Below the pieces are notes generated by a model that was not told where the DNA came from, did no database searches, and saw only the letters and a program-made list of their open reading frames with translations. This document shows positions 1-64,000 of a stretch of 64,000 nt of DNA, one piece after another. Position 1 is the first letter of the stretch, and every line of letters begins with the position of its first letter. The stretch spans positions 1,728,001 to 1,792,000 of the forward strand of contig CAXXYH010000003.1 in the NCBI GenBank assembly GCA_963677925.2. The letters run 5' to 3'. This DNA is from Spirochaetia bacterium. GTDB taxonomy: Bacteria; Spirochaetota; Spirochaetia; UBA9216. Position numbers and translations under genes: made by a program.

Positions 1-723
1 ATTATCAGTTGACGACTGCCCTGAATATATAAAATTATCACTTCTATCCAGAATAAATATCCTGCCGGAATTAATAGGACTGATATTACAAATCTCAGCG
101 ATGATGTTGTATTTTGCCTGCACTTCAATGATTCCAATAGGCCCATGGGAGCTTTGCACTACTCTTTGAAGTGAAAATATCTTTTCACCGGAGTCCTCTT
201 CCCATTCATTATCATGAGGAGGGAGAACCCGGTATGAATAACCTGCTTCAAGCTTTATATCTCCGGGTTTCGGGCGGGAGAGCAGCTGTTTCCTGACCTC
301 ACCTGAATCTGTATCAAACCTCTTGCTTGAAAAATACATATTACTGTCACTGAAGACATTAACCCTGTCTATATCCGGAAAAGGCTGAGAAATGGTAAAA
401 ATATTGTCCGTAATCATGTTGTATGAACTTAAATACATCAGCATATTCACCGTCTCATAATTATATCCGCTTAGATACAGCAAAGACTGTCTAACATAAG
501 TATTAGTCAGAACCCCAAATGAAATCTGATTCATTTCCTTGATTCGCAGGTTAAGCTGCTCTGAGATTAATGCAGTTACATTGTTCATATCCCTGATTTC
601 ATTATTTTCTATATTCTGAGTCAGAATAATAAAGACAATTGTACAGATGCCGGTAATTAGAAAAGCTATCAGGATTGTGTAGAACATGTATATTCTGGTG
701 AACAGACTTCTGAAAATCTTTAT
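1..723 (-). CDS. Sensor histidine kinase (YesM/LytS-like, N-terminal TM plus probable Cache domain), 5' part only; runs off the window
   Basis: Hand translation gives an open frame from 723 to the edge: (I)KIFRSLFTRIYMFYTILIAFLITGICTIVFIIL...PIGIIEVQAKY...IFILDRSDNFIY. It has an N-terminal TM and a Cache-like pattern. AGGAGA precedes ATA at 723; the first ATG is at 687. The kinase core is not visible. Confidence 0.6.
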   Translation of the reverse strand, partial: MKIFRSLFTRIYMFYTILIAFLITGICTIVFIILTQNIENNEIRDMNNVTALISEQLNLRIKEMNQISFGVLTNTYVRQSLLYLSGYNYETVNMLMYLSSYNMITDNIFTISQPFPDIDRVNVFSDSNMYFSSKRFDTDSGEVRKQLLSRPKPGDIKLEAGYSYRVLPPHDNEWEEDSGEKIFSLQRVVQSSHGPIGIIEVQAKYNIIAEICNISPINSGRIFILDRSDNFIYSGQSSTDN

Positions 724-962
724 AGCAGCTCTCCTAATTTACACATTAAAGACGATACTATACTTTGAAAATCCAGCACATAGATGTACACTTGTATAAC
801 AGTTAAAGATTCTAACTGCTTTTATCCGATTTGGCTAATTAATTCGAAAGATTGACTTAATATTACATATCTTTGTTTTAATATTCCATTTATGTATACG
901 GTAACTGCACTTACACTTCTGTCAAAACGGAGCTTCCGTTGAAACTTTATGGAGGATGTAAA

Positions 963-2072
963 ATGAAAAAAGAGAGGTTGTTTAGATTAGGCTATGTCTT
1001 ATTAGCAGTCATGCTGATAATCTCGGGTGCAGGGTGTAAATCCGATTCAGAAAAAACTGCACAGAGCAATGACGGTTCAAAAAATGCGGAAAAACCAATA
1101 GAACTGTCCTTTGCCGGACTGATGCCGGCAGCAAGCCCCTGGGAATCAAAAGTGATGGTTCCCTTGCTTGCAGAAATTGATAAAGAAACCAACGGCAGGG
1201 TAAAAATCAATACATATCCCGGCGGAACGCTGCTTGAAGGCGGAAAGATTTATGACGGTGTTGCCATCGGTGCAGCTGATATAGGTCATGAATCGCTTTC
1301 CTGGGTAAACGGCAGATTTCTGACGAGCGATATTCTAAAAAAATCAGGAGTTCCCTTTAAAAGCGGAGAGGCTGCCAGCCGAACCTTCAAGGAATTTGTA
1401 GAAAAACTCGATCCGAAGGAATTCCACGATGTAAAGGTCCTGATGCTTATATGCACCGGTCCCGGAAATATCCATACGGTTAAACCGGTATCTTCGCTGG
1501 AAGATCTGGCAGGCATGGAAATCCGCTGTATTGGTTCTGATGCCCCGTCACTTACTGCACTCGGAGCAAAGCCGGTTTCAATGTCACATCAGGATGGCTA
1601 TGAAGCTCTGCAGAAGGGCATTGTACAGGGAACCCTTGCCAGCAACGAAACTCTTCACACCTGGCATAATGCTGAAGTAACAAAGTACACGACTCTCACT
1701 CCATTCATGTATAACGGTCTTCAGGCTGTAGTAATGAACCTGGATACATGGAATTCTCTCCCGGCCGACATTCAGACTGGAATTGAAAATGCCTGCAACA
1801 AGATATGGGAAGATATTGTAATCCATTTTTACGATGAAGAAAGCGACAACGGTATGACATATGCAGTGGAAGAAACAGGACAGGAAGTGATAACACTGAC
1901 ACCTGAAGAAACTGAACGCTGGAAAGAAAAAATCGCCCACATTCTTGATCACTATGCTGAAGAACTGGACCAGAAAGGACTCCGTGGAGAAGAAGCAAAA
2001 GAGCTGCTTTTTGAACTCGGTGAAAAATACAATAAGGTTCATGACAATTATCTCGCAGAACTAGCCAAATAA
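963..2072 (+). CDS. dctP: TRAP transporter substrate-binding lipoprotein DctP
   Basis: GGAGG then ATG at 963; lipobox-like ISGAGC; DctP motifs YPGGTL, DLAGMEIR, YEALQKGIVQG, WNSLPADIQ; followed by dctQ and dctM. Confidence 0.92.
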   Translation: MKKERLFRLGYVLLAVMLIISGAGCKSDSEKTAQSNDGSKNAEKPIELSFAGLMPAASPWESKVMVPLLAEIDKETNGRVKINTYPGGTLLEGGKIYDGVAIGAADIGHESLSWVNGRFLTSDILKKSGVPFKSGEAASRTFKEFVEKLDPKEFHDVKVLMLICTGPGNIHTVKPVSSLEDLAGMEIRCIGSDAPSLTALGAKPVSMSHQDGYEALQKGIVQGTLASNETLHTWHNAEVTKYTTLTPFMYNGLQAVVMNLDTWNSLPADIQTGIENACNKIWEDIVIHFYDEESDNGMTYAVEETGQEVITLTPEETERWKEKIAHILDHYAEELDQKGLRGEEAKELLFELGEKYNKVHDNYLAELAK

Positions 2073-2092
2073 TTTTCTATCATTCTTACCCA

Positions 2093-2122
2093 ATTGCGTA
2101 CCTGAACTCTCAGGTACGCAAT
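2093..2122 (+). terminator. Perfect stem-loop between dctP and dctQ (partial terminator or mRNA stabiliser)
   Basis: ATTGCGTACCTGA-ACTC-TCAGGTACGCAAT, a 13-bp perfect stem with no strong U-tract. Confidence 0.6.
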
Positions 2123-2143
2123 GATTCTTAAAAAGAGGAACAT

Positions 2144-2650
2144 ATGGATACCGCTATTCGATTTTTGAAAACATTTTCCAGAAAACTGGATTATCTGGCA
2201 GCTGCAATCCTGTTTTTGAACTGCCTTCTTGTAGTTGCCAATGTTATTACACGAAGCCCGGTGCTTGAAATGCCGATTTTCGGCGTATATGAAATTGTAT
2301 GTTATTTATCGCTGTTATCAATCAGCTTTGCACTTTCAAGATGTGCCTTTGAAGGAGGGCACACAAATCTGACATTCTTACTTGAAAAACTTTCAGAGAA
2401 GAAAGCAAAAATAATCGGAATCATAACAAATATTATTGTTTTGATTAATTTCATCCTGATAGCATGGAATATGGTTCTTTATACAATCGACCGGGTTGCA
2501 GTCGGAGATGTAAGCCCGGTAATGAGGATTCCCATTGTATATGTTATGGCATTTCTTTGCCTGGGTTTTGTCCTTCTTACAATCACTCCGCTGGTAAAAA
2601 TTGTGGAAAGCATAATGGATTTAAAATTGGAAGGAGAAAATAAGCAATGA
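2144..2650 (+). CDS. dctQ: TRAP transporter small permease DctQ
   Basis: 168 aa, 4 TM segments, NVITR...PIFGVYEIV...GGH motif; lies between dctP and dctM. Confidence 0.9.
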   Translation: MDTAIRFLKTFSRKLDYLAAAILFLNCLLVVANVITRSPVLEMPIFGVYEIVCYLSLLSISFALSRCAFEGGHTNLTFLLEKLSEKKAKIIGIITNIIVLINFILIAWNMVLYTIDRVAVGDVSPVMRIPIVYVMAFLCLGFVLLTITPLVKIVESIMDLKLEGENKQ

Positions 2651-3960
2651 GTGCAGCATTAGTAGGTTTATTAGGTCTAATTATTTTTATAATAGTGATG
2701 TTTCTTGGAGTCCCAGTCAGCTTCTCAATGCTGCTTACCGGATTCTGGGGACTGTCTTTTCTCCGTTCTCCCCAGGCAGCATTTAATATTATATCCAAAG
2801 ATATTTTCTCCAGTTTTTCATCATACTCACTTACCGTTGTCCCCATGTTTGTATTCATGGGCTTTGTTGCTTATTATTCCGGTATAGGTTCTGGTCTGTT
2901 TAGGCTTTCACATAAGGTTATAGGACACCGTAAAGGCGGCCTGGCACTGGCGGCTCAGCTGGCCTGTGCTTTATTCGGAGCAATATGCGGCTCACTTGCA
3001 GCGAGTGTGGCAACTATCGGAACTATCGCCTTCCCAGAAATGAAGAGGTATCACTACAAGGATGAATTATCGGCTTCCAGTATTGCAGCAGGTGCTTCGA
3101 TCGGCAGTCTCATTCCGCCCAGTGTTCTGTTTATAATCTACGGAATTGCAACTGAACAGTCTATCGGACGCCTTTTTGTAGCAGGTATACTGCCGGGAAT
3201 TCTTCTTACGGTTGCGAATATGCTGACCATCTATATCCTGTGCAGAAGAGACCCCTCACTTGGTCCGGCCGGAGAAAAAGCAAGCCGGAATGAAATAATA
3301 TCAACAATAAAAAAAGACGGATTACTTGAAGTTTTAGTGGTTTTCGTAGTTTCACTAGGCGGGCTGTTTATAGGCTGGTTTACTCCGACAGAGGCAGGAG
3401 CCGTCGGAGCTATTGCCCTGCTGGTTCTAACCCTGTTTGAAAAGAAAATGGATTTTAAGAAACTAAAACTCGCGCTTCTTGATACAACAAAATTAAGTGC
3501 AATGATTTTCATGCTTGTAGCCGCAGCAACAGTCTACGGAAGATTCTTTGCACTCACGCGAATCCCTTTCCAGCTTTCAACCTGGGTATCGGAGTTCAAT
3601 CTTCCAAATTTTGCGGTAATGGGGCTTATCGTTCTCATCTATCTGATTCTTGGATGTGTAATCGACGCACTGGCCTTGATTCTTCTCACTGTTCCCATTT
3701 TCTTTCCGCTTGTTGTAGGAACACTGCATTATGACCCAATATGGTTTGGTGTAATAATCCTGCTTGTAACAGTAATGGGAAGCATAACTCCGCCTGTCGG
3801 TTTAAATATTTATGTAATGAAGAGTGTAGCCCCTTCGGTAAAAATTGAAACCCTGTTCAAGGGTGTCTGGCCGTTTGTAGGTGCACTGCTGGTATGTATT
3901 GCTTTGATAATTATATTCCCGGCAATAGCCACCTGGCTTCCCGGGCTGATTTTCGGTTAA
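2647..3960 (+). CDS. dctM: TRAP transporter large permease DctM
   Basis: 437 aa multi-TM; motifs VVPMFVFMG, LIPPS, FTPTEAGAVG, ITPPVG; ATGA overlap with dctQ. Confidence 0.95.
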   Translation: MSAALVGLLGLIIFIIVMFLGVPVSFSMLLTGFWGLSFLRSPQAAFNIISKDIFSSFSSYSLTVVPMFVFMGFVAYYSGIGSGLFRLSHKVIGHRKGGLALAAQLACALFGAICGSLAASVATIGTIAFPEMKRYHYKDELSASSIAAGASIGSLIPPSVLFIIYGIATEQSIGRLFVAGILPGILLTVANMLTIYILCRRDPSLGPAGEKASRNEIISTIKKDGLLEVLVVFVVSLGGLFIGWFTPTEAGAVGAIALLVLTLFEKKMDFKKLKLALLDTTKLSAMIFMLVAAATVYGRFFALTRIPFQLSTWVSEFNLPNFAVMGLIVLIYLILGCVIDALALILLTVPIFFPLVVGTLHYDPIWFGVIILLVTVMGSITPPVGLNIYVMKSVAPSVKIETLFKGVWPFVGALLVCIALIIIFPAIATWLPGLIFG

Positions 3961-3970
3961 GGAGCAAATA

Positions 3971-4717
3971 ATGAACGATAAAATAGATTTATCAATATTC
4001 AAGGAATTTAATTTTAAATACAGTCCCGTTGGTGTCAAATTCCTTTTAACTAAACCTGTCGGAGTTGAACACATAGAAAAAAAGCTGGCATTCTGCGAGA
4101 TGCTCAAAGAGGCTCAGGAATACGACAGACCGTTTTATACAACTGCAGAAAACCATGAATGCAAAGCAGGCCCTATTCTTCTGGGAATGGAAGAGGGAGA
4201 TCCTATATTTGAAAGCGGCCAGGTTGGGCCGCGGCTCGGAGTATATGAAGATCCGAGAGCGAACAGGAAGCTGTATACCAACATGTCAAAATTTGAAAAA
4301 AACAGTGTTAAGTATGTTTTATATTCAAAACTCGATACCCTTAATTTCAACCCTGATCTGCTCATATTAACTGCCGATGCAGATCAGGCAGAGATTATAA
4401 TGAGAGCATATACCTACCGCTCCGGCGCAGCATGGAATGCAAAGGGAACAACCGTAGTAGGATGTGCATTTTTATACCTGTATCCGTATTTCAGCGGAGA
4501 GCTGAACATGATGGTCACGGGTCTGCATCATGGAATGAAAGCAAGAAAACTGTTCCCGCCGGGATGGCTCTTTTTGTCGATTCCCTACAATGCAATACCT
4601 GAAGTCACAGAAAACCTGAAAACCATAGAATGGGATCTTCCTCAATACTCCTGGGGAAAGGAAAACCATCTCAAACGAATGCAGGAAATCGTCGCTGAAG
4701 TTAAAGAGGAGCTTTAA
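3971..4717 (+). CDS. DUF169 (COG2043) family protein
   Basis: PVGVKF...FCEM...HECKAG...PDLLI...QAEIIMRA...GC pattern is typical of DUF169; AGGAG RBS. Confidence 0.75.
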   Translation: MNDKIDLSIFKEFNFKYSPVGVKFLLTKPVGVEHIEKKLAFCEMLKEAQEYDRPFYTTAENHECKAGPILLGMEEGDPIFESGQVGPRLGVYEDPRANRKLYTNMSKFEKNSVKYVLYSKLDTLNFNPDLLILTADADQAEIIMRAYTYRSGAAWNAKGTTVVGCAFLYLYPYFSGELNMMVTGLHHGMKARKLFPPGWLFLSIPYNAIPEVTENLKTIEWDLPQYSWGKENHLKRMQEIVAEVKEEL

Positions 4718-4740
4718 CCTTTTCTCCCAACAATCCTTTG

Positions 4741-4786
4741 AAAACCGGAGTTCCCGTGTTACGGTGCGCTCCGGTTTTCTCTTTTT
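4741..4786 (+). terminator. Intrinsic terminator of the TRAP-DUF169 operon
   Basis: AAAACCGGAG...CTCCGGTTTT followed by CTCTTTTT. Confidence 0.7.
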
Positions 4787-4860
4787 AAACCGCTAAAATT
4801 ATTGCATATTACCGTCTAAATGCGTAAATTAATGTATTAACCATCTGATAAGGACATAAT

Positions 4861-5874
4861 ATGCTTAAAGAAATACCTCAGGAACTTATAAGTTTTATTG
4901 ATAAATACAGCACTTTTTTCATTCTCGGTCATGAAGAACCCGATGGAGACTGCCTGGGTTCACAGACTGGACTTGCAGATCTGATATACAATCTTGGAAA
5001 AAAAGCGGCACTATGCTCTCCCGGTCCATTTATCAGACCTGAATCAATGGCGATGATGTCGATGTTTTCAGCAAGCATTGCAGAAGCTGCTGAAAAAGCA
5101 GGAAAAGACATCAGCAATCCCGATGTCAAAGCTGAATGTGCCGTAATAATTACAGACTGCTCAACCCCGGACAGAATAGGTGCAGGATTTGCTGAAGAAA
5201 TTAAGGAATATCCCGTGGCAGTAATAGATCATCACGCATCAGGCAGGCCCTTCGGTGATGTGAGTTATGTTGAGGGTAAATCACCTTCAACCACAGTACT
5301 TGTCTACAAGCTTATGAAGGAATTAGGCTGCAAACCGCAGGAGACGGCAGCCGAGGATCTTTTATTCGGATTCATAACCGACACAGGATACTTCAGACAC
5401 CTTGATGCTACTGAAACCGATTCTGAAGCAATGCTGCTTGCAGCCGAGCTGCTGGCCTATGGAGCTTCCCCCAAAAAGCTTTTCTACCGCATGTACGGAG
5501 GGAGACCTCTGGAGAGCAAGATACTTACAGGCCGCATACTTTCGAGAGCGGAAAGTTTTCTGGACGGCCGCTGTATATTCATCTATGAAACCCTTGAAGA
5601 AAAGAACAAATACGGCTCAAAGAACCGTGACTCAGATACTATCAACAGTCAGCTCTTCGGAGTTAAGGGCTGTGAAGCCATTATCTTTGTACGTGAAGAA
5701 GAGGACGATAAATGCTCAGTAAGCCTCAGAAGCCTTGAAGATCTTGATGTAGGCGCTGTCGCCGCTTCTTTCGGAGGCGGCGGACATAAGAGAGCAGCCG
5801 GCTTTGAATGGAAGGGAAGCCGCAGTGACGCAGAAGCGGAACTCAGGAAGGTGTTCACAGAGCTTATGTCCTGA
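4861..5874 (+). CDS. nrnA: DHH/DHHA1 phosphoesterase (nanoRNase/pAp phosphatase)
   Basis: GHEEPDGDCLGS, IDHH, TDTG and SLRS...GGGGHKRAAG motifs. Confidence 0.9.
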   Translation: MLKEIPQELISFIDKYSTFFILGHEEPDGDCLGSQTGLADLIYNLGKKAALCSPGPFIRPESMAMMSMFSASIAEAAEKAGKDISNPDVKAECAVIITDCSTPDRIGAGFAEEIKEYPVAVIDHHASGRPFGDVSYVEGKSPSTTVLVYKLMKELGCKPQETAAEDLLFGFITDTGYFRHLDATETDSEAMLLAAELLAYGASPKKLFYRMYGGRPLESKILTGRILSRAESFLDGRCIFIYETLEEKNKYGSKNRDSDTINSQLFGVKGCEAIIFVREEEDDKCSVSLRSLEDLDVGAVAASFGGGGHKRAAGFEWKGSRSDAEAELRKVFTELMS

Positions 5875-5921
5875 AAAAAAGCCTTCCGGATTATTTCCCT
5901 GTTCTGTGGACCTGCATTATA

Positions 5922-5943
5922 GAGGCTCCGGCAGCGGAGCCTC
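5922..5943. terminator. GC-rich hairpin between convergent nrnA and HIT genes
   Basis: GAGGCTCCG-GCAG-CGGAGCCTC; U-tracts are weak. Confidence 0.5.
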
Positions 5944-5946
5944 CGT

Positions 5947-6381
5947 TCAGATTTTAAGTTTATTTCGGATTGATTCGGCGTTGCCTTTCAGCTCATCAGC
6001 ATCAGCCATCCCCTTGGCCTTTCCGGGATATATAAATTTGACTCCATCACCCTCATACCTCGGTACACAGTGAAGATGGGAGTGAAATACCTCCTGAGAA
6101 GCGGCGACCCCGTCTGAAAGGATGAAATTCACAGCTTCACACTTAAGCCCGCTGCTACGGAGTGCGGTATTCACCTTCCGCCCTACTTCAAACATCCTTG
6201 CAGCAGCTTCGTCCGAAACATCGGAAATATACTGCTGATGCTCTCTTGGTATCACAAGTACATGACCGGGGTTGATGGGAAAAACATCCATAAATGCCAT
6301 AACAAGATCGTCTTCATAGACTATTGTTGCAGGCATTTCCTTTTTCAATATTTTGCAGAATATACAGTCATTATTTTCCAT
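5947..6381 (-). CDS. HIT family nucleotide hydrolase
   Basis: CIFCKI, PINPGHVLVIP and the histidine triad HSHLH. Confidence 0.93.
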   Translation of the reverse strand: MENNDCIFCKILKKEMPATIVYEDDLVMAFMDVFPINPGHVLVIPREHQQYISDVSDEAAARMFEVGRKVNTALRSSGLKCEAVNFILSDGVAASQEVFHSHLHCVPRYEGDGVKFIYPGKAKGMADADELKGNAESIRNKLKI

Positions 6382-6387
6382 GGATGA

Positions 6388-6416
6388 ATCTTAGCAACTG
6401 AATATCAGACTGTCAA
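6388..6416 (-). promoter_or_regulatory. Sigma70 promoter of the HIT gene (leaderless geometry)
   Basis: TTGACA-N17-TAAGAT, then 6 nt to ATG with no SD. Confidence 0.7.
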
Positions 6417-6499
6417 TCAGAGCTGTTTTATTCAGCCTCCTTCGGACCTCTTGCCCACAAGGGCTTTTACTGGAATAATAGTAGCTCTGGAGATAATCA

Positions 6500-7093
6500 A
6501 TGGAACTACTGCTTGCAACAAACAATCAGCATAAAAAACACGAACTTTCACAGATCCTCAGCGGTCATAAAATTATAACCCCTGATGAGATTGGAATAGA
6601 CTTTGACTGCGACGAAACAGGGACGACCTTTCTGGCGAATTCTCTTCTAAAAGCTGAAACCCTGTTCAAATTAGCCGGAAGGCCGATAATTGCCGATGAT
6701 TCCGGTCTATGTGTTGACAGCCTAGGCGGTGAACCTGGAATATATTCAGCACGCTACGGAAGCAGCGGTGGTCCAGACCTTTCAAGTGAGGACCGAAACC
6801 TGTATCTGCTTGATAAAATGAAGCATCTGGAAACAACTGCGGAGAGAACCGCTCATTTTGTATGCTGTATGAGTCTTATAATTGATGAATACCGTGTGTA
6901 TACGGTACAGGAGTCGGTTGACGGAAGTATAACCTTTGAACCGGCAGGCTGCGGAGGCTTCGGTTATGATCCCGTCTTTTTCCTGCCCCGTTACGGAATG
7001 ACGGTAGCAGAAATAGGCGAAGCTGAAAAGAATAAAATAAGCCATCGGGGCAGAGCTGCTTCCAGACTGGCAAAACTAATAATTGGAGAATAA
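6500..7093 (+). CDS. rdgB: Non-canonical purine NTP pyrophosphatase (RdgB/HAM1)
   Basis: ATNNQHK, ADDSGL, PGIYSARY, GFGYDPVF, KNKISHRG. Confidence 0.95.
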   Translation: MELLLATNNQHKKHELSQILSGHKIITPDEIGIDFDCDETGTTFLANSLLKAETLFKLAGRPIIADDSGLCVDSLGGEPGIYSARYGSSGGPDLSSEDRNLYLLDKMKHLETTAERTAHFVCCMSLIIDEYRVYTVQESVDGSITFEPAGCGGFGYDPVFFLPRYGMTVAEIGEAEKNKISHRGRAASRLAKLIIGE

Positions 7094-7094
7094 T

Positions 7095-8888
7095 ATGAGT
7101 AAAATACCGGAAAGACATGAAGTAGATGATAAAGACAAATGGGATCTTTCAGGTTTATATAAAACAGAAGAAGACTGGGAGGCTGATCTAAAGGCTTTTC
7201 AGAAAATGATACCCGGAATAGAAAAATTCAGGGGGACCCTGGGGGACTCCGCTGAAAAGCTCAAGGAATGCCTTGATTATATGAATGGATTTGAGCTGAT
7301 GGAAGAAAGACTCGGATCCTATGCCCATCTGAGACTCAACGAGGATGAAGGAAACAGCAGCGGACAGGAGCGGTTTTCAAGATTCATGTCTCTTGCGGCA
7401 CAGGCCTCAGCTGCTGCCAGTTATCAGACCCCGGAGATACAGGCGGTTTCCGAAGATAAAATGAAATCCTTTATGGCATCCCCCCTGCTCTCGGAATATT
7501 CTATTATGCTGAACAAGATCCTCCGGTACAGACCTCATATCCTGTCCGAGAAGGAAGAGAAGCTGATAGCCATGCAGGCAGAGGCGAATCAGACTGCTTC
7601 AAGGACATTTTCATCACTGACCAATGTCGATATGTCTTTTGGAAATATAAAGATTGAAGAGGGAGAAATTCCCCTCACACAGTCAACATTCGGCTCCTTC
7701 CTGATAAACCCCGACAGGGAAATCAGAAAGCAGGCATATTTTCAGTTCTACTCCGGCTTTGAATCTCATAAAAACACACTTTCAACTCTCTATGCAGGAA
7801 ATGTTCATCTGGACATATACAAATCACGCATACGCAATTACAGTTCCTCAAGAGCCGCAGCCCTCTTCCCGGACAAGGTTGAAGAAACCGTTTATGACAA
7901 CCTTCTGAGCACCATAGGCGAAAATCTCCCGGCCCTTCACCGGTATTACGATCTGCGGCGCCGTGCGCTTGGCCTTGAGAAGCTCAGCCACTATGACGTC
8001 TATGTTCCGCTTGTAAAGGATATAAAGGTAAAGCATAGCTATGATGAAGCTGTTGAAGTAATAATCAAAGCATTGGAACCGATGGGTGAAGAGTACTGCA
8101 GTACGCTCGAGAACGGACTCAGGAGCGGGTGGGTTGATCGCTATGAGAACAAGGGAAAACGCTCCGGAGCCTTTTCCGCAGGGTCCTACATCGGCGATCC
8201 ATATATCCTGATGAACTTCAAGGAAGACGTTCTTCGAGATGTGTTCACACTTGCCCATGAGGGCGGACACTCGATGCATTCCTGGTACAGTGTCAGAAAC
8301 AACCCATTCCAGAATTACAGCTATACAATATTTGAGGCTGAAGTAGCATCTACCTTCAACGAACAGCTGCTTGCAAAATATCTTTTCGAAAGAGCGGAGT
8401 CCGATGAAATGAAGGCCTACCTGATTGGAAAACAGGTTGATGATATTATTGCAACAATATTCAGACAGACCATGTTTGCCGAATTTGAACATCTTGCCCA
8501 TAAGATGGTTGAAGAAGGCCAGCCTTTAAGTGTTGAATCGGTAAGAAAACTCTACAGAAGCCTGCTGGAGAAATACTTCGGGCCTGATGTTGAACTGTTC
8601 GCAGAAAGTGATCTTGAAGGACTCAGAATCCCCCATTTCTACAGGGCTTTCTATGTTTACAAGTATGCTACCGGTCTTGCTGCCGCCATAGCGCTGTCAA
8701 CGAAGGTTCTTAACGGTACTGAACTTGATCGTGACCAGTACCTCTCATTTCTCAAATCAGGAGGGTCGAAATATCCACTTGAATCTCTTGCTGCGGCAGG
8801 AGTGGATATGAGCAGTCCTGAACCGGTACAGGCGGCAATGAAGCGCTTCGGAGAGCTTTGCAGTCAACTTGAGGGGCTGATCAAATGA
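7095..8888 (+). CDS. pepF: Oligoendopeptidase F (M3B)
   Basis: KWDLS N-terminus, GKRSGAFS, HEGGH zincin motif, AEVASTFNE, FYVYKYATG; ATG at 7095 after GGAG. Confidence 0.95.
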   Translation: MSKIPERHEVDDKDKWDLSGLYKTEEDWEADLKAFQKMIPGIEKFRGTLGDSAEKLKECLDYMNGFELMEERLGSYAHLRLNEDEGNSSGQERFSRFMSLAAQASAAASYQTPEIQAVSEDKMKSFMASPLLSEYSIMLNKILRYRPHILSEKEEKLIAMQAEANQTASRTFSSLTNVDMSFGNIKIEEGEIPLTQSTFGSFLINPDREIRKQAYFQFYSGFESHKNTLSTLYAGNVHLDIYKSRIRNYSSSRAAALFPDKVEETVYDNLLSTIGENLPALHRYYDLRRRALGLEKLSHYDVYVPLVKDIKVKHSYDEAVEVIIKALEPMGEEYCSTLENGLRSGWVDRYENKGKRSGAFSAGSYIGDPYILMNFKEDVLRDVFTLAHEGGHSMHSWYSVRNNPFQNYSYTIFEAEVASTFNEQLLAKYLFERAESDEMKAYLIGKQVDDIIATIFRQTMFAEFEHLAHKMVEEGQPLSVESVRKLYRSLLEKYFGPDVELFAESDLEGLRIPHFYRAFYVYKYATGLAAAIALSTKVLNGTELDRDQYLSFLKSGGSKYPLESLAAAGVDMSSPEPVQAAMKRFGELCSQLEGLIK

Positions 8889-9430
8889 ACTGCCTCAACT
8901 GCAGCTCCAAGGCATGCAAATCCGACGGACGCGACTGCAACGGAGCCCACGACAGCATAGTTAAAGAATATAAAAAAGACGGCATTCCCGAGTTTTACGA
9001 GAATGCCGATAAACTCGTTGCCGGAGGAAGAGCCGGCAGCCTCTCAAGACTTGATGAAGTAATTGAATTTTCAAATCTTCAGGGGTGGAAGAAAATAGCA
9101 CTGGCCTACTGTTTTTCCATGGAAAAGGAAGCTCTGAAACTTTCAGGGATACTGAAGGAGAAGGGGCTGAAACCTAGTTCTTTCCGCTGTACTGTTAACG
9201 GAATTAAGGAATCTGAGATAAGCGATAATCTTAAAGGCGGCGTCAACTGCAATCCTATAGGACAGGCTGAGGCGATTAACCAGAGCGATGCGGATCTTGT
9301 AATCGAGATGGGACTCTGTCTTGGCCATGATATCCTGTTTCATCAGTATCTGAAAAAACCGCTTACAGTTCTTGCTGTTAAGGACAGGCTATATAAGCAT
9401 AATCCGCTTCAGGCATTAGTTGAAGACTAA
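8885..9430 (+). CDS. DUF1847 family Cys-rich putative metal-binding protein
   Basis: N-terminal CxxC...C, SRLDEVIEF, CNPIGQA, GLCLGHD, VKDR...HNP. Confidence 0.8.
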   Translation: MNCLNCSSKACKSDGRDCNGAHDSIVKEYKKDGIPEFYENADKLVAGGRAGSLSRLDEVIEFSNLQGWKKIALAYCFSMEKEALKLSGILKEKGLKPSSFRCTVNGIKESEISDNLKGGVNCNPIGQAEAINQSDADLVIEMGLCLGHDILFHQYLKKPLTVLAVKDRLYKHNPLQALVED

Positions 9431-9464
9431 TAAACCTGAAACAGACAGTCGATTCGGTGTTAAT

Positions 9465-10547
9465 CTAAAGCCACTCACTTCCGTCGGACTCTCCGGTTCC
9501 GGAAGAGTCACGGAAGATCAGCTGCATCTCAAGCCTTACCCGAATCGGACTTCCAGCAACCAGTCTGCCGTTGATGATATCTGATACCGCATTTATACAT
9601 AGCATAGCAGTGAGCTGATCGGGGCTTTTAATAGTAGTTAAAGACGGATCCAGGGCTTCGGAAATATCCTGGTTGCCGGCCCCGGTTATACCGATATCAC
9701 CTGGAACTTCAAGCCCTGCCTCCCTGCAGGCCTTAAGAGCTCCTGCGGCAAGCGTATCAGTTGCGCAGATCACGGCATCAGGATACTCCTCATTAAGCAG
9801 AAGCTGCTGCATGGCAGTTTTTCCCTGCTCAGTCTCGTATCCTCCTGCAGACACCGTGTATTCTTCCCGGAAGCCGTATCGTGTACCTTCGCCTGCATCC
9901 CTGCAGGCGGCATAACCGGGTTCCAGCTTCAGCTCTTTGGAAGTTCCAATGTAAGCCGGGTTCCGGCGGCCGGATTCAAGCAGATGAACAGCCATCCGGT
10001 AAAAGGCATCATATCGGTCAACAACGATAAAATTACCTTCGAATTTTTCGGTAGGATTAAAGTCACCGGTAAAAAGAATCGGTATATCGATTGCGGAAAA
10101 TGCAGTCGCAGAAATTCCGGGTGAAGGAATAACAATTACAGCGGAACAGCCCAGTTTTTCCATTTCAGACGCAATGGCAGCTTCAGTTCCTGATGATGAA
10201 CTTCGAATCGACAGGCCTGTACCGGCTGCCGCGGTATACTTTTCGATCTGCCTGACCAGCCCTGCATTAGATGGAGCGGCAATATCCTGAACAATGAGCC
10301 CAATTGTATAAGTTGTCTCAGACCGAAGTTCAGAAGGCTCGCAGACAATCATTCCCCTGCCCGGCTTCTTGTCTATAAGCCCTTCTTTCTGCAGAAGATC
10401 CACGGCCTTGATAACCGTATTTCCGCTTGTCTCCCACTGTTCTGCGAGTTCCCGTACTCCGGGGAGTCTGACGCCTGAGGGAATGCTGCCGCTGACTATC
10501 TCTTCACGGAGATGTCTGTATATCTTTTGATAAAGAAGTTCTTTCAC
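9465..10547 (-). CDS. GntR-HTH / LacI-type sugar-binding hybrid regulator (AraR-like)
   Basis: N-terminal LYQKI...LPGVRELA...TVIKA...PGRG wHTH; C-terminal PDAVICATD...VPGDIGITG...PSLTTI. Confidence 0.85.
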   Translation of the reverse strand: MKELLYQKIYRHLREEIVSGSIPSGVRLPGVRELAEQWETSGNTVIKAVDLLQKEGLIDKKPGRGMIVCEPSELRSETTYTIGLIVQDIAAPSNAGLVRQIEKYTAAAGTGLSIRSSSSGTEAAIASEMEKLGCSAVIVIPSPGISATAFSAIDIPILFTGDFNPTEKFEGNFIVVDRYDAFYRMAVHLLESGRRNPAYIGTSKELKLEPGYAACRDAGEGTRYGFREEYTVSAGGYETEQGKTAMQQLLLNEEYPDAVICATDTLAAGALKACREAGLEVPGDIGITGAGNQDISEALDPSLTTIKSPDQLTAMLCINAVSDIINGRLVAGSPIRVRLEMQLIFRDSSGTGESDGSEWL

Positions 10548-10585
10548 CCTGATTAATCCTGGCTACATAGTACATTCAAAGCGAA

Positions 10586-10690
10586 TATCAAACAAGAACT
10601 ATTTTTACAGCATTTGTTTGATACTTGTTTTAGCATATCCAGCATTTTGTTTCATATTTGTTTGACTTATAACTCAAACAATGTTATTCT
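10586..10690. promoter_or_regulatory. Divergent promoter region with repeated TTGTTT(G/C/T)A operator half-sites
   Basis: TTGACT(10662)-N17-TATTCT(10685) with extended TG; TTGTTTGA-N8-TCAAACAA at 10658-10681; further copies at 10586, 10614, 10625 and 10647. Confidence 0.6.
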
Positions 10691-10712
10691 TTTATATCTA
10701 TTGGAGGATTTT

Positions 10713-11807
10713 ATGGCTACAGTAACACTTGAAAATATAACCAAAATTTATCCGGGAAATGTTAAAGCTGTTGACAATGTAAATATTGAGATAAAAGACG
10801 AAGAGTTTGTTGTTCTTGTAGGTCCATCAGGATGCGGAAAAACAACAACTCTTAGAATGATTGCCGGCCTCGAGGAAATATCGGACGGAACATTGAAAAT
10901 AGGCGACAAAGTTGTAAACGATGTACCTCCCAAGGACAGGGACATTGCAATGGTATTTCAGAACTACGCCCTGTATCCTCATATGTCCGTATACGACAAC
11001 ATGGCCTTCGGTCTTAAAATCAGAAAGTTTTCAAAGGATGAAATTGACAAGCGTGTTAAAGAAGCCGCGGCAATACTCGGAATTGAAAGTCTTCTCAAAA
11101 GAAAACCGAAAGCCTTGTCCGGCGGTCAGAGACAGAGGGTTGCTGTAGGAAGAGCCATTGTAAGGCACCCGAAGGTATTCCTCTTTGACGAACCGCTTTC
11201 AAACCTTGACGCAAAGCTGAGGGTACAGATGAGAGCTGAAATTTCCAGCCTTCACCACCGTCTTAAGGCTACCATGGTTTATGTAACACACGACCAGGTT
11301 GAAGCCATGACTATGGCTGATAAAATCGTTGTAATGAAGGACGGTCTTGTTCAGCAGATAGGAAGCCCGCTTACCCTTTACAACGCTCCCGACAACCTCT
11401 TTGTAGCAGGATTCATAGGCTCACCTCAAATGAACTTTATCCCTGTAAAACTCGATATCAACGGAAGTAAAATCATTGCCGATGAGGGCGGTTTTCAGAT
11501 AGAGATTCCATCCGATAAAGCCGAACTTCTTAAAGATTATAACGGAAAAACCGTTGTGATGGGCGTTAGACCTGAAAACCTTAAATATGCAGAAGACGGA
11601 AGCGAAAAGGATTCAATAACCGGATCAATTACCGTTATTGAACAGCTGGGCGAAGAAATACATCTTCATGTAAAAACATCAACAAGCAGTTTCATTGCAA
11701 AGGTACCGCCTCACCTGAGCTTTAAAGTCGGAGACAAGGCATATTTCAAACCGGCTCCTGAAAAAATCTATTTCTTTGATAAAGAATCTGAGCAGACAAT
11801 CAGATAA
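10713..11807 (+). CDS. msmX: Carbohydrate ABC transporter ATPase (MsmX/MalK/UgpC family)
   Basis: GPSGCGKTT, FQNYALYPHM, LSGGQRQR, DEPLSNLD, VTHDQ, FIGSP; GGAGG then ATG at 10713. Confidence 0.9.
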   Translation: MATVTLENITKIYPGNVKAVDNVNIEIKDEEFVVLVGPSGCGKTTTLRMIAGLEEISDGTLKIGDKVVNDVPPKDRDIAMVFQNYALYPHMSVYDNMAFGLKIRKFSKDEIDKRVKEAAAILGIESLLKRKPKALSGGQRQRVAVGRAIVRHPKVFLFDEPLSNLDAKLRVQMRAEISSLHHRLKATMVYVTHDQVEAMTMADKIVVMKDGLVQQIGSPLTLYNAPDNLFVAGFIGSPQMNFIPVKLDINGSKIIADEGGFQIEIPSDKAELLKDYNGKTVVMGVRPENLKYAEDGSEKDSITGSITVIEQLGEEIHLHVKTSTSSFIAKVPPHLSFKVGDKAYFKPAPEKIYFFDKESEQTIR

Positions 11808-11808
11808 A

Positions 11809-11900
11809 AAATATCTCAAATAGCCCGGAACAGGTCTTATTTGAGATATTTCCTCCTCTTTTTTCTCCTGGCCCCTGCCGGCAACAGCAGGGGCTTTTTT
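11809..11900. terminator. Two hairpins between convergent msmX and the RACo gene
   Basis: AAATATCTCAAATA...TATTTGAGATATTT, and GCCCCTGC...GCAGGGGC followed by a T-run. Confidence 0.65.
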
Positions 11901-13726
11901 TACAGCTTGTTGAAATACATAGCGTTCATGTATTCCATTTGAAACTGGGCACTTGTTGAGAGTTCAATGTAATCAACATGCCTTGCGGCATCAGACATAT
12001 CAGCAATGACATCAGCAGATAGAGCTGCCATTACCGCACCCTTACCTGCAGTGTTTCCGGCTGCTGCTATCTTTGTTTCAAGGGCTGCCGGAACAAGTCC
12101 GATAACCGCGGCATTATGCCTGTCTAGGGCAGCTCCGAAACCGCCGGCCAGATGCACACATTCAACATCATCAACTGTTTTTCCGGTTTCATGAAGCAGC
12201 GTTGCAATTCCGGCAGCTATTGCAGCTTTGGCCATCTGAATTTCCCTTATGTCCTTCTGAGTGAGCGTTATTCCGCCGGAAACTTTCAGTTCGGGACCGT
12301 CATCTTTTATAATGAGCGGTCCGGAAGTATCTGCCTCCTCGGTCATAATCCTTCCGGTCTCATCAATGTATCCCTGCTGCAGGAAAACAGAAACCGCATC
12401 AACAATTCCTGAACCGCAGATTCCTGCCGGAGTATCTCCGCCAATCACTTCAAAGGAAATATCCTTTTCAGTGGCGGCATATACCCTGTTGATTGCGCCG
12501 GGAACTCCGCCCATTCCGCATGAGATATTAGCGCCCTCAAGAGCCGGGCCGGCTGCAGTTGAACATGCCGTCATACCGCTTTTATTGCCGAGAACAATCT
12601 CACCATTTGTACCTATATCGATTAAAAGAGAGAGTTTATCAGTTCTATGCATTCCGGTGGCAATGATGCCTGCTGTGATGTCTGCACCTACATAGGAGGC
12701 AATAGAGGGAAGCAGTGCTATTGTACATCCCTCGTGAAGACTCAGCCCCAGCTCCGGCGCTGAAACAGCAAGCAGAGAGGTATCAACCGGAATAAAGGGA
12801 GCGGCAGCTATACCTGCGGGATCCAGACCGGCGAAAAGATGCATCATGGTAGTGTTGCCCGCTATTGTAACAAGATCGATTGCAGAAGATTCAATTCCGG
12901 CTTTTAAACAAAGCTTATCGACCATGGTTGATATCTGATTTGTTATTTTCTGCTGCAGAATATCAAGGTTTCCTGATTCCTGCATTGTGAACTCGATTCT
13001 GGAGATAACATCCCCTCCGAAACCCTTCTGAGAATTCAGTGAGGAGACAAAGTCGATCACCTGACCGCGCTCTTCTCCGCTGATGCAGACAAGATATGAA
13101 ACTACTGTAGTGGTTCCGATATCAACTGCAACAGCGTATGAAACCTCAGCAGTATTTTTATCTGACACTGAAACAATTTTACCGAAACAGGTTTTTACCG
13201 AGATTTCATACTCGTATTTTTTCAGAAGTGCAGGCAGGCACCGTATCATCCACAATGGAATATCCGAACTTTCAGGAAGGCCTGATTTAATTCTTTCAAA
13301 GTCGGAACGCTGATCCTCGATTGAAGGCTTATCAAGATTCAGACTGATTAGAGAAACAGGCGCCTCCGAACCTATCAGATCCGGATTAAAAGCCTGTCCG
13401 TCAAAACCTGTCAGAATAGATGCTGATTTCCCTGCGGAAGAAACTGTGATATCAATATCACTCTCCGGGAAAATGCGGCAGGCCAGTCTTGTTCCAGCGC
13501 TTATTTCACTTTCGGTGAGGAATTTGTTTTCTACAGAATCAGGCTTATACTGCCTGGTAAGTTCAGGTCTTACTAGTTTTACCCTGCACTTTCCGCAGGT
13601 ACCCTTGCCACCGCAGGGTGCATCATAGCCTTCAATACCGGCCCTGTTTACTGCATCAAGAAGACTTTCACCTTTTTTGATTTCCGCGGCCTTAATTTCA
13701 CCGTCAGTATGTATCTTAATTTTCAT
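11900..13726 (-). CDS. ATP-dependent reductive activator of corrinoid proteins (RACo/RamA-like, ASKHA/DUF4445) with N-terminal [2Fe-2S]
   Basis: CGGKGTCGKC...LAC ferredoxin; DIGTTTV, GGDVISRI, DIGTNGEI, AAGPALEG, GICGSG, TQKDIRE, AGGFG. Confidence 0.92.
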   Translation of the reverse strand: MKIKIHTDGEIKAAEIKKGESLLDAVNRAGIEGYDAPCGGKGTCGKCRVKLVRPELTRQYKPDSVENKFLTESEISAGTRLACRIFPESDIDITVSSAGKSASILTGFDGQAFNPDLIGSEAPVSLISLNLDKPSIEDQRSDFERIKSGLPESSDIPLWMIRCLPALLKKYEYEISVKTCFGKIVSVSDKNTAEVSYAVAVDIGTTTVVSYLVCISGEERGQVIDFVSSLNSQKGFGGDVISRIEFTMQESGNLDILQQKITNQISTMVDKLCLKAGIESSAIDLVTIAGNTTMMHLFAGLDPAGIAAAPFIPVDTSLLAVSAPELGLSLHEGCTIALLPSIASYVGADITAGIIATGMHRTDKLSLLIDIGTNGEIVLGNKSGMTACSTAAGPALEGANISCGMGGVPGAINRVYAATEKDISFEVIGGDTPAGICGSGIVDAVSVFLQQGYIDETGRIMTEEADTSGPLIIKDDGPELKVSGGITLTQKDIREIQMAKAAIAAGIATLLHETGKTVDDVECVHLAGGFGAALDRHNAAVIGLVPAALETKIAAAGNTAGKGAVMAALSADVIADMSDAARHVDYIELSTSAQFQMEYMNAMYFNKL

Positions 13727-14664
13727 ATTTTTATTTCCGCTCCGCTTAGTTCTTCCGCAGATTTTTTAATAAGTTCTAAAACAGTATCATCTGCAGGAGA
13801 AATGATTACAAGCCCTTCACGCTCTGAACCGGAGACATGCCTGCAGTACTGCCCGTCTGAGGCCACGGAGATATCTGCCTGCAGATATCCGTCTTCACTT
13901 TTAAGCCAGCCTTTGATCCTGTAAACGCTGCTGCGGATGCTGTCGATGAAGCGGTTCAAATCCTTTTCATCTGCAGTACTTGAACAGGTAAGCAGTACGG
14001 GAACCGGTCTGCCCTGCCTTCCCCAGCCCGCAAATCGTCTTTCAAACGGTTTAACAGTCTCAATCTCGGGCATCTGCTCAAGCAATGAAGAATCGGCTTC
14101 TCCAAAACTTGTTCGAATAATATCGGCCTCGGGGTTAACGGTAAGAACATCCGACTCGCACAGGCTTGTTTCCATTTTACCTGCCAGGTCTGTTTTATTT
14201 AGAATCACCTTGTTGCTGTAGGCTATCTGTTCATTCACAGCCAGCACAGCCTGAGAGAGTCTGCGGTATGTTGAAGCATCAACAAGGCTAATCATTCCGT
14301 GATATTTAATACGGCCGTTTGAGACTGCTTTAGCTTCATTAATAATTTCAAGAAGCGGTGAAGGCTTAGCCAGTCCGGAAGTTTCTACAAGCAGGTAATC
14401 GATATCAAACCGGGAGAAACTGCCCACGGCCGAAACAAAGGAGCCGGCAAGACAGGAACAGAAGATCTGCCCGTTATTCAGCTCAAGGATACTGTCTTTA
14501 TCCTGAGCACCCAGAAGCTTCGAATCTACTCCGATGCTGCCGAAGTCGTTGACAATAATGCCGAACTTTACGTCCGGCATTATTTTGAAGATGTTATTTA
14601 AAAATGTGGTTTTACCTGATCCCAGAAATCCTGAGATCAGTATTAATTTTATGCTGTCACTCAA
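13723..14664 (-). CDS. CobW/COG0523 (G3E) metal-chaperone GTPase
   Basis: GFLGSGKTT, NDFG, IFCSC, VETSGLA, NKTD, RIKG; TTG start overlaps the upstream stop. Confidence 0.88.
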   Translation of the reverse strand: MSDSIKLILISGFLGSGKTTFLNNIFKIMPDVKFGIIVNDFGSIGVDSKLLGAQDKDSILELNNGQIFCSCLAGSFVSAVGSFSRFDIDYLLVETSGLAKPSPLLEIINEAKAVSNGRIKYHGMISLVDASTYRRLSQAVLAVNEQIAYSNKVILNKTDLAGKMETSLCESDVLTVNPEADIIRTSFGEADSSLLEQMPEIETVKPFERRFAGWGRQGRPVPVLLTCSSTADEKDLNRFIDSIRSSVYRIKGWLKSEDGYLQADISVASDGQYCRHVSGSEREGLVIISPADDTVLELIKKSAEELSGAEIKI

Positions 14665-16010
14665 AGGTACTTTTCAACCTCAGCTATAAATTCATTTCTG
14701 CTTGGAATTATAGATGAGTATTTAAGTTCGCCATTGATGTAGATACTGGGAAGCTGCTGTACACCCATTGCTTTGCATCGGGCAATGTTCTGAGGCTCTG
14801 TATATTTATACTCTATCATGTCTACCTTTTCTCCGTAATGTGACTTGATATCATCAGCGGAGGCCTTCATATATGTACAGGCTGCGCAGGTAATTGAATC
14901 GAGTGTGAAAACTTCGATAAAGGGTCTTTCAAGATTTGGATAATCGGGAAGTTCGCCTTCAAATTCTATTTCACTGCCCTCATAATTTGCAACCATTTCA
15001 CGGATCTGTTCAGTCTGATGCACAGCCTGCTCTATTCCGATTGTATTCTCGATTGGGATATCGTATGGCATATCGCAGCCGGGAGCGACAATCAGGAGGT
15101 CCTGGTTATCAAGACTGTCTATTAAATCGATGGTAGTTTTCATGTTGTCCTGCTGTGTTCCGAATAGCATAACGGAAGTAAGCGGAATATTACCGCCGAT
15201 AACAACATTATACTTATCAGTAACTTTTTTTGCTGCGGCAAGATTAACATTCTCATCCACCGAAATACTGTCAGGAGCAGTCTTGCACATGGGTTCGATA
15301 TTTGCCGTAGCGTTTCCGCATACAAAGAAGGATGAAAACGCACCCTTGCTTCTTATATGTTCAAAAACCTCAGAAAACGGGCCGTCCATGAACTCAGCGA
15401 AGTGATCAGGTGAAATCTGGGAGATAAGAGGGTCGACAACCGCAATAATGTCCATTCCTGCATCGGCATAGAAATCAGTCATTGCGTTTGCAACTTTCGT
15501 TGTATATTCCATGAGTGCTTTTACATGCTCCGGATTCATTACCATATCCATAAAAATATTGGTTCCCCGAAGATGAGACGCCAGAGTAAAGGGGCCTGTA
15601 ATAAGACCGTAAAGTGCGGTATCAGCTCCTACTTTTTCCTTCATGGCTTTCATGGCTTTTACAGCCATAGGGATACGTCCGTCCTCAGCCTTGGGCATAG
15701 TATCGGGAATTTCTTCGGTATCGGCAAGCGGATGAGATGCCACAGTAGGCGGAGCATCCTCAGACCATACCAGATTACATCCGAGTATTTCAGCTTCAAT
15801 CTGAAGATCAAACATTACCGGCTGTCCGTCCGGCTTGTAGATTTTATTAACCTCAAGAAGAGATTCAATCAGTTTATCAGCATCAGTAGAAACTTCACGT
15901 GCTGTGTACCCTTTTAGTTTACCTGCATGTACACCGGCAAAGGGGACCCATGGCACCTCGCCTGTTTTTTCCTTTCTAAGTACTGCCAGTAATTTTTCTT
16001 TTCCAGTCAT
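14661..16010 (-). CDS. MtaA/CmuA (UroD-family) methyltransferase fused to a C-terminal thioredoxin-like CxxC domain
   Basis: DLQIEAEILG, GLITGPFTLA, VDP...ISP, FVCG, GGNIP, APGCDMP TIM barrel; C-terminal IEVFTL..CAAC...LPSIYING. Confidence 0.82.
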   Translation of the reverse strand: MTGKEKLLAVLRKEKTGEVPWVPFAGVHAGKLKGYTAREVSTDADKLIESLLEVNKIYKPDGQPVMFDLQIEAEILGCNLVWSEDAPPTVASHPLADTEEIPDTMPKAEDGRIPMAVKAMKAMKEKVGADTALYGLITGPFTLASHLRGTNIFMDMVMNPEHVKALMEYTTKVANAMTDFYADAGMDIIAVVDPLISQISPDHFAEFMDGPFSEVFEHIRSKGAFSSFFVCGNATANIEPMCKTAPDSISVDENVNLAAAKKVTDKYNVVIGGNIPLTSVMLFGTQQDNMKTTIDLIDSLDNQDLLIVAPGCDMPYDIPIENTIGIEQAVHQTEQIREMVANYEGSEIEFEGELPDYPNLERPFIEVFTLDSITCAACTYMKASADDIKSHYGEKVDMIEYKYTEPQNIARCKAMGVQQLPSIYINGELKYSSIIPSRNEFIAEVEKYL

Positions 16011-16077
16011 ATATCCTCCGGGTTATTATTGCAATTTAATAGCTTGATATAATTCTAAGACCCTTTCAGGCTGGAGG

Positions 16078-16109
16078 ATTGTAGTAATTAACAAATTTTT
16101 GCATTTTTA
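16078..16109 (-). promoter_or_regulatory. Putative PocR/AraC binding site upstream of the methyltransferase gene
   Basis: AAAAATGCAAAA-N15-CAAT; identical register to the copy at 17043-17075; TAGAAT -10 downstream. Confidence 0.5.
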
Positions 16110-16124
16110 CACACGTCCGAATAC

Positions 16125-16163
16125 AAAAAAAAAGAGGATATCCAAAGCTTGTTGGATATCCTC
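16125..16163 (-). terminator. Intrinsic terminator after the corrinoid protein gene
   Basis: GAGGATATCCAA-N6-TTGGATATCCTC followed by T9 on the minus strand. Confidence 0.85.
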
Positions 16164-16207
16164 CGTATTTTTATAAAAGAAATTTGCCAATGCAGGCTGT
16201 TTTTGGA

Positions 16208-16843
16208 TTATTTTGTACAAACCTCAAGAGCTTTTTCTGAAGCTGTAGCTGCATCTGCTGTATAGATATCAGCACCGATACTTTCACAGAATTTCTCTGT
16301 TACCGGAGCTCCGCCGACCATAATGGTAACCTTGTCTCTGATACCTGCGTCTACAGCGGCCTTAACTACGTTTTCCATCTGAGTCATTGTTGTAGTAAGA
16401 AGAGCTGAACATGCAATAATATTTGCATTTTCATTCTGTGCGGCTTCAATGAATTTCTCAGCCGATACATCAGCTCCGAGATCCACTACAGTTAGACCCT
16501 TGCCTTCAAACATAATCTTCACAAGGTTTTTACCGATGTCATGAAGGTCACCCTTTACTGTTCCGATAACAACCTTTCCGATTTCTTCGACATCATCGCC
16601 GACCATTGCGGGCTTAAGAACTTCTAGTCCGAAATTCATTGCTCTTGCTGCAATAAGTACTTCAGGTACAAAAACTTCATTGTTTTTGAATTTTACTCCT
16701 ACAATATTCATCGCGGAAAGAAGTCCCTTTTCTAGGATTTCCTTGGGAGCGATGCCCTCTGCAAGAGCGTCTGCACAAAGCTGCTTAACCTCATCAGCCT
16801 TGCCTTTCTGCATCAGTTCTGAAATTTTCTCAAAATCTGCCAT
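16208..16843 (-). CDS. Corrinoid (B12-binding) methyl-carrier protein, MtaC/MtbC/MttC family
   Basis: Four-helix cap (FVPEVLIAARAM), TVKGDLHDIGKNLV (DxHxxG), SALLTTT, GGAPV. Confidence 0.95.
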   Translation of the reverse strand: MADFEKISELMQKGKADEVKQLCADALAEGIAPKEILEKGLLSAMNIVGVKFKNNEVFVPEVLIAARAMNFGLEVLKPAMVGDDVEEIGKVVIGTVKGDLHDIGKNLVKIMFEGKGLTVVDLGADVSAEKFIEAAQNENANIIACSALLTTTMTQMENVVKAAVDAGIRDKVTIMVGGAPVTEKFCESIGADIYTADAATASEKALEVCTK

Positions 16844-16864
16844 CCTGTTCCTCTCTTTCTCTCA

Positions 16865-16996
16865 TCTCCATCCCTGTACGCGAGGTCTGAGTATGACATA
16901 ATGCCGAGATGAAGTATTCTGGCTTGGTCTGTTTCCGGACCTTCACAGTGACGCGCTCGCGGAAGATTTTCACTTCGCTTCCTTCAGTTCGGTCAT
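16865..16996 (-). ncRNA. Cobalamin riboswitch (compact, class II-like)
   Basis: Minus strand: ATGACCGAACTGAAG-GAAGCG-AAGTGAAAATCTT-CCGCGAGCGCGT-CACTGTGA-AGGTCCGGAAACAGACC-AAGCCAGAATAC-TTCATCTCGGCAT. It has a closing stem, T-loop, CACTG and B12 box, plus a downstream hairpin CCT-CGCGTAC-AGG able to kiss the L5 CGCG. Confidence 0.8.
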
Positions 16997-17042
16997 TTTA
17001 GATTTTTCTGATATTATTATCCTATCTGCGGCTTAACACCGT

Positions 17043-17075
17043 ATTGAATTATTTTGTTAAATTTTGCATTTTTTT
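17043..17075 (-). promoter_or_regulatory. Putative PocR/AraC binding site upstream of the riboswitch and corrinoid gene
   Basis: AAAAATGCAAAA-N15-CAAT, same spacing as the copy at 16078-16109. Confidence 0.5.
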
Positions 17076-17090
17076 ATGTATGCAGAATTC

Positions 17091-18395
17091 TTAATGTACT
17101 TCGTGATTATTCAGCTTTATCTTTCCGCGGTTTTCCCGGAATTTCCCCGGGGAGGTACCTGTAAATTTCTTGAATACCTTTGAGAAGTAACTCTGATCTT
17201 CAAATCCGCACATACCGGCTATATCAATCAGCGGAACATCGGAATTAATCAGGTAGTTCTTGCTTTTTTCAACACGGACCTGATTCAGATAGGTGTTGAA
17301 ATTGAGATCAAGCTCCTTTTTGAAGACCTTGCTGAGATAGGACGGGGAAAGATTTACATGTGCAGCAGTTTCTTCAAGCGAAATCTTGTCGCGGTAATGT
17401 TCCCGTATATACTGCATTGCCCCGTGAATTGCATCGGCATGCTTAATTTCACGCATATCAAAAACCAGTTCAGAGAATCTGTGAATTACCCTTGAAAGCC
17501 AGCCGGCTATGCCTTCCACACTGGTGAACGAGTTGATACGGCTGAGATACTGATAATTCATGCCGAAGATCTGCTCGGCATCTGCACCGCCTCTAACGGC
17601 TGCTCTGGATAGCAGTACTATCAGCTCAAGTACACGGGCTCTGATTACCTTTATGTCACCGCCGGCCGTAAAGAACACGTTTCCAAGTATTTCATTCAGG
17701 ATAGCCTTTGCGTTTGAGGCCTCTCCGTTTTCGATACAGTCTATAAGTTCCGATTCCTTCGCGAAGGGATACCGGGAAATCTCCGCGCTGGAATGTTCCA
17801 TAGTCTTGATATACTGAATATATTCAGAGATTTCCTTCTGCTGGTCGGAGTTTTCCTGCTTCATCTCCAGAGTCAGGGAATCCATCTCGGAAAGACTTGC
17901 TGTAACATAGAATAGCAGCTCGGAAAGACTGCGGGAGCGTTCTGTTGTAATTGAGGGTATATCGGATGCAAGCTTCATCAGACTGAAGATTTCCGATGCC
18001 GGAAGATTCTTGCCGGATATAAGGTCGTTTCTTATAAAATCATCGGAATCTATGATAAGAGCAGGACCGCAGACCATTGAACCGACCTGGATTCCGCCTT
18101 TAAAAAGCGGAGATGTCCAGTGCAGAAGAGACATCGGACAGAAAAACATATATTTTCCGCCGAAACGCTCGGCCTGATAGCTTCCGTAGCGATGAACCTG
18201 ACTGCAGTCCAGCCTGTCCTGAGGAAAAACATGCTCAATACGATTGCAGAAACTGAAGCCCGGGGAGTTTTCATCAGGTTCGGGACCTATCCGTCTGCCC
18301 TCAGTATCGATAACAAAACAGCTTATACCGGTAGATTCAGTATAGTGAACAGCGGCTGAAACAGCTTTTTCCAGAAACAAGTCTTCCATTATCAC
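17091..18395 (-). CDS. PocR sensory domain plus AraC-family HTH regulator
   Basis: PocR-like FC...C..VH.YG..QAERFGG.Y.FFCP.SL; C-terminal SLEETAAHV.LSPSYLSKVF...GFEDQSYFSKVFKK. Confidence 0.88.
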   Translation of the reverse strand: MIMEDLFLEKAVSAAVHYTESTGISCFVIDTEGRRIGPEPDENSPGFSFCNRIEHVFPQDRLDCSQVHRYGSYQAERFGGKYMFFCPMSLLHWTSPLFKGGIQVGSMVCGPALIIDSDDFIRNDLISGKNLPASEIFSLMKLASDIPSITTERSRSLSELLFYVTASLSEMDSLTLEMKQENSDQQKEISEYIQYIKTMEHSSAEISRYPFAKESELIDCIENGEASNAKAILNEILGNVFFTAGGDIKVIRARVLELIVLLSRAAVRGGADAEQIFGMNYQYLSRINSFTSVEGIAGWLSRVIHRFSELVFDMREIKHADAIHGAMQYIREHYRDKISLEETAAHVNLSPSYLSKVFKKELDLNFNTYLNQVRVEKSKNYLINSDVPLIDIAGMCGFEDQSYFSKVFKKFTGTSPGKFRENRGKIKLNNHEVH

Positions 18396-20002
18396 AAGTG
18401 CAGAACCTCTTCCATAACAGCCATTATACTGTATCCTCTGCTTTTTTCTATAACTGATCCGCTGAGAAGAAAAGGCGGGATTTTTACAATTGCCCCGGAA
18501 TCTGCAGCCTCATCATCCTTAGGACGCTTCATAATCAGTTTTTTAAGCAGATTATTTTTTATTTCAGGATAAAATTTTACAATCGGCACTTTAATACCGG
18601 CTTTATCTGCAGCAGCCTTTACGGCATCCGTGAGAAATCCGCAGCTGTCAATAAGACCGTTTTCACTGGCAGCGCTGCCCGACCAGATTCGGCCCATCCC
18701 CAGCGAATCAATTTCATCTGCAGTCTTATTTCGGGCCTTTGCAACCATCGATGTGAACTGGTTGTACATTGATTCAATTTCAGCATCAAGCATTTTAATC
18801 TCATCATCAGTCAGACTTCTCATTGGAGAACCAGTATCGGAATACTCCCCGAATTTTATTAAATCTCCTGAGACTCCAAGCTTTTCCAGCAGGCGGTACC
18901 AGGCCATATAGATGCTGATAACACCTATTGAGCCTGTAAGGCTGGTATTGCAGGCAATAGTCTGTTCTCCGCAGCAGGATATCCAGTATCCGCCCGAACC
19001 GGCGACCTCGCCCATAGAAATATAAAGCGGTTTCTTTTCGGCCAGAAGCTTAAGCGCACTGCGGATATCTTCTGAGGCATAAGGAGAACCTCCCCCGGAG
19101 TTGATCCTGAGAACTACAGCCTTCACCGAGGAATCATCTTTAAGTTTATAGATATGAGGAATAAAGGAGTTTGAACCGACAGCATTGCCTATAAGCAGCT
19201 CACGCCTGGATTTTCCGTCGACTATTGCACCTTCAAATACAAGAACAGCTACCCTGCCTTTTTTGGCGGTAAAAAGTGCGGATTTCATAACAGCATCGGT
19301 TAATGAGACCTTTTTGATTTTATCCTTCTTAAAGCCCGACTCTATGTCGATCAGGGTGGATACCGAACTTACCCATCCTGCCCCGAGGGCGTCTTCTGCC
19401 TGAAAAGTTTCACCGTCAAGCATGGAGTCAAGAGCGTCATCCTTCTTTCCATAGCCTGAGATAATTCCGGATTTCAGCTCGTCAAGAACAGTTTTAAAGT
19501 AAAGTTCATACTGCTCCCTGTTATGCTCGTCCAGAGATTCCTTTGAAAACTGATCTCCGGCGCTCTTATATTTTCCACGCCGGATTACCCGTGCTTCAAT
19601 TCCTGCTTTTTCAAAGAGTTTTTTCAGAAAGGTGAAAGACCAGGCAAGCCCCTGGAATTTAACTGTTCCGACAGGATGGATAATCCTGGTGGTACAGACC
19701 GAGGCAAGATAAAGCTGAACCGGCCCGTATACCGGTGAATAAAAAATGACGTCCTTACCAGCGTCAGTCAGCCTTTTGAGACATTCACGTATTTCCTCAA
19801 GACCGGCGAAGAGTCCGGTCCTGAAATCTGTTCGGCAGTCTACAAGAACTTTCTGAACAGATTTCTTTCTAAGAATATTGGCGGTTCGTATGTAAAAGCG
19901 GTCAAACCGAAAACCTTCATCCGTTCCTATCGATAACAGGTCAGTTCCCTGGTTTCCGGTTTCATGATACTGTCCGGAAAGTACAAGTTTAGTGTATTTC
20001 AT
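18392..20002 (-). CDS. sppA: Signal peptide peptidase SppA (S49, two-domain type)
   Basis: GKYKSAG, VLRINSGGGS, AGSGGYWI, TGSIGV, GRIWSG; no obvious N-terminal TM. Confidence 0.85.
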   Translation of the reverse strand: MKYTKLVLSGQYHETGNQGTDLLSIGTDEGFRFDRFYIRTANILRKKSVQKVLVDCRTDFRTGLFAGLEEIRECLKRLTDAGKDVIFYSPVYGPVQLYLASVCTTRIIHPVGTVKFQGLAWSFTFLKKLFEKAGIEARVIRRGKYKSAGDQFSKESLDEHNREQYELYFKTVLDELKSGIISGYGKKDDALDSMLDGETFQAEDALGAGWVSSVSTLIDIESGFKKDKIKKVSLTDAVMKSALFTAKKGRVAVLVFEGAIVDGKSRRELLIGNAVGSNSFIPHIYKLKDDSSVKAVVLRINSGGGSPYASEDIRSALKLLAEKKPLYISMGEVAGSGGYWISCCGEQTIACNTSLTGSIGVISIYMAWYRLLEKLGVSGDLIKFGEYSDTGSPMRSLTDDEIKMLDAEIESMYNQFTSMVAKARNKTADEIDSLGMGRIWSGSAASENGLIDSCGFLTDAVKAAADKAGIKVPIVKFYPEIKNNLLKKLIMKRPKDDEAADSGAIVKIPPFLLSGSVIEKSRGYSIMAVMEEVLHL

Positions 20003-20540
20003 CTTTCTCCATTATACCGGCGTACATTGTGAGTGGTAATTCTGCTTCAACAGGGATCTCTTCACCGAAAGCATCGTCTGTATTCAATGAATCTGTTTGA
20101 GCGGTCATCACACTTTCCATATCTTCAGTATCTTCATTCGGACCGTTCTCTACAGGAAAGGTTTCGTTGCTTACATAATATAGAAACTTCCAGGCATTTT
20201 CACCTGCTTTGACAAGGTTAATTGTGAACTCCCTGCCGTCAAGAAAAACACAGGTCAGCTTCAGGTTATCAAAGTCCAGTTCTTCGACGGAATAAAGAGC
20301 CCTGTACTCCAAATCTCCGTAGAGGATCGTAATAAAACTGCCGTCAAGAATTTCTATCGAGGTTATTCCGCTGTACGGGAATGAGTAATAAGCTTCGGGA
20401 GCAGTAAGCAGTCCGTCAGGCTGCTCACAGATATAAAAATTAAGGGTCCATTTTCCGGTAAGATCGTCTTTCACAGCAGCTTCAGCAAATAACGGAAGCG
20501 CAGACAGCAATATGATAGAGACAAGTAATAACCTTTTCAT
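19989..20540 (-). CDS. Hypothetical secreted acidic protein
   Basis: Sec signal MKRLLLVSIILLSALPLFA; GAGG RBS; overlaps the sppA start. Confidence 0.7.
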   Translation of the reverse strand: MKRLLLVSIILLSALPLFAEAAVKDDLTGKWTLNFYICEQPDGLLTAPEAYYSFPYSGITSIEILDGSFITILYGDLEYRALYSVEELDFDNLKLTCVFLDGREFTINLVKAGENAWKFLYYVSNETFPVENGPNEDTEDMESVMTAQTDSLNTDDAFGEEIPVEAELPLTMYAGIMEKDEIH

Positions 20541-20547
20541 AAATTCC

Positions 20548-20631
20548 TCACTGGTAGCAGAAACGGAGAATCAGGTAAATTACCAGATACAGCCCCAGTC
20601 CGATCCACCAGATCTTATCCCTGGTTTTCAC
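20548..20631 (-). CDS. Putative 27-aa single-TM peptide (not in ORF track)
   Basis: GTG start; MKTRDKIWWIGLGLYLVIYLILRFCYQ*; overlaps the upstream small ORF, and its stop abuts the next RBS. Confidence 0.4.
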   Translation of the reverse strand: MKTRDKIWWIGLGLYLVIYLILRFCYQ

Positions 20632-20767
20632 TGTTCCGCTTTCCGCCGAAAAATCCCTGCTTTCTCATTCCTTTTATATAGCGGTAAACAAGAACAACCA
20701 GCATCACAGCAGCAGCTGCAACAATTACAGCTCCGACGCCAAGGAATATATTAAAAGCAAGTTTCAT
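20615..20767 (-). CDS. Putative 50-aa single-TM membrane protein (not in ORF track)
   Basis: MKLAFNIFLGVGAVIVAAAAVMLVVLVYRYIKGMRKQGFFGGKRNSENQG*; hydrophobic span followed by a positive-inside tail; alternative ATG at 20773. Confidence 0.6.
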   Translation of the reverse strand: MKLAFNIFLGVGAVIVAAAAVMLVVLVYRYIKGMRKQGFFGGKRNSENQG

Positions 20768-20818
20768 ATCCATAAGCCATTTTCATGTGAATGAGGAGTA
20801 TAGTCAAGCACATTTCAT

Positions 20819-21994
20819 TCACGATATTCGCCTTATAATAGAAAGAACCTGAATCAATGCGCGTACACTCAGACCCGGAGCATCGGTAGAACCGAAACTG
20901 CATATAATCGTCAGTCCGGTATCTGGATCTATAAACATCTGGGTGCCAAGAACTCCCATATGGCCAATCATTCTAGGAAAACCTTTTAGTGTCGGCATGT
21001 ATTCGTTAAAATGATATTCCATCATGCCAAGACCGTAATGGATACCCTGAATCCATCTATTGTCAAAGTTTTTCATAAGCGAAAGCGATTCATTATTGAT
21101 TAGTTTCCCGCTGTTCAAAGCCCTAATAAAAACGGACAGGTCGGAAAGGGTTGAGATTATCCCGCCGCCGCTCCAGTCTATGGAAAGGCTTTTATAGTCA
21201 TGTATTTCTCTGCCTTCCAGCCAGATTTCATTTATAGGTGCCTGACCATTCTCAGCTTCGGAGTAGAACATGAGATAGCTGTCATTCATATTAAGCGGTC
21301 TAAATATAAGTCCGTGCAGATTTTCATGAAAGGTTCTGCCGCTGACCTTTTCAATTATCAGCCCCAGCAGAATATAACCGCTGTCCGAATAATGCAGCTT
21401 TCCACCCGGAGCCCCGACCGCTTTCTGGTTATTTCTGGTAAAATCAAGAAGGTCCTGGGGGGTATAGAGCCTATCCGGCTCATTCACAATAAGTTCTTTC
21501 ATGGAATCTCCGCTTTCAACCGGATCTTCAAAGTAATCAGCAATACCGCTTGTATGATTCAGCAGCTGTCTTACTGTTACATCTGCTGAATAATCTTTAT
21601 CCTTATACATAAACAGACCTTTAAGCATATCAATTCCCAGAATATCCGCTGCTCTGTCGTCAATAGTCAGCCTTCCCTGCTCCTGAAGCAGCATCACAGT
21701 TACTGCCGTAAAAAGTTTTCCTACACTGGCGACATGAAAACGCTGTGAAACTGCTGCCGGATTACCGAAAACTGTTCCTTCTGCAAACTCAAACTTGATG
21801 TCCTGTTCCGGAGAATCTACGAGAAGCAGGATATTATTCACTTTCTTCTTCCCGGCAATAGTCTTCTGCAGATATTTGCGTATCATCTGCCGCGCATCTG
21901 CACTGCTGACCGGTCTGCTATTAATAATCATAATGATAAATAAAACTGCAGCTATAAAAATCAGAATTGCAAAGATAATTAAAAAAATCTTCAT
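20819..21994 (-). CDS. Serine hydrolase, beta-lactamase/AmpC-like (S12) family, N-terminal membrane anchor
   Basis: FHVASVGK (SxxK), LLNHTSG, HYSD, GHMG; AGGAG then ATG at 21994. Confidence 0.85.
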   Translation of the reverse strand: MKIFLIIFAILIFIAAVLFIIMIINSRPVSSADARQMIRKYLQKTIAGKKKVNNILLLVDSPEQDIKFEFAEGTVFGNPAAVSQRFHVASVGKLFTAVTVMLLQEQGRLTIDDRAADILGIDMLKGLFMYKDKDYSADVTVRQLLNHTSGIADYFEDPVESGDSMKELIVNEPDRLYTPQDLLDFTRNNQKAVGAPGGKLHYSDSGYILLGLIIEKVSGRTFHENLHGLIFRPLNMNDSYLMFYSEAENGQAPINEIWLEGREIHDYKSLSIDWSGGGIISTLSDLSVFIRALNSGKLINNESLSLMKNFDNRWIQGIHYGLGMMEYHFNEYMPTLKGFPRMIGHMGVLGTQMFIDPDTGLTIICSFGSTDAPGLSVRALIQVLSIIRRIS

Positions 21995-22004
21995 AAAAGC
22001 TCCT

Positions 22005-22023
22005 ATATTACTATTAGTAATAT
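22005..22023. promoter_or_regulatory. Putative PadR operator 1
   Basis: Perfect palindrome ATATTACTA-T-TAGTAATAT next to the hydrolase RBS. Confidence 0.7.
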
Positions 22024-22078
22024 CTAATAATACTAAAGTCAAGGAATTACTGTCCATACTGTACTAAAAACAGCAATT

Positions 22079-22097
22079 ATATTACTATTCGTAATAT
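22079..22097. promoter_or_regulatory. Putative PadR operator 2, overlapping the padR -10 and start codon
   Basis: ATATTACTA-T-TCGTAATAT, 18/19 identical to operator 1. Confidence 0.7.
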
Positions 22098-22647
22098 GGA
22101 GTACGTAATTCTCGGACTTTTATTTTTAAAACCGATGACCATCTATGAAATTAACAGCTCATTCAAACAGGGGATTTCTCTTTTCTACAGCGCCAGCTAT
22201 GGTAGCATTCAGTCCGCCCTAAAAAAGATAACCCGGAATCTATGGGCTGAAGTTTCAGAAACAATCGAGAACGGCAGGCAGAAGAAGTTCTATACGGTAT
22301 CTGCAGCCGGAAGAAGCGTATTTTTCGATTGGATGGAAAGCTCCCCGGATATGAAAAAACTGGAGGTCTCGGTGCTTTCCAGGCTCTTCTTTCTAGGTCT
22401 GATTGAAACGCCATCGAAAAGAAAAACCATCCTTGATACAATAATCTCTGCAATAAATAATGCATATGAAGAACTCGGACAATACCATGACAAGCTTTCC
22501 GGCATGATTGAAGATATTGATGAAGATTCAAAAACAATAGCAGCCTATCAGGTGAACACCCTGGAATACGGCATAATGTCACACAAAGCTGCCCTGGATT
22601 TTTTCATGAAGCTTGCCGAGACGGAAAGCAGACAGCTCGATGATTGA
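22096..22647 (+). CDS. PadR family transcriptional regulator
   Basis: ILGLL..PMTIYEI...ASYGSIQSALKK...GRQKKFYTVSAAGR. Confidence 0.9.
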   Translation: MEYVILGLLFLKPMTIYEINSSFKQGISLFYSASYGSIQSALKKITRNLWAEVSETIENGRQKKFYTVSAAGRSVFFDWMESSPDMKKLEVSVLSRLFFLGLIETPSKRKTILDTIISAINNAYEELGQYHDKLSGMIEDIDEDSKTIAAYQVNTLEYGIMSHKAALDFFMKLAETESRQLDD

Positions 22648-23083
22648 AATAAAAAACACAGATACAGAGTCTTCAGACTACCAGGAGTTCAAAAAACTGA
22701 TTTCCGAAGAATGGGGAGAGCCCGAACAACCTAACCCCTCTCAGACAGAAAAACATTCAATAACTGTTCCTCCTCCCCTGCTTGCATTTGAAAACAATCT
22801 GCTCGCCGGCGGCTTATCATTTGTTGACTATAAGAACCCGGAGCTGGAAGGTAATGCCCTCTGGATTAACGCTGTGTACGTAAAAGAGAAATACAGAGGC
22901 AGAAAGATTGCTCATACACTTATACAGACAGCACTGAGGCAGTGTCAGGAATCAGGTTTAGAATCTGTTTACGTATACACCGACAAGCCTGAGTTGTACA
23001 GGGAATCCGGCTGGACAAAACTGAATTTCGATGCCGGGAACTTTATAATGAAATATAAGTTTGCAAAGGACTCCTCTGCTTAG
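22640..23083 (+). CDS. GNAT family N-acetyltransferase
   Basis: WINAVYVKEKYRGRKIA acetyl-CoA motif, LYRESGW; ATG at 22640 overlaps the padR end. Confidence 0.82.
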   Translation: MIEIKNTDTESSDYQEFKKLISEEWGEPEQPNPSQTEKHSITVPPPLLAFENNLLAGGLSFVDYKNPELEGNALWINAVYVKEKYRGRKIAHTLIQTALRQCQESGLESVYVYTDKPELYRESGWTKLNFDAGNFIMKYKFAKDSSA

Positions 23084-23095
23084 TATATTCAATAA

Positions 23096-23431
23096 ATGGA
23101 AACAATCAGCAATCTTGAATCGGCAGAAAGCCTGATAAAAAATGAAACAATGGCCCTGCTCTACCTGAGCAGACCGGACTGCGGAGTTTGTACAGCAATA
23201 AGACCTAAGGTAGAGGAAATTCTAGGCAGATATCCCGGAATAAAATCCGGCTATATAGACCTCGATCAGCTTCAGGAAGCGGCAGGCGAATTTATGGTTT
23301 TTACAATCCCCGCCGTCATAGTCTATACAGAAGGTAAAGAGGTTGTAAGGGAAGCCCGGTATATAAGCATGGATGAACTGGAAGAGAAGATAGCCAGACC
23401 TTATGGATTTCTTTTTCCCGATGGACTGTAA
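23096..23431 (+). CDS. Thioredoxin family protein
   Basis: PDCGVC active site and FTIP cis-Pro loop; TTGCAA-N17-TATATT lies 6 nt before ATG. Confidence 0.88.
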   Translation: METISNLESAESLIKNETMALLYLSRPDCGVCTAIRPKVEEILGRYPGIKSGYIDLDQLQEAAGEFMVFTIPAVIVYTEGKEVVREARYISMDELEEKIARPYGFLFPDGL

Positions 23432-23461
23432 TTTCCAATTAAGATAGACTGAATACATTCT

Positions 23462-24628
23462 ATGAATAACTTGTGGTCCAAAAATTTTATTCTAATTTTC
23501 ATCACAAATACACTGCTGGCAGCCGCTTTTACCCTTATAAACACTATTGCAACACTATACTTCAGCCATAAAGGTTTTGAAGTCTCAGTAATAGGAACCC
23601 TTGCCGGTGTACTTGCAATAAGCGCAATGATTATGCGGCCTTTTTCAGGACTGGCGATTGATTCAGTGAGCAACAAGCTTACACTTGCAATCGGGCTGAT
23701 AATTTTCGGAATAATGGTACTGCTCCACCTTCACGCTGAAAGCTCAGCTGCCATGATGACAGTCAGAATCATAAACGGATTAGGATGGGGCCTTTCTTCA
23801 ACAGCGACCATAGCCATGGCCGGTAAAATTATTCCGGAAGAAAAAATGGCAGGCGGAATTGGAATATTCGGGCTGGGGCAGATCCTTTCGATGGCTATAG
23901 GTCCGGCGGTTGCTTTATGGCTGCTTGGACTTGCAGGGTTCAGACCGGTCTTTTATTTATCCGTAGTTTTATCTGCTGCTGCTATTATTGTTTCTCAGTT
24001 TATCGATGAAAGCCTTATGCATAAACCGGCAGATAACCGGGAAAAGTTCACATCGGTAAAAAAGTTTTTAAGCTCACTGGCCGCAAAGGAAGCATTAATA
24101 CCGGCCCTGTTCTACTTCTTCACGGCTCTGGTCTACAGTTCACTTGTGGGATTTCTAACCCTCTTTGCCAGAGAGCTTGAAATAGTAAATATCGGGATAT
24201 TCTTCAGCATCTATGCCTGCGCCCTCTTTGCGGTAAGGCTGCTGGCCGGCAAGCTTGCAAACCTGATCAGCGAAAAGCGGGTAATTATGACAGGATTTAC
24301 AATTCTGATTCTCGCCTGTATTTTTATCAGCAGGATTTCAACCATAGGATTATTTATTGTAGCCGCTGTCGGGTTCGGTTTTGGTATTGGGCTCATTCAA
24401 CCGCTGGCCCAGGGCCTGGGAATGAAAAACACGCCGGCAGCAAAACGGGGTGCTGCAGGCAGTACAATAATGCTTGGAGCTGATACCGGGATTGGCCTGG
24501 GGTCGGCAATTGCCGGCTACATAGTGGCAATGTCCGGATTCAGATTTATGTTCGCCTTCTTTGCCTTCTTCCCGCTGATTGGACTGATAATAACCTTATT
24601 CTACAGATTCAAATCACGAACAGAATAA
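23462..24628 (+). CDS. MFS transporter
   Basis: About 12 TM, LWSKNF N-terminus, MRPFSGLAID, RIINGLGWG, KRGAA. Confidence 0.9.
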   Translation: MNNLWSKNFILIFITNTLLAAAFTLINTIATLYFSHKGFEVSVIGTLAGVLAISAMIMRPFSGLAIDSVSNKLTLAIGLIIFGIMVLLHLHAESSAAMMTVRIINGLGWGLSSTATIAMAGKIIPEEKMAGGIGIFGLGQILSMAIGPAVALWLLGLAGFRPVFYLSVVLSAAAIIVSQFIDESLMHKPADNREKFTSVKKFLSSLAAKEALIPALFYFFTALVYSSLVGFLTLFARELEIVNIGIFFSIYACALFAVRLLAGKLANLISEKRVIMTGFTILILACIFISRISTIGLFIVAAVGFGFGIGLIQPLAQGLGMKNTPAAKRGAAGSTIMLGADTGIGLGSAIAGYIVAMSGFRFMFAFFAFFPLIGLIITLFYRFKSRTE

Positions 24629-24653
24629 TGGACATTTAGCGATCAGTAATTGA

Positions 24654-24687
24654 TTCGGACCTCTGCAGTTTTACAGAGGCCCGAAAA
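24654..24687. terminator. Hairpin between convergent MFS and flavoprotein genes
   Basis: TTCGGACCTCTG...CAGAGGCCCGAA(AA). Confidence 0.6.
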
Positions 24688-24712
24688 GGAGTATATCTTT
24701 TTGGAAAATTAT

Positions 24713-26251
24713 TTATCTTCCTAGAAATTTCGCAGCGTCCTGAGCCGCGAACCTTCCTGAATTAACAGCCCAGCCCTGACATGAGCCTGCGCTGATTACA
24801 ACATCGTAAGAATCACCGTAAATAGCATTTGAATCAGTTCCAATAGCATAGAGCCCGGGAATTACCTCTCCTTCTGTACTGATAACCTGGGCATTTTCAT
24901 TAACCTTCAGCCCTCCGACAGTTGTAAAATATCCTACCGCCAGTTCAAACGCATACCACGGACCTGATGTCATCGGTTTCAGGAATTCAGCAGGCTTACC
25001 GAATGTTTCATCACTTCCATTTTCACAATAGCTGTTATAGATATCCATGGTTTCATTCAGGGTGTCAGCATCAACGCCAATCTGTGCAGATAATTCTTCC
25101 AGTGAAGGAGCTATCTGAATTCCCTCATTCCCCAGTTCAAGCTGGTCATCGATCAGTCCATAGAGATCTGTAAGTTTTGCACCCGGAAGCGTATAGGCTC
25201 CCGCACCTGCAATGCAGCCTTCCTCTACCCAGTAATCAAGGCTGGCCTTGTCTATGATACTGAAAACCTTCTTCTGATTACTCATTGCATTTCCATAGAA
25301 AGAAAAGTTCTGACCGGCAATGCTCTCATCGGCAAATCTTTCACCATCCTGGTTGATACATACCATTGTGGGCTGGAATGATGAAGCGGCAAAAAGGTGA
25401 TTACCAAAGGGTATACCGCGAAGGTTACCCCCGTAAAACATTGCTGTTCCAAGATGAAAGGTATCAGCACCAGCGCTTATTCCCATATTGATACCGTCTC
25501 CGGTTCTTCCCGGTATTCCCATCTGCATGGTGCTTTCAGGTGGAACACCTACATATTTTTCCATCATTTCCGGATTATCCGAGTAACCTCCGGTGGCGAG
25601 AATTACAACGGGAGCCTCGATACTGAGTTGTTCCCCGGCCCTGGTTTCAGCGATAACGCCTTTTATCACACCATCCTCAACTACAAGGTCTTTGCCGGGA
25701 GTTTCGAGCAGAATTTTAACACCAGCTTTTTTTGCGGCTTCGTTCATTGAATGAATATATCCCTCACCAAGACCGTCAAAGATATGCCAGGTTTTTACTG
25801 AATCGCCCATGCTGATTACAGCCTGGAATTTCACCCCCAACGCCTGAAGCCATTCAATTGAACCTGCAGATTCATCAAAAAACCGGTGAAGCACCTTGCT
25901 GTCTGAAAGCCAGTGGTTATACTGCTGTACTCTGCGGAACAGGTCAATTTTGTCAATTTCAATACCCGCCTCTTTCTGCATATCTGAATCCACGGCAAAC
26001 ATGCCTTCAGCCATCAGGGTTGTTCCGCCGACAAATCCGTTTTTTTCAAGCAGAATTACATCCAGCCCGAGCATTGCCGCCTGTGTAGCAGATGACAGTC
26101 CTGCACCGCCTGCGCCTACAACAACAACATCCGCTTTAAGATCGGGAGTACCCAGACTTGCTTTTTTTTCTGTTGTTGAGCATGACACAATAACAACTGT
26201 CCCTGTCAGGATCACAGCTACAACAGCAGCTGCTTTTAGAAGCTTTTTCAT
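24713..26251 (-). CDS. Lipoprotein FAD-dependent oxidoreductase (flavocytochrome c/FrdA-like FAD_binding_2 family)
   Basis: Lipobox VIVSC; VVVGAGGAG, LATGGY, TGDGI, GERFADE, TVGGL, IPGLYA; no CxxCH haem motifs. Confidence 0.85.
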   Translation of the reverse strand: MKKLLKAAAVVAVILTGTVVIVSCSTTEKKASLGTPDLKADVVVVGAGGAGLSSATQAAMLGLDVILLEKNGFVGGTTLMAEGMFAVDSDMQKEAGIEIDKIDLFRRVQQYNHWLSDSKVLHRFFDESAGSIEWLQALGVKFQAVISMGDSVKTWHIFDGLGEGYIHSMNEAAKKAGVKILLETPGKDLVVEDGVIKGVIAETRAGEQLSIEAPVVILATGGYSDNPEMMEKYVGVPPESTMQMGIPGRTGDGINMGISAGADTFHLGTAMFYGGNLRGIPFGNHLFAASSFQPTMVCINQDGERFADESIAGQNFSFYGNAMSNQKKVFSIIDKASLDYWVEEGCIAGAGAYTLPGAKLTDLYGLIDDQLELGNEGIQIAPSLEELSAQIGVDADTLNETMDIYNSYCENGSDETFGKPAEFLKPMTSGPWYAFELAVGYFTTVGGLKVNENAQVISTEGEVIPGLYAIGTDSNAIYGDSYDVVISAGSCQGWAVNSGRFAAQDAAKFLGR

Positions 26252-26347
26252 AATTAGTTTTCCTCCATATCTATATTAGATAAAAAATAATCTATATCTT
26301 TTATAACCGATAAATTCTTATCCGTAAAATTAATTATACCGTTTGAA

Positions 26348-26366
26348 TAATCGGTTTAACCGATTA
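26348..26366. promoter_or_regulatory. Putative LysR recognition site
   Basis: Perfect palindrome TAATCGGTT-T-AACCGATTA containing T-N11-A, between the divergent lysR and reductase genes. Confidence 0.7.
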
Positions 26367-26424
26367 CTGAGTTGACCTTATTTAAATTTCGAACTATTTT
26401 AGTGTCCCCGAAGGAGCAAAAACA

Positions 26425-27312
26425 GTGGATACACACAGAATGAAATGCTTTCTAAGCCTTGCTGAAGAACTTCATTTTTCAAAGGCAGCAGAGAAGCAGT
26501 GCCTGGCACAGTCTTCAATGAGTCAGCAGATCCAGAATCTTGAGGAAGAACTTGGAGTTAAGCTGTTCATTCGAAACAACAGGAAGGTTCTGCTTACGAC
26601 AGCAGGTGAGTACCTTCAGAAAGAATTCACCAGGCTGCTGGAGAATTATGAAGCAGTAACAAATGAAGTACGTAAAATAGACGGTCAGAGAAAGAACAAT
26701 CTGAACATCGGCTACCATGGTCCATTCAACTGGAAATTTCTCAATTCCATCCTGCAGACATTCAGGCCCGCACATCCGCAGATAAGGTTATCTCTGATGA
26801 TGGAAAACTGGGGTGAAATCATCAGCAAACTGATAACCAAGGAAATAGATGCAGGTTTCATTGAAGGTGCTGAACTTGATGAGAATAAGCAGATAGCTAA
26901 ATCATTCCTGATGAGGGATTATGTCTGCTTCGCCCTTCACCGCTCACATCCGCTTGCCGGCAGATCAATTCTAAACTCCAGGGACATTATTAATGAACCT
27001 CTTGTAATGGTAGATACTGCTATCGGGAAAAAAAGTATTGAAAAAATACATCAGCGGCTTATAAAGGGAGGCATAGATCTGTACAAGGGCTCTCTGATGA
27101 AAAACTTCGAAAGCTGTATGGCCATGGTGGCCTCAGGTGTTGCAATTTCTCCCATGCCGCGATCATTCAAGCAGACAGATCAGAGCGAAATTGTTTTTAT
27201 AGATTATGACAGTGAAGACGCCTTCGTGGAGATCTATGCTGTATGGCTTAAAGATAATCACAGCCCGGCACTGACCAATTTTATCGAACATCTGGCCAGC
27301 ATAGATAATTAG
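26425..27312 (+). CDS. LysR family transcriptional regulator
   Basis: FLSLAEELHFSKAA...QSSMSQQIQNLEEELGVKLF.R..R.V.LT.AG; GTG start after AAGGAG. Confidence 0.93.
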   Translation: MDTHRMKCFLSLAEELHFSKAAEKQCLAQSSMSQQIQNLEEELGVKLFIRNNRKVLLTTAGEYLQKEFTRLLENYEAVTNEVRKIDGQRKNNLNIGYHGPFNWKFLNSILQTFRPAHPQIRLSLMMENWGEIISKLITKEIDAGFIEGAELDENKQIAKSFLMRDYVCFALHRSHPLAGRSILNSRDIINEPLVMVDTAIGKKSIEKIHQRLIKGGIDLYKGSLMKNFESCMAMVASGVAISPMPRSFKQTDQSEIVFIDYDSEDAFVEIYAVWLKDNHSPALTNFIEHLASIDN

Positions 27313-27345
27313 GCTGACCGCCGCAGTTATAAAAGCGGTCAGCCC
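27312..27345. terminator. Hairpin between convergent lysR and FG-GAP genes
   Basis: GGCTGACCGC...GCGGTCAGCC, 10-bp stem. Confidence 0.6.
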
Positions 27346-27352
27346 TCCTTAA

Positions 27353-28930
27353 TCAGTAAATACTGAACATATACATAGAGCCTGTGTCCTCTTCGACACC
27401 GTCATCATCGTCAGATACACCGATCAAGGCAAAGCCGTCTGCAATTAAAGCGAACATACCGAAGTAATCGCTTTCTGCAGGCTCCGCAGCTGAGAGCTTT
27501 TCAACCTGGCCCCAATTCTCAGCTCCTCCCTCATTACGGTAATACACATAAGCAGCACCGGCATCAGCTTCACCATCAACATCAGCCTGATACGCGCTGA
27601 CAACCGCATAATCTCCGGATATTGAGCAGGGCCAGCCGAAGTAATCATCTTCAGCCCCGTCGGAAGCGGTAATCTTTGTAACCAGACCCCAGTTATCTGT
27701 TCCGCCCTGATTCCGAAAAAAATATGCGGCACCGGAATCATCTGCAGCTTCGGTATCGCCGGTGGCTCCAACCAGTAAATCATCGCCTGAAAGACAGACA
27801 CTTTCTCCAAAATGATAGCCACCGTCAGCAGCAGCTCCCGGGCTTAAAGTTGCAACACTGCCCCAGCGGTCCGGTCCGTTCTTATCTCTGAAATAAACAT
27901 AGACCTCTCCGGCATCCCCTGCATAGAAATCACCCATAGCAGCATAGGCTCCTGAAATTGATATGCTTAAGCCAAGATGATGGTTCGCAACAGGTGTTGA
28001 AGCTTCCAGAATTGCAATTTCACCCCAGTTATCAGTACCCCCTTCATTTTTTCCAAGAACATAAGCCGCTCCGGATGAGGACGTTGAGTTTGCGGAACCG
28101 TCATAGCCGTAGGCTCCTACCAGTGCATAATTACCGGACATGGAAACACGGACTCCAAAATAATCTGACGCCTCAGCATCCGAAGCAGTAATTTTCTTAA
28201 CCTGCCCCCAGTTATCTGTTCCGCCCTGGTTCCTGTAAAAAATATAGACAGCCCCTGTATAAGAATTGTCGCCATAGGCACCTACAATCAGAATATCACC
28301 TTCTGCCGCCAGAGATTTTCCGAACTGCTGGCCTGCTGAAGGAACAGTAGCAGGAGGAACAACAGAAGTGATTTTCTTTACAAACCCCCATGTATTATCT
28401 CCTCCCTCATTCCGCTGGTATATAAAAACAGCACCGGTTCTTTGAACAGTAGAACTGTGATCAGCTCCGGCCGCACCTACAAAAAGAAAATCATCGGTTA
28501 TTGCAATTGCATCTCCGTAGTAATCATCTGTAGCCGGATATTCAGCGAACTTAAGCTGATGTACATATAAACAACAATCGGCAGTGAAACCTCCATCCTC
28601 CGAAGCGGCTGTTACGACGGCACTGCCGACACCTCCGGCCGCTGTAACAAGACCGGTCTCCGAAACAGTAACGATGGAAGTATCGCTGCTGCTCCAAATA
28701 ATATTTGTGTTCTCAGCATCAGCCGGTTCTATAGTTGCAGTCAGCTGCTGTTCTCCATAATCAAAAAGAGCGGCCTCGGAATAATTCAGACTTATTCCTG
28801 TCACCGATATTGTTGTATTCTCCGGATTTTCGCCATCCGGACCGACCTCCGGATCGGGCTCACATGAGAACATGGACAATGCTGATATGAATGCTGTCAG
28901 CAGCAGTAAAACTGATATTCTGTTTTTCAT
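27353..28930 (-). CDS. Surface lipoprotein with bacterial Ig-like (Big_2) domain and about seven FG-GAP beta-propeller repeats
   Basis: Lipobox SMFSC; VTGISL..QLTATIEPADA..WSSSD..VTA..DGG; repeated (F/Y)G.sv.isgd.l.vGA.....GA(A/V)Y.f.rn.GG.dnWG units. Confidence 0.85.
   Translation of the reverse strand: MKNRISVLLLLTAFISALSMFSCEPDPEVGPDGENPENTTISVTGISLNYSEAALFDYGEQQLTATIEPADAENTNIIWSSSDTSIVTVSETGLVTAAGGVGSAVVTAASEDGGFTADCCLYVHQLKFAEYPATDDYYGDAIAITDDFLFVGAAGADHSSTVQRTGAVFIYQRNEGGDNTWGFVKKITSVVPPATVPSAGQQFGKSLAAEGDILIVGAYGDNSYTGAVYIFYRNQGGTDNWGQVKKITASDAEASDYFGVRVSMSGNYALVGAYGYDGSANSTSSSGAAYVLGKNEGGTDNWGEIAILEASTPVANHHLGLSISISGAYAAMGDFYAGDAGEVYVYFRDKNGPDRWGSVATLSPGAAADGGYHFGESVCLSGDDLLVGATGDTEAADDSGAAYFFRNQGGTDNWGLVTKITASDGAEDDYFGWPCSISGDYAVVSAYQADVDGEADAGAAYVYYRNEGGAENWGQVEKLSAAEPAESDYFGMFALIADGFALIGVSDDDDGVEEDTGSMYMFSIY
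27687..28228. repeat. Intragenic repeat: exact 23-nt copies at 27687-27709 and 28206-28228 encoding QGGTDNWG
   Basis: CCCCAGTTATCTGTTCCGCCCTG is present twice; degenerate copies occur in the other blades. Confidence 0.8.
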
Positions 28931-28996
28931 TTAGTTTTTCTCCTGAATGTTTTTTGATACTCAGATTTTAGGCTATTCAGGAGGATACTTAATGGT

Positions 28997-29020
28997 AAAT
29001 GAGTCCATATGGACTTATTT
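28997..29020. promoter_or_regulatory. Palindrome upstream of the FG-GAP lipoprotein gene (possible operator)
   Basis: AAATGAGTCCAT|ATGGACTTATTT; 14-bp perfect core with no loop. Confidence 0.45.
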
Positions 29021-29022
29021 AT

Positions 29023-29051
29023 AAAAAAGCCGGCCCGGGGGACGGGCCGGC
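29023..29051 (-). terminator. Intrinsic terminator of the hydrogenase operon
   Basis: GCCGGCCCG-N5-CGGGCCGGC followed by T6 on the minus strand. Confidence 0.85.
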
Positions 29052-29058
29052 CGAAAAC

Positions 29059-30786
29059 TCAGTTCAAAGGTTTTCTGTCTGTGTAGCTTGTGTGAAGCAA
29101 ATGGTGGGATTTTTCACCTAACGGCTTTATAAGATATTCCGAATACAATTTGTGGATATCCGGATTCTCGTGTGATTTCCTAAGTGCCATCTGGCCGTCT
29201 ACACGGTAGAGCGCCTTAATACGCTCCTCCCGCTTTGCATTGGTTGTGCCGTATGGCTGTCCGCCTCCTCCGATGCATCCGCCGGGGCAGCACATTACTT
29301 CTATGAAAGAATAATCTGAATCACCGGCTTTTATGGATTCCATGATTTTCTTAGCATGGGAAAGTCCGTGGGCCACTGCCACATTAACCTTCTGACCGTT
29401 AAGGTCTACCGAAGCCTCCTTGACGCCTTCCATACCGCGGACAACATCAAAATCAAGCTTATCAAGCTTCTTTTCGGTTACAACTTCATAAACAGTCCGG
29501 AGGGCGGCTTCCATTACGCCCCCAGTTGCACCGAAGATTGCGGCAGCTCCTGTAGACATTCCAAGCGGCGAGTCGTATTCGCTTAAAGGAATGGAATCAA
29601 AATCAATCCCCTGGGAACGCAGCATCCTGCCGAGTTCCCTTGTTGTAAGGGCAACATCAACATCCTGATATCCGCTGTCGTTCATCTCGGGTCTCTGAGC
29701 CTCATACTTCTTTGCTGTACAGGGCATAATTGAAACAACAAACATCTTTTCAGGCGGTATGCCGACCTTCTCTGCATAATATGTCTTTGCTATAGCTCCG
29801 AACATCTGCTGAGGCGACTTGCATGAAGACACATGGGGAAGAAGTTCGGGGTAATTGAGTTCTATAAAATTAATCCACCCGGGACTGCAGGAAGTAAGCA
29901 TTGGAAGTACTCCGCCGTTTGTTATACGGTGCAGGAGTTCATGTCCTTCTTCCATAATGGTCAGATCAGCCGAAAAATCGGTATCAAAGACCTTATCAAA
30001 ACCGAGGTTCCTGAGGGCTCCGACAAGTTTACCGGTACTGATGGAACCTGCCGGAAGTCCGAACTCCTCTGCGATGGAAACTCTGATAGAAGGAGCGGTC
30101 TGGACTACTACGTGGAGGTCCGGATCGTCGATAGCATCCCAGACCTTCTGAGTTTCATCTTTTTCAAAGATCGCGCCTACCGGGCAGGCAAGGACACACT
30201 GACCGCAGAGGACACAGGAAACCTCGGATAACTGCTTTCCGTATTCCGGAGACACACAGATATCTGTACTTCTGTTATGGCTGTAGAGAACTCCTACTTC
30301 CTGAACATGATGGCAGACCTCAGCACATCTTCCACATTTAATGCACTTGTTCATGTCACGTACAAGTGATGTAGTTGAAAGATCGACAGGCAGAAGTTTT
30401 TCACTCTTCTCGGCCTGAATATTGGTAATGCCGAGCCGGTCAGTCAGCTGCCTGAGTTCACAGTTGCCGTTTCTGACACAGGTTGGACATTCCTGCGGAT
30501 GATCCGCCAGAATAAGCTCTACAACCGTCTTAACCGTTTCTCTTACACGCGGAGAATTCGTTGTGATACTCATTCCTTCTTCAACCGGAGTTGAGCAGGA
30601 AGCTGCCAGGTTTTTACGTCCTTCGACTTCAACAACACAAACCCTGCAGTTGCCCTTAACCTTCTGGTCGGGATGATGACAGAGGCTTGGCAGAGTTATA
30701 CCATTCTGCCTGGCCGCTTCCATTACTGTTATTCCTTCAGGGACAGCAACCCTGTTTCCGTTTAATTTAATTTCCAGTTTTTTCAT
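29059..30786 (-). CDS. hydA: [FeFe]-hydrogenase catalytic subunit, group A3 (HydA/HndD-like)
   Basis: H-cluster motifs TSCSPGW, MPCTAKKYE, EVMCCPGGCIGGGGQP; N-terminal [2Fe-2S], His-ligated [4Fe-4S] and 2x[4Fe-4S]. Confidence 0.96.
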   Translation of the reverse strand: MKKLEIKLNGNRVAVPEGITVMEAARQNGITLPSLCHHPDQKVKGNCRVCVVEVEGRKNLAASCSTPVEEGMSITTNSPRVRETVKTVVELILADHPQECPTCVRNGNCELRQLTDRLGITNIQAEKSEKLLPVDLSTTSLVRDMNKCIKCGRCAEVCHHVQEVGVLYSHNRSTDICVSPEYGKQLSEVSCVLCGQCVLACPVGAIFEKDETQKVWDAIDDPDLHVVVQTAPSIRVSIAEEFGLPAGSISTGKLVGALRNLGFDKVFDTDFSADLTIMEEGHELLHRITNGGVLPMLTSCSPGWINFIELNYPELLPHVSSCKSPQQMFGAIAKTYYAEKVGIPPEKMFVVSIMPCTAKKYEAQRPEMNDSGYQDVDVALTTRELGRMLRSQGIDFDSIPLSEYDSPLGMSTGAAAIFGATGGVMEAALRTVYEVVTEKKLDKLDFDVVRGMEGVKEASVDLNGQKVNVAVAHGLSHAKKIMESIKAGDSDYSFIEVMCCPGGCIGGGGQPYGTTNAKREERIKALYRVDGQMALRKSHENPDIHKLYSEYLIKPLGEKSHHLLHTSYTDRKPLN

Positions 30787-32075
30787 TATGCAGTCACCCT
30801 TCTCTCTTCTTCTGAAATATAATCAGCGGCCGCATCAAGATATTCCTGTCTGTAATATTCCAGTGAAGATTTAAGACTGTTTCCAGCTGCCTGTCCAAGA
30901 CCGCAGAATGAAGCCTCCTGCATTGCACGGGTATAGCGTTCCAGTTTGTCAATATCTTCAACAAAAGCTTCTCCGCGCTCGAGTCTCTCAAGGATGATAT
31001 CAGCCTGCCTTAACCCCTCTCTGCACGGCGTGCATTTACCGCAGCTTTCATGAAGGAAAAAGCGGACTCTGTTATTAACATTTTCCAGAATAGATCTCGT
31101 ATCATCAAGAACAAACACAGCTCCCGAACCGATAGTAATATCTTCTTCTGCACAGGTTCCGTATTCAAGTGGAATATCAAGCTTTTCAGGCGGAACAAGA
31201 ATGCCGGAAGCTCCTCCGATATTGACTGCTTTGATAGTTCTGCCTGACTTGGGACCTCCGCCGTATTCATGGATGATGTCAGAAATCTTTGTACCGAATG
31301 GTACTTCATACAATCCCCTGTTGTTTACATCGCCCGAAAGGGAAATCAGTTTTGTGCCCGGACTGTCACTTGTGCCGATACTTCTGTACCATTGTGCACC
31401 GTTCGACATAATCGGCGACAGATTGGAAAGTGTTTCCACGTTGTTTATCAGGGTCGGATGCCCCCAGAGTCCGGAAGTTGTAGGATAAGGCGGTTTAAGC
31501 CGCGGACGACCCTTTTTGCCCTCTATTGAGTTAAGCAGAGCTGTTTCCTCTCCGCAGAGGTAGCTGCCTGCACCGCTGAAAATTTCAAGTTTAAGCGAGA
31601 ATCCGCTGCCAAGAATGTTCTCACCAAGCAGCCCGTTACGCTCAGCCTCGTTTATCGCATCCTGTATTCTTGCTCTGGCTTCCGGGTATTCATGTCTGAC
31701 ATATATGTAACCCTGTTCGGTTCCGGCAATATATGCAGCAATTGTAATTCCCTCAAGAAGCTGGAAAGGCAGATGTGTCATTATAAAGCGATCCTTGAAT
31801 GTTCCGGGTTCGCCTTCATCCGCGTTGCAGATAATATATCTGAACTTATCTGCAGTGTTTCTCACCATGTTCAGTTTAACACCGGTTGGAAAAGCAGCAC
31901 CTCCTCTGCCTCTCAAACCTGATTCCCTGATAACATCCAGTGATTTGGCAGGTCCCTTCTTAACCGCCGTCTTAAGACCGTTATACCCGCCCCGTGATTT
32001 GTATGTCTCAAGATCGACATATTCGCTGAAATCAAAATTAAAAATCATCCTTTTTTCATCAACCACCGTTTTCAA
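30786..32075 (-). CDS. hydB: NADH/FMN-binding hydrogenase beta subunit (NuoF-like), short form
   Basis: SGLRGRGGAAFPTG, CNADEGEPGTFKDR, YLCGEETAL, ESCGKCTPCREG...SFCGLG; 429 aa; no C-terminal ferredoxin domain. Confidence 0.9.
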   Translation of the reverse strand: MKTVVDEKRMIFNFDFSEYVDLETYKSRGGYNGLKTAVKKGPAKSLDVIRESGLRGRGGAAFPTGVKLNMVRNTADKFRYIICNADEGEPGTFKDRFIMTHLPFQLLEGITIAAYIAGTEQGYIYVRHEYPEARARIQDAINEAERNGLLGENILGSGFSLKLEIFSGAGSYLCGEETALLNSIEGKKGRPRLKPPYPTTSGLWGHPTLINNVETLSNLSPIMSNGAQWYRSIGTSDSPGTKLISLSGDVNNRGLYEVPFGTKISDIIHEYGGGPKSGRTIKAVNIGGASGILVPPEKLDIPLEYGTCAEEDITIGSGAVFVLDDTRSILENVNNRVRFFLHESCGKCTPCREGLRQADIILERLERGEAFVEDIDKLERYTRAMQEASFCGLGQAAGNSLKSSLEYYRQEYLDAAADYISEEERRVTA

Positions 32076-32076
32076 A

Positions 32077-32511
32077 TTATTCCTCCGTTGTTTCCCTAAT
32101 CAGCCTGACAGCTTCCTCCGGATCAAGGTTTCCATACACCTCATCATCAATTCTGATTGCAGGAGACATATAGCAGGCCCCCAGACAGTTAACGCTTTCA
32201 AGCGTATACATCCCGTCTTCAGTAGTTTCACCCGGGACTATCCCTAATTCCTGCTGTATGGCAGCCTGTACTTCCGCCTTACCCGCGTTTTCGCATGGAG
32301 CGTTTGTACATATCCTGACAAGATGACGACCTCTTGGTTCCAGTGAGATTTCGCTGTAGAAGGATGCTGTCGAATAAACCCGGCTTTTTGTGACATTCAA
32401 TTCACGGGCTATCCGTCCAACCTCTTCCTCGCTGACATAGTTTTTTCCGCTGAAGCTCTGGGCATCCAGCAGAAGCTGAAGCAGCGAAGGTTCGCTTAAA
32501 ATGGCTTTCAT
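32077..32511 (-). CDS. hydC: [2Fe-2S] hydrogenase gamma subunit (NuoE-like)
   Basis: CTNAPC...CLGAC ligands, ASFY; ATG at 32511 after AAGGGGG (track start 32547 is GTG). Confidence 0.9.
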   Translation of the reverse strand: MKAILSEPSLLQLLLDAQSFSGKNYVSEEEVGRIARELNVTKSRVYSTASFYSEISLEPRGRHLVRICTNAPCENAGKAEVQAAIQQELGIVPGETTEDGMYTLESVNCLGACYMSPAIRIDDEVYGNLDPEEAVRLIRETTEE

Positions 32512-32801
32512 AATCGACCCCCTTTTTTTACTTGCACCATCTTTCACATTATTTATTTTTTATTGCACCTTCAGATTGTTTAAAAAATTATAAAAATGCT
32601 TTTTAATTTTGTCAATAAAATTCTTTACTTCACAACAAATTTATTTTTATGCGCCTTTTATATCATATAGACATTACAGCATTACACAGAGGTAATAAAC
32701 AAATACAGTTTGGATCATAAATGTATTGAATTGATGGTTCGGTAAAATTAAATTGTTTTTTTAGTAAGAATTATGGCCTGTGGAGATTAAATAAATGAGA
32801 A

Positions 32802-34157
32802 CTATTTCTTCTTTGGGTAGGTTACCTTGAAATCAACACCTGACTTTTTAATCTTGTAAATTGTATCTTCAAGCGCAGCCCTGCAGGAACCGTCAAATTT
32901 TGTAACCTGACTAAGATCAAGCAGGATTTCTTTCCTTTTTTTCTGTGATTCATGTTCGAGAATATTATAAAGATACTGATAATTCGGAAGCGTCATTGCC
33001 CCGCTGACCCTGAAACGTCCGGGCTTTGTGGAGTCAAGCATTATACTAAGCGGCAGGTTCCATTCTTCCAGCGGGGAAATATCATGATGCTCGCTTTCAT
33101 ATTTAACAATCAGCTCGTTGGTGTTCCGCAGACGCTGAACAAGACCCCTGATTAATTCCAGAAACCAGGATGGAACATTATATACATTATTATAAAAATC
33201 TCTTACATCAATGACATGCACTATAGATCTACGGTCTGCTACAACATCAGCCGAACGTATTCCCTCTTTGATAAGTGCCATCTCACCTAGAATATCACCG
33301 CTCTCGGCCGTTGCCAGGGTAATCCGTCCGTTTGAAGTTTCTCTGGAAATTGTAAAACTTCCGTTTTTGACATAGTACATTACATTTTCTATTGCACCCT
33401 GTCTGATGAGAAAATCATCCTTCTCAATATTTCTTACAGGAATGTCAGTCTTTGACAGAATGTTCTGCAGGCCCTTTATTGAAAGTACCTTGTCACGGAT
33501 CAGCTGAATATTCTCAATACGGATACGCTGCTCTGCAACATCGTGTGATTTTATTAAAGTATATATGAAGTTTATTCCGCCCTGATCGATATCTATTACA
33601 TCAGAAAAATCCAGAACAAGAGTCCAGTCTGGCCGGACTCTCATTTCCCTGATTTTCTTATTTACAGCCTCTATTGAGGATTCTGAAAAACGTCCCTTCA
33701 GAAACAATCTGCGTGTTTTACGATCACTTGAAACGGTTTTAATTCCAGTCTGCTCAGAATCAACCAGAGGTTCTATAACAGGCTGCTTTCCGTCGTGCCC
33801 TGAAATATAATCACTAAGCTGTTCGGTAGTAGTTCTTATTCGGCGGACCAGGACCTTGGCAACAGAGACAGCCCAGGATGACAGACCGAAGAGCTCATCA
33901 TCAAGGATCTCGGAGGGAATTTCATTCACCAGAACATCGGATGCAGCTATAACACTGGCGGATCTCTTTACACCGGTAAGAAAGGACATCTCTCCGACAT
34001 ACTGGCCCCGGCCGAGTTCTGTTATCAGGATGTTTTTCCCGTCTTTCTCAATCATCACACTGACCGTACCGGATCTGATTATGTACATATTCCTGGTTGA
34101 GTCGCCAGCCTTGAAGAGAATTTCACCTTTGTTGAAACGAATCAGTCTGGAATTCAT
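32802..34157 (-). CDS. Tandem cNMP-binding/STAS/cNMP-binding/STAS protein
   Basis: Two CAP-type cassettes GEMSFL..RSASV and GEMALI..RSADV; two STAS-like segments LVLDFSDVIDIDQGG and ILLDLSQVTKFDGSC; no HTH. Confidence 0.78.
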   Translation of the reverse strand: MNSRLIRFNKGEILFKAGDSTRNMYIIRSGTVSVMIEKDGKNILITELGRGQYVGEMSFLTGVKRSASVIAASDVLVNEIPSEILDDELFGLSSWAVSVAKVLVRRIRTTTEQLSDYISGHDGKQPVIEPLVDSEQTGIKTVSSDRKTRRLFLKGRFSESSIEAVNKKIREMRVRPDWTLVLDFSDVIDIDQGGINFIYTLIKSHDVAEQRIRIENIQLIRDKVLSIKGLQNILSKTDIPVRNIEKDDFLIRQGAIENVMYYVKNGSFTISRETSNGRITLATAESGDILGEMALIKEGIRSADVVADRRSIVHVIDVRDFYNNVYNVPSWFLELIRGLVQRLRNTNELIVKYESEHHDISPLEEWNLPLSIMLDSTKPGRFRVSGAMTLPNYQYLYNILEHESQKKRKEILLDLSQVTKFDGSCRAALEDTIYKIKKSGVDFKVTYPKKK

Positions 34158-34163
34158 ATATCA

Positions 34164-34220
34164 AGAATAATCGAGATCCCGGTTTTTTTCAATTACAGAA
34201 TAAAAATATGGATTTATAAT
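34164..34220. promoter_or_regulatory. Back-to-back promoters with leaderless geometry
   Basis: Minus: TTGAAA(34192)-N17-TATTCT-6 nt-ATG(34157). Plus: TATAAT(34215)-6 nt-ATG(34227). Neither has an SD. Confidence 0.65.
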
Positions 34221-34226
34221 TAATTT

Positions 34227-35204
34227 ATGAAACAGGCAAAGAATATAAAGAAAGAACCCCATGAACTGGCGGTAATAGCTCTGGGCGGAAATGCCATAAT
34301 ACGTAAGGGTGAAAAGGGCGATATACATGAACAGTTCGCCAATACCAGAGAGTCTATGGGCCCGGTGGTAAGCCTGCTGAATAAGGGTTTCAATTTTGTT
34401 CTGACCCATGGAAACGGACCGCAGGTTGGGAATCTGATGCTGATGGTGGATTACGCCAAAGAGAAGGTCCCTGATACCCCTCTGGGAGTTGCTGATGCAA
34501 TGACTGAAGGTTCCATGGGATACATGATCGAGCAGTGCCTTCAGAATATGATGATCAGGGCCGGAATCTGGCGAAATGTAGTAACCATCCCTACTCAGGT
34601 CCTGGTGGATCAGCATGATCCATCTCTGAAGAATCCGACAAAACCTATAGGGCCCTTCTACACCGAAAAGGAAGCGGAGACCCTGGCCGAGGCTACCGGC
34701 TGGACAATAAGGGAGGATTCCGGAAGGGGCTGGCGCAGATACGTTGCATCACCCTATCCGATTGATATAGTTGAGAAGGATGCAATAAAGCTGCTGCTTG
34801 AACAGAATTACGTGGTTATAGCCGGAGGCGGCGGCGGTATTCCTGTTTTCTATGAGAAGGATAAGACTCTTGAAGGGATTGACTGTGTAATTGACAAGGA
34901 TCTGGCCAGCATGAAACTGGCTCTTGCAGTAGGAGCTAAAACCTTCATCATTATTACCGGAGTTTCCCATGTCTCACTAAATTTCGGGAAGCCGGATGAA
35001 CAACATCTGGACCGGATGACACTTGCCGAAGCAAGATATTACTATAACGAGGGTCATTTCGGAGTGGGATCAATGGCGCCGAAAGTGATGGCGGCTATTG
35101 AGTTTATTCAGGCGAACCCGCAGCACAAGGTAATTATCACGGATGTTGAAAACCTTGAAGCATCTCTTGAAGGAAAAGCCGGAACAACAGTTGTCGCATA
35201 CTAG
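34227..35204 (+). CDS. arcC: Carbamate kinase
   Basis: ALGGNA, THGNGPQVG, PTKPIGPFY, GGGGIPV, VIDKD, GSMAPKV. Confidence 0.96.
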   Translation: MKQAKNIKKEPHELAVIALGGNAIIRKGEKGDIHEQFANTRESMGPVVSLLNKGFNFVLTHGNGPQVGNLMLMVDYAKEKVPDTPLGVADAMTEGSMGYMIEQCLQNMMIRAGIWRNVVTIPTQVLVDQHDPSLKNPTKPIGPFYTEKEAETLAEATGWTIREDSGRGWRRYVASPYPIDIVEKDAIKLLLEQNYVVIAGGGGGIPVFYEKDKTLEGIDCVIDKDLASMKLALAVGAKTFIIITGVSHVSLNFGKPDEQHLDRMTLAEARYYYNEGHFGVGSMAPKVMAAIEFIQANPQHKVIITDVENLEASLEGKAGTTVVAY

Positions 35205-35217
35205 AAAGACGTCCTGA

Positions 35218-36117
35218 TTAAAAAGCAGCAGTGTCAGAGTCCGGCAGTTCACTGAGCAGCATCGAACAGATCCCGAGGACTCCTGCATCGTTGATGTTCT
35301 CGGCTTTTAGAATTTGGACCTTCTCTCCGCTTACAGAAAAGGCTTTCCGCCTTATTTCACATTCAAGCGGTTTGAGCAGAAAATCACCCAGGTTGCCCAG
35401 TCCGCCGCCTATCACTACAGCCGCAGGATTCAGCAGGGTTACAACATTTGAGATCCCTGTCCCAAGGTATTCAAGCAGATGCTCAAAAGCTTTCACCGCT
35501 GAAGACTCTCCATTTTCATAGAGAGTCTTCATATTCTCAGCTGAGACAGAAAAAAGCTCTTCAACAGCCTTGCCTGAGGCTAACTTGTACAGCTCTCCGC
35601 CGCCGGGGAAGATGATGTGGCTAAGCTCGCCTGCGGCACCATGAGCACCCTTATAAACCCTTCCGTCTATGATGATTCCGCAGCCGATCCCCGTACTGAT
35701 ACTGATGTACACAAAATCACTTATATCACGGCCTGCACCGAAGGCTGCTTCACCCGCAGCTGCGGCACGGGCATCGTTTTCAGCGTAAATAAAGGTGCCA
35801 TAGCGCTGCTGAAGTATTTTTCTTATTTCAATATTTTTCCAGCCCTTCAGATTAGGGCAGTCAAATGAGATGCCTGATTTTGAATCGACTGGACCGGGAA
35901 GAGCTATGCCTATTCCTGAAAGCTCACCCGCAGAAAGACCTCCGTCTGTAAGAAGATTATCAATTGTGCCGCAGATATCCTCAATTACATCAGTGCAACC
36001 CCGCTCGGCACCGGTATCTATTCTTAATCTGCCCAGAATCCTGAAATCATCTCCATATTCCGCCAGCACGGAAGCTATCTTGGTCCCGCCGACATCGACG
36101 CCAATAATTCTTTTCAC
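35218..36117 (-). CDS. ROK family sugar kinase (beta-glucoside kinase-like, no Zn-Cys motif)
   Basis: DVGGTK, ENDA, STGIGCG, AGELSH; CxCGxxGC absent; directly downstream of GH4. Confidence 0.8.
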   Translation of the reverse strand: MKRIIGVDVGGTKIASVLAEYGDDFRILGRLRIDTGAERGCTDVIEDICGTIDNLLTDGGLSAGELSGIGIALPGPVDSKSGISFDCPNLKGWKNIEIRKILQQRYGTFIYAENDARAAAAGEAAFGAGRDISDFVYISISTGIGCGIIIDGRVYKGAHGAAGELSHIIFPGGGELYKLASGKAVEELFSVSAENMKTLYENGESSAVKAFEHLLEYLGTGISNVVTLLNPAAVVIGGGLGNLGDFLLKPLECEIRRKAFSVSGEKVQILKAENINDAGVLGICSMLLSELPDSDTAAF

Positions 36118-36125
36118 AGAATGCC

Positions 36126-37448
36126 TCAGCGCTCAGCGAACTGCGGTAGAAACTCTTTATGAGCTTCAAGCATTTCATCAAATATTACTCTTGCCAGCTT
36201 ATCAGATGCGACAAGCGGATTTATAGCAAGGGCAAGAACTCCTGTGTTGTAATCTCCTGTCACAGCAGCTTCGGCAGCTGTCCGCTCAAAGGATTTAATC
36301 TGCTGTATAAGTCCCTTCACCGGCACCGGAAGTTCGCCTCTGACAGCAGTCTCGGGACCAGTGCCCGTGATTCGGCAGTTTATCTCGACAGCAGATTCAT
36401 AGGGAAGATCGCTGATAGCACCCCTGTTCATGGTGTTAACTGTCTGAATATCACCCTTATTATTATAAATGGAATTGATGAGGCTGCATGCTGCATCACT
36501 GTAGTAAGCCCCGCCGCGGTTCTCAAGCTGTGCCGGTTTGACATTAAGCGACGGGTCCCTGTAAAGCTCGAAAAGCTCGGTTTCCATAGCCTTTACCTTC
36601 TCGGCTCTTGTACCGTTATGACGATACTCTTCAAGGGCCTCTTCCACCATCTCGTCAGTTTTATAGTAGTAGCGGTGGTAGGGACAGGGCAGTATTTTCA
36701 GCCCCTTAATAAATTCCGGTTCCCATTCAATCGGAGGAATATTACTCATCGTAATTCGGCCCTTCGATTCTATTATGATATCAGGAATCTGCGCAGAGAT
36801 ATCTTCACCGTCAAGATAGGTTTTAAGGCCGAAAACCATGTGATTAAGGCCGGCAAAATCAACTTTCAGCCTTTCGATATCCACGCCCATAACGCCGGCC
36901 AGAGCCTTGTGAATACCTATCGGGACATTGCAGAGACCTACAACTCTTTTATGATCTGAATATCTAAGAAGGGCTTCGGTTACCATTCCGGCCGGATTAG
37001 AAAAATTCACAAGCCAGGCTTCCGGACATAATTCAACAATCTCATCGGCAATTTGAAGAATTACCGGGATGGTCCGGAGTCCAAGAAACAGGCCTCCGGC
37101 TCCGTTTGTCTCCTGCCCCAGAACACCGTGTGAAAGCGGAATTTTTTCATCCTTTATCCGGCCGTCCATTCCCCCTACCCTTATCTGGGTAGTTACAAAA
37201 TCGGCTCCCGGAAGCGCAGCCCGGCGATCAGTAGTAGTGATAATTTTCATGGGAACCCCGGCCTTATCGACCATCCGTTTTGCAAGCTCCCCCACTGTTT
37301 CAAGTTTCTCAAGGCCGCTTTCAATATCAACAAGCCACAATTCTTTTACGGGCAGTTCATCGTAGCGTTTGATAAAACCTTCTACCAGTTCAGGCGTATA
37401 GCTTGAACCGCCTCCAATTGTAACTATTTTTACAGCTTTATTTTTCAT
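36126..37448 (-). CDS. licH: GH4 6-phospho-beta-glucosidase (LicH/CelF-like)
   Basis: IGGGSSYTPEL, GQETNGAGG, NFSNP, GLCNVP, GLNH, PCPYHRYY, RGGAYYSDAA; GGAGG then ATG at 37448. Confidence 0.9.
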   Translation of the reverse strand: MKNKAVKIVTIGGGSSYTPELVEGFIKRYDELPVKELWLVDIESGLEKLETVGELAKRMVDKAGVPMKIITTTDRRAALPGADFVTTQIRVGGMDGRIKDEKIPLSHGVLGQETNGAGGLFLGLRTIPVILQIADEIVELCPEAWLVNFSNPAGMVTEALLRYSDHKRVVGLCNVPIGIHKALAGVMGVDIERLKVDFAGLNHMVFGLKTYLDGEDISAQIPDIIIESKGRITMSNIPPIEWEPEFIKGLKILPCPYHRYYYKTDEMVEEALEEYRHNGTRAEKVKAMETELFELYRDPSLNVKPAQLENRGGAYYSDAACSLINSIYNNKGDIQTVNTMNRGAISDLPYESAVEINCRITGTGPETAVRGELPVPVKGLIQQIKSFERTAAEAAVTGDYNTGVLALAINPLVASDKLARVIFDEMLEAHKEFLPQFAER

Positions 37449-37472
37449 GAATAATCCTCCGCTGCGGAAATG

Positions 37473-37525
37473 TAAAAATGTGACCGCACACATTTTTATC
37501 ATAACATAAATTTAAACTATGTCAA
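37473..37525 (-). promoter_or_regulatory. LacI-type operator and promoter for GH4-ROK
   Basis: TAAAAATGTG-ACCGCA-CACATTTTTA (37473-37498, central CG); TTGACA(37525)-N16-TATGAT with extended TG. Confidence 0.72.
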
Positions 37526-38530
37526 TGCAAGACATGAGCTTCGTACTATGAATTCAGAAGCAAGGATCACCTCATCAGGAACTGAGTTTTTACCGGAGAT
37601 AACCGCCATCATCATATCAACAGCAGCAACAGCAATCTTTTCCACAGGCTGCCTGACAGTAGTCAAGGAGGGAGTTATAAACGAAGAATACTGAAGATCA
37701 TCAAAACCGGCAACCGATAAATCCTCCGGCAGTTTAAGACCGGCATCATGAGCCGCCTTAATCATTCCCATAGCCATATAATCATTGGAACAGAACACTG
37801 CAGTAGGAGGATTTTCCCGAGTCATAAGCTCCGAATAGGCTCTGTAACCGCTCTCCAGAGACCAGTCACCGTAATATATCAGCTTTTCATCAGCAGGCTG
37901 TCCGGCGTCCTCAAGCTTCAGTCTGTACCCTTTCAGCCTGTCAGCTGCGTTTATTTCTTCTATATTGCCGCTGACGAAGCCTATCCGCTTGTGACCAAGC
38001 TCCAGAAGATGGGAGACAACACGGGCCGCACTTCCTGTATTATCAACATCAACAAAATTGAATTTCTTCCCCCTGCTTCTGCCCAGAACTACAGTAAAGG
38101 GTATATCATCACCTGAAAGTTTCTCGAGGAAAGGAGCCTCAAACGGGGGAGCAAAAACCATCAGCCCGTCAACCTTTCCCTCCTTATACAGTCCTGAATG
38201 ATCGCTAGCAGAGAGCTCATCATCATGAAGAGATCCCAGAAACAGACTGTAACCGTTTTGTTTGAGCTGTTTTTCAACGGAAAAAAGAAGTTCAATATAA
38301 AAAGGTGCAGTAAGAAGGTATTCTTTTTTCGGGAGAACTATTCCGATGTTATAGGTTTTTCTGTTATTGAGTGCCCTTGCAGCCGCGTTGGGATGGTAGC
38401 CAAGTTCCTCAATCGCCTTAAGGACCCGTTCCTCGGTTTCCTTTTTGACGTTGCCGCATTTATTGACGACTCTTGAAACCGTCATATATGAAACATTGGC
38501 TCTTTTTGCCACATCCTGCTGTGAAACCAC
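37517..38530 (-). CDS. LacI family transcriptional regulator
   Basis: DVAKRANVS..TVSRV.N...LGYHPNAAARAL; PEDLSVAGFDD, LTTVRQP. Confidence 0.95.
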   Translation of the reverse strand: MVSQQDVAKRANVSYMTVSRVVNKCGNVKKETEERVLKAIEELGYHPNAAARALNNRKTYNIGIVLPKKEYLLTAPFYIELLFSVEKQLKQNGYSLFLGSLHDDELSASDHSGLYKEGKVDGLMVFAPPFEAPFLEKLSGDDIPFTVVLGRSRGKKFNFVDVDNTGSAARVVSHLLELGHKRIGFVSGNIEEINAADRLKGYRLKLEDAGQPADEKLIYYGDWSLESGYRAYSELMTRENPPTAVFCSNDYMAMGMIKAAHDAGLKLPEDLSVAGFDDLQYSSFITPSLTTVRQPVEKIAVAAVDMMMAVISGKNSVPDEVILASEFIVRSSCLALT

Positions 38531-38549
38531 CCTGTTCTCCGTTTAAATA

Positions 38550-39308
38550 TTAAAGGTGATCTTTAGGAAAAATTATCTCTACTCCGGCCTCTTTGAAGAT
38601 GCCGATATACTCATCAGATATATTCCGGTCGGTAATCAGGTATTGAATATCTTCAACACCACAGTATTTAGACATCGCGATTTTACCGAATTTAGATGAA
38701 TCGGTAAGAATGAAGGTCTGAGGACTCCTTTTGATTATTACCGAGTTGATATCGGCGCGCATCATATCCTTTCCGGTAAAACCTGTGTTCTGCGCAAAGC
38801 CGTCAACACCAATAAATGCCTTGCTGAAGTTCAGATGCTTAAGACATTCCTTTACAAGGTTACCGACAACACACTCACTTTCCGGCTGATAGATTCCTCC
38901 GAGAAGAATAACTCTACCTTCGGAATTTTTTCCTATCTGTCTGGCTATGAAAGCATTCGATGTAATTATTGTAGTAGTCTTGCGCTGCTTGACTATTTCC
39001 TGAGCCAGAAGAGAGTTAATGGAACCCGATTCTATGAAGATGGTTTCCCCCTCTTCAACATAGGAAACAGCAGTCCGGGCAATGCTTAGCTTCTGTTCGT
39101 AATTTATACCCATCCGGTGGGATATATCATCTGTTTCATCAAGAACAGCACCGCCGTGAACCCTTTTGAGAAAGCCGTTGGATTCAAGAGATGTTAAATC
39201 CTGCCTTATAGTAGCGGGAGAGACATCAAGCCTTTCGGCAAGCTCATTAACAGCAGCTTTTTTTCCATCTGACATTATACTTAATATCTGTCTGTGTCGT
39301 TTATTCAT
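38550..39308 (-). CDS. yciT: DeoR family regulator, YciT-like
   Basis: TIRQDL..LE, DDISHRM..NY..K, ETIFIESGS, GGIYQ..SE..VG, FSKAFIGVDG...TGFTGKDMMR; matches my recollection of E. coli YciT. Confidence 0.75.
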   Translation of the reverse strand: MNKRHRQILSIMSDGKKAAVNELAERLDVSPATIRQDLTSLESNGFLKRVHGGAVLDETDDISHRMGINYEQKLSIARTAVSYVEEGETIFIESGSINSLLAQEIVKQRKTTTIITSNAFIARQIGKNSEGRVILLGGIYQPESECVVGNLVKECLKHLNFSKAFIGVDGFAQNTGFTGKDMMRADINSVIIKRSPQTFILTDSSKFGKIAMSKYCGVEDIQYLITDRNISDEYIGIFKEAGVEIIFPKDHL

Positions 39309-39310
39309 AA

Positions 39311-40270
39311 TTATTCCAGTGTTAACGCAGCTGCTCCCAGTAATCCGGCATTGTTTCCCAGCGCAGAAGGTCGGATTTCGATTTTATCATACATCATTTT
39401 ATTCACGAGTGACAAGAATTTATGCTCAATCTGATCCAGATAAACCTCGCCGCAATTTGTGAGCCCTCCGCCGATTATAAAGATTTCGGGATTGAGTATC
39501 TGAAAAAGGTTATACAGACCGACACCAACGGCATCAGCTGAATCGCCAAGAACCTTCTTGGAAAGTGCATCTCCTTCCTCAAGGCCCCTCCGCATGGTAA
39601 GACCGTCAAAATTATCTACATTTGAAAGGTCCACACCTATCGTTGATGTCTCTCCGGCTTCGAGATATTTACGGTATAAAGCTGGAAGATACTGTCCGCT
39701 TGAAAGCGACATCATACAGCCGTAGTTTCCGCAGGAACATTGAATATCGGAATGGGGATCAATTATAGTATGACCTACCTCACCTGCAGTACCGGTCATT
39801 CCCCGGATGAGTTTTTTATCAATAATAATTCCGCATCCGACACCGGTACTTACAGTTAGAAAGATCATATCCGAAAAACTTTTGCCCGCACCGAAGCGGA
39901 ATTCTCCATAGGCCTGAGCATTTGCATCATTATCAAGAATTACATGGGTACGGAATTTTCGGGCTACCCGCTCCCGAATCGGATAATTGTTAAAACATGC
40001 CCTGAAGTTACTTGAAGTTATTATAAGTCCCTTCTTGTAGTTCACATGGCCGGCCATGCAGATACCTATGCCGTGAAGCTCTTCATCTGCCACACCGTTG
40101 TTATCCATCAGGCCACGGATAAGGCTTATAACCTTATCCGCTATCCCGTCACAGTCCATGTCTTTGTGATCATATATTTTCAGTTTTTCAACAAGGGTGC
40201 CGTCTTCAAGGAAGAGTCCCGCTGACAGCTTTGTGCCCCCGAGGTCTACTCCGCACAGATATTTTTTCAT
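39311..40270 (-). CDS. ROK family sugar kinase (Zn-type) with atypical GCMM motif
   Basis: DLGGTK, DNDANA, STGVGCG, AGEVGH, CSCGNYGCMMSL; ATG at 40270. Confidence 0.88.
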   Translation of the reverse strand: MKKYLCGVDLGGTKLSAGLFLEDGTLVEKLKIYDHKDMDCDGIADKVISLIRGLMDNNGVADEELHGIGICMAGHVNYKKGLIITSSNFRACFNNYPIRERVARKFRTHVILDNDANAQAYGEFRFGAGKSFSDMIFLTVSTGVGCGIIIDKKLIRGMTGTAGEVGHTIIDPHSDIQCSCGNYGCMMSLSSGQYLPALYRKYLEAGETSTIGVDLSNVDNFDGLTMRRGLEEGDALSKKVLGDSADAVGVGLYNLFQILNPEIFIIGGGLTNCGEVYLDQIEHKFLSLVNKMMYDKIEIRPSALGNNAGLLGAAALTLE

Positions 40271-40289
40271 ACAGCCTTCCGGAAAATCA

Positions 40290-41261
40290 TTATACAGCTT
40301 CTCTCTTTCGCTTTCTGCTGTAGCTGTCAAGACAAAGAATGGTTACAACAACAATTCCCCTTATTACTTCCTGAATATAGGGGCTGATCCGGAGCATGTT
40401 CATACTGTTTTCCATAACTCCGAAAACAAGGTAACCGAGCATGGCAAGAGGAGCTCCGCCGACTCCGCCGGCCAGGGAGGTACCGCCTACAACTACCGCA
40501 CTAATTACAACAAGCGGTATCCGGTCTCCGTAGATTGAATGGCCGGTATTAAGTGTTGAGGAAAGCAGTACACCCGAAAAGGATGCCGCAGCACCACAGA
40601 TAACATAGGTTGCGGCCTGGATTTTTTTAACACTGATTCCGGAATATTCAGCAACCTCGAAATCACCTCCGATTGCATAGATATTGCGTCCAAACTGGGT
40701 ATACCGGAGAAGGAAGTGGGTAATTACAAATACAACAAGCATAATGACAATCGAATTCGGTATAAATCCGAAAATTGTTCCGTTACCAATCATCATAAAT
40801 TCATAGTTGTCAGGTGTGATAGGGTGGGCGTCTGTAAGCTGCTGTGCAACACCGGTTAAAACCATTCCCATACCGAGAGTGATTATAAACGGAGCACATT
40901 TCTGATACACGACCAGAAATCCGTTCACAGCTCCAATCAGAGCACCGACAATAACCGCAAGGACTATCGACAGCCAGATCGGAACACCGGCATTCATGAA
41001 CATAATAGAAACTATTCCGCCAAGGCAGAGAGTACCTCCGATAGAAAGGTCTATTCCCTCACCTATAATTACAAGCGTAATTCCGAAAGCAAGAACTATA
41101 TAGATTGATGCGGAATTAAGCAGATCAAGCAGGTTGTAGCTTGTAAAGAAATATGTGGGAAAAAAGAGCATCAGTATAAACATTGCCAGAATAGCCATTA
41201 CCGCTTTCTGCCTTGTAAGCTTCTTTAAAATTGTTTTACCTTTAGGATAATTATTCATCAC
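40290..41261 (-). CDS. Monosaccharide ABC transporter permease (RbsC family)
   Basis: GIDLSIG, PFIITLG, FGRNIYAIGG, AVVVGGTSLAGG. Confidence 0.92.
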   Translation of the reverse strand: MMNNYPKGKTILKKLTRQKAVMAILAMFILMLFFPTYFFTSYNLLDLLNSASIYIVLAFGITLVIIGEGIDLSIGGTLCLGGIVSIMFMNAGVPIWLSIVLAVIVGALIGAVNGFLVVYQKCAPFIITLGMGMVLTGVAQQLTDAHPITPDNYEFMMIGNGTIFGFIPNSIVIMLVVFVITHFLLRYTQFGRNIYAIGGDFEVAEYSGISVKKIQAATYVICGAAASFSGVLLSSTLNTGHSIYGDRIPLVVISAVVVGGTSLAGGVGGAPLAMLGYLVFGVMENSMNMLRISPYIQEVIRGIVVVTILCLDSYSRKRKREAV

Positions 41262-41269
41262 CGCGCCTC

Positions 41270-42277
41270 CTAGTGCTGCCTCTTGGTGTCAAGCCAGATG
41301 GCTACGACCAGAACAAGTCCTCTCATGACGTATTGCATGTAAACATCAACCCCCAGCAGGTTAAGACAGTTGCCAAGCAGAATTACAAGCAGCGTACCGA
41401 TTACAGTACGTATTACGCTTCCCTTACCGCCGAGCAGCGAGGTACCGCCAACTACTACCGCCATTATGGCCTGTGTTTCATAGCCTTTTCCCAGAGTGGG
41501 AGAAGCCTGAGTTACCCTTGAAAAGAGAATGATACCGCTTAAACCGGCCATAAACCCGTTGATGGTAAACATGCTGATGATTCCCTTTTTAACAGAAATA
41601 CCGGCAAGTCTTGCTGCGGTTTTGTTTCCACCGAGAAGATTGATTGTACGGCCGAGATAGGTTTTATTCTGAAAAATATAGAGAATTACAAAAACAAAGA
41701 TAAATATCAGAAATGATACCGAGAATATTCCGACCGTACCTGAACCGATAACAGTGAAGAGTGAATAATCAGCCTCCATATATGTCAGGTAGTGGGTTAC
41801 ACCTCCTGTATACAGCATTGCAAGTCCGCCGAAAACAACCATGGTTCCATAGGTGATAAACAGGGCTTCAGCCTGTGTGATAGCACCGCTCACCAGTATC
41901 AGCAGACTGTTGATAAAGCCGCACACCGCTCCGGCAATCAGCCCGATGATAAGAGCCGGAACCATTCCAAGCGGCTCGATAAGTGAGTGGGTGATGACAA
42001 CTACCAGAGGAATTGTTCCGGAAACTGATAGGTCAATAAACCCGCCTATAATTACAAAGGTCATTCCGAGGCAGACCATAATCAGAGGCCCGAACTGACG
42101 CATGATATTCGTCATATTGGCAACAGTCGCAAATTTTGGTTCAACGATTATAGTTACAATGGCCAGTACGGCAATAGCGAAAAGGACCATGTATTCCTTT
42201 GAGAACTCAATAATCGCCTTTCTGATTTTCGAATCAGCAACCGGAACTGCTTTTACTGGTGTATTATTTTCGCTCAT
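41270..42277 (-). CDS. Monosaccharide ABC transporter permease (RbsC family)
   Basis: GMTFVII..IDLSV, GGNKTAARLAGI, AVVVGGTSLLGGKG. Confidence 0.92.
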   Translation of the reverse strand: MSENNTPVKAVPVADSKIRKAIIEFSKEYMVLFAIAVLAIVTIIVEPKFATVANMTNIMRQFGPLIMVCLGMTFVIIGGFIDLSVSGTIPLVVVITHSLIEPLGMVPALIIGLIAGAVCGFINSLLILVSGAITQAEALFITYGTMVVFGGLAMLYTGGVTHYLTYMEADYSLFTVIGSGTVGIFSVSFLIFIFVFVILYIFQNKTYLGRTINLLGGNKTAARLAGISVKKGIISMFTINGFMAGLSGIILFSRVTQASPTLGKGYETQAIMAVVVGGTSLLGGKGSVIRTVIGTLLVILLGNCLNLLGVDVYMQYVMRGLVLVVAIWLDTKRQH

Positions 42278-43782
42278 GATTCCGTCCCTTTATCAATAAA
42301 CTCAAATGCTTTTTCCATTATTTCATGTGTTGACGCCTTTTCAGGATCAAATTCGCCCGTAATCCGGCCGTCACAGATTGTAAGCACACGGTTGCTCATA
42401 TTCAGAACCTCCGGCAGCTCCGAAGATATCAGTATTACAGAACCGCCCTTGCTTACAATATCCTTCATAAGCAGATAGATTTCATACTTCGCACCAACGT
42501 CAATACCCCTTGTCGGTTCATCCATTATCAGGATACGCGGTTCAAGTTCGAGCCAGCGGCCGACTATACATTTCTGCTGATTTCCGCCGGAAAGGCTTTC
42601 AGCCCTTGTTTTAGCCGACGGGGTTTTAATATTAAGAGCCTTAATCTGTCTTTCAGCTATTGCCTTCTCATCTCCCTTTTTAAGAAAGCCAAGCTTTGTC
42701 GTCATCCTGTCGAGACTCGCCATTGAGATATTTGACTCTACGCTGAAGGGGAGAATGAGGCCCTGCAGTTTCCGATCTTCAGGAACAAAGGATATTCCTG
42801 CAGCCTTGGCATCGGCAGGTTCCTTGATTTTTACAGGTTTTCCGTCAATCAGGATTTCATGGCCGAAGGTCCTGTCTGCACCGAAAATTGCCCGGACTAT
42901 CTCAGTCCTTCCTGCTCCTACAAGACCGACAAAGCCCAGTATTTCACCTTTTTTCAGCTTGAAGGATACATCCTTTAATTTCTTTGTATTTATTGAGCGT
43001 ACTTCCATGAGTGTATCACCGACATTTCTAGGACGCTCGGGAAATTCATTTTCAATTGACCGGCCGACCATTTTGGCAATCATTTCACCTCTGGTTATCT
43101 CTCCGATCGGTTTTGTATCGATGACCTTGCCGTCACGCATTACGGTGACCATGTCGCAGTAGTTGAATATTTCATCGAGTTTATGACTTATATAGATGAT
43201 AGATATTCCCTGTTCTTTGAGATGTGCAATAATCCTTGCCAGATGCTTCATTTCATCATCTGTAAGACTGCTGCTCGGTTCATCCATGATAATCAGTTTT
43301 GAGTCGAATGAAAGAGCCTTCGCTATCTCGACCATCTGTTTTTCAGAAACGCTCAAATCTCCAACAAGGGTATATGTATCAATTTTAGAACCTATACTGT
43401 CAAGAAGCTCACGTGCCTTTGCATGCGTGCCCTTCATACCTTTCAACTCTCTGAAACGGCCCAGAAAAACATTTTCTCCCACTGTCATCGTATTTACGAT
43501 ATTCAGTTCCTGATAGATGATACTCAGTCCCATTTCCATCGACTTATGGGGTGTTGTTGACTTGATATCTTTTCCGTCAAAAGTAATTGTGCCTGAATCT
43601 TTTACATGTACTCCTGATAAAATCTTCATCAGCGTAGATTTACCGGCACCGTTCTCCCCTACTATACCGTGAACCGTTCCCCGCCTGACATTAATGGAAA
43701 CATCATCAAGCGCCTTAACACCGGGAAAGGTTTTATTTATGTTTTCAACTGAAAGAATGTATTCCGGCATCTTATCATTCAT
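42274..43782 (-). CDS. Monosaccharide ABC transporter ATPase (RbsA/MglA family)
   Basis: Tandem NBDs: GENGAGKST, DEPSS, ISHKL, PEDRK, LSGGNQQK, DEPTRG; start could be 43791, 43782 or 43770. Confidence 0.93.
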   Translation of the reverse strand: MNDKMPEYILSVENINKTFPGVKALDDVSINVRRGTVHGIVGENGAGKSTLMKILSGVHVKDSGTITFDGKDIKSTTPHKSMEMGLSIIYQELNIVNTMTVGENVFLGRFRELKGMKGTHAKARELLDSIGSKIDTYTLVGDLSVSEKQMVEIAKALSFDSKLIIMDEPSSSLTDDEMKHLARIIAHLKEQGISIIYISHKLDEIFNYCDMVTVMRDGKVIDTKPIGEITRGEMIAKMVGRSIENEFPERPRNVGDTLMEVRSINTKKLKDVSFKLKKGEILGFVGLVGAGRTEIVRAIFGADRTFGHEILIDGKPVKIKEPADAKAAGISFVPEDRKLQGLILPFSVESNISMASLDRMTTKLGFLKKGDEKAIAERQIKALNIKTPSAKTRAESLSGGNQQKCIVGRWLELEPRILIMDEPTRGIDVGAKYEIYLLMKDIVSKGGSVILISSELPEVLNMSNRVLTICDGRITGEFDPEKASTHEIMEKAFEFIDKGTES

Positions 43783-43834
43783 TTCTCTCAACCTCTTTCT
43801 TTGTAAGCTTTTTCTTTTTTAGATAGATGAGGGA

Positions 43835-43930
43835 GCAATTTCAAAAACTTTTAGAGTCTCACTTCCTGCGTTTTGAAATTGCCTCTATGAATAAGCCCGT
43901 TTAAACATAATCATGTAAAAACGAGCTTAT
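43835..43930 (-). terminator. Two tandem hairpins after the substrate-binding protein gene
   Basis: GCAATTTCAAAA...TTTTGAAATTGC (43835-43882) and ATAAGCCCGTTT...AAACGAGCTTAT (43891-43930). Confidence 0.55.
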
Positions 43931-43954
43931 TTCATTTCTTTTACCAGTTAAATC

Positions 43955-44905
43955 CTACCACTCAGGAGGAGTGAAAGTATCGATATTTGAAAGGTCTACT
44001 ATATCAAGCGGAATGAAGTTTACAACTTTGATTGATTTGCCGTCCAGAAGATCTCTGGCTGTCTGCATTTCTATCATTGCCATATTTTCAAAGTTCTGCA
44101 TAATGGTGACACTCTGCCGGCCGCTTCTAACCTGGTCAAAACCTGCCCTGTTGCCGTCTACACCTACGATAAATTTTCCGGTCATACCTGCTGCGTCAAG
44201 TGCATTGAGTATACCTGTTGCACCTCCGTCCCAGTGACAGAATATACCTTCAATTTCTTCACCGTATTTAACAATCATGTCTTCCATTATCATCATAGCC
44301 TGGTTTGTATCCCACTGCTGACATGCTTTGTAATCAATAACTTCAAGTTTTGAACCAGCAATTTTCTTGTTGAAACCATCATGTCTCTTGATCTGAGCGT
44401 CATGTCCTGACTGACCGCCTATCTCAACAATCTTTGCACCGTTGGGGAATTTGTTCAGGAATGCCTGACCTGCAGCTTCACCAGCCATAAGGTCGTTAAC
44501 GCCTACGAAGAAATCACGCGCCATGTCAGCACTTTCTGCAGGAACGTCTGATGAGAACATACCTACGATAACACCGGCTTTCTTGGCTTTAATAAGAGCG
44601 GGAATAACCGCGTTGATATCATTGGGGTTAACAAATATAGCTGCGAATTTCTGAGCTACAGCATTATTGATCAGCTGGGTTTCAACCTGAGCATCACCCT
44701 TACCGTCAAGAATTGTTACATCAAAATTATATTCAGCTGCATGTTTTTCAAACATTTTTGCTGCAAAAGCCTGTGACGGATTTGCAATTTCACCCGGAAT
44801 AAAGGCAACTTTTTCCATTCCGCCGGCAGCTTCCTGCTGACCGCCTGCAAATGCCATAGTACCAACCATTAATACTATGCAAATCAGTACAATTACTCTT
44901 TTCAT
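43955..44905 (-). CDS. Sugar ABC transporter substrate-binding protein (RbsB-like)
   Basis: Signal ...MAFAGGQQE; NP..AF, RHDGF, VGVDG; type I periplasmic fold pattern. Confidence 0.9.
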   Translation of the reverse strand: MKRVIVLICIVLMVGTMAFAGGQQEAAGGMEKVAFIPGEIANPSQAFAAKMFEKHAAEYNFDVTILDGKGDAQVETQLINNAVAQKFAAIFVNPNDINAVIPALIKAKKAGVIVGMFSSDVPAESADMARDFFVGVNDLMAGEAAGQAFLNKFPNGAKIVEIGGQSGHDAQIKRHDGFNKKIAGSKLEVIDYKACQQWDTNQAMMIMEDMIVKYGEEIEGIFCHWDGGATGILNALDAAGMTGKFIVGVDGNRAGFDQVRSGRQSVTIMQNFENMAMIEMQTARDLLDGKSIKVVNFIPLDIVDLSNIDTFTPPEW

Positions 44906-45001
44906 TTAAGTCCTCCATTAAAAAAACAAATTCTTAATTAAAATCTAAACCAACCTAACTCTCTGTTGAAAAAAAGATGCAAACCTCCTTAATACTGATT
45001 T

Positions 45002-45478
45002 TCAGTTTTTATCTGTATCCTTACGGACAAATTCCCTTAATACTGACACAACAAGTTCATGGTCTTCCACATCAGGCAGACCGCTGACTGTTACAGACCC
45101 GATAGTCCCGGTCTCTTTTATTATGATTGGAAATGATCCGCCGAATGGTGCATATTCACCTCCGTCAAGAAAGTAAAGTTCTTCGAGTGATTTTTTCTTT
45201 TCAAGCAGCAGCTCTTTCATATAAAGGGAACTTTTACCGAAGCGGTCCGCGATTCTGCTTTTCCGGATTATCCAGCTGTCGTTATCAGCTGAAGTCCCTT
45301 CAATCGCGTAATGAAATATCTGCTGTCCATGCTTTCTTATATCAACTGTAACTACTTGATCCTTGAGACGGGCTACCTCTACAAGCCTAAGTCCAAGCTC
45401 AAGAGCCATTGAATTCGAAAAAGAACTGAATTGAAGCTCTGAATGCTCTTCGTCTCTGGCTTTCAATATGCTACTCAT
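45002..45478 (-). CDS. UPF0303 / HbpS-GlcG 'haem-degrading' domain protein
   Basis: EELQFSSF, GTSADNDSWI.RK, SSLY, GGSFPI, VSGLPD..DH. Confidence 0.85.
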   Translation of the reverse strand: MSSILKARDEEHSELQFSSFSNSMALELGLRLVEVARLKDQVVTVDIRKHGQQIFHYAIEGTSADNDSWIIRKSRIADRFGKSSLYMKELLLEKKKSLEELYFLDGGEYAPFGGSFPIIIKETGTIGSVTVSGLPDVEDHELVVSVLREFVRKDTDKN

Positions 45479-45503
45479 TTTCCATCTTTCGCCTTAAATT
45501 AAT

Positions 45504-45567
45504 CTTTCGTATGATAGTATTTATTTATCGTATGTGATACGATACACCATCAAATTACAGTTGTCAA
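45504..45567 (-). promoter_or_regulatory. Promoter and operators of the UPF0303-ABC-ROK-DeoR operon
   Basis: TTGACA(45567)-N17-TATCGT; palindrome TATCGTAT-GTG-ATACGATA (45526-45544); CTTTCGTATGATAG (45504-45517) resembles the GRE operator. Confidence 0.62.
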
Positions 45568-45645
45568 ATTTTATTTTCAGGGATTCACCCTTTTAATTGC
45601 CAAAATCAGAGTGTTCTGGTAAAAATATGCAGAAAGGATTAACAG

Positions 45646-46566
45646 ATGAACGGAACAGTTTTTGATTTTAAAAGATTCGCAGTGCATGACGGGCCTGGGA
45701 TAAGAACCACCCTATTCCTAAAAGGCTGCCCGCTGGGCTGTCTCTGGTGCCACAACCCCGAAGGTATTAATATCAAACTCAGTCTCTGGTTCTTTGAACG
45801 TAAGTGCATAGCATGTAAATCCTGTGTTGAAACCTGCAGCTTCGGAGCGCTTACAGCAGCATTACCCGGCGAGCCTTTTATAAAAATTGATCATGACAAA
45901 TGCACACGCTGCGGCGACTGTGTCGCAGAATGCCCTACAAAGGCGCTCAGCTTCGACGGATACTATATGTCGGTTGATGAGGCCGTAGAGGAACTGCTTA
46001 AAGACAGGGAATTTTATGAAACTTCAGGAGGCGGTATTACAATATCCGGCGGAGATCCCGTTTTTCAGCCTGATTTCAGCAAAGCGGTATTAAGCGCATG
46101 CAAAGAGCGAGGTGTCCACACTGCAATTGAATCATCCATGTTTACAAAGTCTGAAATTCTTTTAAGTTTTACCGAATGCACCGATCTATTCATAGTCGAT
46201 ATAAAACTGATTGATAACGAGATGCATAAAAAGTACACCGGAACCGATAATCGCATTATTCTTGATAACTTCAAACAGCTGTCTGCAGTCCATTCCGAAA
46301 TACTTGTTCGCATTCCCTTGATACCCGGAATAACAGCAACACCCGGGAATGTTGAAGCAGTTGCCTCCTTTGTATCGGAGACTGCGCCAGGAACGTCACT
46401 TGAATTGATCAATTTCAATCCTCTTGCGGAAAGCAAGTACCATACAATGGACAGGGATTATGAAGTGCTTATGGGACTTGAACCCCTTACCGAAGGGGAA
46501 CTGGATGAGCTGTATTCAATACTTGAGAAATACGAACTTAACCCCGTCAGAGAAAAGAAGATTTAA
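45646..46566 (+). CDS. Glycyl-radical enzyme activating enzyme (radical SAM with 2x[4Fe-4S] insert)
   Basis: HDGPGIRT, CPLGCLWCHNPE, CIACKSCVETC / CTRCGDCVAECP, GGITISGGD, RIPLIPG. Confidence 0.95.
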   Translation: MNGTVFDFKRFAVHDGPGIRTTLFLKGCPLGCLWCHNPEGINIKLSLWFFERKCIACKSCVETCSFGALTAALPGEPFIKIDHDKCTRCGDCVAECPTKALSFDGYYMSVDEAVEELLKDREFYETSGGGITISGGDPVFQPDFSKAVLSACKERGVHTAIESSMFTKSEILLSFTECTDLFIVDIKLIDNEMHKKYTGTDNRIILDNFKQLSAVHSEILVRIPLIPGITATPGNVEAVASFVSETAPGTSLELINFNPLAESKYHTMDRDYEVLMGLEPLTEGELDELYSILEKYELNPVREKKI

Positions 46567-46579
46567 GGCATATTAAAAT

Positions 46580-46618
46580 AAAAAAGGCTGAGCAGAACAA
46601 ACTGACTCAGCCTTTTTT
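46580..46618. terminator. Bidirectional intrinsic terminator between activase and GRE
   Basis: AAAAAAGGCTGAG...CTCAGCCTTTTTT. Confidence 0.88.
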
Positions 46619-46631
46619 ATCTGCAGATTAT

Positions 46632-49019
46632 TTACATTGTCTGCTCTGTCCTTGAAATAATATCATTCTGGGTTTCTGTTGAAAGGTTAGTGAAAAAAGC
46701 TGAGTATCCGGCAACCCTGACTACAAGATCGTTATACTCCTCAGGTTTCTCCTGAGCCTCAACAAGGGTTTCCTTATCAACAATATTGTACTGTATGTGC
46801 CAGCCCTTGAGATCATCAAAGAATGTATGCAGCATTGAAATCAGTTTTTCCCGGTTTGCATCTGAATCAAGAACTGCAGGTGTGAATTTCTGGTTGAGCA
46901 GTACTCCGCCCAGGATTCGGTCAGTCGGAAGCTTTCCGATGCTCTGAAGAACTGCTGTCGGTCCGCATCTGTCCGCACCGGCTGAGGGAGAGGCTCCTTC
47001 AGCAAGCGGAGTCCAGGCTTTTCTTCCGTCAGGAGTAGCCGGCACTACCGCACCTGAGGGAACATTACTTGAAATACTGGAAGTACCTCCGTAATAGCGG
47101 CAGCCGATTGCAGGGCTTCCCTTTCTGATAGTGCTGTATTTTTCAACCTCATCAAGGTATTTATCGTAGGCATCACCAAGCAGATTATCTACGTAATCTT
47201 CATCATTTCCGAACTTCGGGGCAAAGTTAAGAAGAATCTGTCTCAGCTTCTCACCTTCCGGCCCTGCGAAATCGTTTTCAATGGCATTCATGAGCTCTGA
47301 GGGGCTTATGCGCTTTTCTTCAAAAACAAGCTTCTTTATTGCAGCAAGAGAATCTCCAAGGTTGGCTATTCCAACCTGAAGACCAGATTCAAAATCATAC
47401 TTGCTTCCGCCTTCATGGATCGTAAGCCCGCGGTCAAGACAGTCATCGGTGAAGGCTGAACAGATAATATCGGGTGCTTCATCCCGCAGTACTACATCAA
47501 TTGCTGAATCGATTGCAACACCGGCCTTTGCAAAAAATCTCACCTGCTTTTCCCAGGCATCCATCACCTGGCTGAAATCGGTAAAATCGGTAAATTTTCC
47601 GGTACCGCTGCAGAAAGTTTTTCCGCTTACGGGATCTTTTCCATCATTAAGAGCCGCAAGGAAAACCCTCATAAAATTGAGAAAGTGCTTTCCGGTACAT
47701 CTGTATCCCCATTTACCGGGCACCGCTGTCTCAATGCATCCGATAGCCGAGTAATCCCAGGCATCTTCGGGTTCAACGCCGAGGTCAAGGAATGATGGGA
47801 TTACTATTGAGTCATTATTGAAAGCAGGCATACCGAAGCCCAGCCGGATTACCCTGATGCATTCACGCAGAAACTCGTTGTCAATTCCCGGATGAAAGCG
47901 GACTGAAAGATTCGGCTGGGTCAGTTTTGTCTCGCCTACTGATTTAAGAATCAGAAAGGATAAGTCGTTTACGGCATCTGAACCGTCCTGAAGCTGACCT
48001 CCTATCGTAACATTCTGATAAAGCGGTCCGCCGGCTGAAAACCGGGTATGCGACCAGGAGCGGATCTTTTTGATACTGACAAGTTTGAGCCAGAGGTTTT
48101 CAAGAAGTTCCATCACCTCATCATCATTTATCAGGCCCTTATCCGCATCCTCTTTATAGAAGGGATACAGATACTGATCCATCCTTCCAAGTGACAGAGA
48201 ATGCCCGTTGCTCTCTATCTGAAGAACAAGCTGCACAAAATATGTCAGCTGAAGAGCCTGGTAGAAGGTCTCAGGTTTACCTGCAGATATGCTGCGGCAG
48301 TTCTTTTCTATTTTTTCAAGCTCTGCTTTCCGCTGCTCACCGGTTTCGGTTCGGCTCATTTCCAGTGCAAGGTCTGCAAAACGGAGTATAAAATCCTGCA
48401 TGGCTTCAAGGCTCATTATAACCGACTGGTAAAACAGCCGCTTTTTAATGTCCTCGCCTGATATAAAATCCGAGGTTTCAAGTTTATCTGAAGCTTTTTT
48501 CTTAAACCACTCCAGGCCGTTTTCAAGAATGAGTCTGAAATGGGCGGCTATGTGCGCATCACCGGAGGTCAAATTTCCTTCAGCCCGAATTATTCCTGTT
48601 TCGTGAATTTCCAGAAGTTCCTCTGCCATCATTGCTCGGCCCTTATCAAGGGTGGTTTTATTTTCCCAGTATCTGCAGAGTTCAAGAAGCTCTTTTTTTA
48701 TTTCATCTGAGGGGTAGAAGGCATCACCGCTTCTTTTCTCAAACTCATCGATTTCTTTTTCAATCCACTCAACAGCATATTCGGGGAAAATCGGAGCAGC
48801 ATAAATAGCAGAAGAATGGTTTCCAACTATCAGATCTTCCGGTTCTATCCTGATACTCATGTTTTCCAGAGTATCCCGGAGAGCATAAGCTCTTTTTATG
48901 ATTACCGGTTTGTCCTCATGCTTTTTATAGGCTTCAGTATAAAACCGAGCCCTTTCAATACACACTGTAGGTTTAGTTTTGAGAATTCTTTCCCGATAGC
49001 TGCTGATTCTGCCAGTCAT
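46632..49019 (-). CDS. ybiW: Glycyl radical enzyme, YbiW/PflF (PFL2) clade
   Basis: RVAGYSAF glycyl loop; single-Cys IGCIETAVPGKWGYRCTG; GNLTSGDAH; QIESNGHS; LYQNVTIGGQ; ILGGVLLNQK. These match my recollection of E. coli YbiW signatures. Confidence 0.82.
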   Translation of the reverse strand: MTGRISSYRERILKTKPTVCIERARFYTEAYKKHEDKPVIIKRAYALRDTLENMSIRIEPEDLIVGNHSSAIYAAPIFPEYAVEWIEKEIDEFEKRSGDAFYPSDEIKKELLELCRYWENKTTLDKGRAMMAEELLEIHETGIIRAEGNLTSGDAHIAAHFRLILENGLEWFKKKASDKLETSDFISGEDIKKRLFYQSVIMSLEAMQDFILRFADLALEMSRTETGEQRKAELEKIEKNCRSISAGKPETFYQALQLTYFVQLVLQIESNGHSLSLGRMDQYLYPFYKEDADKGLINDDEVMELLENLWLKLVSIKKIRSWSHTRFSAGGPLYQNVTIGGQLQDGSDAVNDLSFLILKSVGETKLTQPNLSVRFHPGIDNEFLRECIRVIRLGFGMPAFNNDSIVIPSFLDLGVEPEDAWDYSAIGCIETAVPGKWGYRCTGKHFLNFMRVFLAALNDGKDPVSGKTFCSGTGKFTDFTDFSQVMDAWEKQVRFFAKAGVAIDSAIDVVLRDEAPDIICSAFTDDCLDRGLTIHEGGSKYDFESGLQVGIANLGDSLAAIKKLVFEEKRISPSELMNAIENDFAGPEGEKLRQILLNFAPKFGNDEDYVDNLLGDAYDKYLDEVEKYSTIRKGSPAIGCRYYGGTSSISSNVPSGAVVPATPDGRKAWTPLAEGASPSAGADRCGPTAVLQSIGKLPTDRILGGVLLNQKFTPAVLDSDANREKLISMLHTFFDDLKGWHIQYNIVDKETLVEAQEKPEEYNDLVVRVAGYSAFFTNLSTETQNDIISRTEQTM

Positions 49020-49044
49020 AATAGCTCCATATATTTTTGTATTT

Positions 49045-49073
49045 ATAGTATTTACTTTTCATATGAAAGTCAA
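49045..49073 (-). promoter_or_regulatory. GRE promoter with palindromic operator in the spacer
   Basis: TTGACT-N17-TACTAT with TTTCATATGAAA (49057-49068) between the boxes. Confidence 0.75.
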
Positions 49074-49207
49074 TAAATCATAATTGCAAATTCTAAATAT
49101 TAGCCTTTTTATATACATTTATCCTGCTCTTTTACAATTTTCAGGCCAGGACTGCTTCAAAACAGGGCAATATGAATTGCTTTTATAACATTACAGAATT
49201 ATTAAGA

Positions 49208-49249
49208 TTGACAAGCCTCTTTCACTGCCTTATCATCTTTATACGAAAG
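49208..49249 (+). promoter_or_regulatory. Promoter of the AroE-like/SDR operon with an operator-like site
   Basis: TTGACA-N17-TATCAT followed directly by CTTTATACGAAAG. Confidence 0.68.
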
Positions 49250-49307
49250 TTATTTATTATCATTTAAACTTTATATATTTTCTTTCAAATAAAACAGGAG
49301 AGCAGTT

Positions 49308-50171
49308 ATGAAAGAACAGAATTATCTGGATAATCTGGTCGGCGTATTCGGCCATCCGGCAGCAGAAAACCCCGGAGTAGTCATACAGGAGGCTGCATTT
49401 GAAGCTATGGGCCTTGAACGCTGGCGCTTTCTTACAATTGATGTTGATCCAGGAAAACTTGCAGATGCCATAGCAGGACTGAAAGCAATGAAAATGAAGG
49501 GCATAAACTGCACAATCCCTCATAAAATTGAAGTTCTTAAATATCTTGATGAAATATCTCCAAGCGCAGAGCTTATCGGTGCAGTGAACATGATAGTAAA
49601 CAAGAACGGAAGACTTTTCGGTGAAAACACCGACGGCAAGGGCTTCATGGAATCACTAAGAAACTCCGGAATCTCTCCTGAAAACAAGAAGGTTTTAATT
49701 CTTGGCGCAGGCGGCGCAGCCCGCGCAATATCAGTCGAACTGGCCTTTGCCGGAGCAGAGCGGATAACCATTGTTAATATCCCCAGGGATGAAGATCTTG
49801 CAGTATCACTGATAGAAACATTAAAGGCCAACACAAAGGTAAACGCGGAATATGTGCCATGGACTGAAAATTTCTCAGTTCCGGAAGATACGGAAATTCT
49901 CATTAATGCGACGCCAATCGGACTGTATCCGGATGTTGATGAAAAACCGCCTATCAACTATGATTCAATCCTGCCCGGAATGTATGTTCAGGATGTAATT
50001 CCAAACCCTGCGTACACACCCTTTCTTGACGAAGCCAAAAAACGGGGTGCCGGATGGAGCACCGGCATGGGAATGCTTATAAATCAGGCAGCTATAAATA
50101 TAAAGATGTGGACCGGCAAAGACCCTGACAAGGAAGTTATGACAAAGGCTTTTCAGGAAGTCATAGGCTGA
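49308..50171 (+). CDS. Shikimate/quinate dehydrogenase-like (AroE/YdiB superfamily) oxidoreductase
   Basis: NCTIPHK, GAVN, NTDG, LGAGGAARA, INATPIG, GMLINQA; HSxSP replaced by AENPG. Confidence 0.85.
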   Translation: MKEQNYLDNLVGVFGHPAAENPGVVIQEAAFEAMGLERWRFLTIDVDPGKLADAIAGLKAMKMKGINCTIPHKIEVLKYLDEISPSAELIGAVNMIVNKNGRLFGENTDGKGFMESLRNSGISPENKKVLILGAGGAARAISVELAFAGAERITIVNIPRDEDLAVSLIETLKANTKVNAEYVPWTENFSVPEDTEILINATPIGLYPDVDEKPPINYDSILPGMYVQDVIPNPAYTPFLDEAKKRGAGWSTGMGMLINQAAINIKMWTGKDPDKEVMTKAFQEVIG

Positions 50172-50189
50172 GTCCGTAAAGGATACAAC

Positions 50190-51056
50190 TTGAAAAGGAT
50201 TTTAGTAACAGGCAGCAGAGGATTCGTAGGCAGCAGGTTTATCCGTGCATACGGTGATATTTTCAGCATTACCGGGACATCATCTGTGGAACTGGATCTT
50301 AAAAACTACAGTGCAGTGCTTGAGACCTTTAAAAACGTAAAGCCTGATATTGTACTGCACACATCAGCAATCGCCCAGACCGCATACTGCAACGATAATC
50401 CTGAACTCTGCCATGCAGCCAATGTAGATGCTTCACTGAATATAGCCAGGGCATCTGATATCTCAGGAGCAAGATTCGTTTTCCTGAGCACCGAGCAGGT
50501 TTTTAACGGCAACAGCAGTCCCGGTCCCTACAGTGAAACAGATAAAGCAGAGCCTGACACCGTATACGGACAGAACAAGCTTGAAGCCGAAGGACAGATT
50601 CAGGCAGTCTGCAGTGACAGCCTTATACTCCGGCTTACCTGGATGTTCGGTGTACCGGAAAACGGAAGCCCCGTATCCGATAACATCCTATGGGGGACAC
50701 TGAAAAACATCATAAAAGGAAAACCTTTCAAGGTTCCGGACAATGAATACAGGGGTCTCACATATATCGGGGATCTAATAAGGGAATTCAGCAGGATTCT
50801 GGAACTTCCCGCCGGTATTTATCACACAGGCTCAGAAAACAGCCTCAGCAGATATGAAACGGTCCGGCTGATCTTCAATGAAGCAGGCCTCGGGGATAGA
50901 TTTGACGAGCTTGTAATCAGGGATACTGAGAAGTACAGGGATGCAGCCAGGGATATAAGACTTGATACATCAAGGCTGAAATCAGCCGGCATTACATTTC
51001 CTGAAAGCACTGAAGCACTGGCCGCCTGCATCAGAGACTACAGCCTTACCTTCTGA
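50190..51056 (+). CDS. RmlD-like extended SDR oxidoreductase
   Basis: TGSRGFVG, STEQVFNG, YGQNK (YxxxK), ILRLTW; TTG start. Confidence 0.82.
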   Translation: MKRILVTGSRGFVGSRFIRAYGDIFSITGTSSVELDLKNYSAVLETFKNVKPDIVLHTSAIAQTAYCNDNPELCHAANVDASLNIARASDISGARFVFLSTEQVFNGNSSPGPYSETDKAEPDTVYGQNKLEAEGQIQAVCSDSLILRLTWMFGVPENGSPVSDNILWGTLKNIIKGKPFKVPDNEYRGLTYIGDLIREFSRILELPAGIYHTGSENSLSRYETVRLIFNEAGLGDRFDELVIRDTEKYRDAARDIRLDTSRLKSAGITFPESTEALAACIRDYSLTF

Positions 51057-51092
51057 TTGATTGGATCGGCGTTCCCGGTATATTATCTGTTT

Positions 51093-51515
51093 ATGGTAAG
51101 CCCCGATCTTCTTGAAAAAGATATCGAAAAAAGCGGAGTATTCTCATTCTCCAGATCAGCCGGTCCCGGCGGTCAGAACGTCAACAAGGTCAACAGCCGG
51201 GTAACTCTTACTGTTCCGGTTGAAGAGATCTACTCACTCAGTATTGAAGAGAAAGACCGTCTCAGAAGAAAACTGGCAGGAAGAATAAACACAAAGGATG
51301 AGCTGTTCATAAGCGTCCAGCAGGAACGCTCGCAGCTTCGAAACCGTGAAATAGCAGTAGAAAACCTGACCCTGCTGATCTGCGACAGCCTTCGAAGAAA
51401 CAAGAAGCGAAAAAAAACAAAACCCTCACGCGCCGCTGTCGAAGCCCGAATAGCCGACAAAAAACGGCGCGCCGGCATTAAAAAGAACCGTAACTTCAGC
51501 AACGGAGATTATTAA
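51093..51515 (+). CDS. arfB: Alternative ribosome-rescue peptidyl-tRNA hydrolase ArfB
   Basis: SRSAGPGGQNVNK, RSQLRN, basic tail RKKTKPSRAA...KK.R; ATG at 51093. Confidence 0.93.
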   Translation: MVSPDLLEKDIEKSGVFSFSRSAGPGGQNVNKVNSRVTLTVPVEEIYSLSIEEKDRLRRKLAGRINTKDELFISVQQERSQLRNREIAVENLTLLICDSLRRNKKRKKTKPSRAAVEARIADKKRRAGIKKNRNFSNGDY

Positions 51516-51517
51516 CT

Positions 51518-52990
51518 CTAACTGTACTTCTTCAGAAGTCCTGTTTTTTCGTTGAACTCCCTGATTTTATCATCCCACTCATCAGCCTTTGAGAACTGGT
51601 CAGTCCAGTAGGTATCATCGTACCACTGGGCATTGAGCTCTTCGACAGTCTTGCCCTGCTGTTCAACCCAGGTGAAATACTTCAGATTATGCATTCGCTT
51701 GCGCTCATAATAGGTGGTCTCAATCATGTTTTCTGTTCCGCAGCCCATCAGGTATCTCTCGTAGCATACTGCTGCCTTCTCATGACTGTACTTACCGTAT
51801 TTCTGATCATACTCGGCAAGCCTGGACTGATACATCTCCATGGAGTCGGTAGCAAGAGAGAAAACGGTGTCGTTCCCGTTCATCTCATAGTATTTGGCCA
51901 TCTTGACTGCCCCGAGCATGTTTGCAATCGAGGATATTCCCAGATATGGAAGTCTTGCAATTACCTCATCGGCTACCCCCTTCTCTTTAAGGTAGGTCTG
52001 CCCTTCCTTCTCATTGAACAGCCGCATTATTCTGATGACAGCCTCATCATCTATACCGGCAGCCATGTCGGTGTTTTTAAGGTTATGAACCCAGGGTACA
52101 TGCTTGTCGCCGATTCCCTCTATTCTGTGGCCGCCGTAACCGTTGTACAGCAGGGTCGGACACTGAAGCGCCTCACCTGCACAGATCTTAAGCTGTGGGT
52201 GTACTGTTTTCAGATACTCTCCGGAACCAAGAGTACCGGCAGAGCCCTGTGTAAGAAAAAGGGCACTGAATCTCTGGCCCGGCTTTTTGTTTTTATTAAA
52301 AACTTCCTCCATCGCAGGTCCGGTAACAGCATAGTGCCACATCGGGTTGCCGATTTCTGAAAACTGGTTAAGGTTTACTATCTGATCGCCGCGTTCGGCT
52401 TCAAGCTCCTTGCACTTGTCATATATCTCTTTTACATTGCTTTCACAGCCATGGGTTGCAAAGACCTCTGCACCCAGATTATGAAGCCAGTCAAAACGCT
52501 CTTTGGACATCTCTTCCGGCAGAATGGCAATTGAATCACAGCCCAGCAGGCATGAATTGTATACTCCGCCCCGGCAGTAGTTTCCGGTAGACGGCCAGAG
52601 GGCCTTCTGTTCAGTCGGGTCAAAATGGCCTGAAACAAGCTTCTCAACAAGGGGGCCGAATGTCGCGCCGACCTTGTGGGCACCGGTCGGAAAGAATTTT
52701 CCTATCAGAAGAAAAATCCTGGCTTTGACTCCTGTTATCTCTGAAGGCATCTCAATATAGTTTACGCCTCCGAAACCTCCGCCCCTTTCAACCGGCTCAT
52801 TTTTCCATGTTATCCGAAAAAGGTTGAGAGAATTAAGATCCTGCATTCCGACATTTTTAAGCTCATCCGCAATCCCTCCGGGTATCAGTTCAGGATTTTT
52901 CATCTGTGCGTAAGTAGGGATTATGATATTTCTTTCCCTGCATCTTTTAATGGTATTTTCCAGGACCTTGTCGCTTGATTTCATCATCAA
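51518..52990 (-). CDS. Fold-type II PLP-dependent enzyme (cysteine-synthase/TrpB-beta superfamily), function unassigned
   Basis: FPTGAHKVGA (PLP Lys), PSTGNY, GSAGT, HRIEGIGDKH, GISS. Confidence 0.82.
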   Translation of the reverse strand: MMMKSSDKVLENTIKRCRERNIIIPTYAQMKNPELIPGGIADELKNVGMQDLNSLNLFRITWKNEPVERGGGFGGVNYIEMPSEITGVKARIFLLIGKFFPTGAHKVGATFGPLVEKLVSGHFDPTEQKALWPSTGNYCRGGVYNSCLLGCDSIAILPEEMSKERFDWLHNLGAEVFATHGCESNVKEIYDKCKELEAERGDQIVNLNQFSEIGNPMWHYAVTGPAMEEVFNKNKKPGQRFSALFLTQGSAGTLGSGEYLKTVHPQLKICAGEALQCPTLLYNGYGGHRIEGIGDKHVPWVHNLKNTDMAAGIDDEAVIRIMRLFNEKEGQTYLKEKGVADEVIARLPYLGISSIANMLGAVKMAKYYEMNGNDTVFSLATDSMEMYQSRLAEYDQKYGKYSHEKAAVCYERYLMGCGTENMIETTYYERKRMHNLKYFTWVEQQGKTVEELNAQWYDDTYWTDQFSKADEWDDKIREFNEKTGLLKKYS

Positions 52991-53174
52991 CCTCTCTGTA
53001 TCAAATAATATTTTAGTTTAACACAGCTTATTCAGCACAGCAACGATGAAAATATCAGCAATTTTTACACAAAATATTTACATTAACATTAATATTTCTT
53101 GCAAATATTTAGCTATACACAATTATATTGCGGCATCCATTATGCAGTATTATAATTAACGAAGGAGGTTCCCC

Positions 53175-54363
53175 ATGAAAATCCTTATTGCAGACAGTCT
53201 GTCTGAAAATGCCGAAAAAAAAACTGAAATCCGCCGGTATGGAAGTCACCTCGGAACCGGGACTTACTGCCGATATCCTGCCGGAAAGAATTGAACCCTT
53301 TGACATCCTTATCGTCCGCTCAACAAAGGTCACTGCGGCGGCGATAGAAGCAGGCAGGAACCTCTCGCTTATCATCAGAGCCGGTGCAGGCGTCAATACA
53401 ATAGACCTGGCAGCCGCGTCAAAGCTTGGAATCCATGTTGCAAACTGTCCGGGCAAAAATACAGCAGCCGTAGCCGAACTTGCAATGGGACTGCTGATTG
53501 CAGTCGACCGGAACATTGCTGCCTGTACCGCCGATTTAAGAGCCGGAATATGGAACAAGAAACTTTACAGCAAGGCAGGAGGCCTGAAAGGCAGAACACT
53601 GGGCATCATAGGGATGGGAGCAATAGGTGCCGCGGTTTCAGAAAGAGCAAAGGGTTTCGGCATGAAAACCGCAGCATGGTCGAGAAGCCTCAATCCTGAA
53701 AAGGCAGAAGAGCTCGGCGTTGAATACTGCAGTACACCTGAAGAACTTGCAGAAATAAGCGACGCGGTTTCGGTGCACCTCGCAGCTTCTGCCGACACAG
53801 TCCACTTCATTGGAACCAGATTCTTCGGTGCCATGAAACCAGGCAGTATCTTTATCAATACTTCAAGGGGTGAAATAGTAGATACAGCGGCCCTGAAGGA
53901 AGCAGTCAAAGCCAGGGGTATAAAAGCGGCTCTTGATGTGTATGAAGATGAACCCTCCGCCTCATCAAAAGAGTTCACAGACACTGAACTTGCCGGGCTG
54001 ATTACCGGAACACACCACATAGGCGCCTCCACAACACAGGCCTCTGAGGCAATTGCAATGGAAACAGTACGTGTCATATCAGAATACCGTCGTACAGGAA
54101 TTCCGCCTAACGTAGTTAACCTCAGAAACAAACCCGAAAATGATATAAACCTGGTTGTAAGACATTTTAATCACGTCGGAGTACTTGCAGGCGTGCTGGA
54201 TGAAATAAGAACAGCCGGTATAAACATAGAAGAAATGCAGAACAGTATATTCGAGGGAGATAAAGCCGCGGTATGTACGATAAAACTTGATGATATACCC
54301 GGAGAGCAGCTGATAAAAACAATCGCAGAATCAGAACATATCATCAATATTTCGGTAAAATAA
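53175..54363 (+). pseudogene. D-3-phosphoglycerate dehydrogenase-like (SerA type with ACT domain), frameshifted at A9 tract 53215-53223
   Basis: GAAGGAGG then ATG 53175 gives MKILIADSLSENAEKK. The rest (VRS, RAGAGVN, GMGAIG, NTSRG, HHIGAST, ACT) is in the +1 frame; the zero frame stops at 53292-53294. Confidence 0.75.
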
Positions 54364-55239
54364 TCAGCCGGCGGCGGACAGGAAGTCACTTATCTCGACG
54401 GTACGGCCGATGATGACATGACCGGTCTCCGGCAGCAGATTTATTTGAGCCCCTGAAACAAAGGTTCTCAGCCTTTCTGCTGATTTTTCAGTATCAAGCA
54501 GAACATCATGATCGCCCCCGAAATACTGGACGGGCATTTTAAGTTTTTTAAGTTCTTCATCAGAAAAGACGGGGATGGGAGCTGTCATCGGTATAAAATG
54601 CTTTGAAACAAGGCGACCGAAAGCAGCAGCCTCTTCCCCTGTATCGGTCTTGTAGCATATAAGCCTGTCAAGTTTTTTTGCACCCCGCTCACCAAGCAGC
54701 ATAAGCGGCAATGCCCGAAAGAGGAAACTCAATCTTGCAGCAGCAAGCCCGGAGGCTGTAAGAAGGCTCAGAGCCCTCACCTTTTCGGGAAACATAACCG
54801 CGTACTGCAGGGCCGCGAATCCGCCGAGAGACTGTCCGACTATGCAGACTTTTTCGCTTCCTCCGCAGTATTCAACGGTTCTCTGCAGCCAGAGCCTGAA
54901 TTCTTCACTGCCTGGAACAAAGCTTAAATCAGAACTCAAGCCCGGCTGTCCGGGAATGTCGACCGCGAATATCCTGAATGCGCCGGACCACTGTTCCACA
55001 TCTCCCATCCATGCAGCACTGTTGCTGGAAGTACCGTGAAGCAGAATTAAAATTGGAGCGTCTTTCCTTCCGAATTCGATTATATGAGTCATAACTGTAC
55101 TTGCACCTGCTCCGGTCTGATTTAACTCTATCGGAACAACTTTCCGGCTATTCTCCACCGGCCATTTCTCAAGGATTTTTCCATACTCAGAATTAACCTC
55201 AGCCTTCCCTTCAGGGGATCTGAAAACAGACTTACTCAT
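54364..55239 (-). CDS. Alpha/beta-fold hydrolase
   Basis: LLHG, DIPGQPGLS, GQSLGG nucleophile elbow, GDHD, GH. Confidence 0.9.
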   Translation of the reverse strand: MSKSVFRSPEGKAEVNSEYGKILEKWPVENSRKVVPIELNQTGAGASTVMTHIIEFGRKDAPILILLHGTSSNSAAWMGDVEQWSGAFRIFAVDIPGQPGLSSDLSFVPGSEEFRLWLQRTVEYCGGSEKVCIVGQSLGGFAALQYAVMFPEKVRALSLLTASGLAAARLSFLFRALPLMLLGERGAKKLDRLICYKTDTGEEAAAFGRLVSKHFIPMTAPIPVFSDEELKKLKMPVQYFGGDHDVLLDTEKSAERLRTFVSGAQINLLPETGHVIIGRTVEISDFLSAAG

Positions 55240-55693
55240 CAGACTGCTCCCCTATCAGCGGTTCAAGCATTTTCATGATGCTGCTTATAAAAGCAGGACT
55301 GCCGTAAAGAACAAACCTTGCCGTACCTGTTTCAGGATCATGAATAAAATCATATCGAGTCTTTCCCCAGGAAGGATCCTTACAGTTAAGAAGAGCGATT
55401 ATTGTATTAGAAATCCGGGAAGCCTCAGCCCTGCCGGCTTCAGAAAGTTCAATTACAGCCGAAACCCTTACACGATTACTGACAGGCTCACTAGTCCGGA
55501 TATTCGGAATTTCCGGCTGCAGCTCCGTAAGTTCGGCATGGGTATAGGCTTTCAGTGCATCGGCCCTGACCTTCCAGGCCCGGCCGATTTTAACCGCAGC
55601 TATCTTACCCTCCCGAATAAATCTCTGCACCGTCTTCTCATGAAGACCCAGAAGTTCAGATATCTCACTTACTGAATATAGCTTATTTTCCAT
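55232..55693 (-). CDS. Excisionase/BldC-like (HTH_17) DNA-binding protein with C-terminal extension
   Basis: YSVSEISELLGLHEKTVQRFIREGKIAAVKIGRAWKV; AGGAG RBS; coupled to the hydrolase gene. Confidence 0.85.
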   Translation of the reverse strand: MENKLYSVSEISELLGLHEKTVQRFIREGKIAAVKIGRAWKVRADALKAYTHAELTELQPEIPNIRTSEPVSNRVRVSAVIELSEAGRAEASRISNTIIALLNCKDPSWGKTRYDFIHDPETGTARFVLYGSPAFISSIMKMLEPLIGEQSDE

Positions 55694-55700
55694 AATAGGC

Positions 55701-55744
55701 TCCTTACATTACTTATTATTACCTATTATTCCTTTCAAAGTCAA
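55701..55744 (-). promoter_or_regulatory. Promoter with 10-bp tandem direct repeats upstream of the HTH_17 gene
   Basis: Plus-strand blocks tccttacatt / acttattatt / acctattatt / cct; TTGACT -35 at 55744-55739. Confidence 0.55.
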
Positions 55745-55821
55745 GGACTATGCGTTCTATCTGAAGAGATTGTTTTGAGTCTTATAAGTATAGATATAGA
55801 CTTTTTATCGAAATAAGCTGG

Positions 55822-56631
55822 TTATATCTCTTTCTGACTGTTTCCCAGATGCTTGAGAGCCTGAGATACTGTCCATCCTTCATGCACAACACCGGCCATT
55901 GCTTCGATCATTACAGCCGGATTCCGGTACTGCCAGATATTACGTCCCATTGCGATGCCGGCTCCGCCCGCCTGAACAGAATAATAAACCTCAGTCATAA
56001 TCTGCTCGATACTGTCGGTTTTAGCTCCGCCGAGAATTACGATAGGAACAAGGCATCCCTCAACAACCCGTGAAAAAAGATCAGGATCTCCGCAGTAATA
56101 GGTTTTTACCACATCGGCACCTATTTCAGCTGCCGCACGGGCGGCAAGCTTTACACCATCAGGATCGGAGGGCTTTCTCTCGGCTCCGGCAGGAATTGCT
56201 TCAATAAGCATGGGCAGTTCCCACTGCTCGCAGCTGTCGGCCGTCAGCGAGGCCTGTCTGGTAAAATATCCCTCACGGGGATGTCCAAACTTAACGGTTA
56301 CTGCTGCACCGCAGGCCCCGAAACGCAGGGCTGTCTCGGCAGTTGATATCATCTCTTCCTCGAACTTCCCTCCCAGAACAGTGAATCCGCCGGTAAGACG
56401 CAGAATCAGGCCCAGCCCCCTGTCGAAGGAAGAGGCTGCAGCACGTGCAAACCCTCTGGTTGTCAACACAGCATCAGCGCCGGAGTCAGAACAGCAGGAT
56501 ATAAGTTCGCCTGGATGATTGATACCCTCCATCGGGCCGGCAATGCCGCCGTGATCGATAGCAACTACAACGGTCCTGCCGGTATCCTTACGGAATATGG
56601 AATTCATTCTTATTCGTTTACCAGTATTCAT
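55822..56631 (-). CDS. Class I aldolase, DhnA/LsrF family
   Basis: AIDHG, GADAV, AAEIGADVVKTYY (Schiff-base Lys), ILGG, GRNIWQ. Confidence 0.88.
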   Translation of the reverse strand: MNTGKRIRMNSIFRKDTGRTVVVAIDHGGIAGPMEGINHPGELISCCSDSGADAVLTTRGFARAAASSFDRGLGLILRLTGGFTVLGGKFEEEMISTAETALRFGACGAAVTVKFGHPREGYFTRQASLTADSCEQWELPMLIEAIPAGAERKPSDPDGVKLAARAAAEIGADVVKTYYCGDPDLFSRVVEGCLVPIVILGGAKTDSIEQIMTEVYYSVQAGGAGIAMGRNIWQYRNPAVMIEAMAGVVHEGWTVSQALKHLGNSQKEI

Positions 56632-56641
56632 TTACACCCCT

Positions 56642-58072
56642 TTATTTCACCGAGAGTTTTTTAAAAATATCCTTAAGCGAAGTATATGACTCCCTGTAGA
56701 TCCCGAAGAGATCATCATAGAGCTGTTTCTTACCGGAATCGGGAATATATTCACCTGTTATACGGACAATCCTGTCTGCGGTTTCTGCAAGATTGTCTGT
56801 TTCACCAAGGGCTTTCAAAGCGATAGACAGATCACCCAGAAGTTCTGATTCAAAGGATTCCGGAACAAGAAGCCTCCTGCCGGAGATATCAGCCTTAATC
56901 TGATTCCACAGGGGATTAACAGCAGGACGGCCGGTAATCCGAAGCTCATCAACTAGAGAATCATTCTCTTCCATGACACTGATTACATCACGAATTGCAA
57001 AACCTGTAGATTCAAGCACTGCTCGTACCATGTCGCCGCGTTTATGCTGCAGACCAAGTCCTATAAAGGCTCCCCTGGCAAAGGGGTCCCAGTGCGGGGC
57101 ACGTTCCCCCGAAAGGTAGGGAAGAAAAATAAGCCTGTCTGCTCCAGCTGTCGAAGATTCAGCCTCTCGGACAACGGCTTCAATTTCGGACTCAGCCGCA
57201 AACGCCGTCTGCTTTATCCACTCCAGGGCCTTTCCCGAAGTTGAGATTATCCCTGAGACATTGAACCAGGGCTCGATCACATGTCCGTATCCCATAAGCC
57301 TCGGGTCGGTTATATATTTCTCTGTGCACAGGTTAATGCCTTCAGAAGTTCCGCAGCGGTCACAGGCCCGTCCCGGATACACAGCTCCGGTCCCGAGCAG
57401 GGAAACAACAAAGTCCGGCCCGGCTGATATTACAGGGATTCCCTGAGGCAGGTTCGATTCAACAGCCCCTTTTGCAGTAATCCGGCCTGCAATATGCCCG
57501 GGTTTTACAAAATCAGGAAATTTCGATTTATCAAGTCCAAGCCGGCTTATGAGCTTGGTGCTCCAGAAGTATTTCTCGAAATGCAGGCCCGGAAGAATAG
57601 TAACGGCCTCGCCGGTTAGACGGAAAACCACTGATTCCGGACAGGACAGAAACCAGGCTGTTTTATCGTAGACTTCCGGAAGATTATCTGAAATCCAGAG
57701 CGCCTTCGGCAGGTAGAAGCTGGGATCTATACGGAAGTCATTCACTGAAGCAATCCGGTCAGACTGTTCCGTACCGCGCCTGTCCATCCAGCTCATTACA
57801 GGCTTTAAAAATCTGCCCCCATTATCAACAGGAACAAGAGTCGGTCCGTTTCCGCTAACAACCAGAGCGCGGGGAGCATCATTCATTCCTCTCAGCAGTT
57901 CTGCCGAAACAGACGCTATAGCACTCATCCACTCATCAGGGTCAGCCTCATGATGCCCGGGCGACGGAACCGAAGAGCTCAGACGCCTCACAGCCAGAGA
58001 AATTATCTTCCCGGCCTCACCCAGCAGGGCGGCCTTAAGAACCGTTGTTCCTATATCAAATGCAAGTATCAT
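56642..58072 (-). CDS. FGGY family carbohydrate kinase (xylulokinase-like)
   Basis: DIGTT..K, WMDRR, GTS, FLPYLSGERAPHWD..ARG, WNQIKAD. Confidence 0.9.
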   Translation of the reverse strand: MILAFDIGTTVLKAALLGEAGKIISLAVRRLSSSVPSPGHHEADPDEWMSAIASVSAELLRGMNDAPRALVVSGNGPTLVPVDNGGRFLKPVMSWMDRRGTEQSDRIASVNDFRIDPSFYLPKALWISDNLPEVYDKTAWFLSCPESVVFRLTGEAVTILPGLHFEKYFWSTKLISRLGLDKSKFPDFVKPGHIAGRITAKGAVESNLPQGIPVISAGPDFVVSLLGTGAVYPGRACDRCGTSEGINLCTEKYITDPRLMGYGHVIEPWFNVSGIISTSGKALEWIKQTAFAAESEIEAVVREAESSTAGADRLIFLPYLSGERAPHWDPFARGAFIGLGLQHKRGDMVRAVLESTGFAIRDVISVMEENDSLVDELRITGRPAVNPLWNQIKADISGRRLLVPESFESELLGDLSIALKALGETDNLAETADRIVRITGEYIPDSGKKQLYDDLFGIYRESYTSLKDIFKKLSVK

Positions 58073-59094
58073 AATTCAGTACCAAGAAGAACTCTCTGAG
58101 TATCAGGACTCATAGCCGCCTTTATGCCGTCCTCAAGCCCGTCAAACCCGATAATCCGGCTTATAAGGGGCTTCACATCAATCTTTCCGAACGACAGCAT
58201 CCTTGATGCCTGCAGGAAGTCAGTTTCGGTCCGGCCCTCGGTACCGGTTACAGTTATTTCATTTCTGTGCAGAAAATTCAGATCCACCGGCAGAGCCGGC
58301 TTATCCATCGTGTAGGCTGTATAGATATTTACCCGCCCGTCTTTTCTGATCGCCGAAAAAGCGTTTTCAAGTGCTGAAAAGGCAGGGCTGGCAACCACAC
58401 AGGCATCAGCCCCGACCCCTCCGGTAAGATCCATTATGACTGATACAATATCCTGTTTTGACGGATTAACTGTAAAGTCTGCTCCCATTTCTGATGCAAG
58501 CGCCAGCCTTGCATCATTCACATCAGAAACAGTAACCCGTGCACCCATGGCCAGAGCTGCCTTGAGATGCATCAGCCCCATGGGACCAGCACCGATAATG
58601 AGCAGATCCTCGGATATCTGAAGATCTATCTTTTTAAGAGAGCGGATGCAGCAGGCAAGAGGTTCGGTGAAAGCAGCCTGTTCCAGTGGAAGTTCCGAAG
58701 GTACTTTATACAGCTGTTCAGGCTTCAGAGAGGCAAGTTCAGAGAATCCGCCGAGGGGTTTCAGCCGTCTGTCAAAACGGTTAAGACACATATTGCTCTG
58801 TCCCCTGCGGCAGTAATAACACTCATGACAGCGGTAAACCATATCTATAGCTACGTGATCACCGGGTTTGATCGAAGTAATCACATCATCACCTACATAT
58901 TCAACTATTCCGGAAGCTTCATGACCTGGGATGATAGGATAGTATATCTTCATTTCACCCGAATAAAGTCTCTGCTCAAGTGTGCATATACCGCAGTATT
59001 TTATTCTTACAAGGACCTCAGTTGATTTTGGTACCGGGTCTGCAGCATTTACGATTTCTATACTGCCCGGAGCATTCAGGACCGCTGTTCTCAT
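58069..59094 (-). CDS. Zn-dependent polyol/sugar dehydrogenase (MDR, sorbitol-DH-like)
   Basis: CGIC, GHE, CHECYYC...C structural Zn, EPLAC, GAGPMG. Confidence 0.9.
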   Translation of the reverse strand: MRTAVLNAPGSIEIVNAADPVPKSTEVLVRIKYCGICTLEQRLYSGEMKIYYPIIPGHEASGIVEYVGDDVITSIKPGDHVAIDMVYRCHECYYCRRGQSNMCLNRFDRRLKPLGGFSELASLKPEQLYKVPSELPLEQAAFTEPLACCIRSLKKIDLQISEDLLIIGAGPMGLMHLKAALAMGARVTVSDVNDARLALASEMGADFTVNPSKQDIVSVIMDLTGGVGADACVVASPAFSALENAFSAIRKDGRVNIYTAYTMDKPALPVDLNFLHRNEITVTGTEGRTETDFLQASRMLSFGKIDVKPLISRIIGFDGLEDGIKAAMSPDTQRVLLGTEL

Positions 59095-59127
59095 TTAAAA
59101 TCTCCACTTCTGCTAATCTTATCATAA

Positions 59128-60027
59128 TCAGGTCTTCCTGTGTTTAAATGCAGACACAAGAACCATGGCAATAACAGTAATGATGTAGGGAAACGCGAGA
59201 ATAAAATCTGCCGGGATGTGAATAAAACCCTGGGCATAATTGGAAAAACTTTCTGCAAGACCGAAGACAAAAGCCGCCCCGAGAATCCCTATCGGTGTTT
59301 TACCGCCCAGATAAATTACGACAAGGGCTATCCAACCCCGTCCTGCAGTGATGTTAGGCACATAGGCCCCTATCTTCAGCGTAAGCACAGCCCCGGCAAG
59401 TGCACATGTAAGCCCTGAAATAAGTATGGCAGACATCCTGTAATGGACAGGGTTCAGACCGAGAGCCTGCATGGCATGGGGGTTGCTTCCGGCAGCCCTG
59501 AGCCTGAAACCGTAGGGAGTTTTGTAAATAAGCAGGTATGAAACCAGCACACTCAGCCAACCCAGATACACAAGGATATTATGACCGAGGAGCAGATCTC
59601 CGATAACCGGTATTCCATGCAGCTCCGGTATATTGAGAACCGGAAGATCCGGCAGGTTGGAGAAGGTCAAAACTCCCTTTGTACCGAAAATATGAAAAGA
59701 AAGAACTGTAGTAAGACCGGTAGCGAAAAGGTTAGTGGCAAGGCCTGTGATGAAAACATTGGCCTTCATATATAGTGTTACCAGCCCGAATAAAAGTGAA
59801 AGGACTACTGTAAGCATTATCCCGGCCAGTATTCCCAGAGCAAGGCTTCCGGTTGCTGCAGTAAAAATAACACTGAAAAAAGCTCCGGTAAGCATAAGCC
59901 CTTCGAGGGCAATATTCAATATTCCGGCAAGCTCGGTAAGCAGCCCGCCGACTGCAGCCAGCAAGAAGGGAGTCATTATACTGACTGAATTATGGATAAC
60001 CGGAAGACTGAATTCTCCGCTGTTCAA
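59128..60027 (-). CDS. Nucleoside-type ABC transporter permease (YufQ/NupQ-like)
   Basis: E.AGILNIALEG, TPYGFRLRAAG, GRGWIAL, FPYI. Confidence 0.88.
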   Translation of the reverse strand: MNSGEFSLPVIHNSVSIMTPFLLAAVGGLLTELAGILNIALEGLMLTGAFFSVIFTAATGSLALGILAGIMLTVVLSLLFGLVTLYMKANVFITGLATNLFATGLTTVLSFHIFGTKGVLTFSNLPDLPVLNIPELHGIPVIGDLLLGHNILVYLGWLSVLVSYLLIYKTPYGFRLRAAGSNPHAMQALGLNPVHYRMSAILISGLTCALAGAVLTLKIGAYVPNITAGRGWIALVVIYLGGKTPIGILGAAFVFGLAESFSNYAQGFIHIPADFILAFPYIITVIAMVLVSAFKHRKT

Positions 60028-61067
60028 ACGTAAGCCCTCCTGTATTTGAGCAGGTTATAGATAACCTTGGATGTTATAAAAAAGAAGATAACAGCCTGCG
60101 CAATTGTAGCCACTTCAATGGTAATATCCGAGTTGATCATCGCCGATTTTGCTCCGGCTTCAATGAAGGCAAAAAACAGGGCTGCCGGAACGACAGCTGC
60201 CGGATTATTTCCGGCAATCAGCGCAACGGCAATTCCATTCCAGCCGATGCCGCCTGAAAAGCCTTTTAGACTCATATGATAAGTACCAAGAACTGCAAGA
60301 CTGCCTGCCATACCATGGAATCCGCCGCTTATGGCCATCGGCAGGACCATGTACAGGCCTGTATTGATTCCCCCGTAGGCGGCAAACTTCGGATTAAGAC
60401 CGCAGATCCGCATTTCATAACCGGTTCTTGTCCGGAACAGAATAAAGTATGCGGCTGCAGCGGCAATAACCGCAATTATCACACTTGAATTGAGATTGGA
60501 CGGAGGAAATATTTTAGTCAGCCAGAAACGGACATCGACAGCAGGGGTGGTAAGCAGATTACTGGCGGTATCATTAAAGACCCCGGTTATCAGGTAATCA
60601 ACCACGTATATTACCGAAGCGGAAATCAGGAATGATGAAATAAGCTCATCGGTTCCCCATTTCATCCTGAAAAAGCCGGAGAGACCGGCTATAAAAGCGC
60701 TGACAATGACTGCAGAGATTACTGCAAGAACGATTCCCGAGATTCCGGGTAAGCCGGGCAGAAGCAGAAGAACCAGAGTTGCGGTAAATCCGCCGGCATA
60801 GACCTGCCCCTCCCCGCCCAGGTTATAAACAGAGCTTCTAAAGGCATATGAAATACCAAGCCCGGTCAATATCAGGGGGACTGCGGCATTGAGCATGTTA
60901 CCAAAGTAATATTTATTGGTAAAAGGTCCCGCAAAAAAGTAGTATATAGTATCAGACGGCGTTTTGCTGAAAACAAAGATAAGAACCAGAAGAACTATAA
61001 AGGCGGCAGCTATAGTAATAAGCGGCGAGGCAAAAGCTACAGCTGTATTTCTGCATAATTTCTTCAA
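60024..61067 (-). CDS. Nucleoside-type ABC transporter permease (YufP/NupP-like)
   Basis: NLGGEGQ, TGYEMR..G.NP.FA.YGGI, GWNGIAVALI. Confidence 0.88.
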   Translation of the reverse strand: MKKLCRNTAVAFASPLITIAAAFIVLLVLIFVFSKTPSDTIYYFFAGPFTNKYYFGNMLNAAVPLILTGLGISYAFRSSVYNLGGEGQVYAGGFTATLVLLLLPGLPGISGIVLAVISAVIVSAFIAGLSGFFRMKWGTDELISSFLISASVIYVVDYLITGVFNDTASNLLTTPAVDVRFWLTKIFPPSNLNSSVIIAVIAAAAAYFILFRTRTGYEMRICGLNPKFAAYGGINTGLYMVLPMAISGGFHGMAGSLAVLGTYHMSLKGFSGGIGWNGIAVALIAGNNPAAVVPAALFFAFIEAGAKSAMINSDITIEVATIAQAVIFFFITSKVIYNLLKYRRAYV

Positions 61068-62599
61068 AGTTCCGCCTCCTTAAGGCCCATCATATATTCA
61101 CCTATCAGCTCCCTGTTCAGATTCTCTGAATTAGGCTGTTTAAAAACAAAGCGCCCCCGGTACAGCACCATAACAGTATCCGAGAGGGTCAGAATTTCAT
61201 CAATATTAGAAGAAATGAGAATAACTGCGACTCCACGCTCCCTCATTTCAATTATCCGTTTATATATATACTCACTGCTTGCGATATCGAGGCCCCAGGT
61301 GGGTTCAGCAAATAGAACAACATCTCCGGCCGAATCGAGCTCCCTTGCAAGAATAACCTTCTGAATATTTCCGCCGGAGAGTGTTCCGATTGGAGCATCC
61401 CTGAAACCGTCTATCTGATAGGTTTTTATAAGTTTATCCGTATAATCATCGACAGCCTGACGATCAATGATTCCAGCCCTTCGTGTAAAGCTGCGCCGGC
61501 CGGTAATCATTACATTCTCACTCACTGCAGAAGACAGAGAAGCACCCCGCCAAAGCCTGTCGGTAGGCACATATGAAAGACCGCCTTCCCGGCGCAGAGC
61601 TGTATTATCGAAGGTGATGTCCTCATCGTTGTGGTAAATTTTTCCGCTGCTTACCCTTCGAAGACCGGCAATAACATCTTCAAGCTCAGCCAGACCGTTT
61701 CCGGCTACTGCAGTAATACCAACAACCTCACAGCCGGATGCACTGAAACTTATATCTTCAAGTACCGGACGGTCCTGATTTTTGTTGAGAAGATTCACTC
61801 CCTCCATCACAAGAACAGGCTCTCTGCATCCTTCCAATCTTTCGACTTCAGTCAGTTCTATACTTCGTCCTACCATCAGCCTGGAAAGTTCCTTACTGTC
61901 AACTGACACTGTATCGGCGACACCTACCACACAGCCTTTCCGCATTACGGTAATCCGGTCTGATATATCTTTAATCTCAGACAGCTTATGGGTGATAAGA
62001 ATCACGGTTTTTCCCTGAGCTACAAGCTTTTTAAGAGTTTTAAACAGTCTCTCAATCTCGATATCAGTCAGAACCGAGGTAGGTTCATCAAGGATGAGCA
62101 GATCAGCCTTACGGTAGAGCATTTTAAGGATCTCAACCTGCTGCATCTGCCCTACACTTAAATTTCGAATCTTTGCATCAGGTTTAATATGAAAATCATT
62201 TTCCTTAATAAGTCTTTCAACTGACTTAACGGCTGAAGACTGGCTGAAGAAAATACCGGCCTTAACCGGCTCAGCGCCCAGAACGACATTCTGAGCAACA
62301 GTAAACTCCTGAACCAGCCGGAAATGCTGCTGTACCATACCAATTCCCAGCTTTGAAGCCGTCATGGGACTTGTCATCTTCACTTCCCGGCCGTCAAGAA
62401 TTATTTTTCCGCTGTCAGGATGCTCAAGACCGTAGAGAATCTTCATTAGGGTAGTTTTACCCGCTCCGTTTTCTCCCGCTATCGCATGAATTTCACCCCT
62501 GCGTACTTCAATATCTACATCGGTATTGGCATACTGTCCGGTGACCGCATATTGTTTTGTGATTCCCCGCATCTGAAGCCAGGGTTCAACAATTTTCAT
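61064..62599 (-). CDS. Nucleoside-type ABC transporter ATPase (YufO/NupO-like)
   Basis: GENGAGKTT, GIGMVQQHF, DEPTSVLT, ITHKL, LSGGNIQK, EPTWGLD. Confidence 0.9.
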   Translation of the reverse strand: MKIVEPWLQMRGITKQYAVTGQYANTDVDIEVRRGEIHAIAGENGAGKTTLMKILYGLEHPDSGKIILDGREVKMTSPMTASKLGIGMVQQHFRLVQEFTVAQNVVLGAEPVKAGIFFSQSSAVKSVERLIKENDFHIKPDAKIRNLSVGQMQQVEILKMLYRKADLLILDEPTSVLTDIEIERLFKTLKKLVAQGKTVILITHKLSEIKDISDRITVMRKGCVVGVADTVSVDSKELSRLMVGRSIELTEVERLEGCREPVLVMEGVNLLNKNQDRPVLEDISFSASGCEVVGITAVAGNGLAELEDVIAGLRRVSSGKIYHNDEDITFDNTALRREGGLSYVPTDRLWRGASLSSAVSENVMITGRRSFTRRAGIIDRQAVDDYTDKLIKTYQIDGFRDAPIGTLSGGNIQKVILARELDSAGDVVLFAEPTWGLDIASSEYIYKRIIEMRERGVAVILISSNIDEILTLSDTVMVLYRGRFVFKQPNSENLNRELIGEYMMGLKEAEL

Positions 62600-62658
62600 A
62601 GTTGCTAAAAAGAACCTCTTCCATCAAGTATAATATATAGATAACAATGAGACCATAA

Positions 62659-62691
62659 TAAAAGAGGGTGCCTTTAAATTAAGACACCCCC
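62659..62691 (-). terminator. Hairpin after the BMP gene (partial terminator)
   Basis: Minus strand: GGGGGTGTCTT-AATTTA-AAGGCACCCTC-TTTTA. Confidence 0.6.
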
Positions 62692-62719
62692 GTAATTTTT
62701 ACATGTATTCAAGCGATAT

Positions 62720-63784
62720 TTACAGCTGAGGAATCTCAAGAACGAGCCCGCCTGAGGTTATGCTGTCTACAAGGATCTGCTGCTTCTCGCGAATTTCTGC
62801 GCTCACTGTATTAATATAATCGGGATCATCAGAAATAAACTCAACATATCCGTCTTTTGCATACAGTTTTACTGCCTTTCCGTATTCAACATTACCTTTA
62901 ATGGCATCTGAAACTACTTCATAAACGAGTCTGTCCTGATGAAGAGCACCGCTTCCTGCTATCACTCCCGGAGCCTTCGAATAACCGTTGTCGTCCCAGT
63001 ACATCACATATTTACCCCTCTCGGCACAAACCTCAAACACGCCCTGGGCAGCGCCGCCGCAAATTACCCCTATCACATCAACTCCGGAATCAATCATGCT
63101 CCTCGCAAGCTCTGCGGCCTTGTTGGCATCATACCAGTTTCCAATAACACGGTAATCAAGTGTAATTCCCGCGTTTACAGCCTTAGCTCCGTTTTCAAAA
63201 CCGGGAACCATCATTTTATTAAGAGCAGGATATTCCTGGGCAACAATGATACCGATCTTCAGATCGGCGTTAGCACCCTTCATATCACCGGTCGTTATAA
63301 GTCCGGCAAGGTGACCCAGCATATAAGACTGTTCAACCTGGTTATAAAGAAAGCTGGCCATCTGCGGATTGCCTTCGATAAAAGCATCTACAAAGATAAA
63401 TTTCTGATCGGGAAACTGCTGTGCAATATCCATACAGATATAAGGCATTGAAGGATTCGATGTAATAACAGCATCATAGACACCGGTGGCAACAACTGAG
63501 GTCATCTTCTCATTCCACTCTGCCTGATTGAAGCCGAGCTCTACAACCTTCATTGAAGCGCCCGGGGTTTCGGAAATCGCTCTTTCTGCACCTGATACAA
63601 GCTGCTCATATATTGCAGACCCCGCAGTAACTCCGGGAACAACAACCGCAAGCTTAAAATCTTCTGCGGCGGATGAAGTTTCTGTACCTTCGGAACTCTC
63701 TTTCTGTCCGCCGGCAAATACCATTGCAGGGACCGTAATTATCAGCAGAATTAATGCTGCCTTCATAAAATTATTCAGTTTCAT
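62720..63784 (-). CDS. BMP family (PnrA/TmpC-like) ABC substrate-binding protein
   Basis: Signal ...VFAGGQKE; FPDQKF, SYMLG.LAG, GFENGAKAVN, GNWYDA.KA, GVDVI; GGAGAG then ATG at 63784. Confidence 0.88.
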   Translation of the reverse strand: MKLNNFMKAALILLIITVPAMVFAGGQKESSEGTETSSAAEDFKLAVVVPGVTAGSAIYEQLVSGAERAISETPGASMKVVELGFNQAEWNEKMTSVVATGVYDAVITSNPSMPYICMDIAQQFPDQKFIFVDAFIEGNPQMASFLYNQVEQSYMLGHLAGLITTGDMKGANADLKIGIIVAQEYPALNKMMVPGFENGAKAVNAGITLDYRVIGNWYDANKAAELARSMIDSGVDVIGVICGGAAQGVFEVCAERGKYVMYWDDNGYSKAPGVIAGSGALHQDRLVYEVVSDAIKGNVEYGKAVKLYAKDGYVEFISDDPDYINTVSAEIREKQQILVDSITSGGLVLEIPQL

Positions 63785-63804
63785 ATTGCTCTCCATATAA
63801 AAAT

Positions 63805-64000
63805 CTAAAGATTTCCGATTGTAGCAACCATAACTGCCTTGATTGTATGCAGCCGGTTTTCAGCTTCATCAAAAACTTTTGAGAACCTGCTCCTGAACAC
63901 CTCGTCAGAGACCTCCATCTCTTTCAGTCCGTACTTTTTATTTATCTCCCTGCCGGTTTCTGTTTCAAGATCATGAAAAGCCGGAAGACAGTGCAGAAAA
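63805..64000 (-). CDS. argF: Ornithine carbamoyltransferase, 3' end only
   Basis: Hand translation: [10 protein letters not shown]...[10 protein letters not shown]...[23 protein letters not shown]. Confidence 0.9.

Follow-up and report, generated by a model that had tools for sequence, protein, structure and literature searches.

We found that the locus at 38550..51056 of the analysed window (the whole 64,000-nucleotide stretch of Spirochaetia DNA) probably encodes a PTS-independent form of anhydroglycolysis in an anaerobic spirochaete, a reading to which we give a probability of roughly 0.7. Anhydroglycolysis is a recently discovered, oxygen-sensitive route for ring-locked sugars, and its E. 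coli version was reportedly described by Ma et al. (JACS 2024). The evidence comes from homology, clade placement, the recurrence of gene neighbours across phyla, conserved operators and altered motifs. From these we infer the substrates, the kinase phosphorylation site, the mode of action of the repressor and the roles of the reductases in the following scheme. A CUT2 ABC importer would take up a 1,5-anhydrohexitol (1,5-anhydroglucitol and/or 1,5-anhydromannitol) or the keto form 1,5-anhydrofructose, and a specialised ROK kinase, devoid of the acidic residue that holds the sugar 1-OH in ROK kinases, would phosphorylate it at O6 with ATP. The glycyl radical enzyme (GRE), its radical installed by the activase, would cleave the ring between C1 and O5, yielding 1-deoxyfructose 6-phosphate, which an aldolase encoded elsewhere may split into glyceraldehyde 3-phosphate and hydroxyacetone. 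A YciT-type repressor bound to CTTTCRTAYGAAAG boxes would keep three promoters shut until an inducer arrives, and two co-regulated reductases would most likely supply the kinase by reducing ring keto sugars, for example anhydrofructose to anhydromannitol or anhydroglucitol, or by converting the keto and hydroxy forms into one another.

Pfam and NCBIfam searches recovered within the locus every gene that the first-pass annotation had named. The minus-strand transporter operon begins with a UPF0303/HbpS-like gene (45002-45478; Pfam HbpS-like), followed by the CUT2 SBP, of periplasmic or lipoprotein type (43955-44905; Pfam Peripla_BP_4, 166.4 bits), the CUT2 ATPase with two ATP-binding domains (42274-43791; two Pfam ABC_tran stretches), two CUT2 (ribose-type) permeases (41270-42277 and 40290-41261; Pfam BPD_transp_2), the ROK-family sugar kinase (39311-40270; Pfam ROK, 204.5 bits) and the YciT-like DeoR-family regulator (38550-39308; Pfam HTH_DeoR and DeoRC). 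The ROK ORF was listed to 40330 from a TTG, and the ATG at 40270 fits the 319-aa homologues. Between the SBP and ATPase genes, positions 43890-43931 hold an inverted repeat (19-nt arms, 84% complementary, 4-nt loop) that possibly forms an intercistronic stem-loop. The GRE-activating radical SAM enzyme (45646-46566, plus strand; Pfam Radical_SAM and Fer4 domains) lies next to the GRE (P0001; 46632-49019, minus strand), and two plus-strand genes follow, encoding an AroE-family (shikimate-dehydrogenase-family) reductase (49308-50171) and an RmlD-family short-chain reductase (50190-51056). The UPF0303 protein exceeded the NCBIfam NF002696 cut-off (169.8 bits; cut-off 146), and its best PDB match was 4clc, yeast YBR137W.

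The GRE matched Pfam PFL-like with 678.9 bits and Gly_radical with 114.6 bits. Against the PDB, YbiW (8id7, 948 bits) ranked above glycerol dehydratase (612.6) and PflD (528.7), and 432 of 802 residues were identical to E. coli YbiW (54%). In an 84-row tree, the GRE and E. coli YbiW shared a 50-row clade (SH-aLRT 98) nested in a 76-row clade (100), with PflD and two other GRE clades outside. These results confirm the earlier assignment to the YbiW clade. The Cys loop GCIE supplies C428 and E430, and the radical glycine is G771 within RVAGYS; C428 and E430 aligned with YbiW Cys441 and Glu443, whose roles are described in a passage of PMC13450708. The activase scored 323 bits against NCBIfam TIGR02494 (cut-off 174) and was 35% identical to E. 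coli YbiY by tblastn.

The best solved relatives of the ROK kinase were the glucokinases 3vgk (S. griseus GlkA, 170 bits) and 2qm1 (159 bits). Its zinc motif reads CSCGNYGCMM where these carry GCWE and GCLE, respectively, in agreement with the GCxM motif noted earlier. Of the 120 closest homologues, 118 have Met in place of the sugar-binding Glu, as do 44 of the 50 ROK ORFs of related loci. The part of PMC2742894 concerned with the ROK motif gives it as GHx9-11CxCGx2G(C/H)xE with a sugar-binding terminal Glu (E588), and a passage of PMC10031466 lists NagK D187 as the fifth sugar-binding residue, engaging the 1'-OH; we equated D187 with the Glu of GCxE from the parallel five-residue lists of the two papers. 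Across 80 related loci, a ROK gene was present in 47 and adjoined the GRE gene in 42 (directly downstream in 35, directly upstream in 7), and the proposed co-conservation of ROK(GCxM) and GRE is thus tight. 1,5-Anhydro sugars lack a 1-OH, and the kinase is predicted to be a 1,5-anhydrohexitol 6-kinase. Literature searches found no assayed member of the GRE-linked GCxM subfamily.

The best NCBIfam matches of the permeases were ribose and arabinose permeases, under cut-off, and the best solved relatives of the SBP were ribose-binding proteins, which scored only 85 bits at most. Orthologous CUT2 ABC genes accompanied the GRE in about 10 of the 80 loci. Permease copies (57-65% identical) adjoined the GRE in L010, L045 and L049, ATPase copies (65-75%) occurred in these three and in L065, L068, L070 and L080, and SBP homologues (39-67%) adjoined the GRE in all seven and in L052 and L057, with the GRE-adjacent SBP and ATPase homologues spanning Spirochaetota, Bacillota and Planctomycetota. 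Four other loci had a CUT1 ABC system instead, and in most Bacteroidota loci no transporter genes were found among the annotated ORFs. Of the expected synteny of GRE, ABC, ROK and AroE-like genes, the ROK and, in several phyla, the CUT2 ABC genes recurred; the AroE-like gene was confined to L001 and L045, and the UPF0303 gene had no homologue in the 80 loci except in the near-identical L001. That ABC import and ROK phosphorylation would take the place of the PTS is well supported, because the kinase adjoins the GRE so often, carries Met almost throughout its subfamily and is joined by CUT2 genes in about ten loci.

The regulator and E. coli YciT shared 46% identity over 230 aa (E=1e-70), and YciT was also the regulator's best NCBIfam model. 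DeoR genes accompanied the GRE in 46 of 80 loci, across phyla. Three sites related to the palindromic box CTTTCRTAYGAAAG were located, each inside a promoter-like element or shortly downstream of one. Operator 1 (CTTTCGTATGATAG, 45504-45517), which differs from the search pattern CTTTCRTATGAAAG at one position, lies downstream of the element 45567-45539(-) (TTGACA-17-TATCGT) of the UPF0303-ABC-ROK-DeoR operon. Operator 2 (TTTTCATATGAAAG, 49056-49069; one mismatch to the search pattern) lies within the element 49073-49045(-) upstream of the GRE, and its box recurs in L001, 37 bp upstream of the GRE. The weaker operator 3 (CTTTCGTATAAAGA on the minus strand, 49236-49249) has three mismatches to the 14-mer and matches the 10-mer CTTTCRTATR exactly; it directly adjoins the -10 of 49208-49236(+) (TTGACA-17-TATCAT, 11/12), the locus's best promoter-like element, ahead of the AroE-like operon. 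The 10-mer, a pattern chosen post hoc, has 5 occurrences in the window (0.57 expected), and the independent test of the box is its presence in other loci. There, CTTTCRTAYGAAAG with at most one mismatch gave 20 sites in the 80 loci, in three phyla, whereas 100 shuffles averaged 0.74 sites and never gave more than 4. Nineteen of the 20 were intergenic, and 18 were situated upstream of a GRE, activase, ROK, DeoR or RmlD-like gene at a distance of no more than 300 bp. In E. coli, CTTTCGAATGAAAG is found 35 bp upstream of ybiY in the ybiY-fsaA spacer, and two weaker copies lie upstream of ybiV and ybiU. ChIP-exo and reporter data in passages of two preprints (bioRxiv 10.1101/2021.06.10.447994 and 10.1101/2025.05.13.653802) place YciT upstream of ybiUVWY and fsaA and show repression of ybiYW. 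Both the YciT-like regulator and the related operators at three promoters, as first annotated, were thereby substantiated.

E. coli anhydroglycolysis, treated in passages of two reviews (PMC13450708, PMC12441222), comprises YbiW/YbiY with FsaA, and PflD/PflC with FrwBCD, PtsA, FsaB and GldA. Searching the whole 64-kb window with the E. coli queries FsaA, FsaB, GldA, PtsA, FrwB/C/D and YbiV gave no tblastn match at E<=1e-3, and no TAL_FSA or PTS Pfam family occurred among the 55 window ORFs scanned; the reported lack of PTS and FsaA genes thus extends to the full window. Fsa is, as a rule, also missing from other ROK-type loci. Because the search covered the 64-kb window only, its absence does not imply that the downstream route is new.

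The AroE-like protein best matched the '5-ketofructose reductase' 7cok (246.7 bits; true shikimate dehydrogenases at most 186.5) and also passed NCBIfam aroE (220.7; cut-off 200.2). The copy in L045 is 70% identical, and its gene is oriented divergently from activase-GRE-ROK. The pyranose form of 5-ketofructose would amount to 1,5-anhydrofructose with an extra hydroxyl, and its reduction to fructose would correspond to that of anhydrofructose to anhydromannitol; the AroE-like protein is predicted to be a ring keto-sugar (1,5-anhydrofructose) reductase. In the parts of PMC7954740 on this family, the Tatumella KFR belongs to the shikimate dehydrogenase family and a Clostridium KFR homologue is inactive on 5-ketofructose, so family membership does not fix the substrate. 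The RmlD-like protein (Pfam RmlD_sub_bind, 141.4 bits) scored 142.1 against NCBIfam rmlD, under the cut-off of 224, and best matched 9gpi (185.4 bits). In other loci, GFO/IDH/MocA oxidoreductases (9/80) and GMC oxidoreductases (5/80) were found; the 1,5-anhydrofructose reductase 2glx, a GFO-family enzyme, is in the GFO match list.

The substrate of the GRE itself deserves separate consideration. The aligned segments are RSGSHSKASAGS and CTGMSF in E. coli YbiW and RSWSHTRFSAGG and CTGKHF in the GRE of the locus, and the E. coli motifs given in the first-pass annotation were correct. Its suggestion that these differences may point to a new substrate holds in part. RSWSHTR[FY]SAG is the common state throughout the YbiW clade, so the RSWSHTRF of the locus is nothing special and E. 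coli RSGSHSKASAGS is the odd one out. CTGKHF, on the other hand, marks a distinct subclade of spirochaete GREs in which five positions switch together (K444, H445, G500, H535 and D748 in the locus GRE). These positions split 103 KH from 81 MS sequences, with zero overlap at 444, 445, 500 and 535, and 12 MH sequences are intermediate. The change from M to K at 444 was coupled to K to H at 535 in 103/103 KH sequences and 0/93 others, and a Lys invariant in all 81 MS-type relatives is lost. E. coli YbiW likewise differs from the locus GRE at all five positions. This loss and the five coupled changes suggest that the substrate may differ from 1,5-anhydroglucitol 6-phosphate, and a changed substrate for KH-type GREs is possible. 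The KH GRE could then be a neofunctionalised YbiW paralogue with the same chemistry, acting on a different anhydro- or deoxy-sugar phosphate, for instance the manno or some other epimer or one with the phosphate placed differently, that the RmlD-like and 5-ketofructose-reductase-like enzymes would make from 1,5-anhydrofructose or a similar ring keto sugar. Position 444 immediately follows the residue aligned with glycerol dehydratase D447, and S328, aligned with glycerol dehydratase F333, occupies the position of HypD Ser334, a substrate contact according to a passage of PMC7077986. The stereochemistry of 5-ketofructose reductase would match a manno product, and RmlD-like genes (at least 48% identity) occur in 5 of 9 KH loci (L001, L003, L005, L007 and L011; the last four 48-54% identical) and 0 of 71 others. 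However, all nine KH loci are Spirochaetota, and the RmlD-like link may reflect shared ancestry. The ROK(GCxM) kinase and YciT-like regulator of MS loci are also found in KH loci L005 and L011, the exact YciT box of L011 lies upstream of a second, PflD-like GRE rather than the KH GRE, and such a second GRE in L003, L005 and L011 weakens a KH takeover of the manno substrate. Moreover, a relocated Lys could leave the substrate as before, and the 5-ketofructose-reductase-like gene of L045 accompanies an MS-type GRE. We regard this reading as unlikely.

Metabolite repair in place of a growth pathway is a still less probable explanation, in which the ABC importer and kinase serve an ordinary sugar and the GRE does no more than clear 1,5-anhydroglucitol 6-phosphate, a toxic side product of glucose-phosphorylating enzymes according to the abstract of PMC6347702. 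The SBP and kinase do belong to ribose-binding and glucokinase families, but the conserved sugar-binding Glu is lost in nearly the whole kinase subfamily, the kinase and GRE genes share an operon in 42/80 loci, pointing to a dedicated substrate, the whole set comes under one YciT-type operator, and E. coli grows on anhydro sugars by this route, as passages in PMC13450708 and PMC12441222 state. That the GRE is a diol/glycerol dehydratase-type enzyme beside chance neighbours is highly improbable: its sole NCBIfam assignment is the broad PFL2/glycerol dehydratase subfamily (TIGR01774), with no YbiW equivalog model matched, yet it is far closer to YbiW than to these dehydratases, ROK and DeoR genes accompany it across phyla, and three promoters share an operator.

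Under the preferred reading of PTS-independent anhydroglycolysis, the locus resembles several known systems. The ROK glucokinases (3vgk, 2qm1), NanK/GNE and NagK share with the locus kinase the ROK fold, VDLGGTK (DxGxT-type) and the ExGH and CxCGxxGC zinc motif, whereas the terminal Glu of the glucokinases is Met in the locus kinase and the GRE-linked subfamily. The 5-ketofructose reductase 7cok matches the AroE-like protein over its full length, including an N-terminal A-D/E-N-P segment, but serves 5-ketofructose use in acetic acid bacteria, while the AroE-like gene lies in an anaerobic GRE locus. The E. coli YciT regulon likewise combines a 46% identical regulator with a palindromic box over promoters, although the locus regulator scores under the NCBIfam YciT cut-off (238.9 vs 450 bits), and its gene lies inside the locus whereas E. 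coli yciT is about 480 kb from ybiW. In common with E. coli anhydroglycolysis, the locus has a YbiW-clade GRE carrying the Cys-x-Glu loop and glycyl radical motif, an activase dedicated to it, a regulator of YciT type and the same palindromic box that occurs in the ybiY-fsaA spacer. The PTS, Fsa, GldA and YbiV of E. coli have no counterpart in the 64-kb window, and the locus adds two reductases, a UPF0303 gene and the five-position KH signature, with a CUT2 ABC importer and a ROK(GCxM) kinase where E. coli uses the PTS.

Every gene that the first-pass annotation had listed in the locus was found in the ORF list and family scans. A minus-strand run starts, after a promoter-like element, with a UPF0303/HbpS-like gene (45002-45478) and continues with the genes for a CUT2 (ribose-type ABC) sugar-binding protein (SBP; 43955-44905), a two-domain ABC ATPase (42274-43791), two ABC permeases (41270-42277 and 40290-41261), a ROK kinase (39311-40270) and, last, a DeoR regulator (38550-39308). 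The activase gene of the glycyl radical enzyme (GRE) lies on the plus strand (45646-46566) and converges with the minus-strand GRE gene (46632-49019), from which an AroE-family gene (49308-50171) followed by an RmlD-family gene (50190-51056) diverges on the plus strand. One base past the RmlD-like stop, an ArfB-type peptidyl-tRNA hydrolase gene starts (51057-51515, plus strand), which may be co-transcribed with both reductases, with no functional link apparent. Between the SBP and ATPase genes, a stretch of 163 bp holds inverted repeats at 43835-43882 and 43890-43931, one pair of arms being 12 nt and perfect and the other 19 nt and 84% complementary; these are possibly intercistronic stem-loops, which would then favour SBP over the membrane components.

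The window was colinear with a Spirochaetia MAG chromosome (OZ223264.1; L001, one of the related loci L001-L080 from other genomes) at 91.4% nucleotide identity. Five genes that are intact in the window (41270-46566), those for the activase, UPF0303, SBP, ATPase and first permease, are fragmented in L001 (12400-17750), and the short ORFs of L001 look like frameshift errors of MAG assembly rather than biology. On the same strand as the DeoR gene and 19 bp downstream of it, a group at 35218-38530 (minus strand) encodes a LacI regulator, a GH4 glycosidase and a second ROK protein without the zinc motif; GH4 also has homologues in L069 and L070, and LacI has them in L008 and L034. The group is possibly a glycoside-processing module linked to the locus, or else a separate operon. 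The window further contains a corrinoid methyltransferase set (11900-16843; RACo-type activator, CobW-like protein, URO-D-like methyltransferase and B12-binding protein) and three genes at 29059-32547 for an FeFe hydrogenase large subunit, a Nuo51-type flavoprotein and a 2Fe-2S thioredoxin-like ferredoxin, so the host is taken to be a (fermentative) anaerobe.

In a comparison with solved structures, the GRE matched YbiW (8id7) at 948 bits, above glycerol dehydratase (612.6) and PflD (528.7), and it is identical to K-12 YbiW at 432 of 802 positions (54%). The Gly_radical domain (Pfam) was detected at 114.6 bits, with RVAGYS aligned to the E. coli YbiW motif, and C428 and E430 of the Cys loop GCIE aligned with YbiW Cys441 and Glu443. 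According to a 2026 GRE review (PMC13450708), Cys441 is the thiyl-radical cysteine and Glu443 hydrogen-bonds the C2 hydroxyl of 1,5-anhydroglucitol 6-phosphate. YbiW-type GREs are C-O lyases/isomerases that turn this sugar phosphate into 1-deoxyfructose 6-phosphate. A quick IQ-TREE tree (LG+G4, rooted on PflD alone) was built from 84 rows. Two of these were YbiW and PflD of E. coli, and the other 82 were GRE ORFs that reach 700 aa or more in the window and the 80 loci; shorter ORFs were left out, and three loci yielded no GRE ORF. The window GRE and E. coli YbiW fell into one 50-row clade (SH-aLRT 98), nested in a 76-row clade (SH-aLRT 100), with PflD and two further GRE clades outside. Membership in the YbiW clade, as first proposed, thus holds on sequence comparison by bit scores, identity and tree alike.

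The window encodes a single GRE, and seven loci carry a second one (L003 16141-18510, L005 3040-5472, L011 5090-7501, L045 10-2382, L049 18152-20521, L068 4880-7315 and L070 1856-4249). Five of these (L003, L005, L011, L045 and L049) form a clade outside the YbiW clade, are about 41-43% identical to E. coli PflD (tblastn), and each has its own activase or shares one; those of L068 and L070 form yet another clade. Loci with two GREs may handle two anhydro sugars.

Two motif segments of the GRE had been contrasted with E. coli YbiW at first and read as hints of a possibly new substrate or downstream route. The E. coli motifs given for this proved correct in the alignment, and the two segments differed in what they revealed. 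RSWSHT[RKQ][FY]SAG[GS] is the usual state of the first segment across the YbiW clade; because E. coli, with RSGSHSKASAGS, is the outlier, this difference is uninformative on the window locus. The second segment, CTGKHF (KH, after residues 444-445 in window numbering; CTGMSF, or MS, in E. coli), did mark a distinct subclade with a coupled five-position switch, so that a changed substrate is possible. CTGKHF was confined to a spirochaete subclade of nine tree rows (SH-aLRT 99), and L007 carries it too. The 120 protein clusters closest to the GRE comprised 94 KH, 12 MH and 14 MS sequences, so that the KH signature occurs in at least 94 clusters (90% identity) and is common in metagenomes. We aligned 196 YbiW-clade sequences from two sets that may overlap, the 120 protein hits on the one hand and, on the other, 76 rows made up of locus sequences, the window GRE and E. 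coli YbiW; eight rows of other clades were left out. Only five positions separated KH (n = 103) from MS (n = 81, E. coli included): 444 (K in KH, M in MS), 445 (H, S), 500 (G, T/S/C/A), 535 (H, K) and 748 (D, also N/E, in KH; S in MS), which correspond to M457K, S458H, S515G, K550H and S763D from E. coli to the window GRE in E. coli numbering. The MH sequences (n = 12) fell in between, reading M, H, G, K and N/D in the same order. The gain of Lys444 was perfectly coupled with the loss of the otherwise invariant Lys535, which looks like one lysine moved within a single pocket.

The position of these segments was mapped on glycerol dehydratase. G443, K444 and H445 align at and just past its D447, presumably a glycerol ligand, and S328 aligns with its F333. 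The F333 position is equivalent to the substrate-binding Ser334 of HypD, according to PMC7077986. Given this mapping, the label 'active-site proximal' for the motif segments appears reasonable.

The Pfam ROK domain spans residues 26-338 of the 339-aa kinase ORF, which had no HTH family match and contains VDLGGTK (ATP), GEVGH (ExGH) and the zinc cysteines. Its zinc motif ends in GCMM, so that the full pattern GHx9-11CxCGx2G(C/H)xE is broken by Met in place of the terminal Glu (GCxM); its two best solved relatives are glucokinases with GCWE and GCLE at this site. Met occupied the site in 44 of 50 ROK ORFs of the related loci (one Ile, five without the zinc motif) and in 118 of the 120 closest database homologues (one Ile, one Phe). 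According to PMC2742894, the last Glu of the ROK motif (E588 of GNE kinase) is one of five sugar-binding residues; the corresponding five are given for NagK, where the fifth, D187, engages the 1'-OH (PMC10031466). We infer that D187 is equivalent to E588, each being the fifth of its list. If so, the anomeric-hydroxyl binder would be replaced by a hydrophobic residue in the GCxM subfamily, and such a loss would match what a kinase for 1-deoxy (1,5-anhydro) pyranoses needs. The window ROK kinase looks dedicated and, with ABC import, would stand in the place of the PTS.

PTS and Fsa genes had been noted as absent from the locus, and this absence extended to the whole 64-kb window, in which no homologues of PTS, Fsa, GldA or YbiV were detected (tblastn, E ≤ 1e-3; Pfam on 55 ORFs). 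In place of the PTS uptake of E. coli anhydroglycolysis, the window has the ROK kinase and the ABC importer. Annotation of neighbouring genes covered 68 ORFs of other loci and revealed no aldolase in those of the ROK type. A separate catabolic cluster at 55822-63796 (minus strand) encodes a DhnA-type class I aldolase, an FGGY (xylulokinase-like) kinase, a zinc alcohol dehydrogenase and an ABC transporter with a Bmp/PnrA-type binding protein. The aldolase (55822-56631), the only one found in the window, scored 239.8 bits, just below the cut-off of 241 for the ADH-synthase subfamily; as a candidate for the missing aldolase it was set aside, since it belongs to a separate kinase/dehydrogenase/ABC cluster and not to the Fsa family.

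A survey of related loci matched 590 stretches, of which 578 were confirmed and the best 80 kept (52-98% identity), and their ORFs were clustered by all-against-all BLASTP. Since many loci end at contig ends, all counts from these 80 are lower bounds. The activase was present in at least 63 loci, ROK in at least 47 (directly downstream of the GRE in at least 35 and directly upstream in at least 7), DeoR in at least 46, the CUT2 ATPase in at least 10, a GFO/IDH/MocA oxidoreductase in at least 9, an Fsa-type aldolase in at least 8, a GMC oxidoreductase and the RmlD-like protein in at least 5 each, and a CUT1 binding protein and PTS EIIC in at least 4 each. All Fsa and PTS loci among the best 80 were from Bacillota and belonged to the 26-row sister clade of the tree. 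SBP homologues (39-67% identity) adjoin the GRE in L010, L068 and L070 (Bacillota), L049 (Planctomycetota) and several spirochaetes, and solved ribose-binding proteins scored at most 85 bits against the SBP; this fits a single orthologous transporter that would travel with the GRE. L010 has the window's part set of SBP, ATPase, two permeases, DeoR, activase, GRE and ROK. Among the best 80 loci, UPF0303 occurred in L001 only and the AroE-like gene in L001 and L045 only; of the synteny envisaged at first (GRE, ABC, GCxM-type ROK and AroE-like), it was the ROK and, in fewer loci, the ABC components that recurred more widely. In seven Bacteroidales loci (L014, L016, L017, L018, L019, L024 and L029), glycogen-metabolism genes (GH57, amylo-alpha-1,6-glucosidase and GT4/GT5 glucan synthase-like) adjoin the GRE-ROK pair upstream of the GRE. 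1,5-Anhydrofructose arises from glycogen, being the product of glucan lyase on glycogen or starch; the seven loci are closely related, and the synteny is therefore that of one lineage.

The DeoR regulator shares 46% identity with E. coli YciT, and the NCBIfam YciT model NF040887 was its top-scoring model at 238.9, below the cut-off of 450. Related operator-like sites, reported earlier at three promoters of the locus, were recovered as relatives of the palindrome CTTTCRTAYGAAAG at three promoter-like elements: at 45504-45517, downstream of TTGACA-17-TATCGT of the transporter operon; at 49056-49069, within the GRE promoter-like element; and at 49236-49249, abutting the -10 of TTGACA-17-TATCAT of the reductase pair. 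Because the motif was derived from the window, the fair test lies in the other loci. When one mismatch at most was allowed, CTTTCRTAYGAAAG was recovered 20 times from the 1.31 Mb of the 80 loci, never more than once per locus, against a mean of 0.74 and a maximum of 4 in 100 shuffles, L001 not being independent of the window. Nineteen of the 20 boxes were intergenic. For 18 of the 20, a GRE, activase, ROK, DeoR or RmlD-like gene starts no more than 300 bp downstream, in loci from Spirochaetota, Bacteroidota and Bacillota. The loose 14-mer (up to three mismatches) was not enriched, with 19 copies in the window against 15 expected and 4 in the E. coli K-12 ybiU-fsaA region (L081) against 2.9 expected; the weight of the box lies only in strict matches and their positions. 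In L081, one similar palindrome lies in each intergenic gap of ybiUVWY-fsaA (9079-9092, 10099-10112 and 13547-13560); the best of the three, CTTTCGAATGAAAG, is 35 bp upstream of ybiY in the ybiY-fsaA spacer, and copies with two mismatches lie upstream of ybiV and ybiU. In two preprints, ChIP-exo places YciT at ybiUVWY and fsaA, and a reporter study finds ybiYW to be repressed by YciT through a site that overlaps its promoter (bioRxiv 10.1101/2021.06.10.447994, 10.1101/2025.05.13.653802). The E. coli palindromes would give a sequence for the operator that these binding data imply. Taken together, the YciT homologue in the locus, the boxes and the E. coli data predict that the window locus is a cis-encoded YciT regulon.

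The AroE-like protein passed the NCBIfam aroE model TIGR00507 (220.7, cut-off 200.2), and its best solved relative was 5-ketofructose reductase (246.7 bits), with true shikimate dehydrogenases at 186.5 or less. In its pyranose form, 5-ketofructose is 1,5-anhydrofructose with one extra hydroxyl, and fructopyranose corresponds to 1,5-anhydromannitol. The 5-ketofructose reductase family converts 5-ketofructose to fructose with NADPH, and a clostridial homologue is inactive on 5-ketofructose, according to PMC7954740, so family members have other substrates. From this likeness and the sugar stereochemistry, we predict that the AroE-like protein is a reductase for an anhydrofructose-type ring keto sugar. 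The RmlD-like protein failed the rmlD equivalog TIGR01214 (142.1, cut-off 224), and the Pfam scan found no other rhamnose-pathway genes beside it. Copies of at least 48% identity were present only beside KH-type GREs (L001, L003, L005, L007 and L011), that is, in 5 of 9 KH loci and 0 of 71 others among the best 80; since all of them come from spirochaetes, the link may reflect common ancestry. GFO/IDH/MocA genes lie beside the GRE in L006, L011, L020, L033, L034, L036, L041, L045 and L057, and GMC genes in L004, L006, L011, L035 and L057. The best solved matches of the former were 4h3v and 6a3f, with the 1,5-anhydrofructose reductase 2glx lower in the list; we take 6a3f, listed as 'putative dehydrogenase', to be levoglucosan dehydrogenase. 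The GMC enzymes were most like the large subunits of FAD glucose and fructose dehydrogenases. Both types are candidates for anhydro-sugar interconversion, and ring-sugar redox chemistry around an anhydro-sugar lyase would be a recurring theme across the loci.

Three linked predictions follow, that GCxM proteins are anhydrohexitol kinases, that KH enzymes are a distinct GRE branch and that the reductases form a new front end; we tentatively give them a probability of roughly 30% of being true together. If they are, ROK(GCxM) would be a new, widespread and dedicated family of 1,5-anhydrohexitol 6-kinases, defined by loss of the anomeric-hydroxyl-binding Glu, and GCxM its sequence marker. KH GREs would be functionally distinct within the YbiW clade, with a catalytic-site lysine moved from 535 to 444 and a consequent change in which anhydro-sugar phosphate is opened, while the enzymes like 5-ketofructose reductase and RmlD would bring 1,5-anhydrofructose into radical glycolysis without any PTS. 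Whether or not these predictions hold, the locus and its relatives display a core that differs from the E. coli one and consists of GRE, activase, a special ROK kinase and a YciT-type repressor; it is shared by Spirochaetota, Bacteroidota, Planctomycetota and some of the Bacillota. The locus also points to anhydrofructose-type sugars as possible substrates of PTS-less sediment and gut anaerobes. Three points are most worth testing: the GCxM kinase family; the YciT box that recurs across phyla, by which the regulon could be traced in further genomes; and the coupled switch of Lys444 and Lys535. The five-residue KH/MS difference offers a defined test of substrate specificity against the solved YbiW structure.

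Anhydroglycolysis was reportedly described in E. coli by Ma et al. in 2024, with uptake attributed to the PTS and the word 'widespread' in the title. No description of a kinase-dependent variant was found in the literature searched, which excluded Ma et al. 2024 and supplements. The E. coli pathway is the closest known system, and the window locus shares with it the GRE clade, the activase, the catalytic loop, and the regulator with its operator. The window locus differs in having ABC import and a dedicated-looking ROK kinase rather than a PTS, in lacking an aldolase or GldA within the locus, in encoding its regulator in cis, in its two added reductases and in a GRE with the KH signature.
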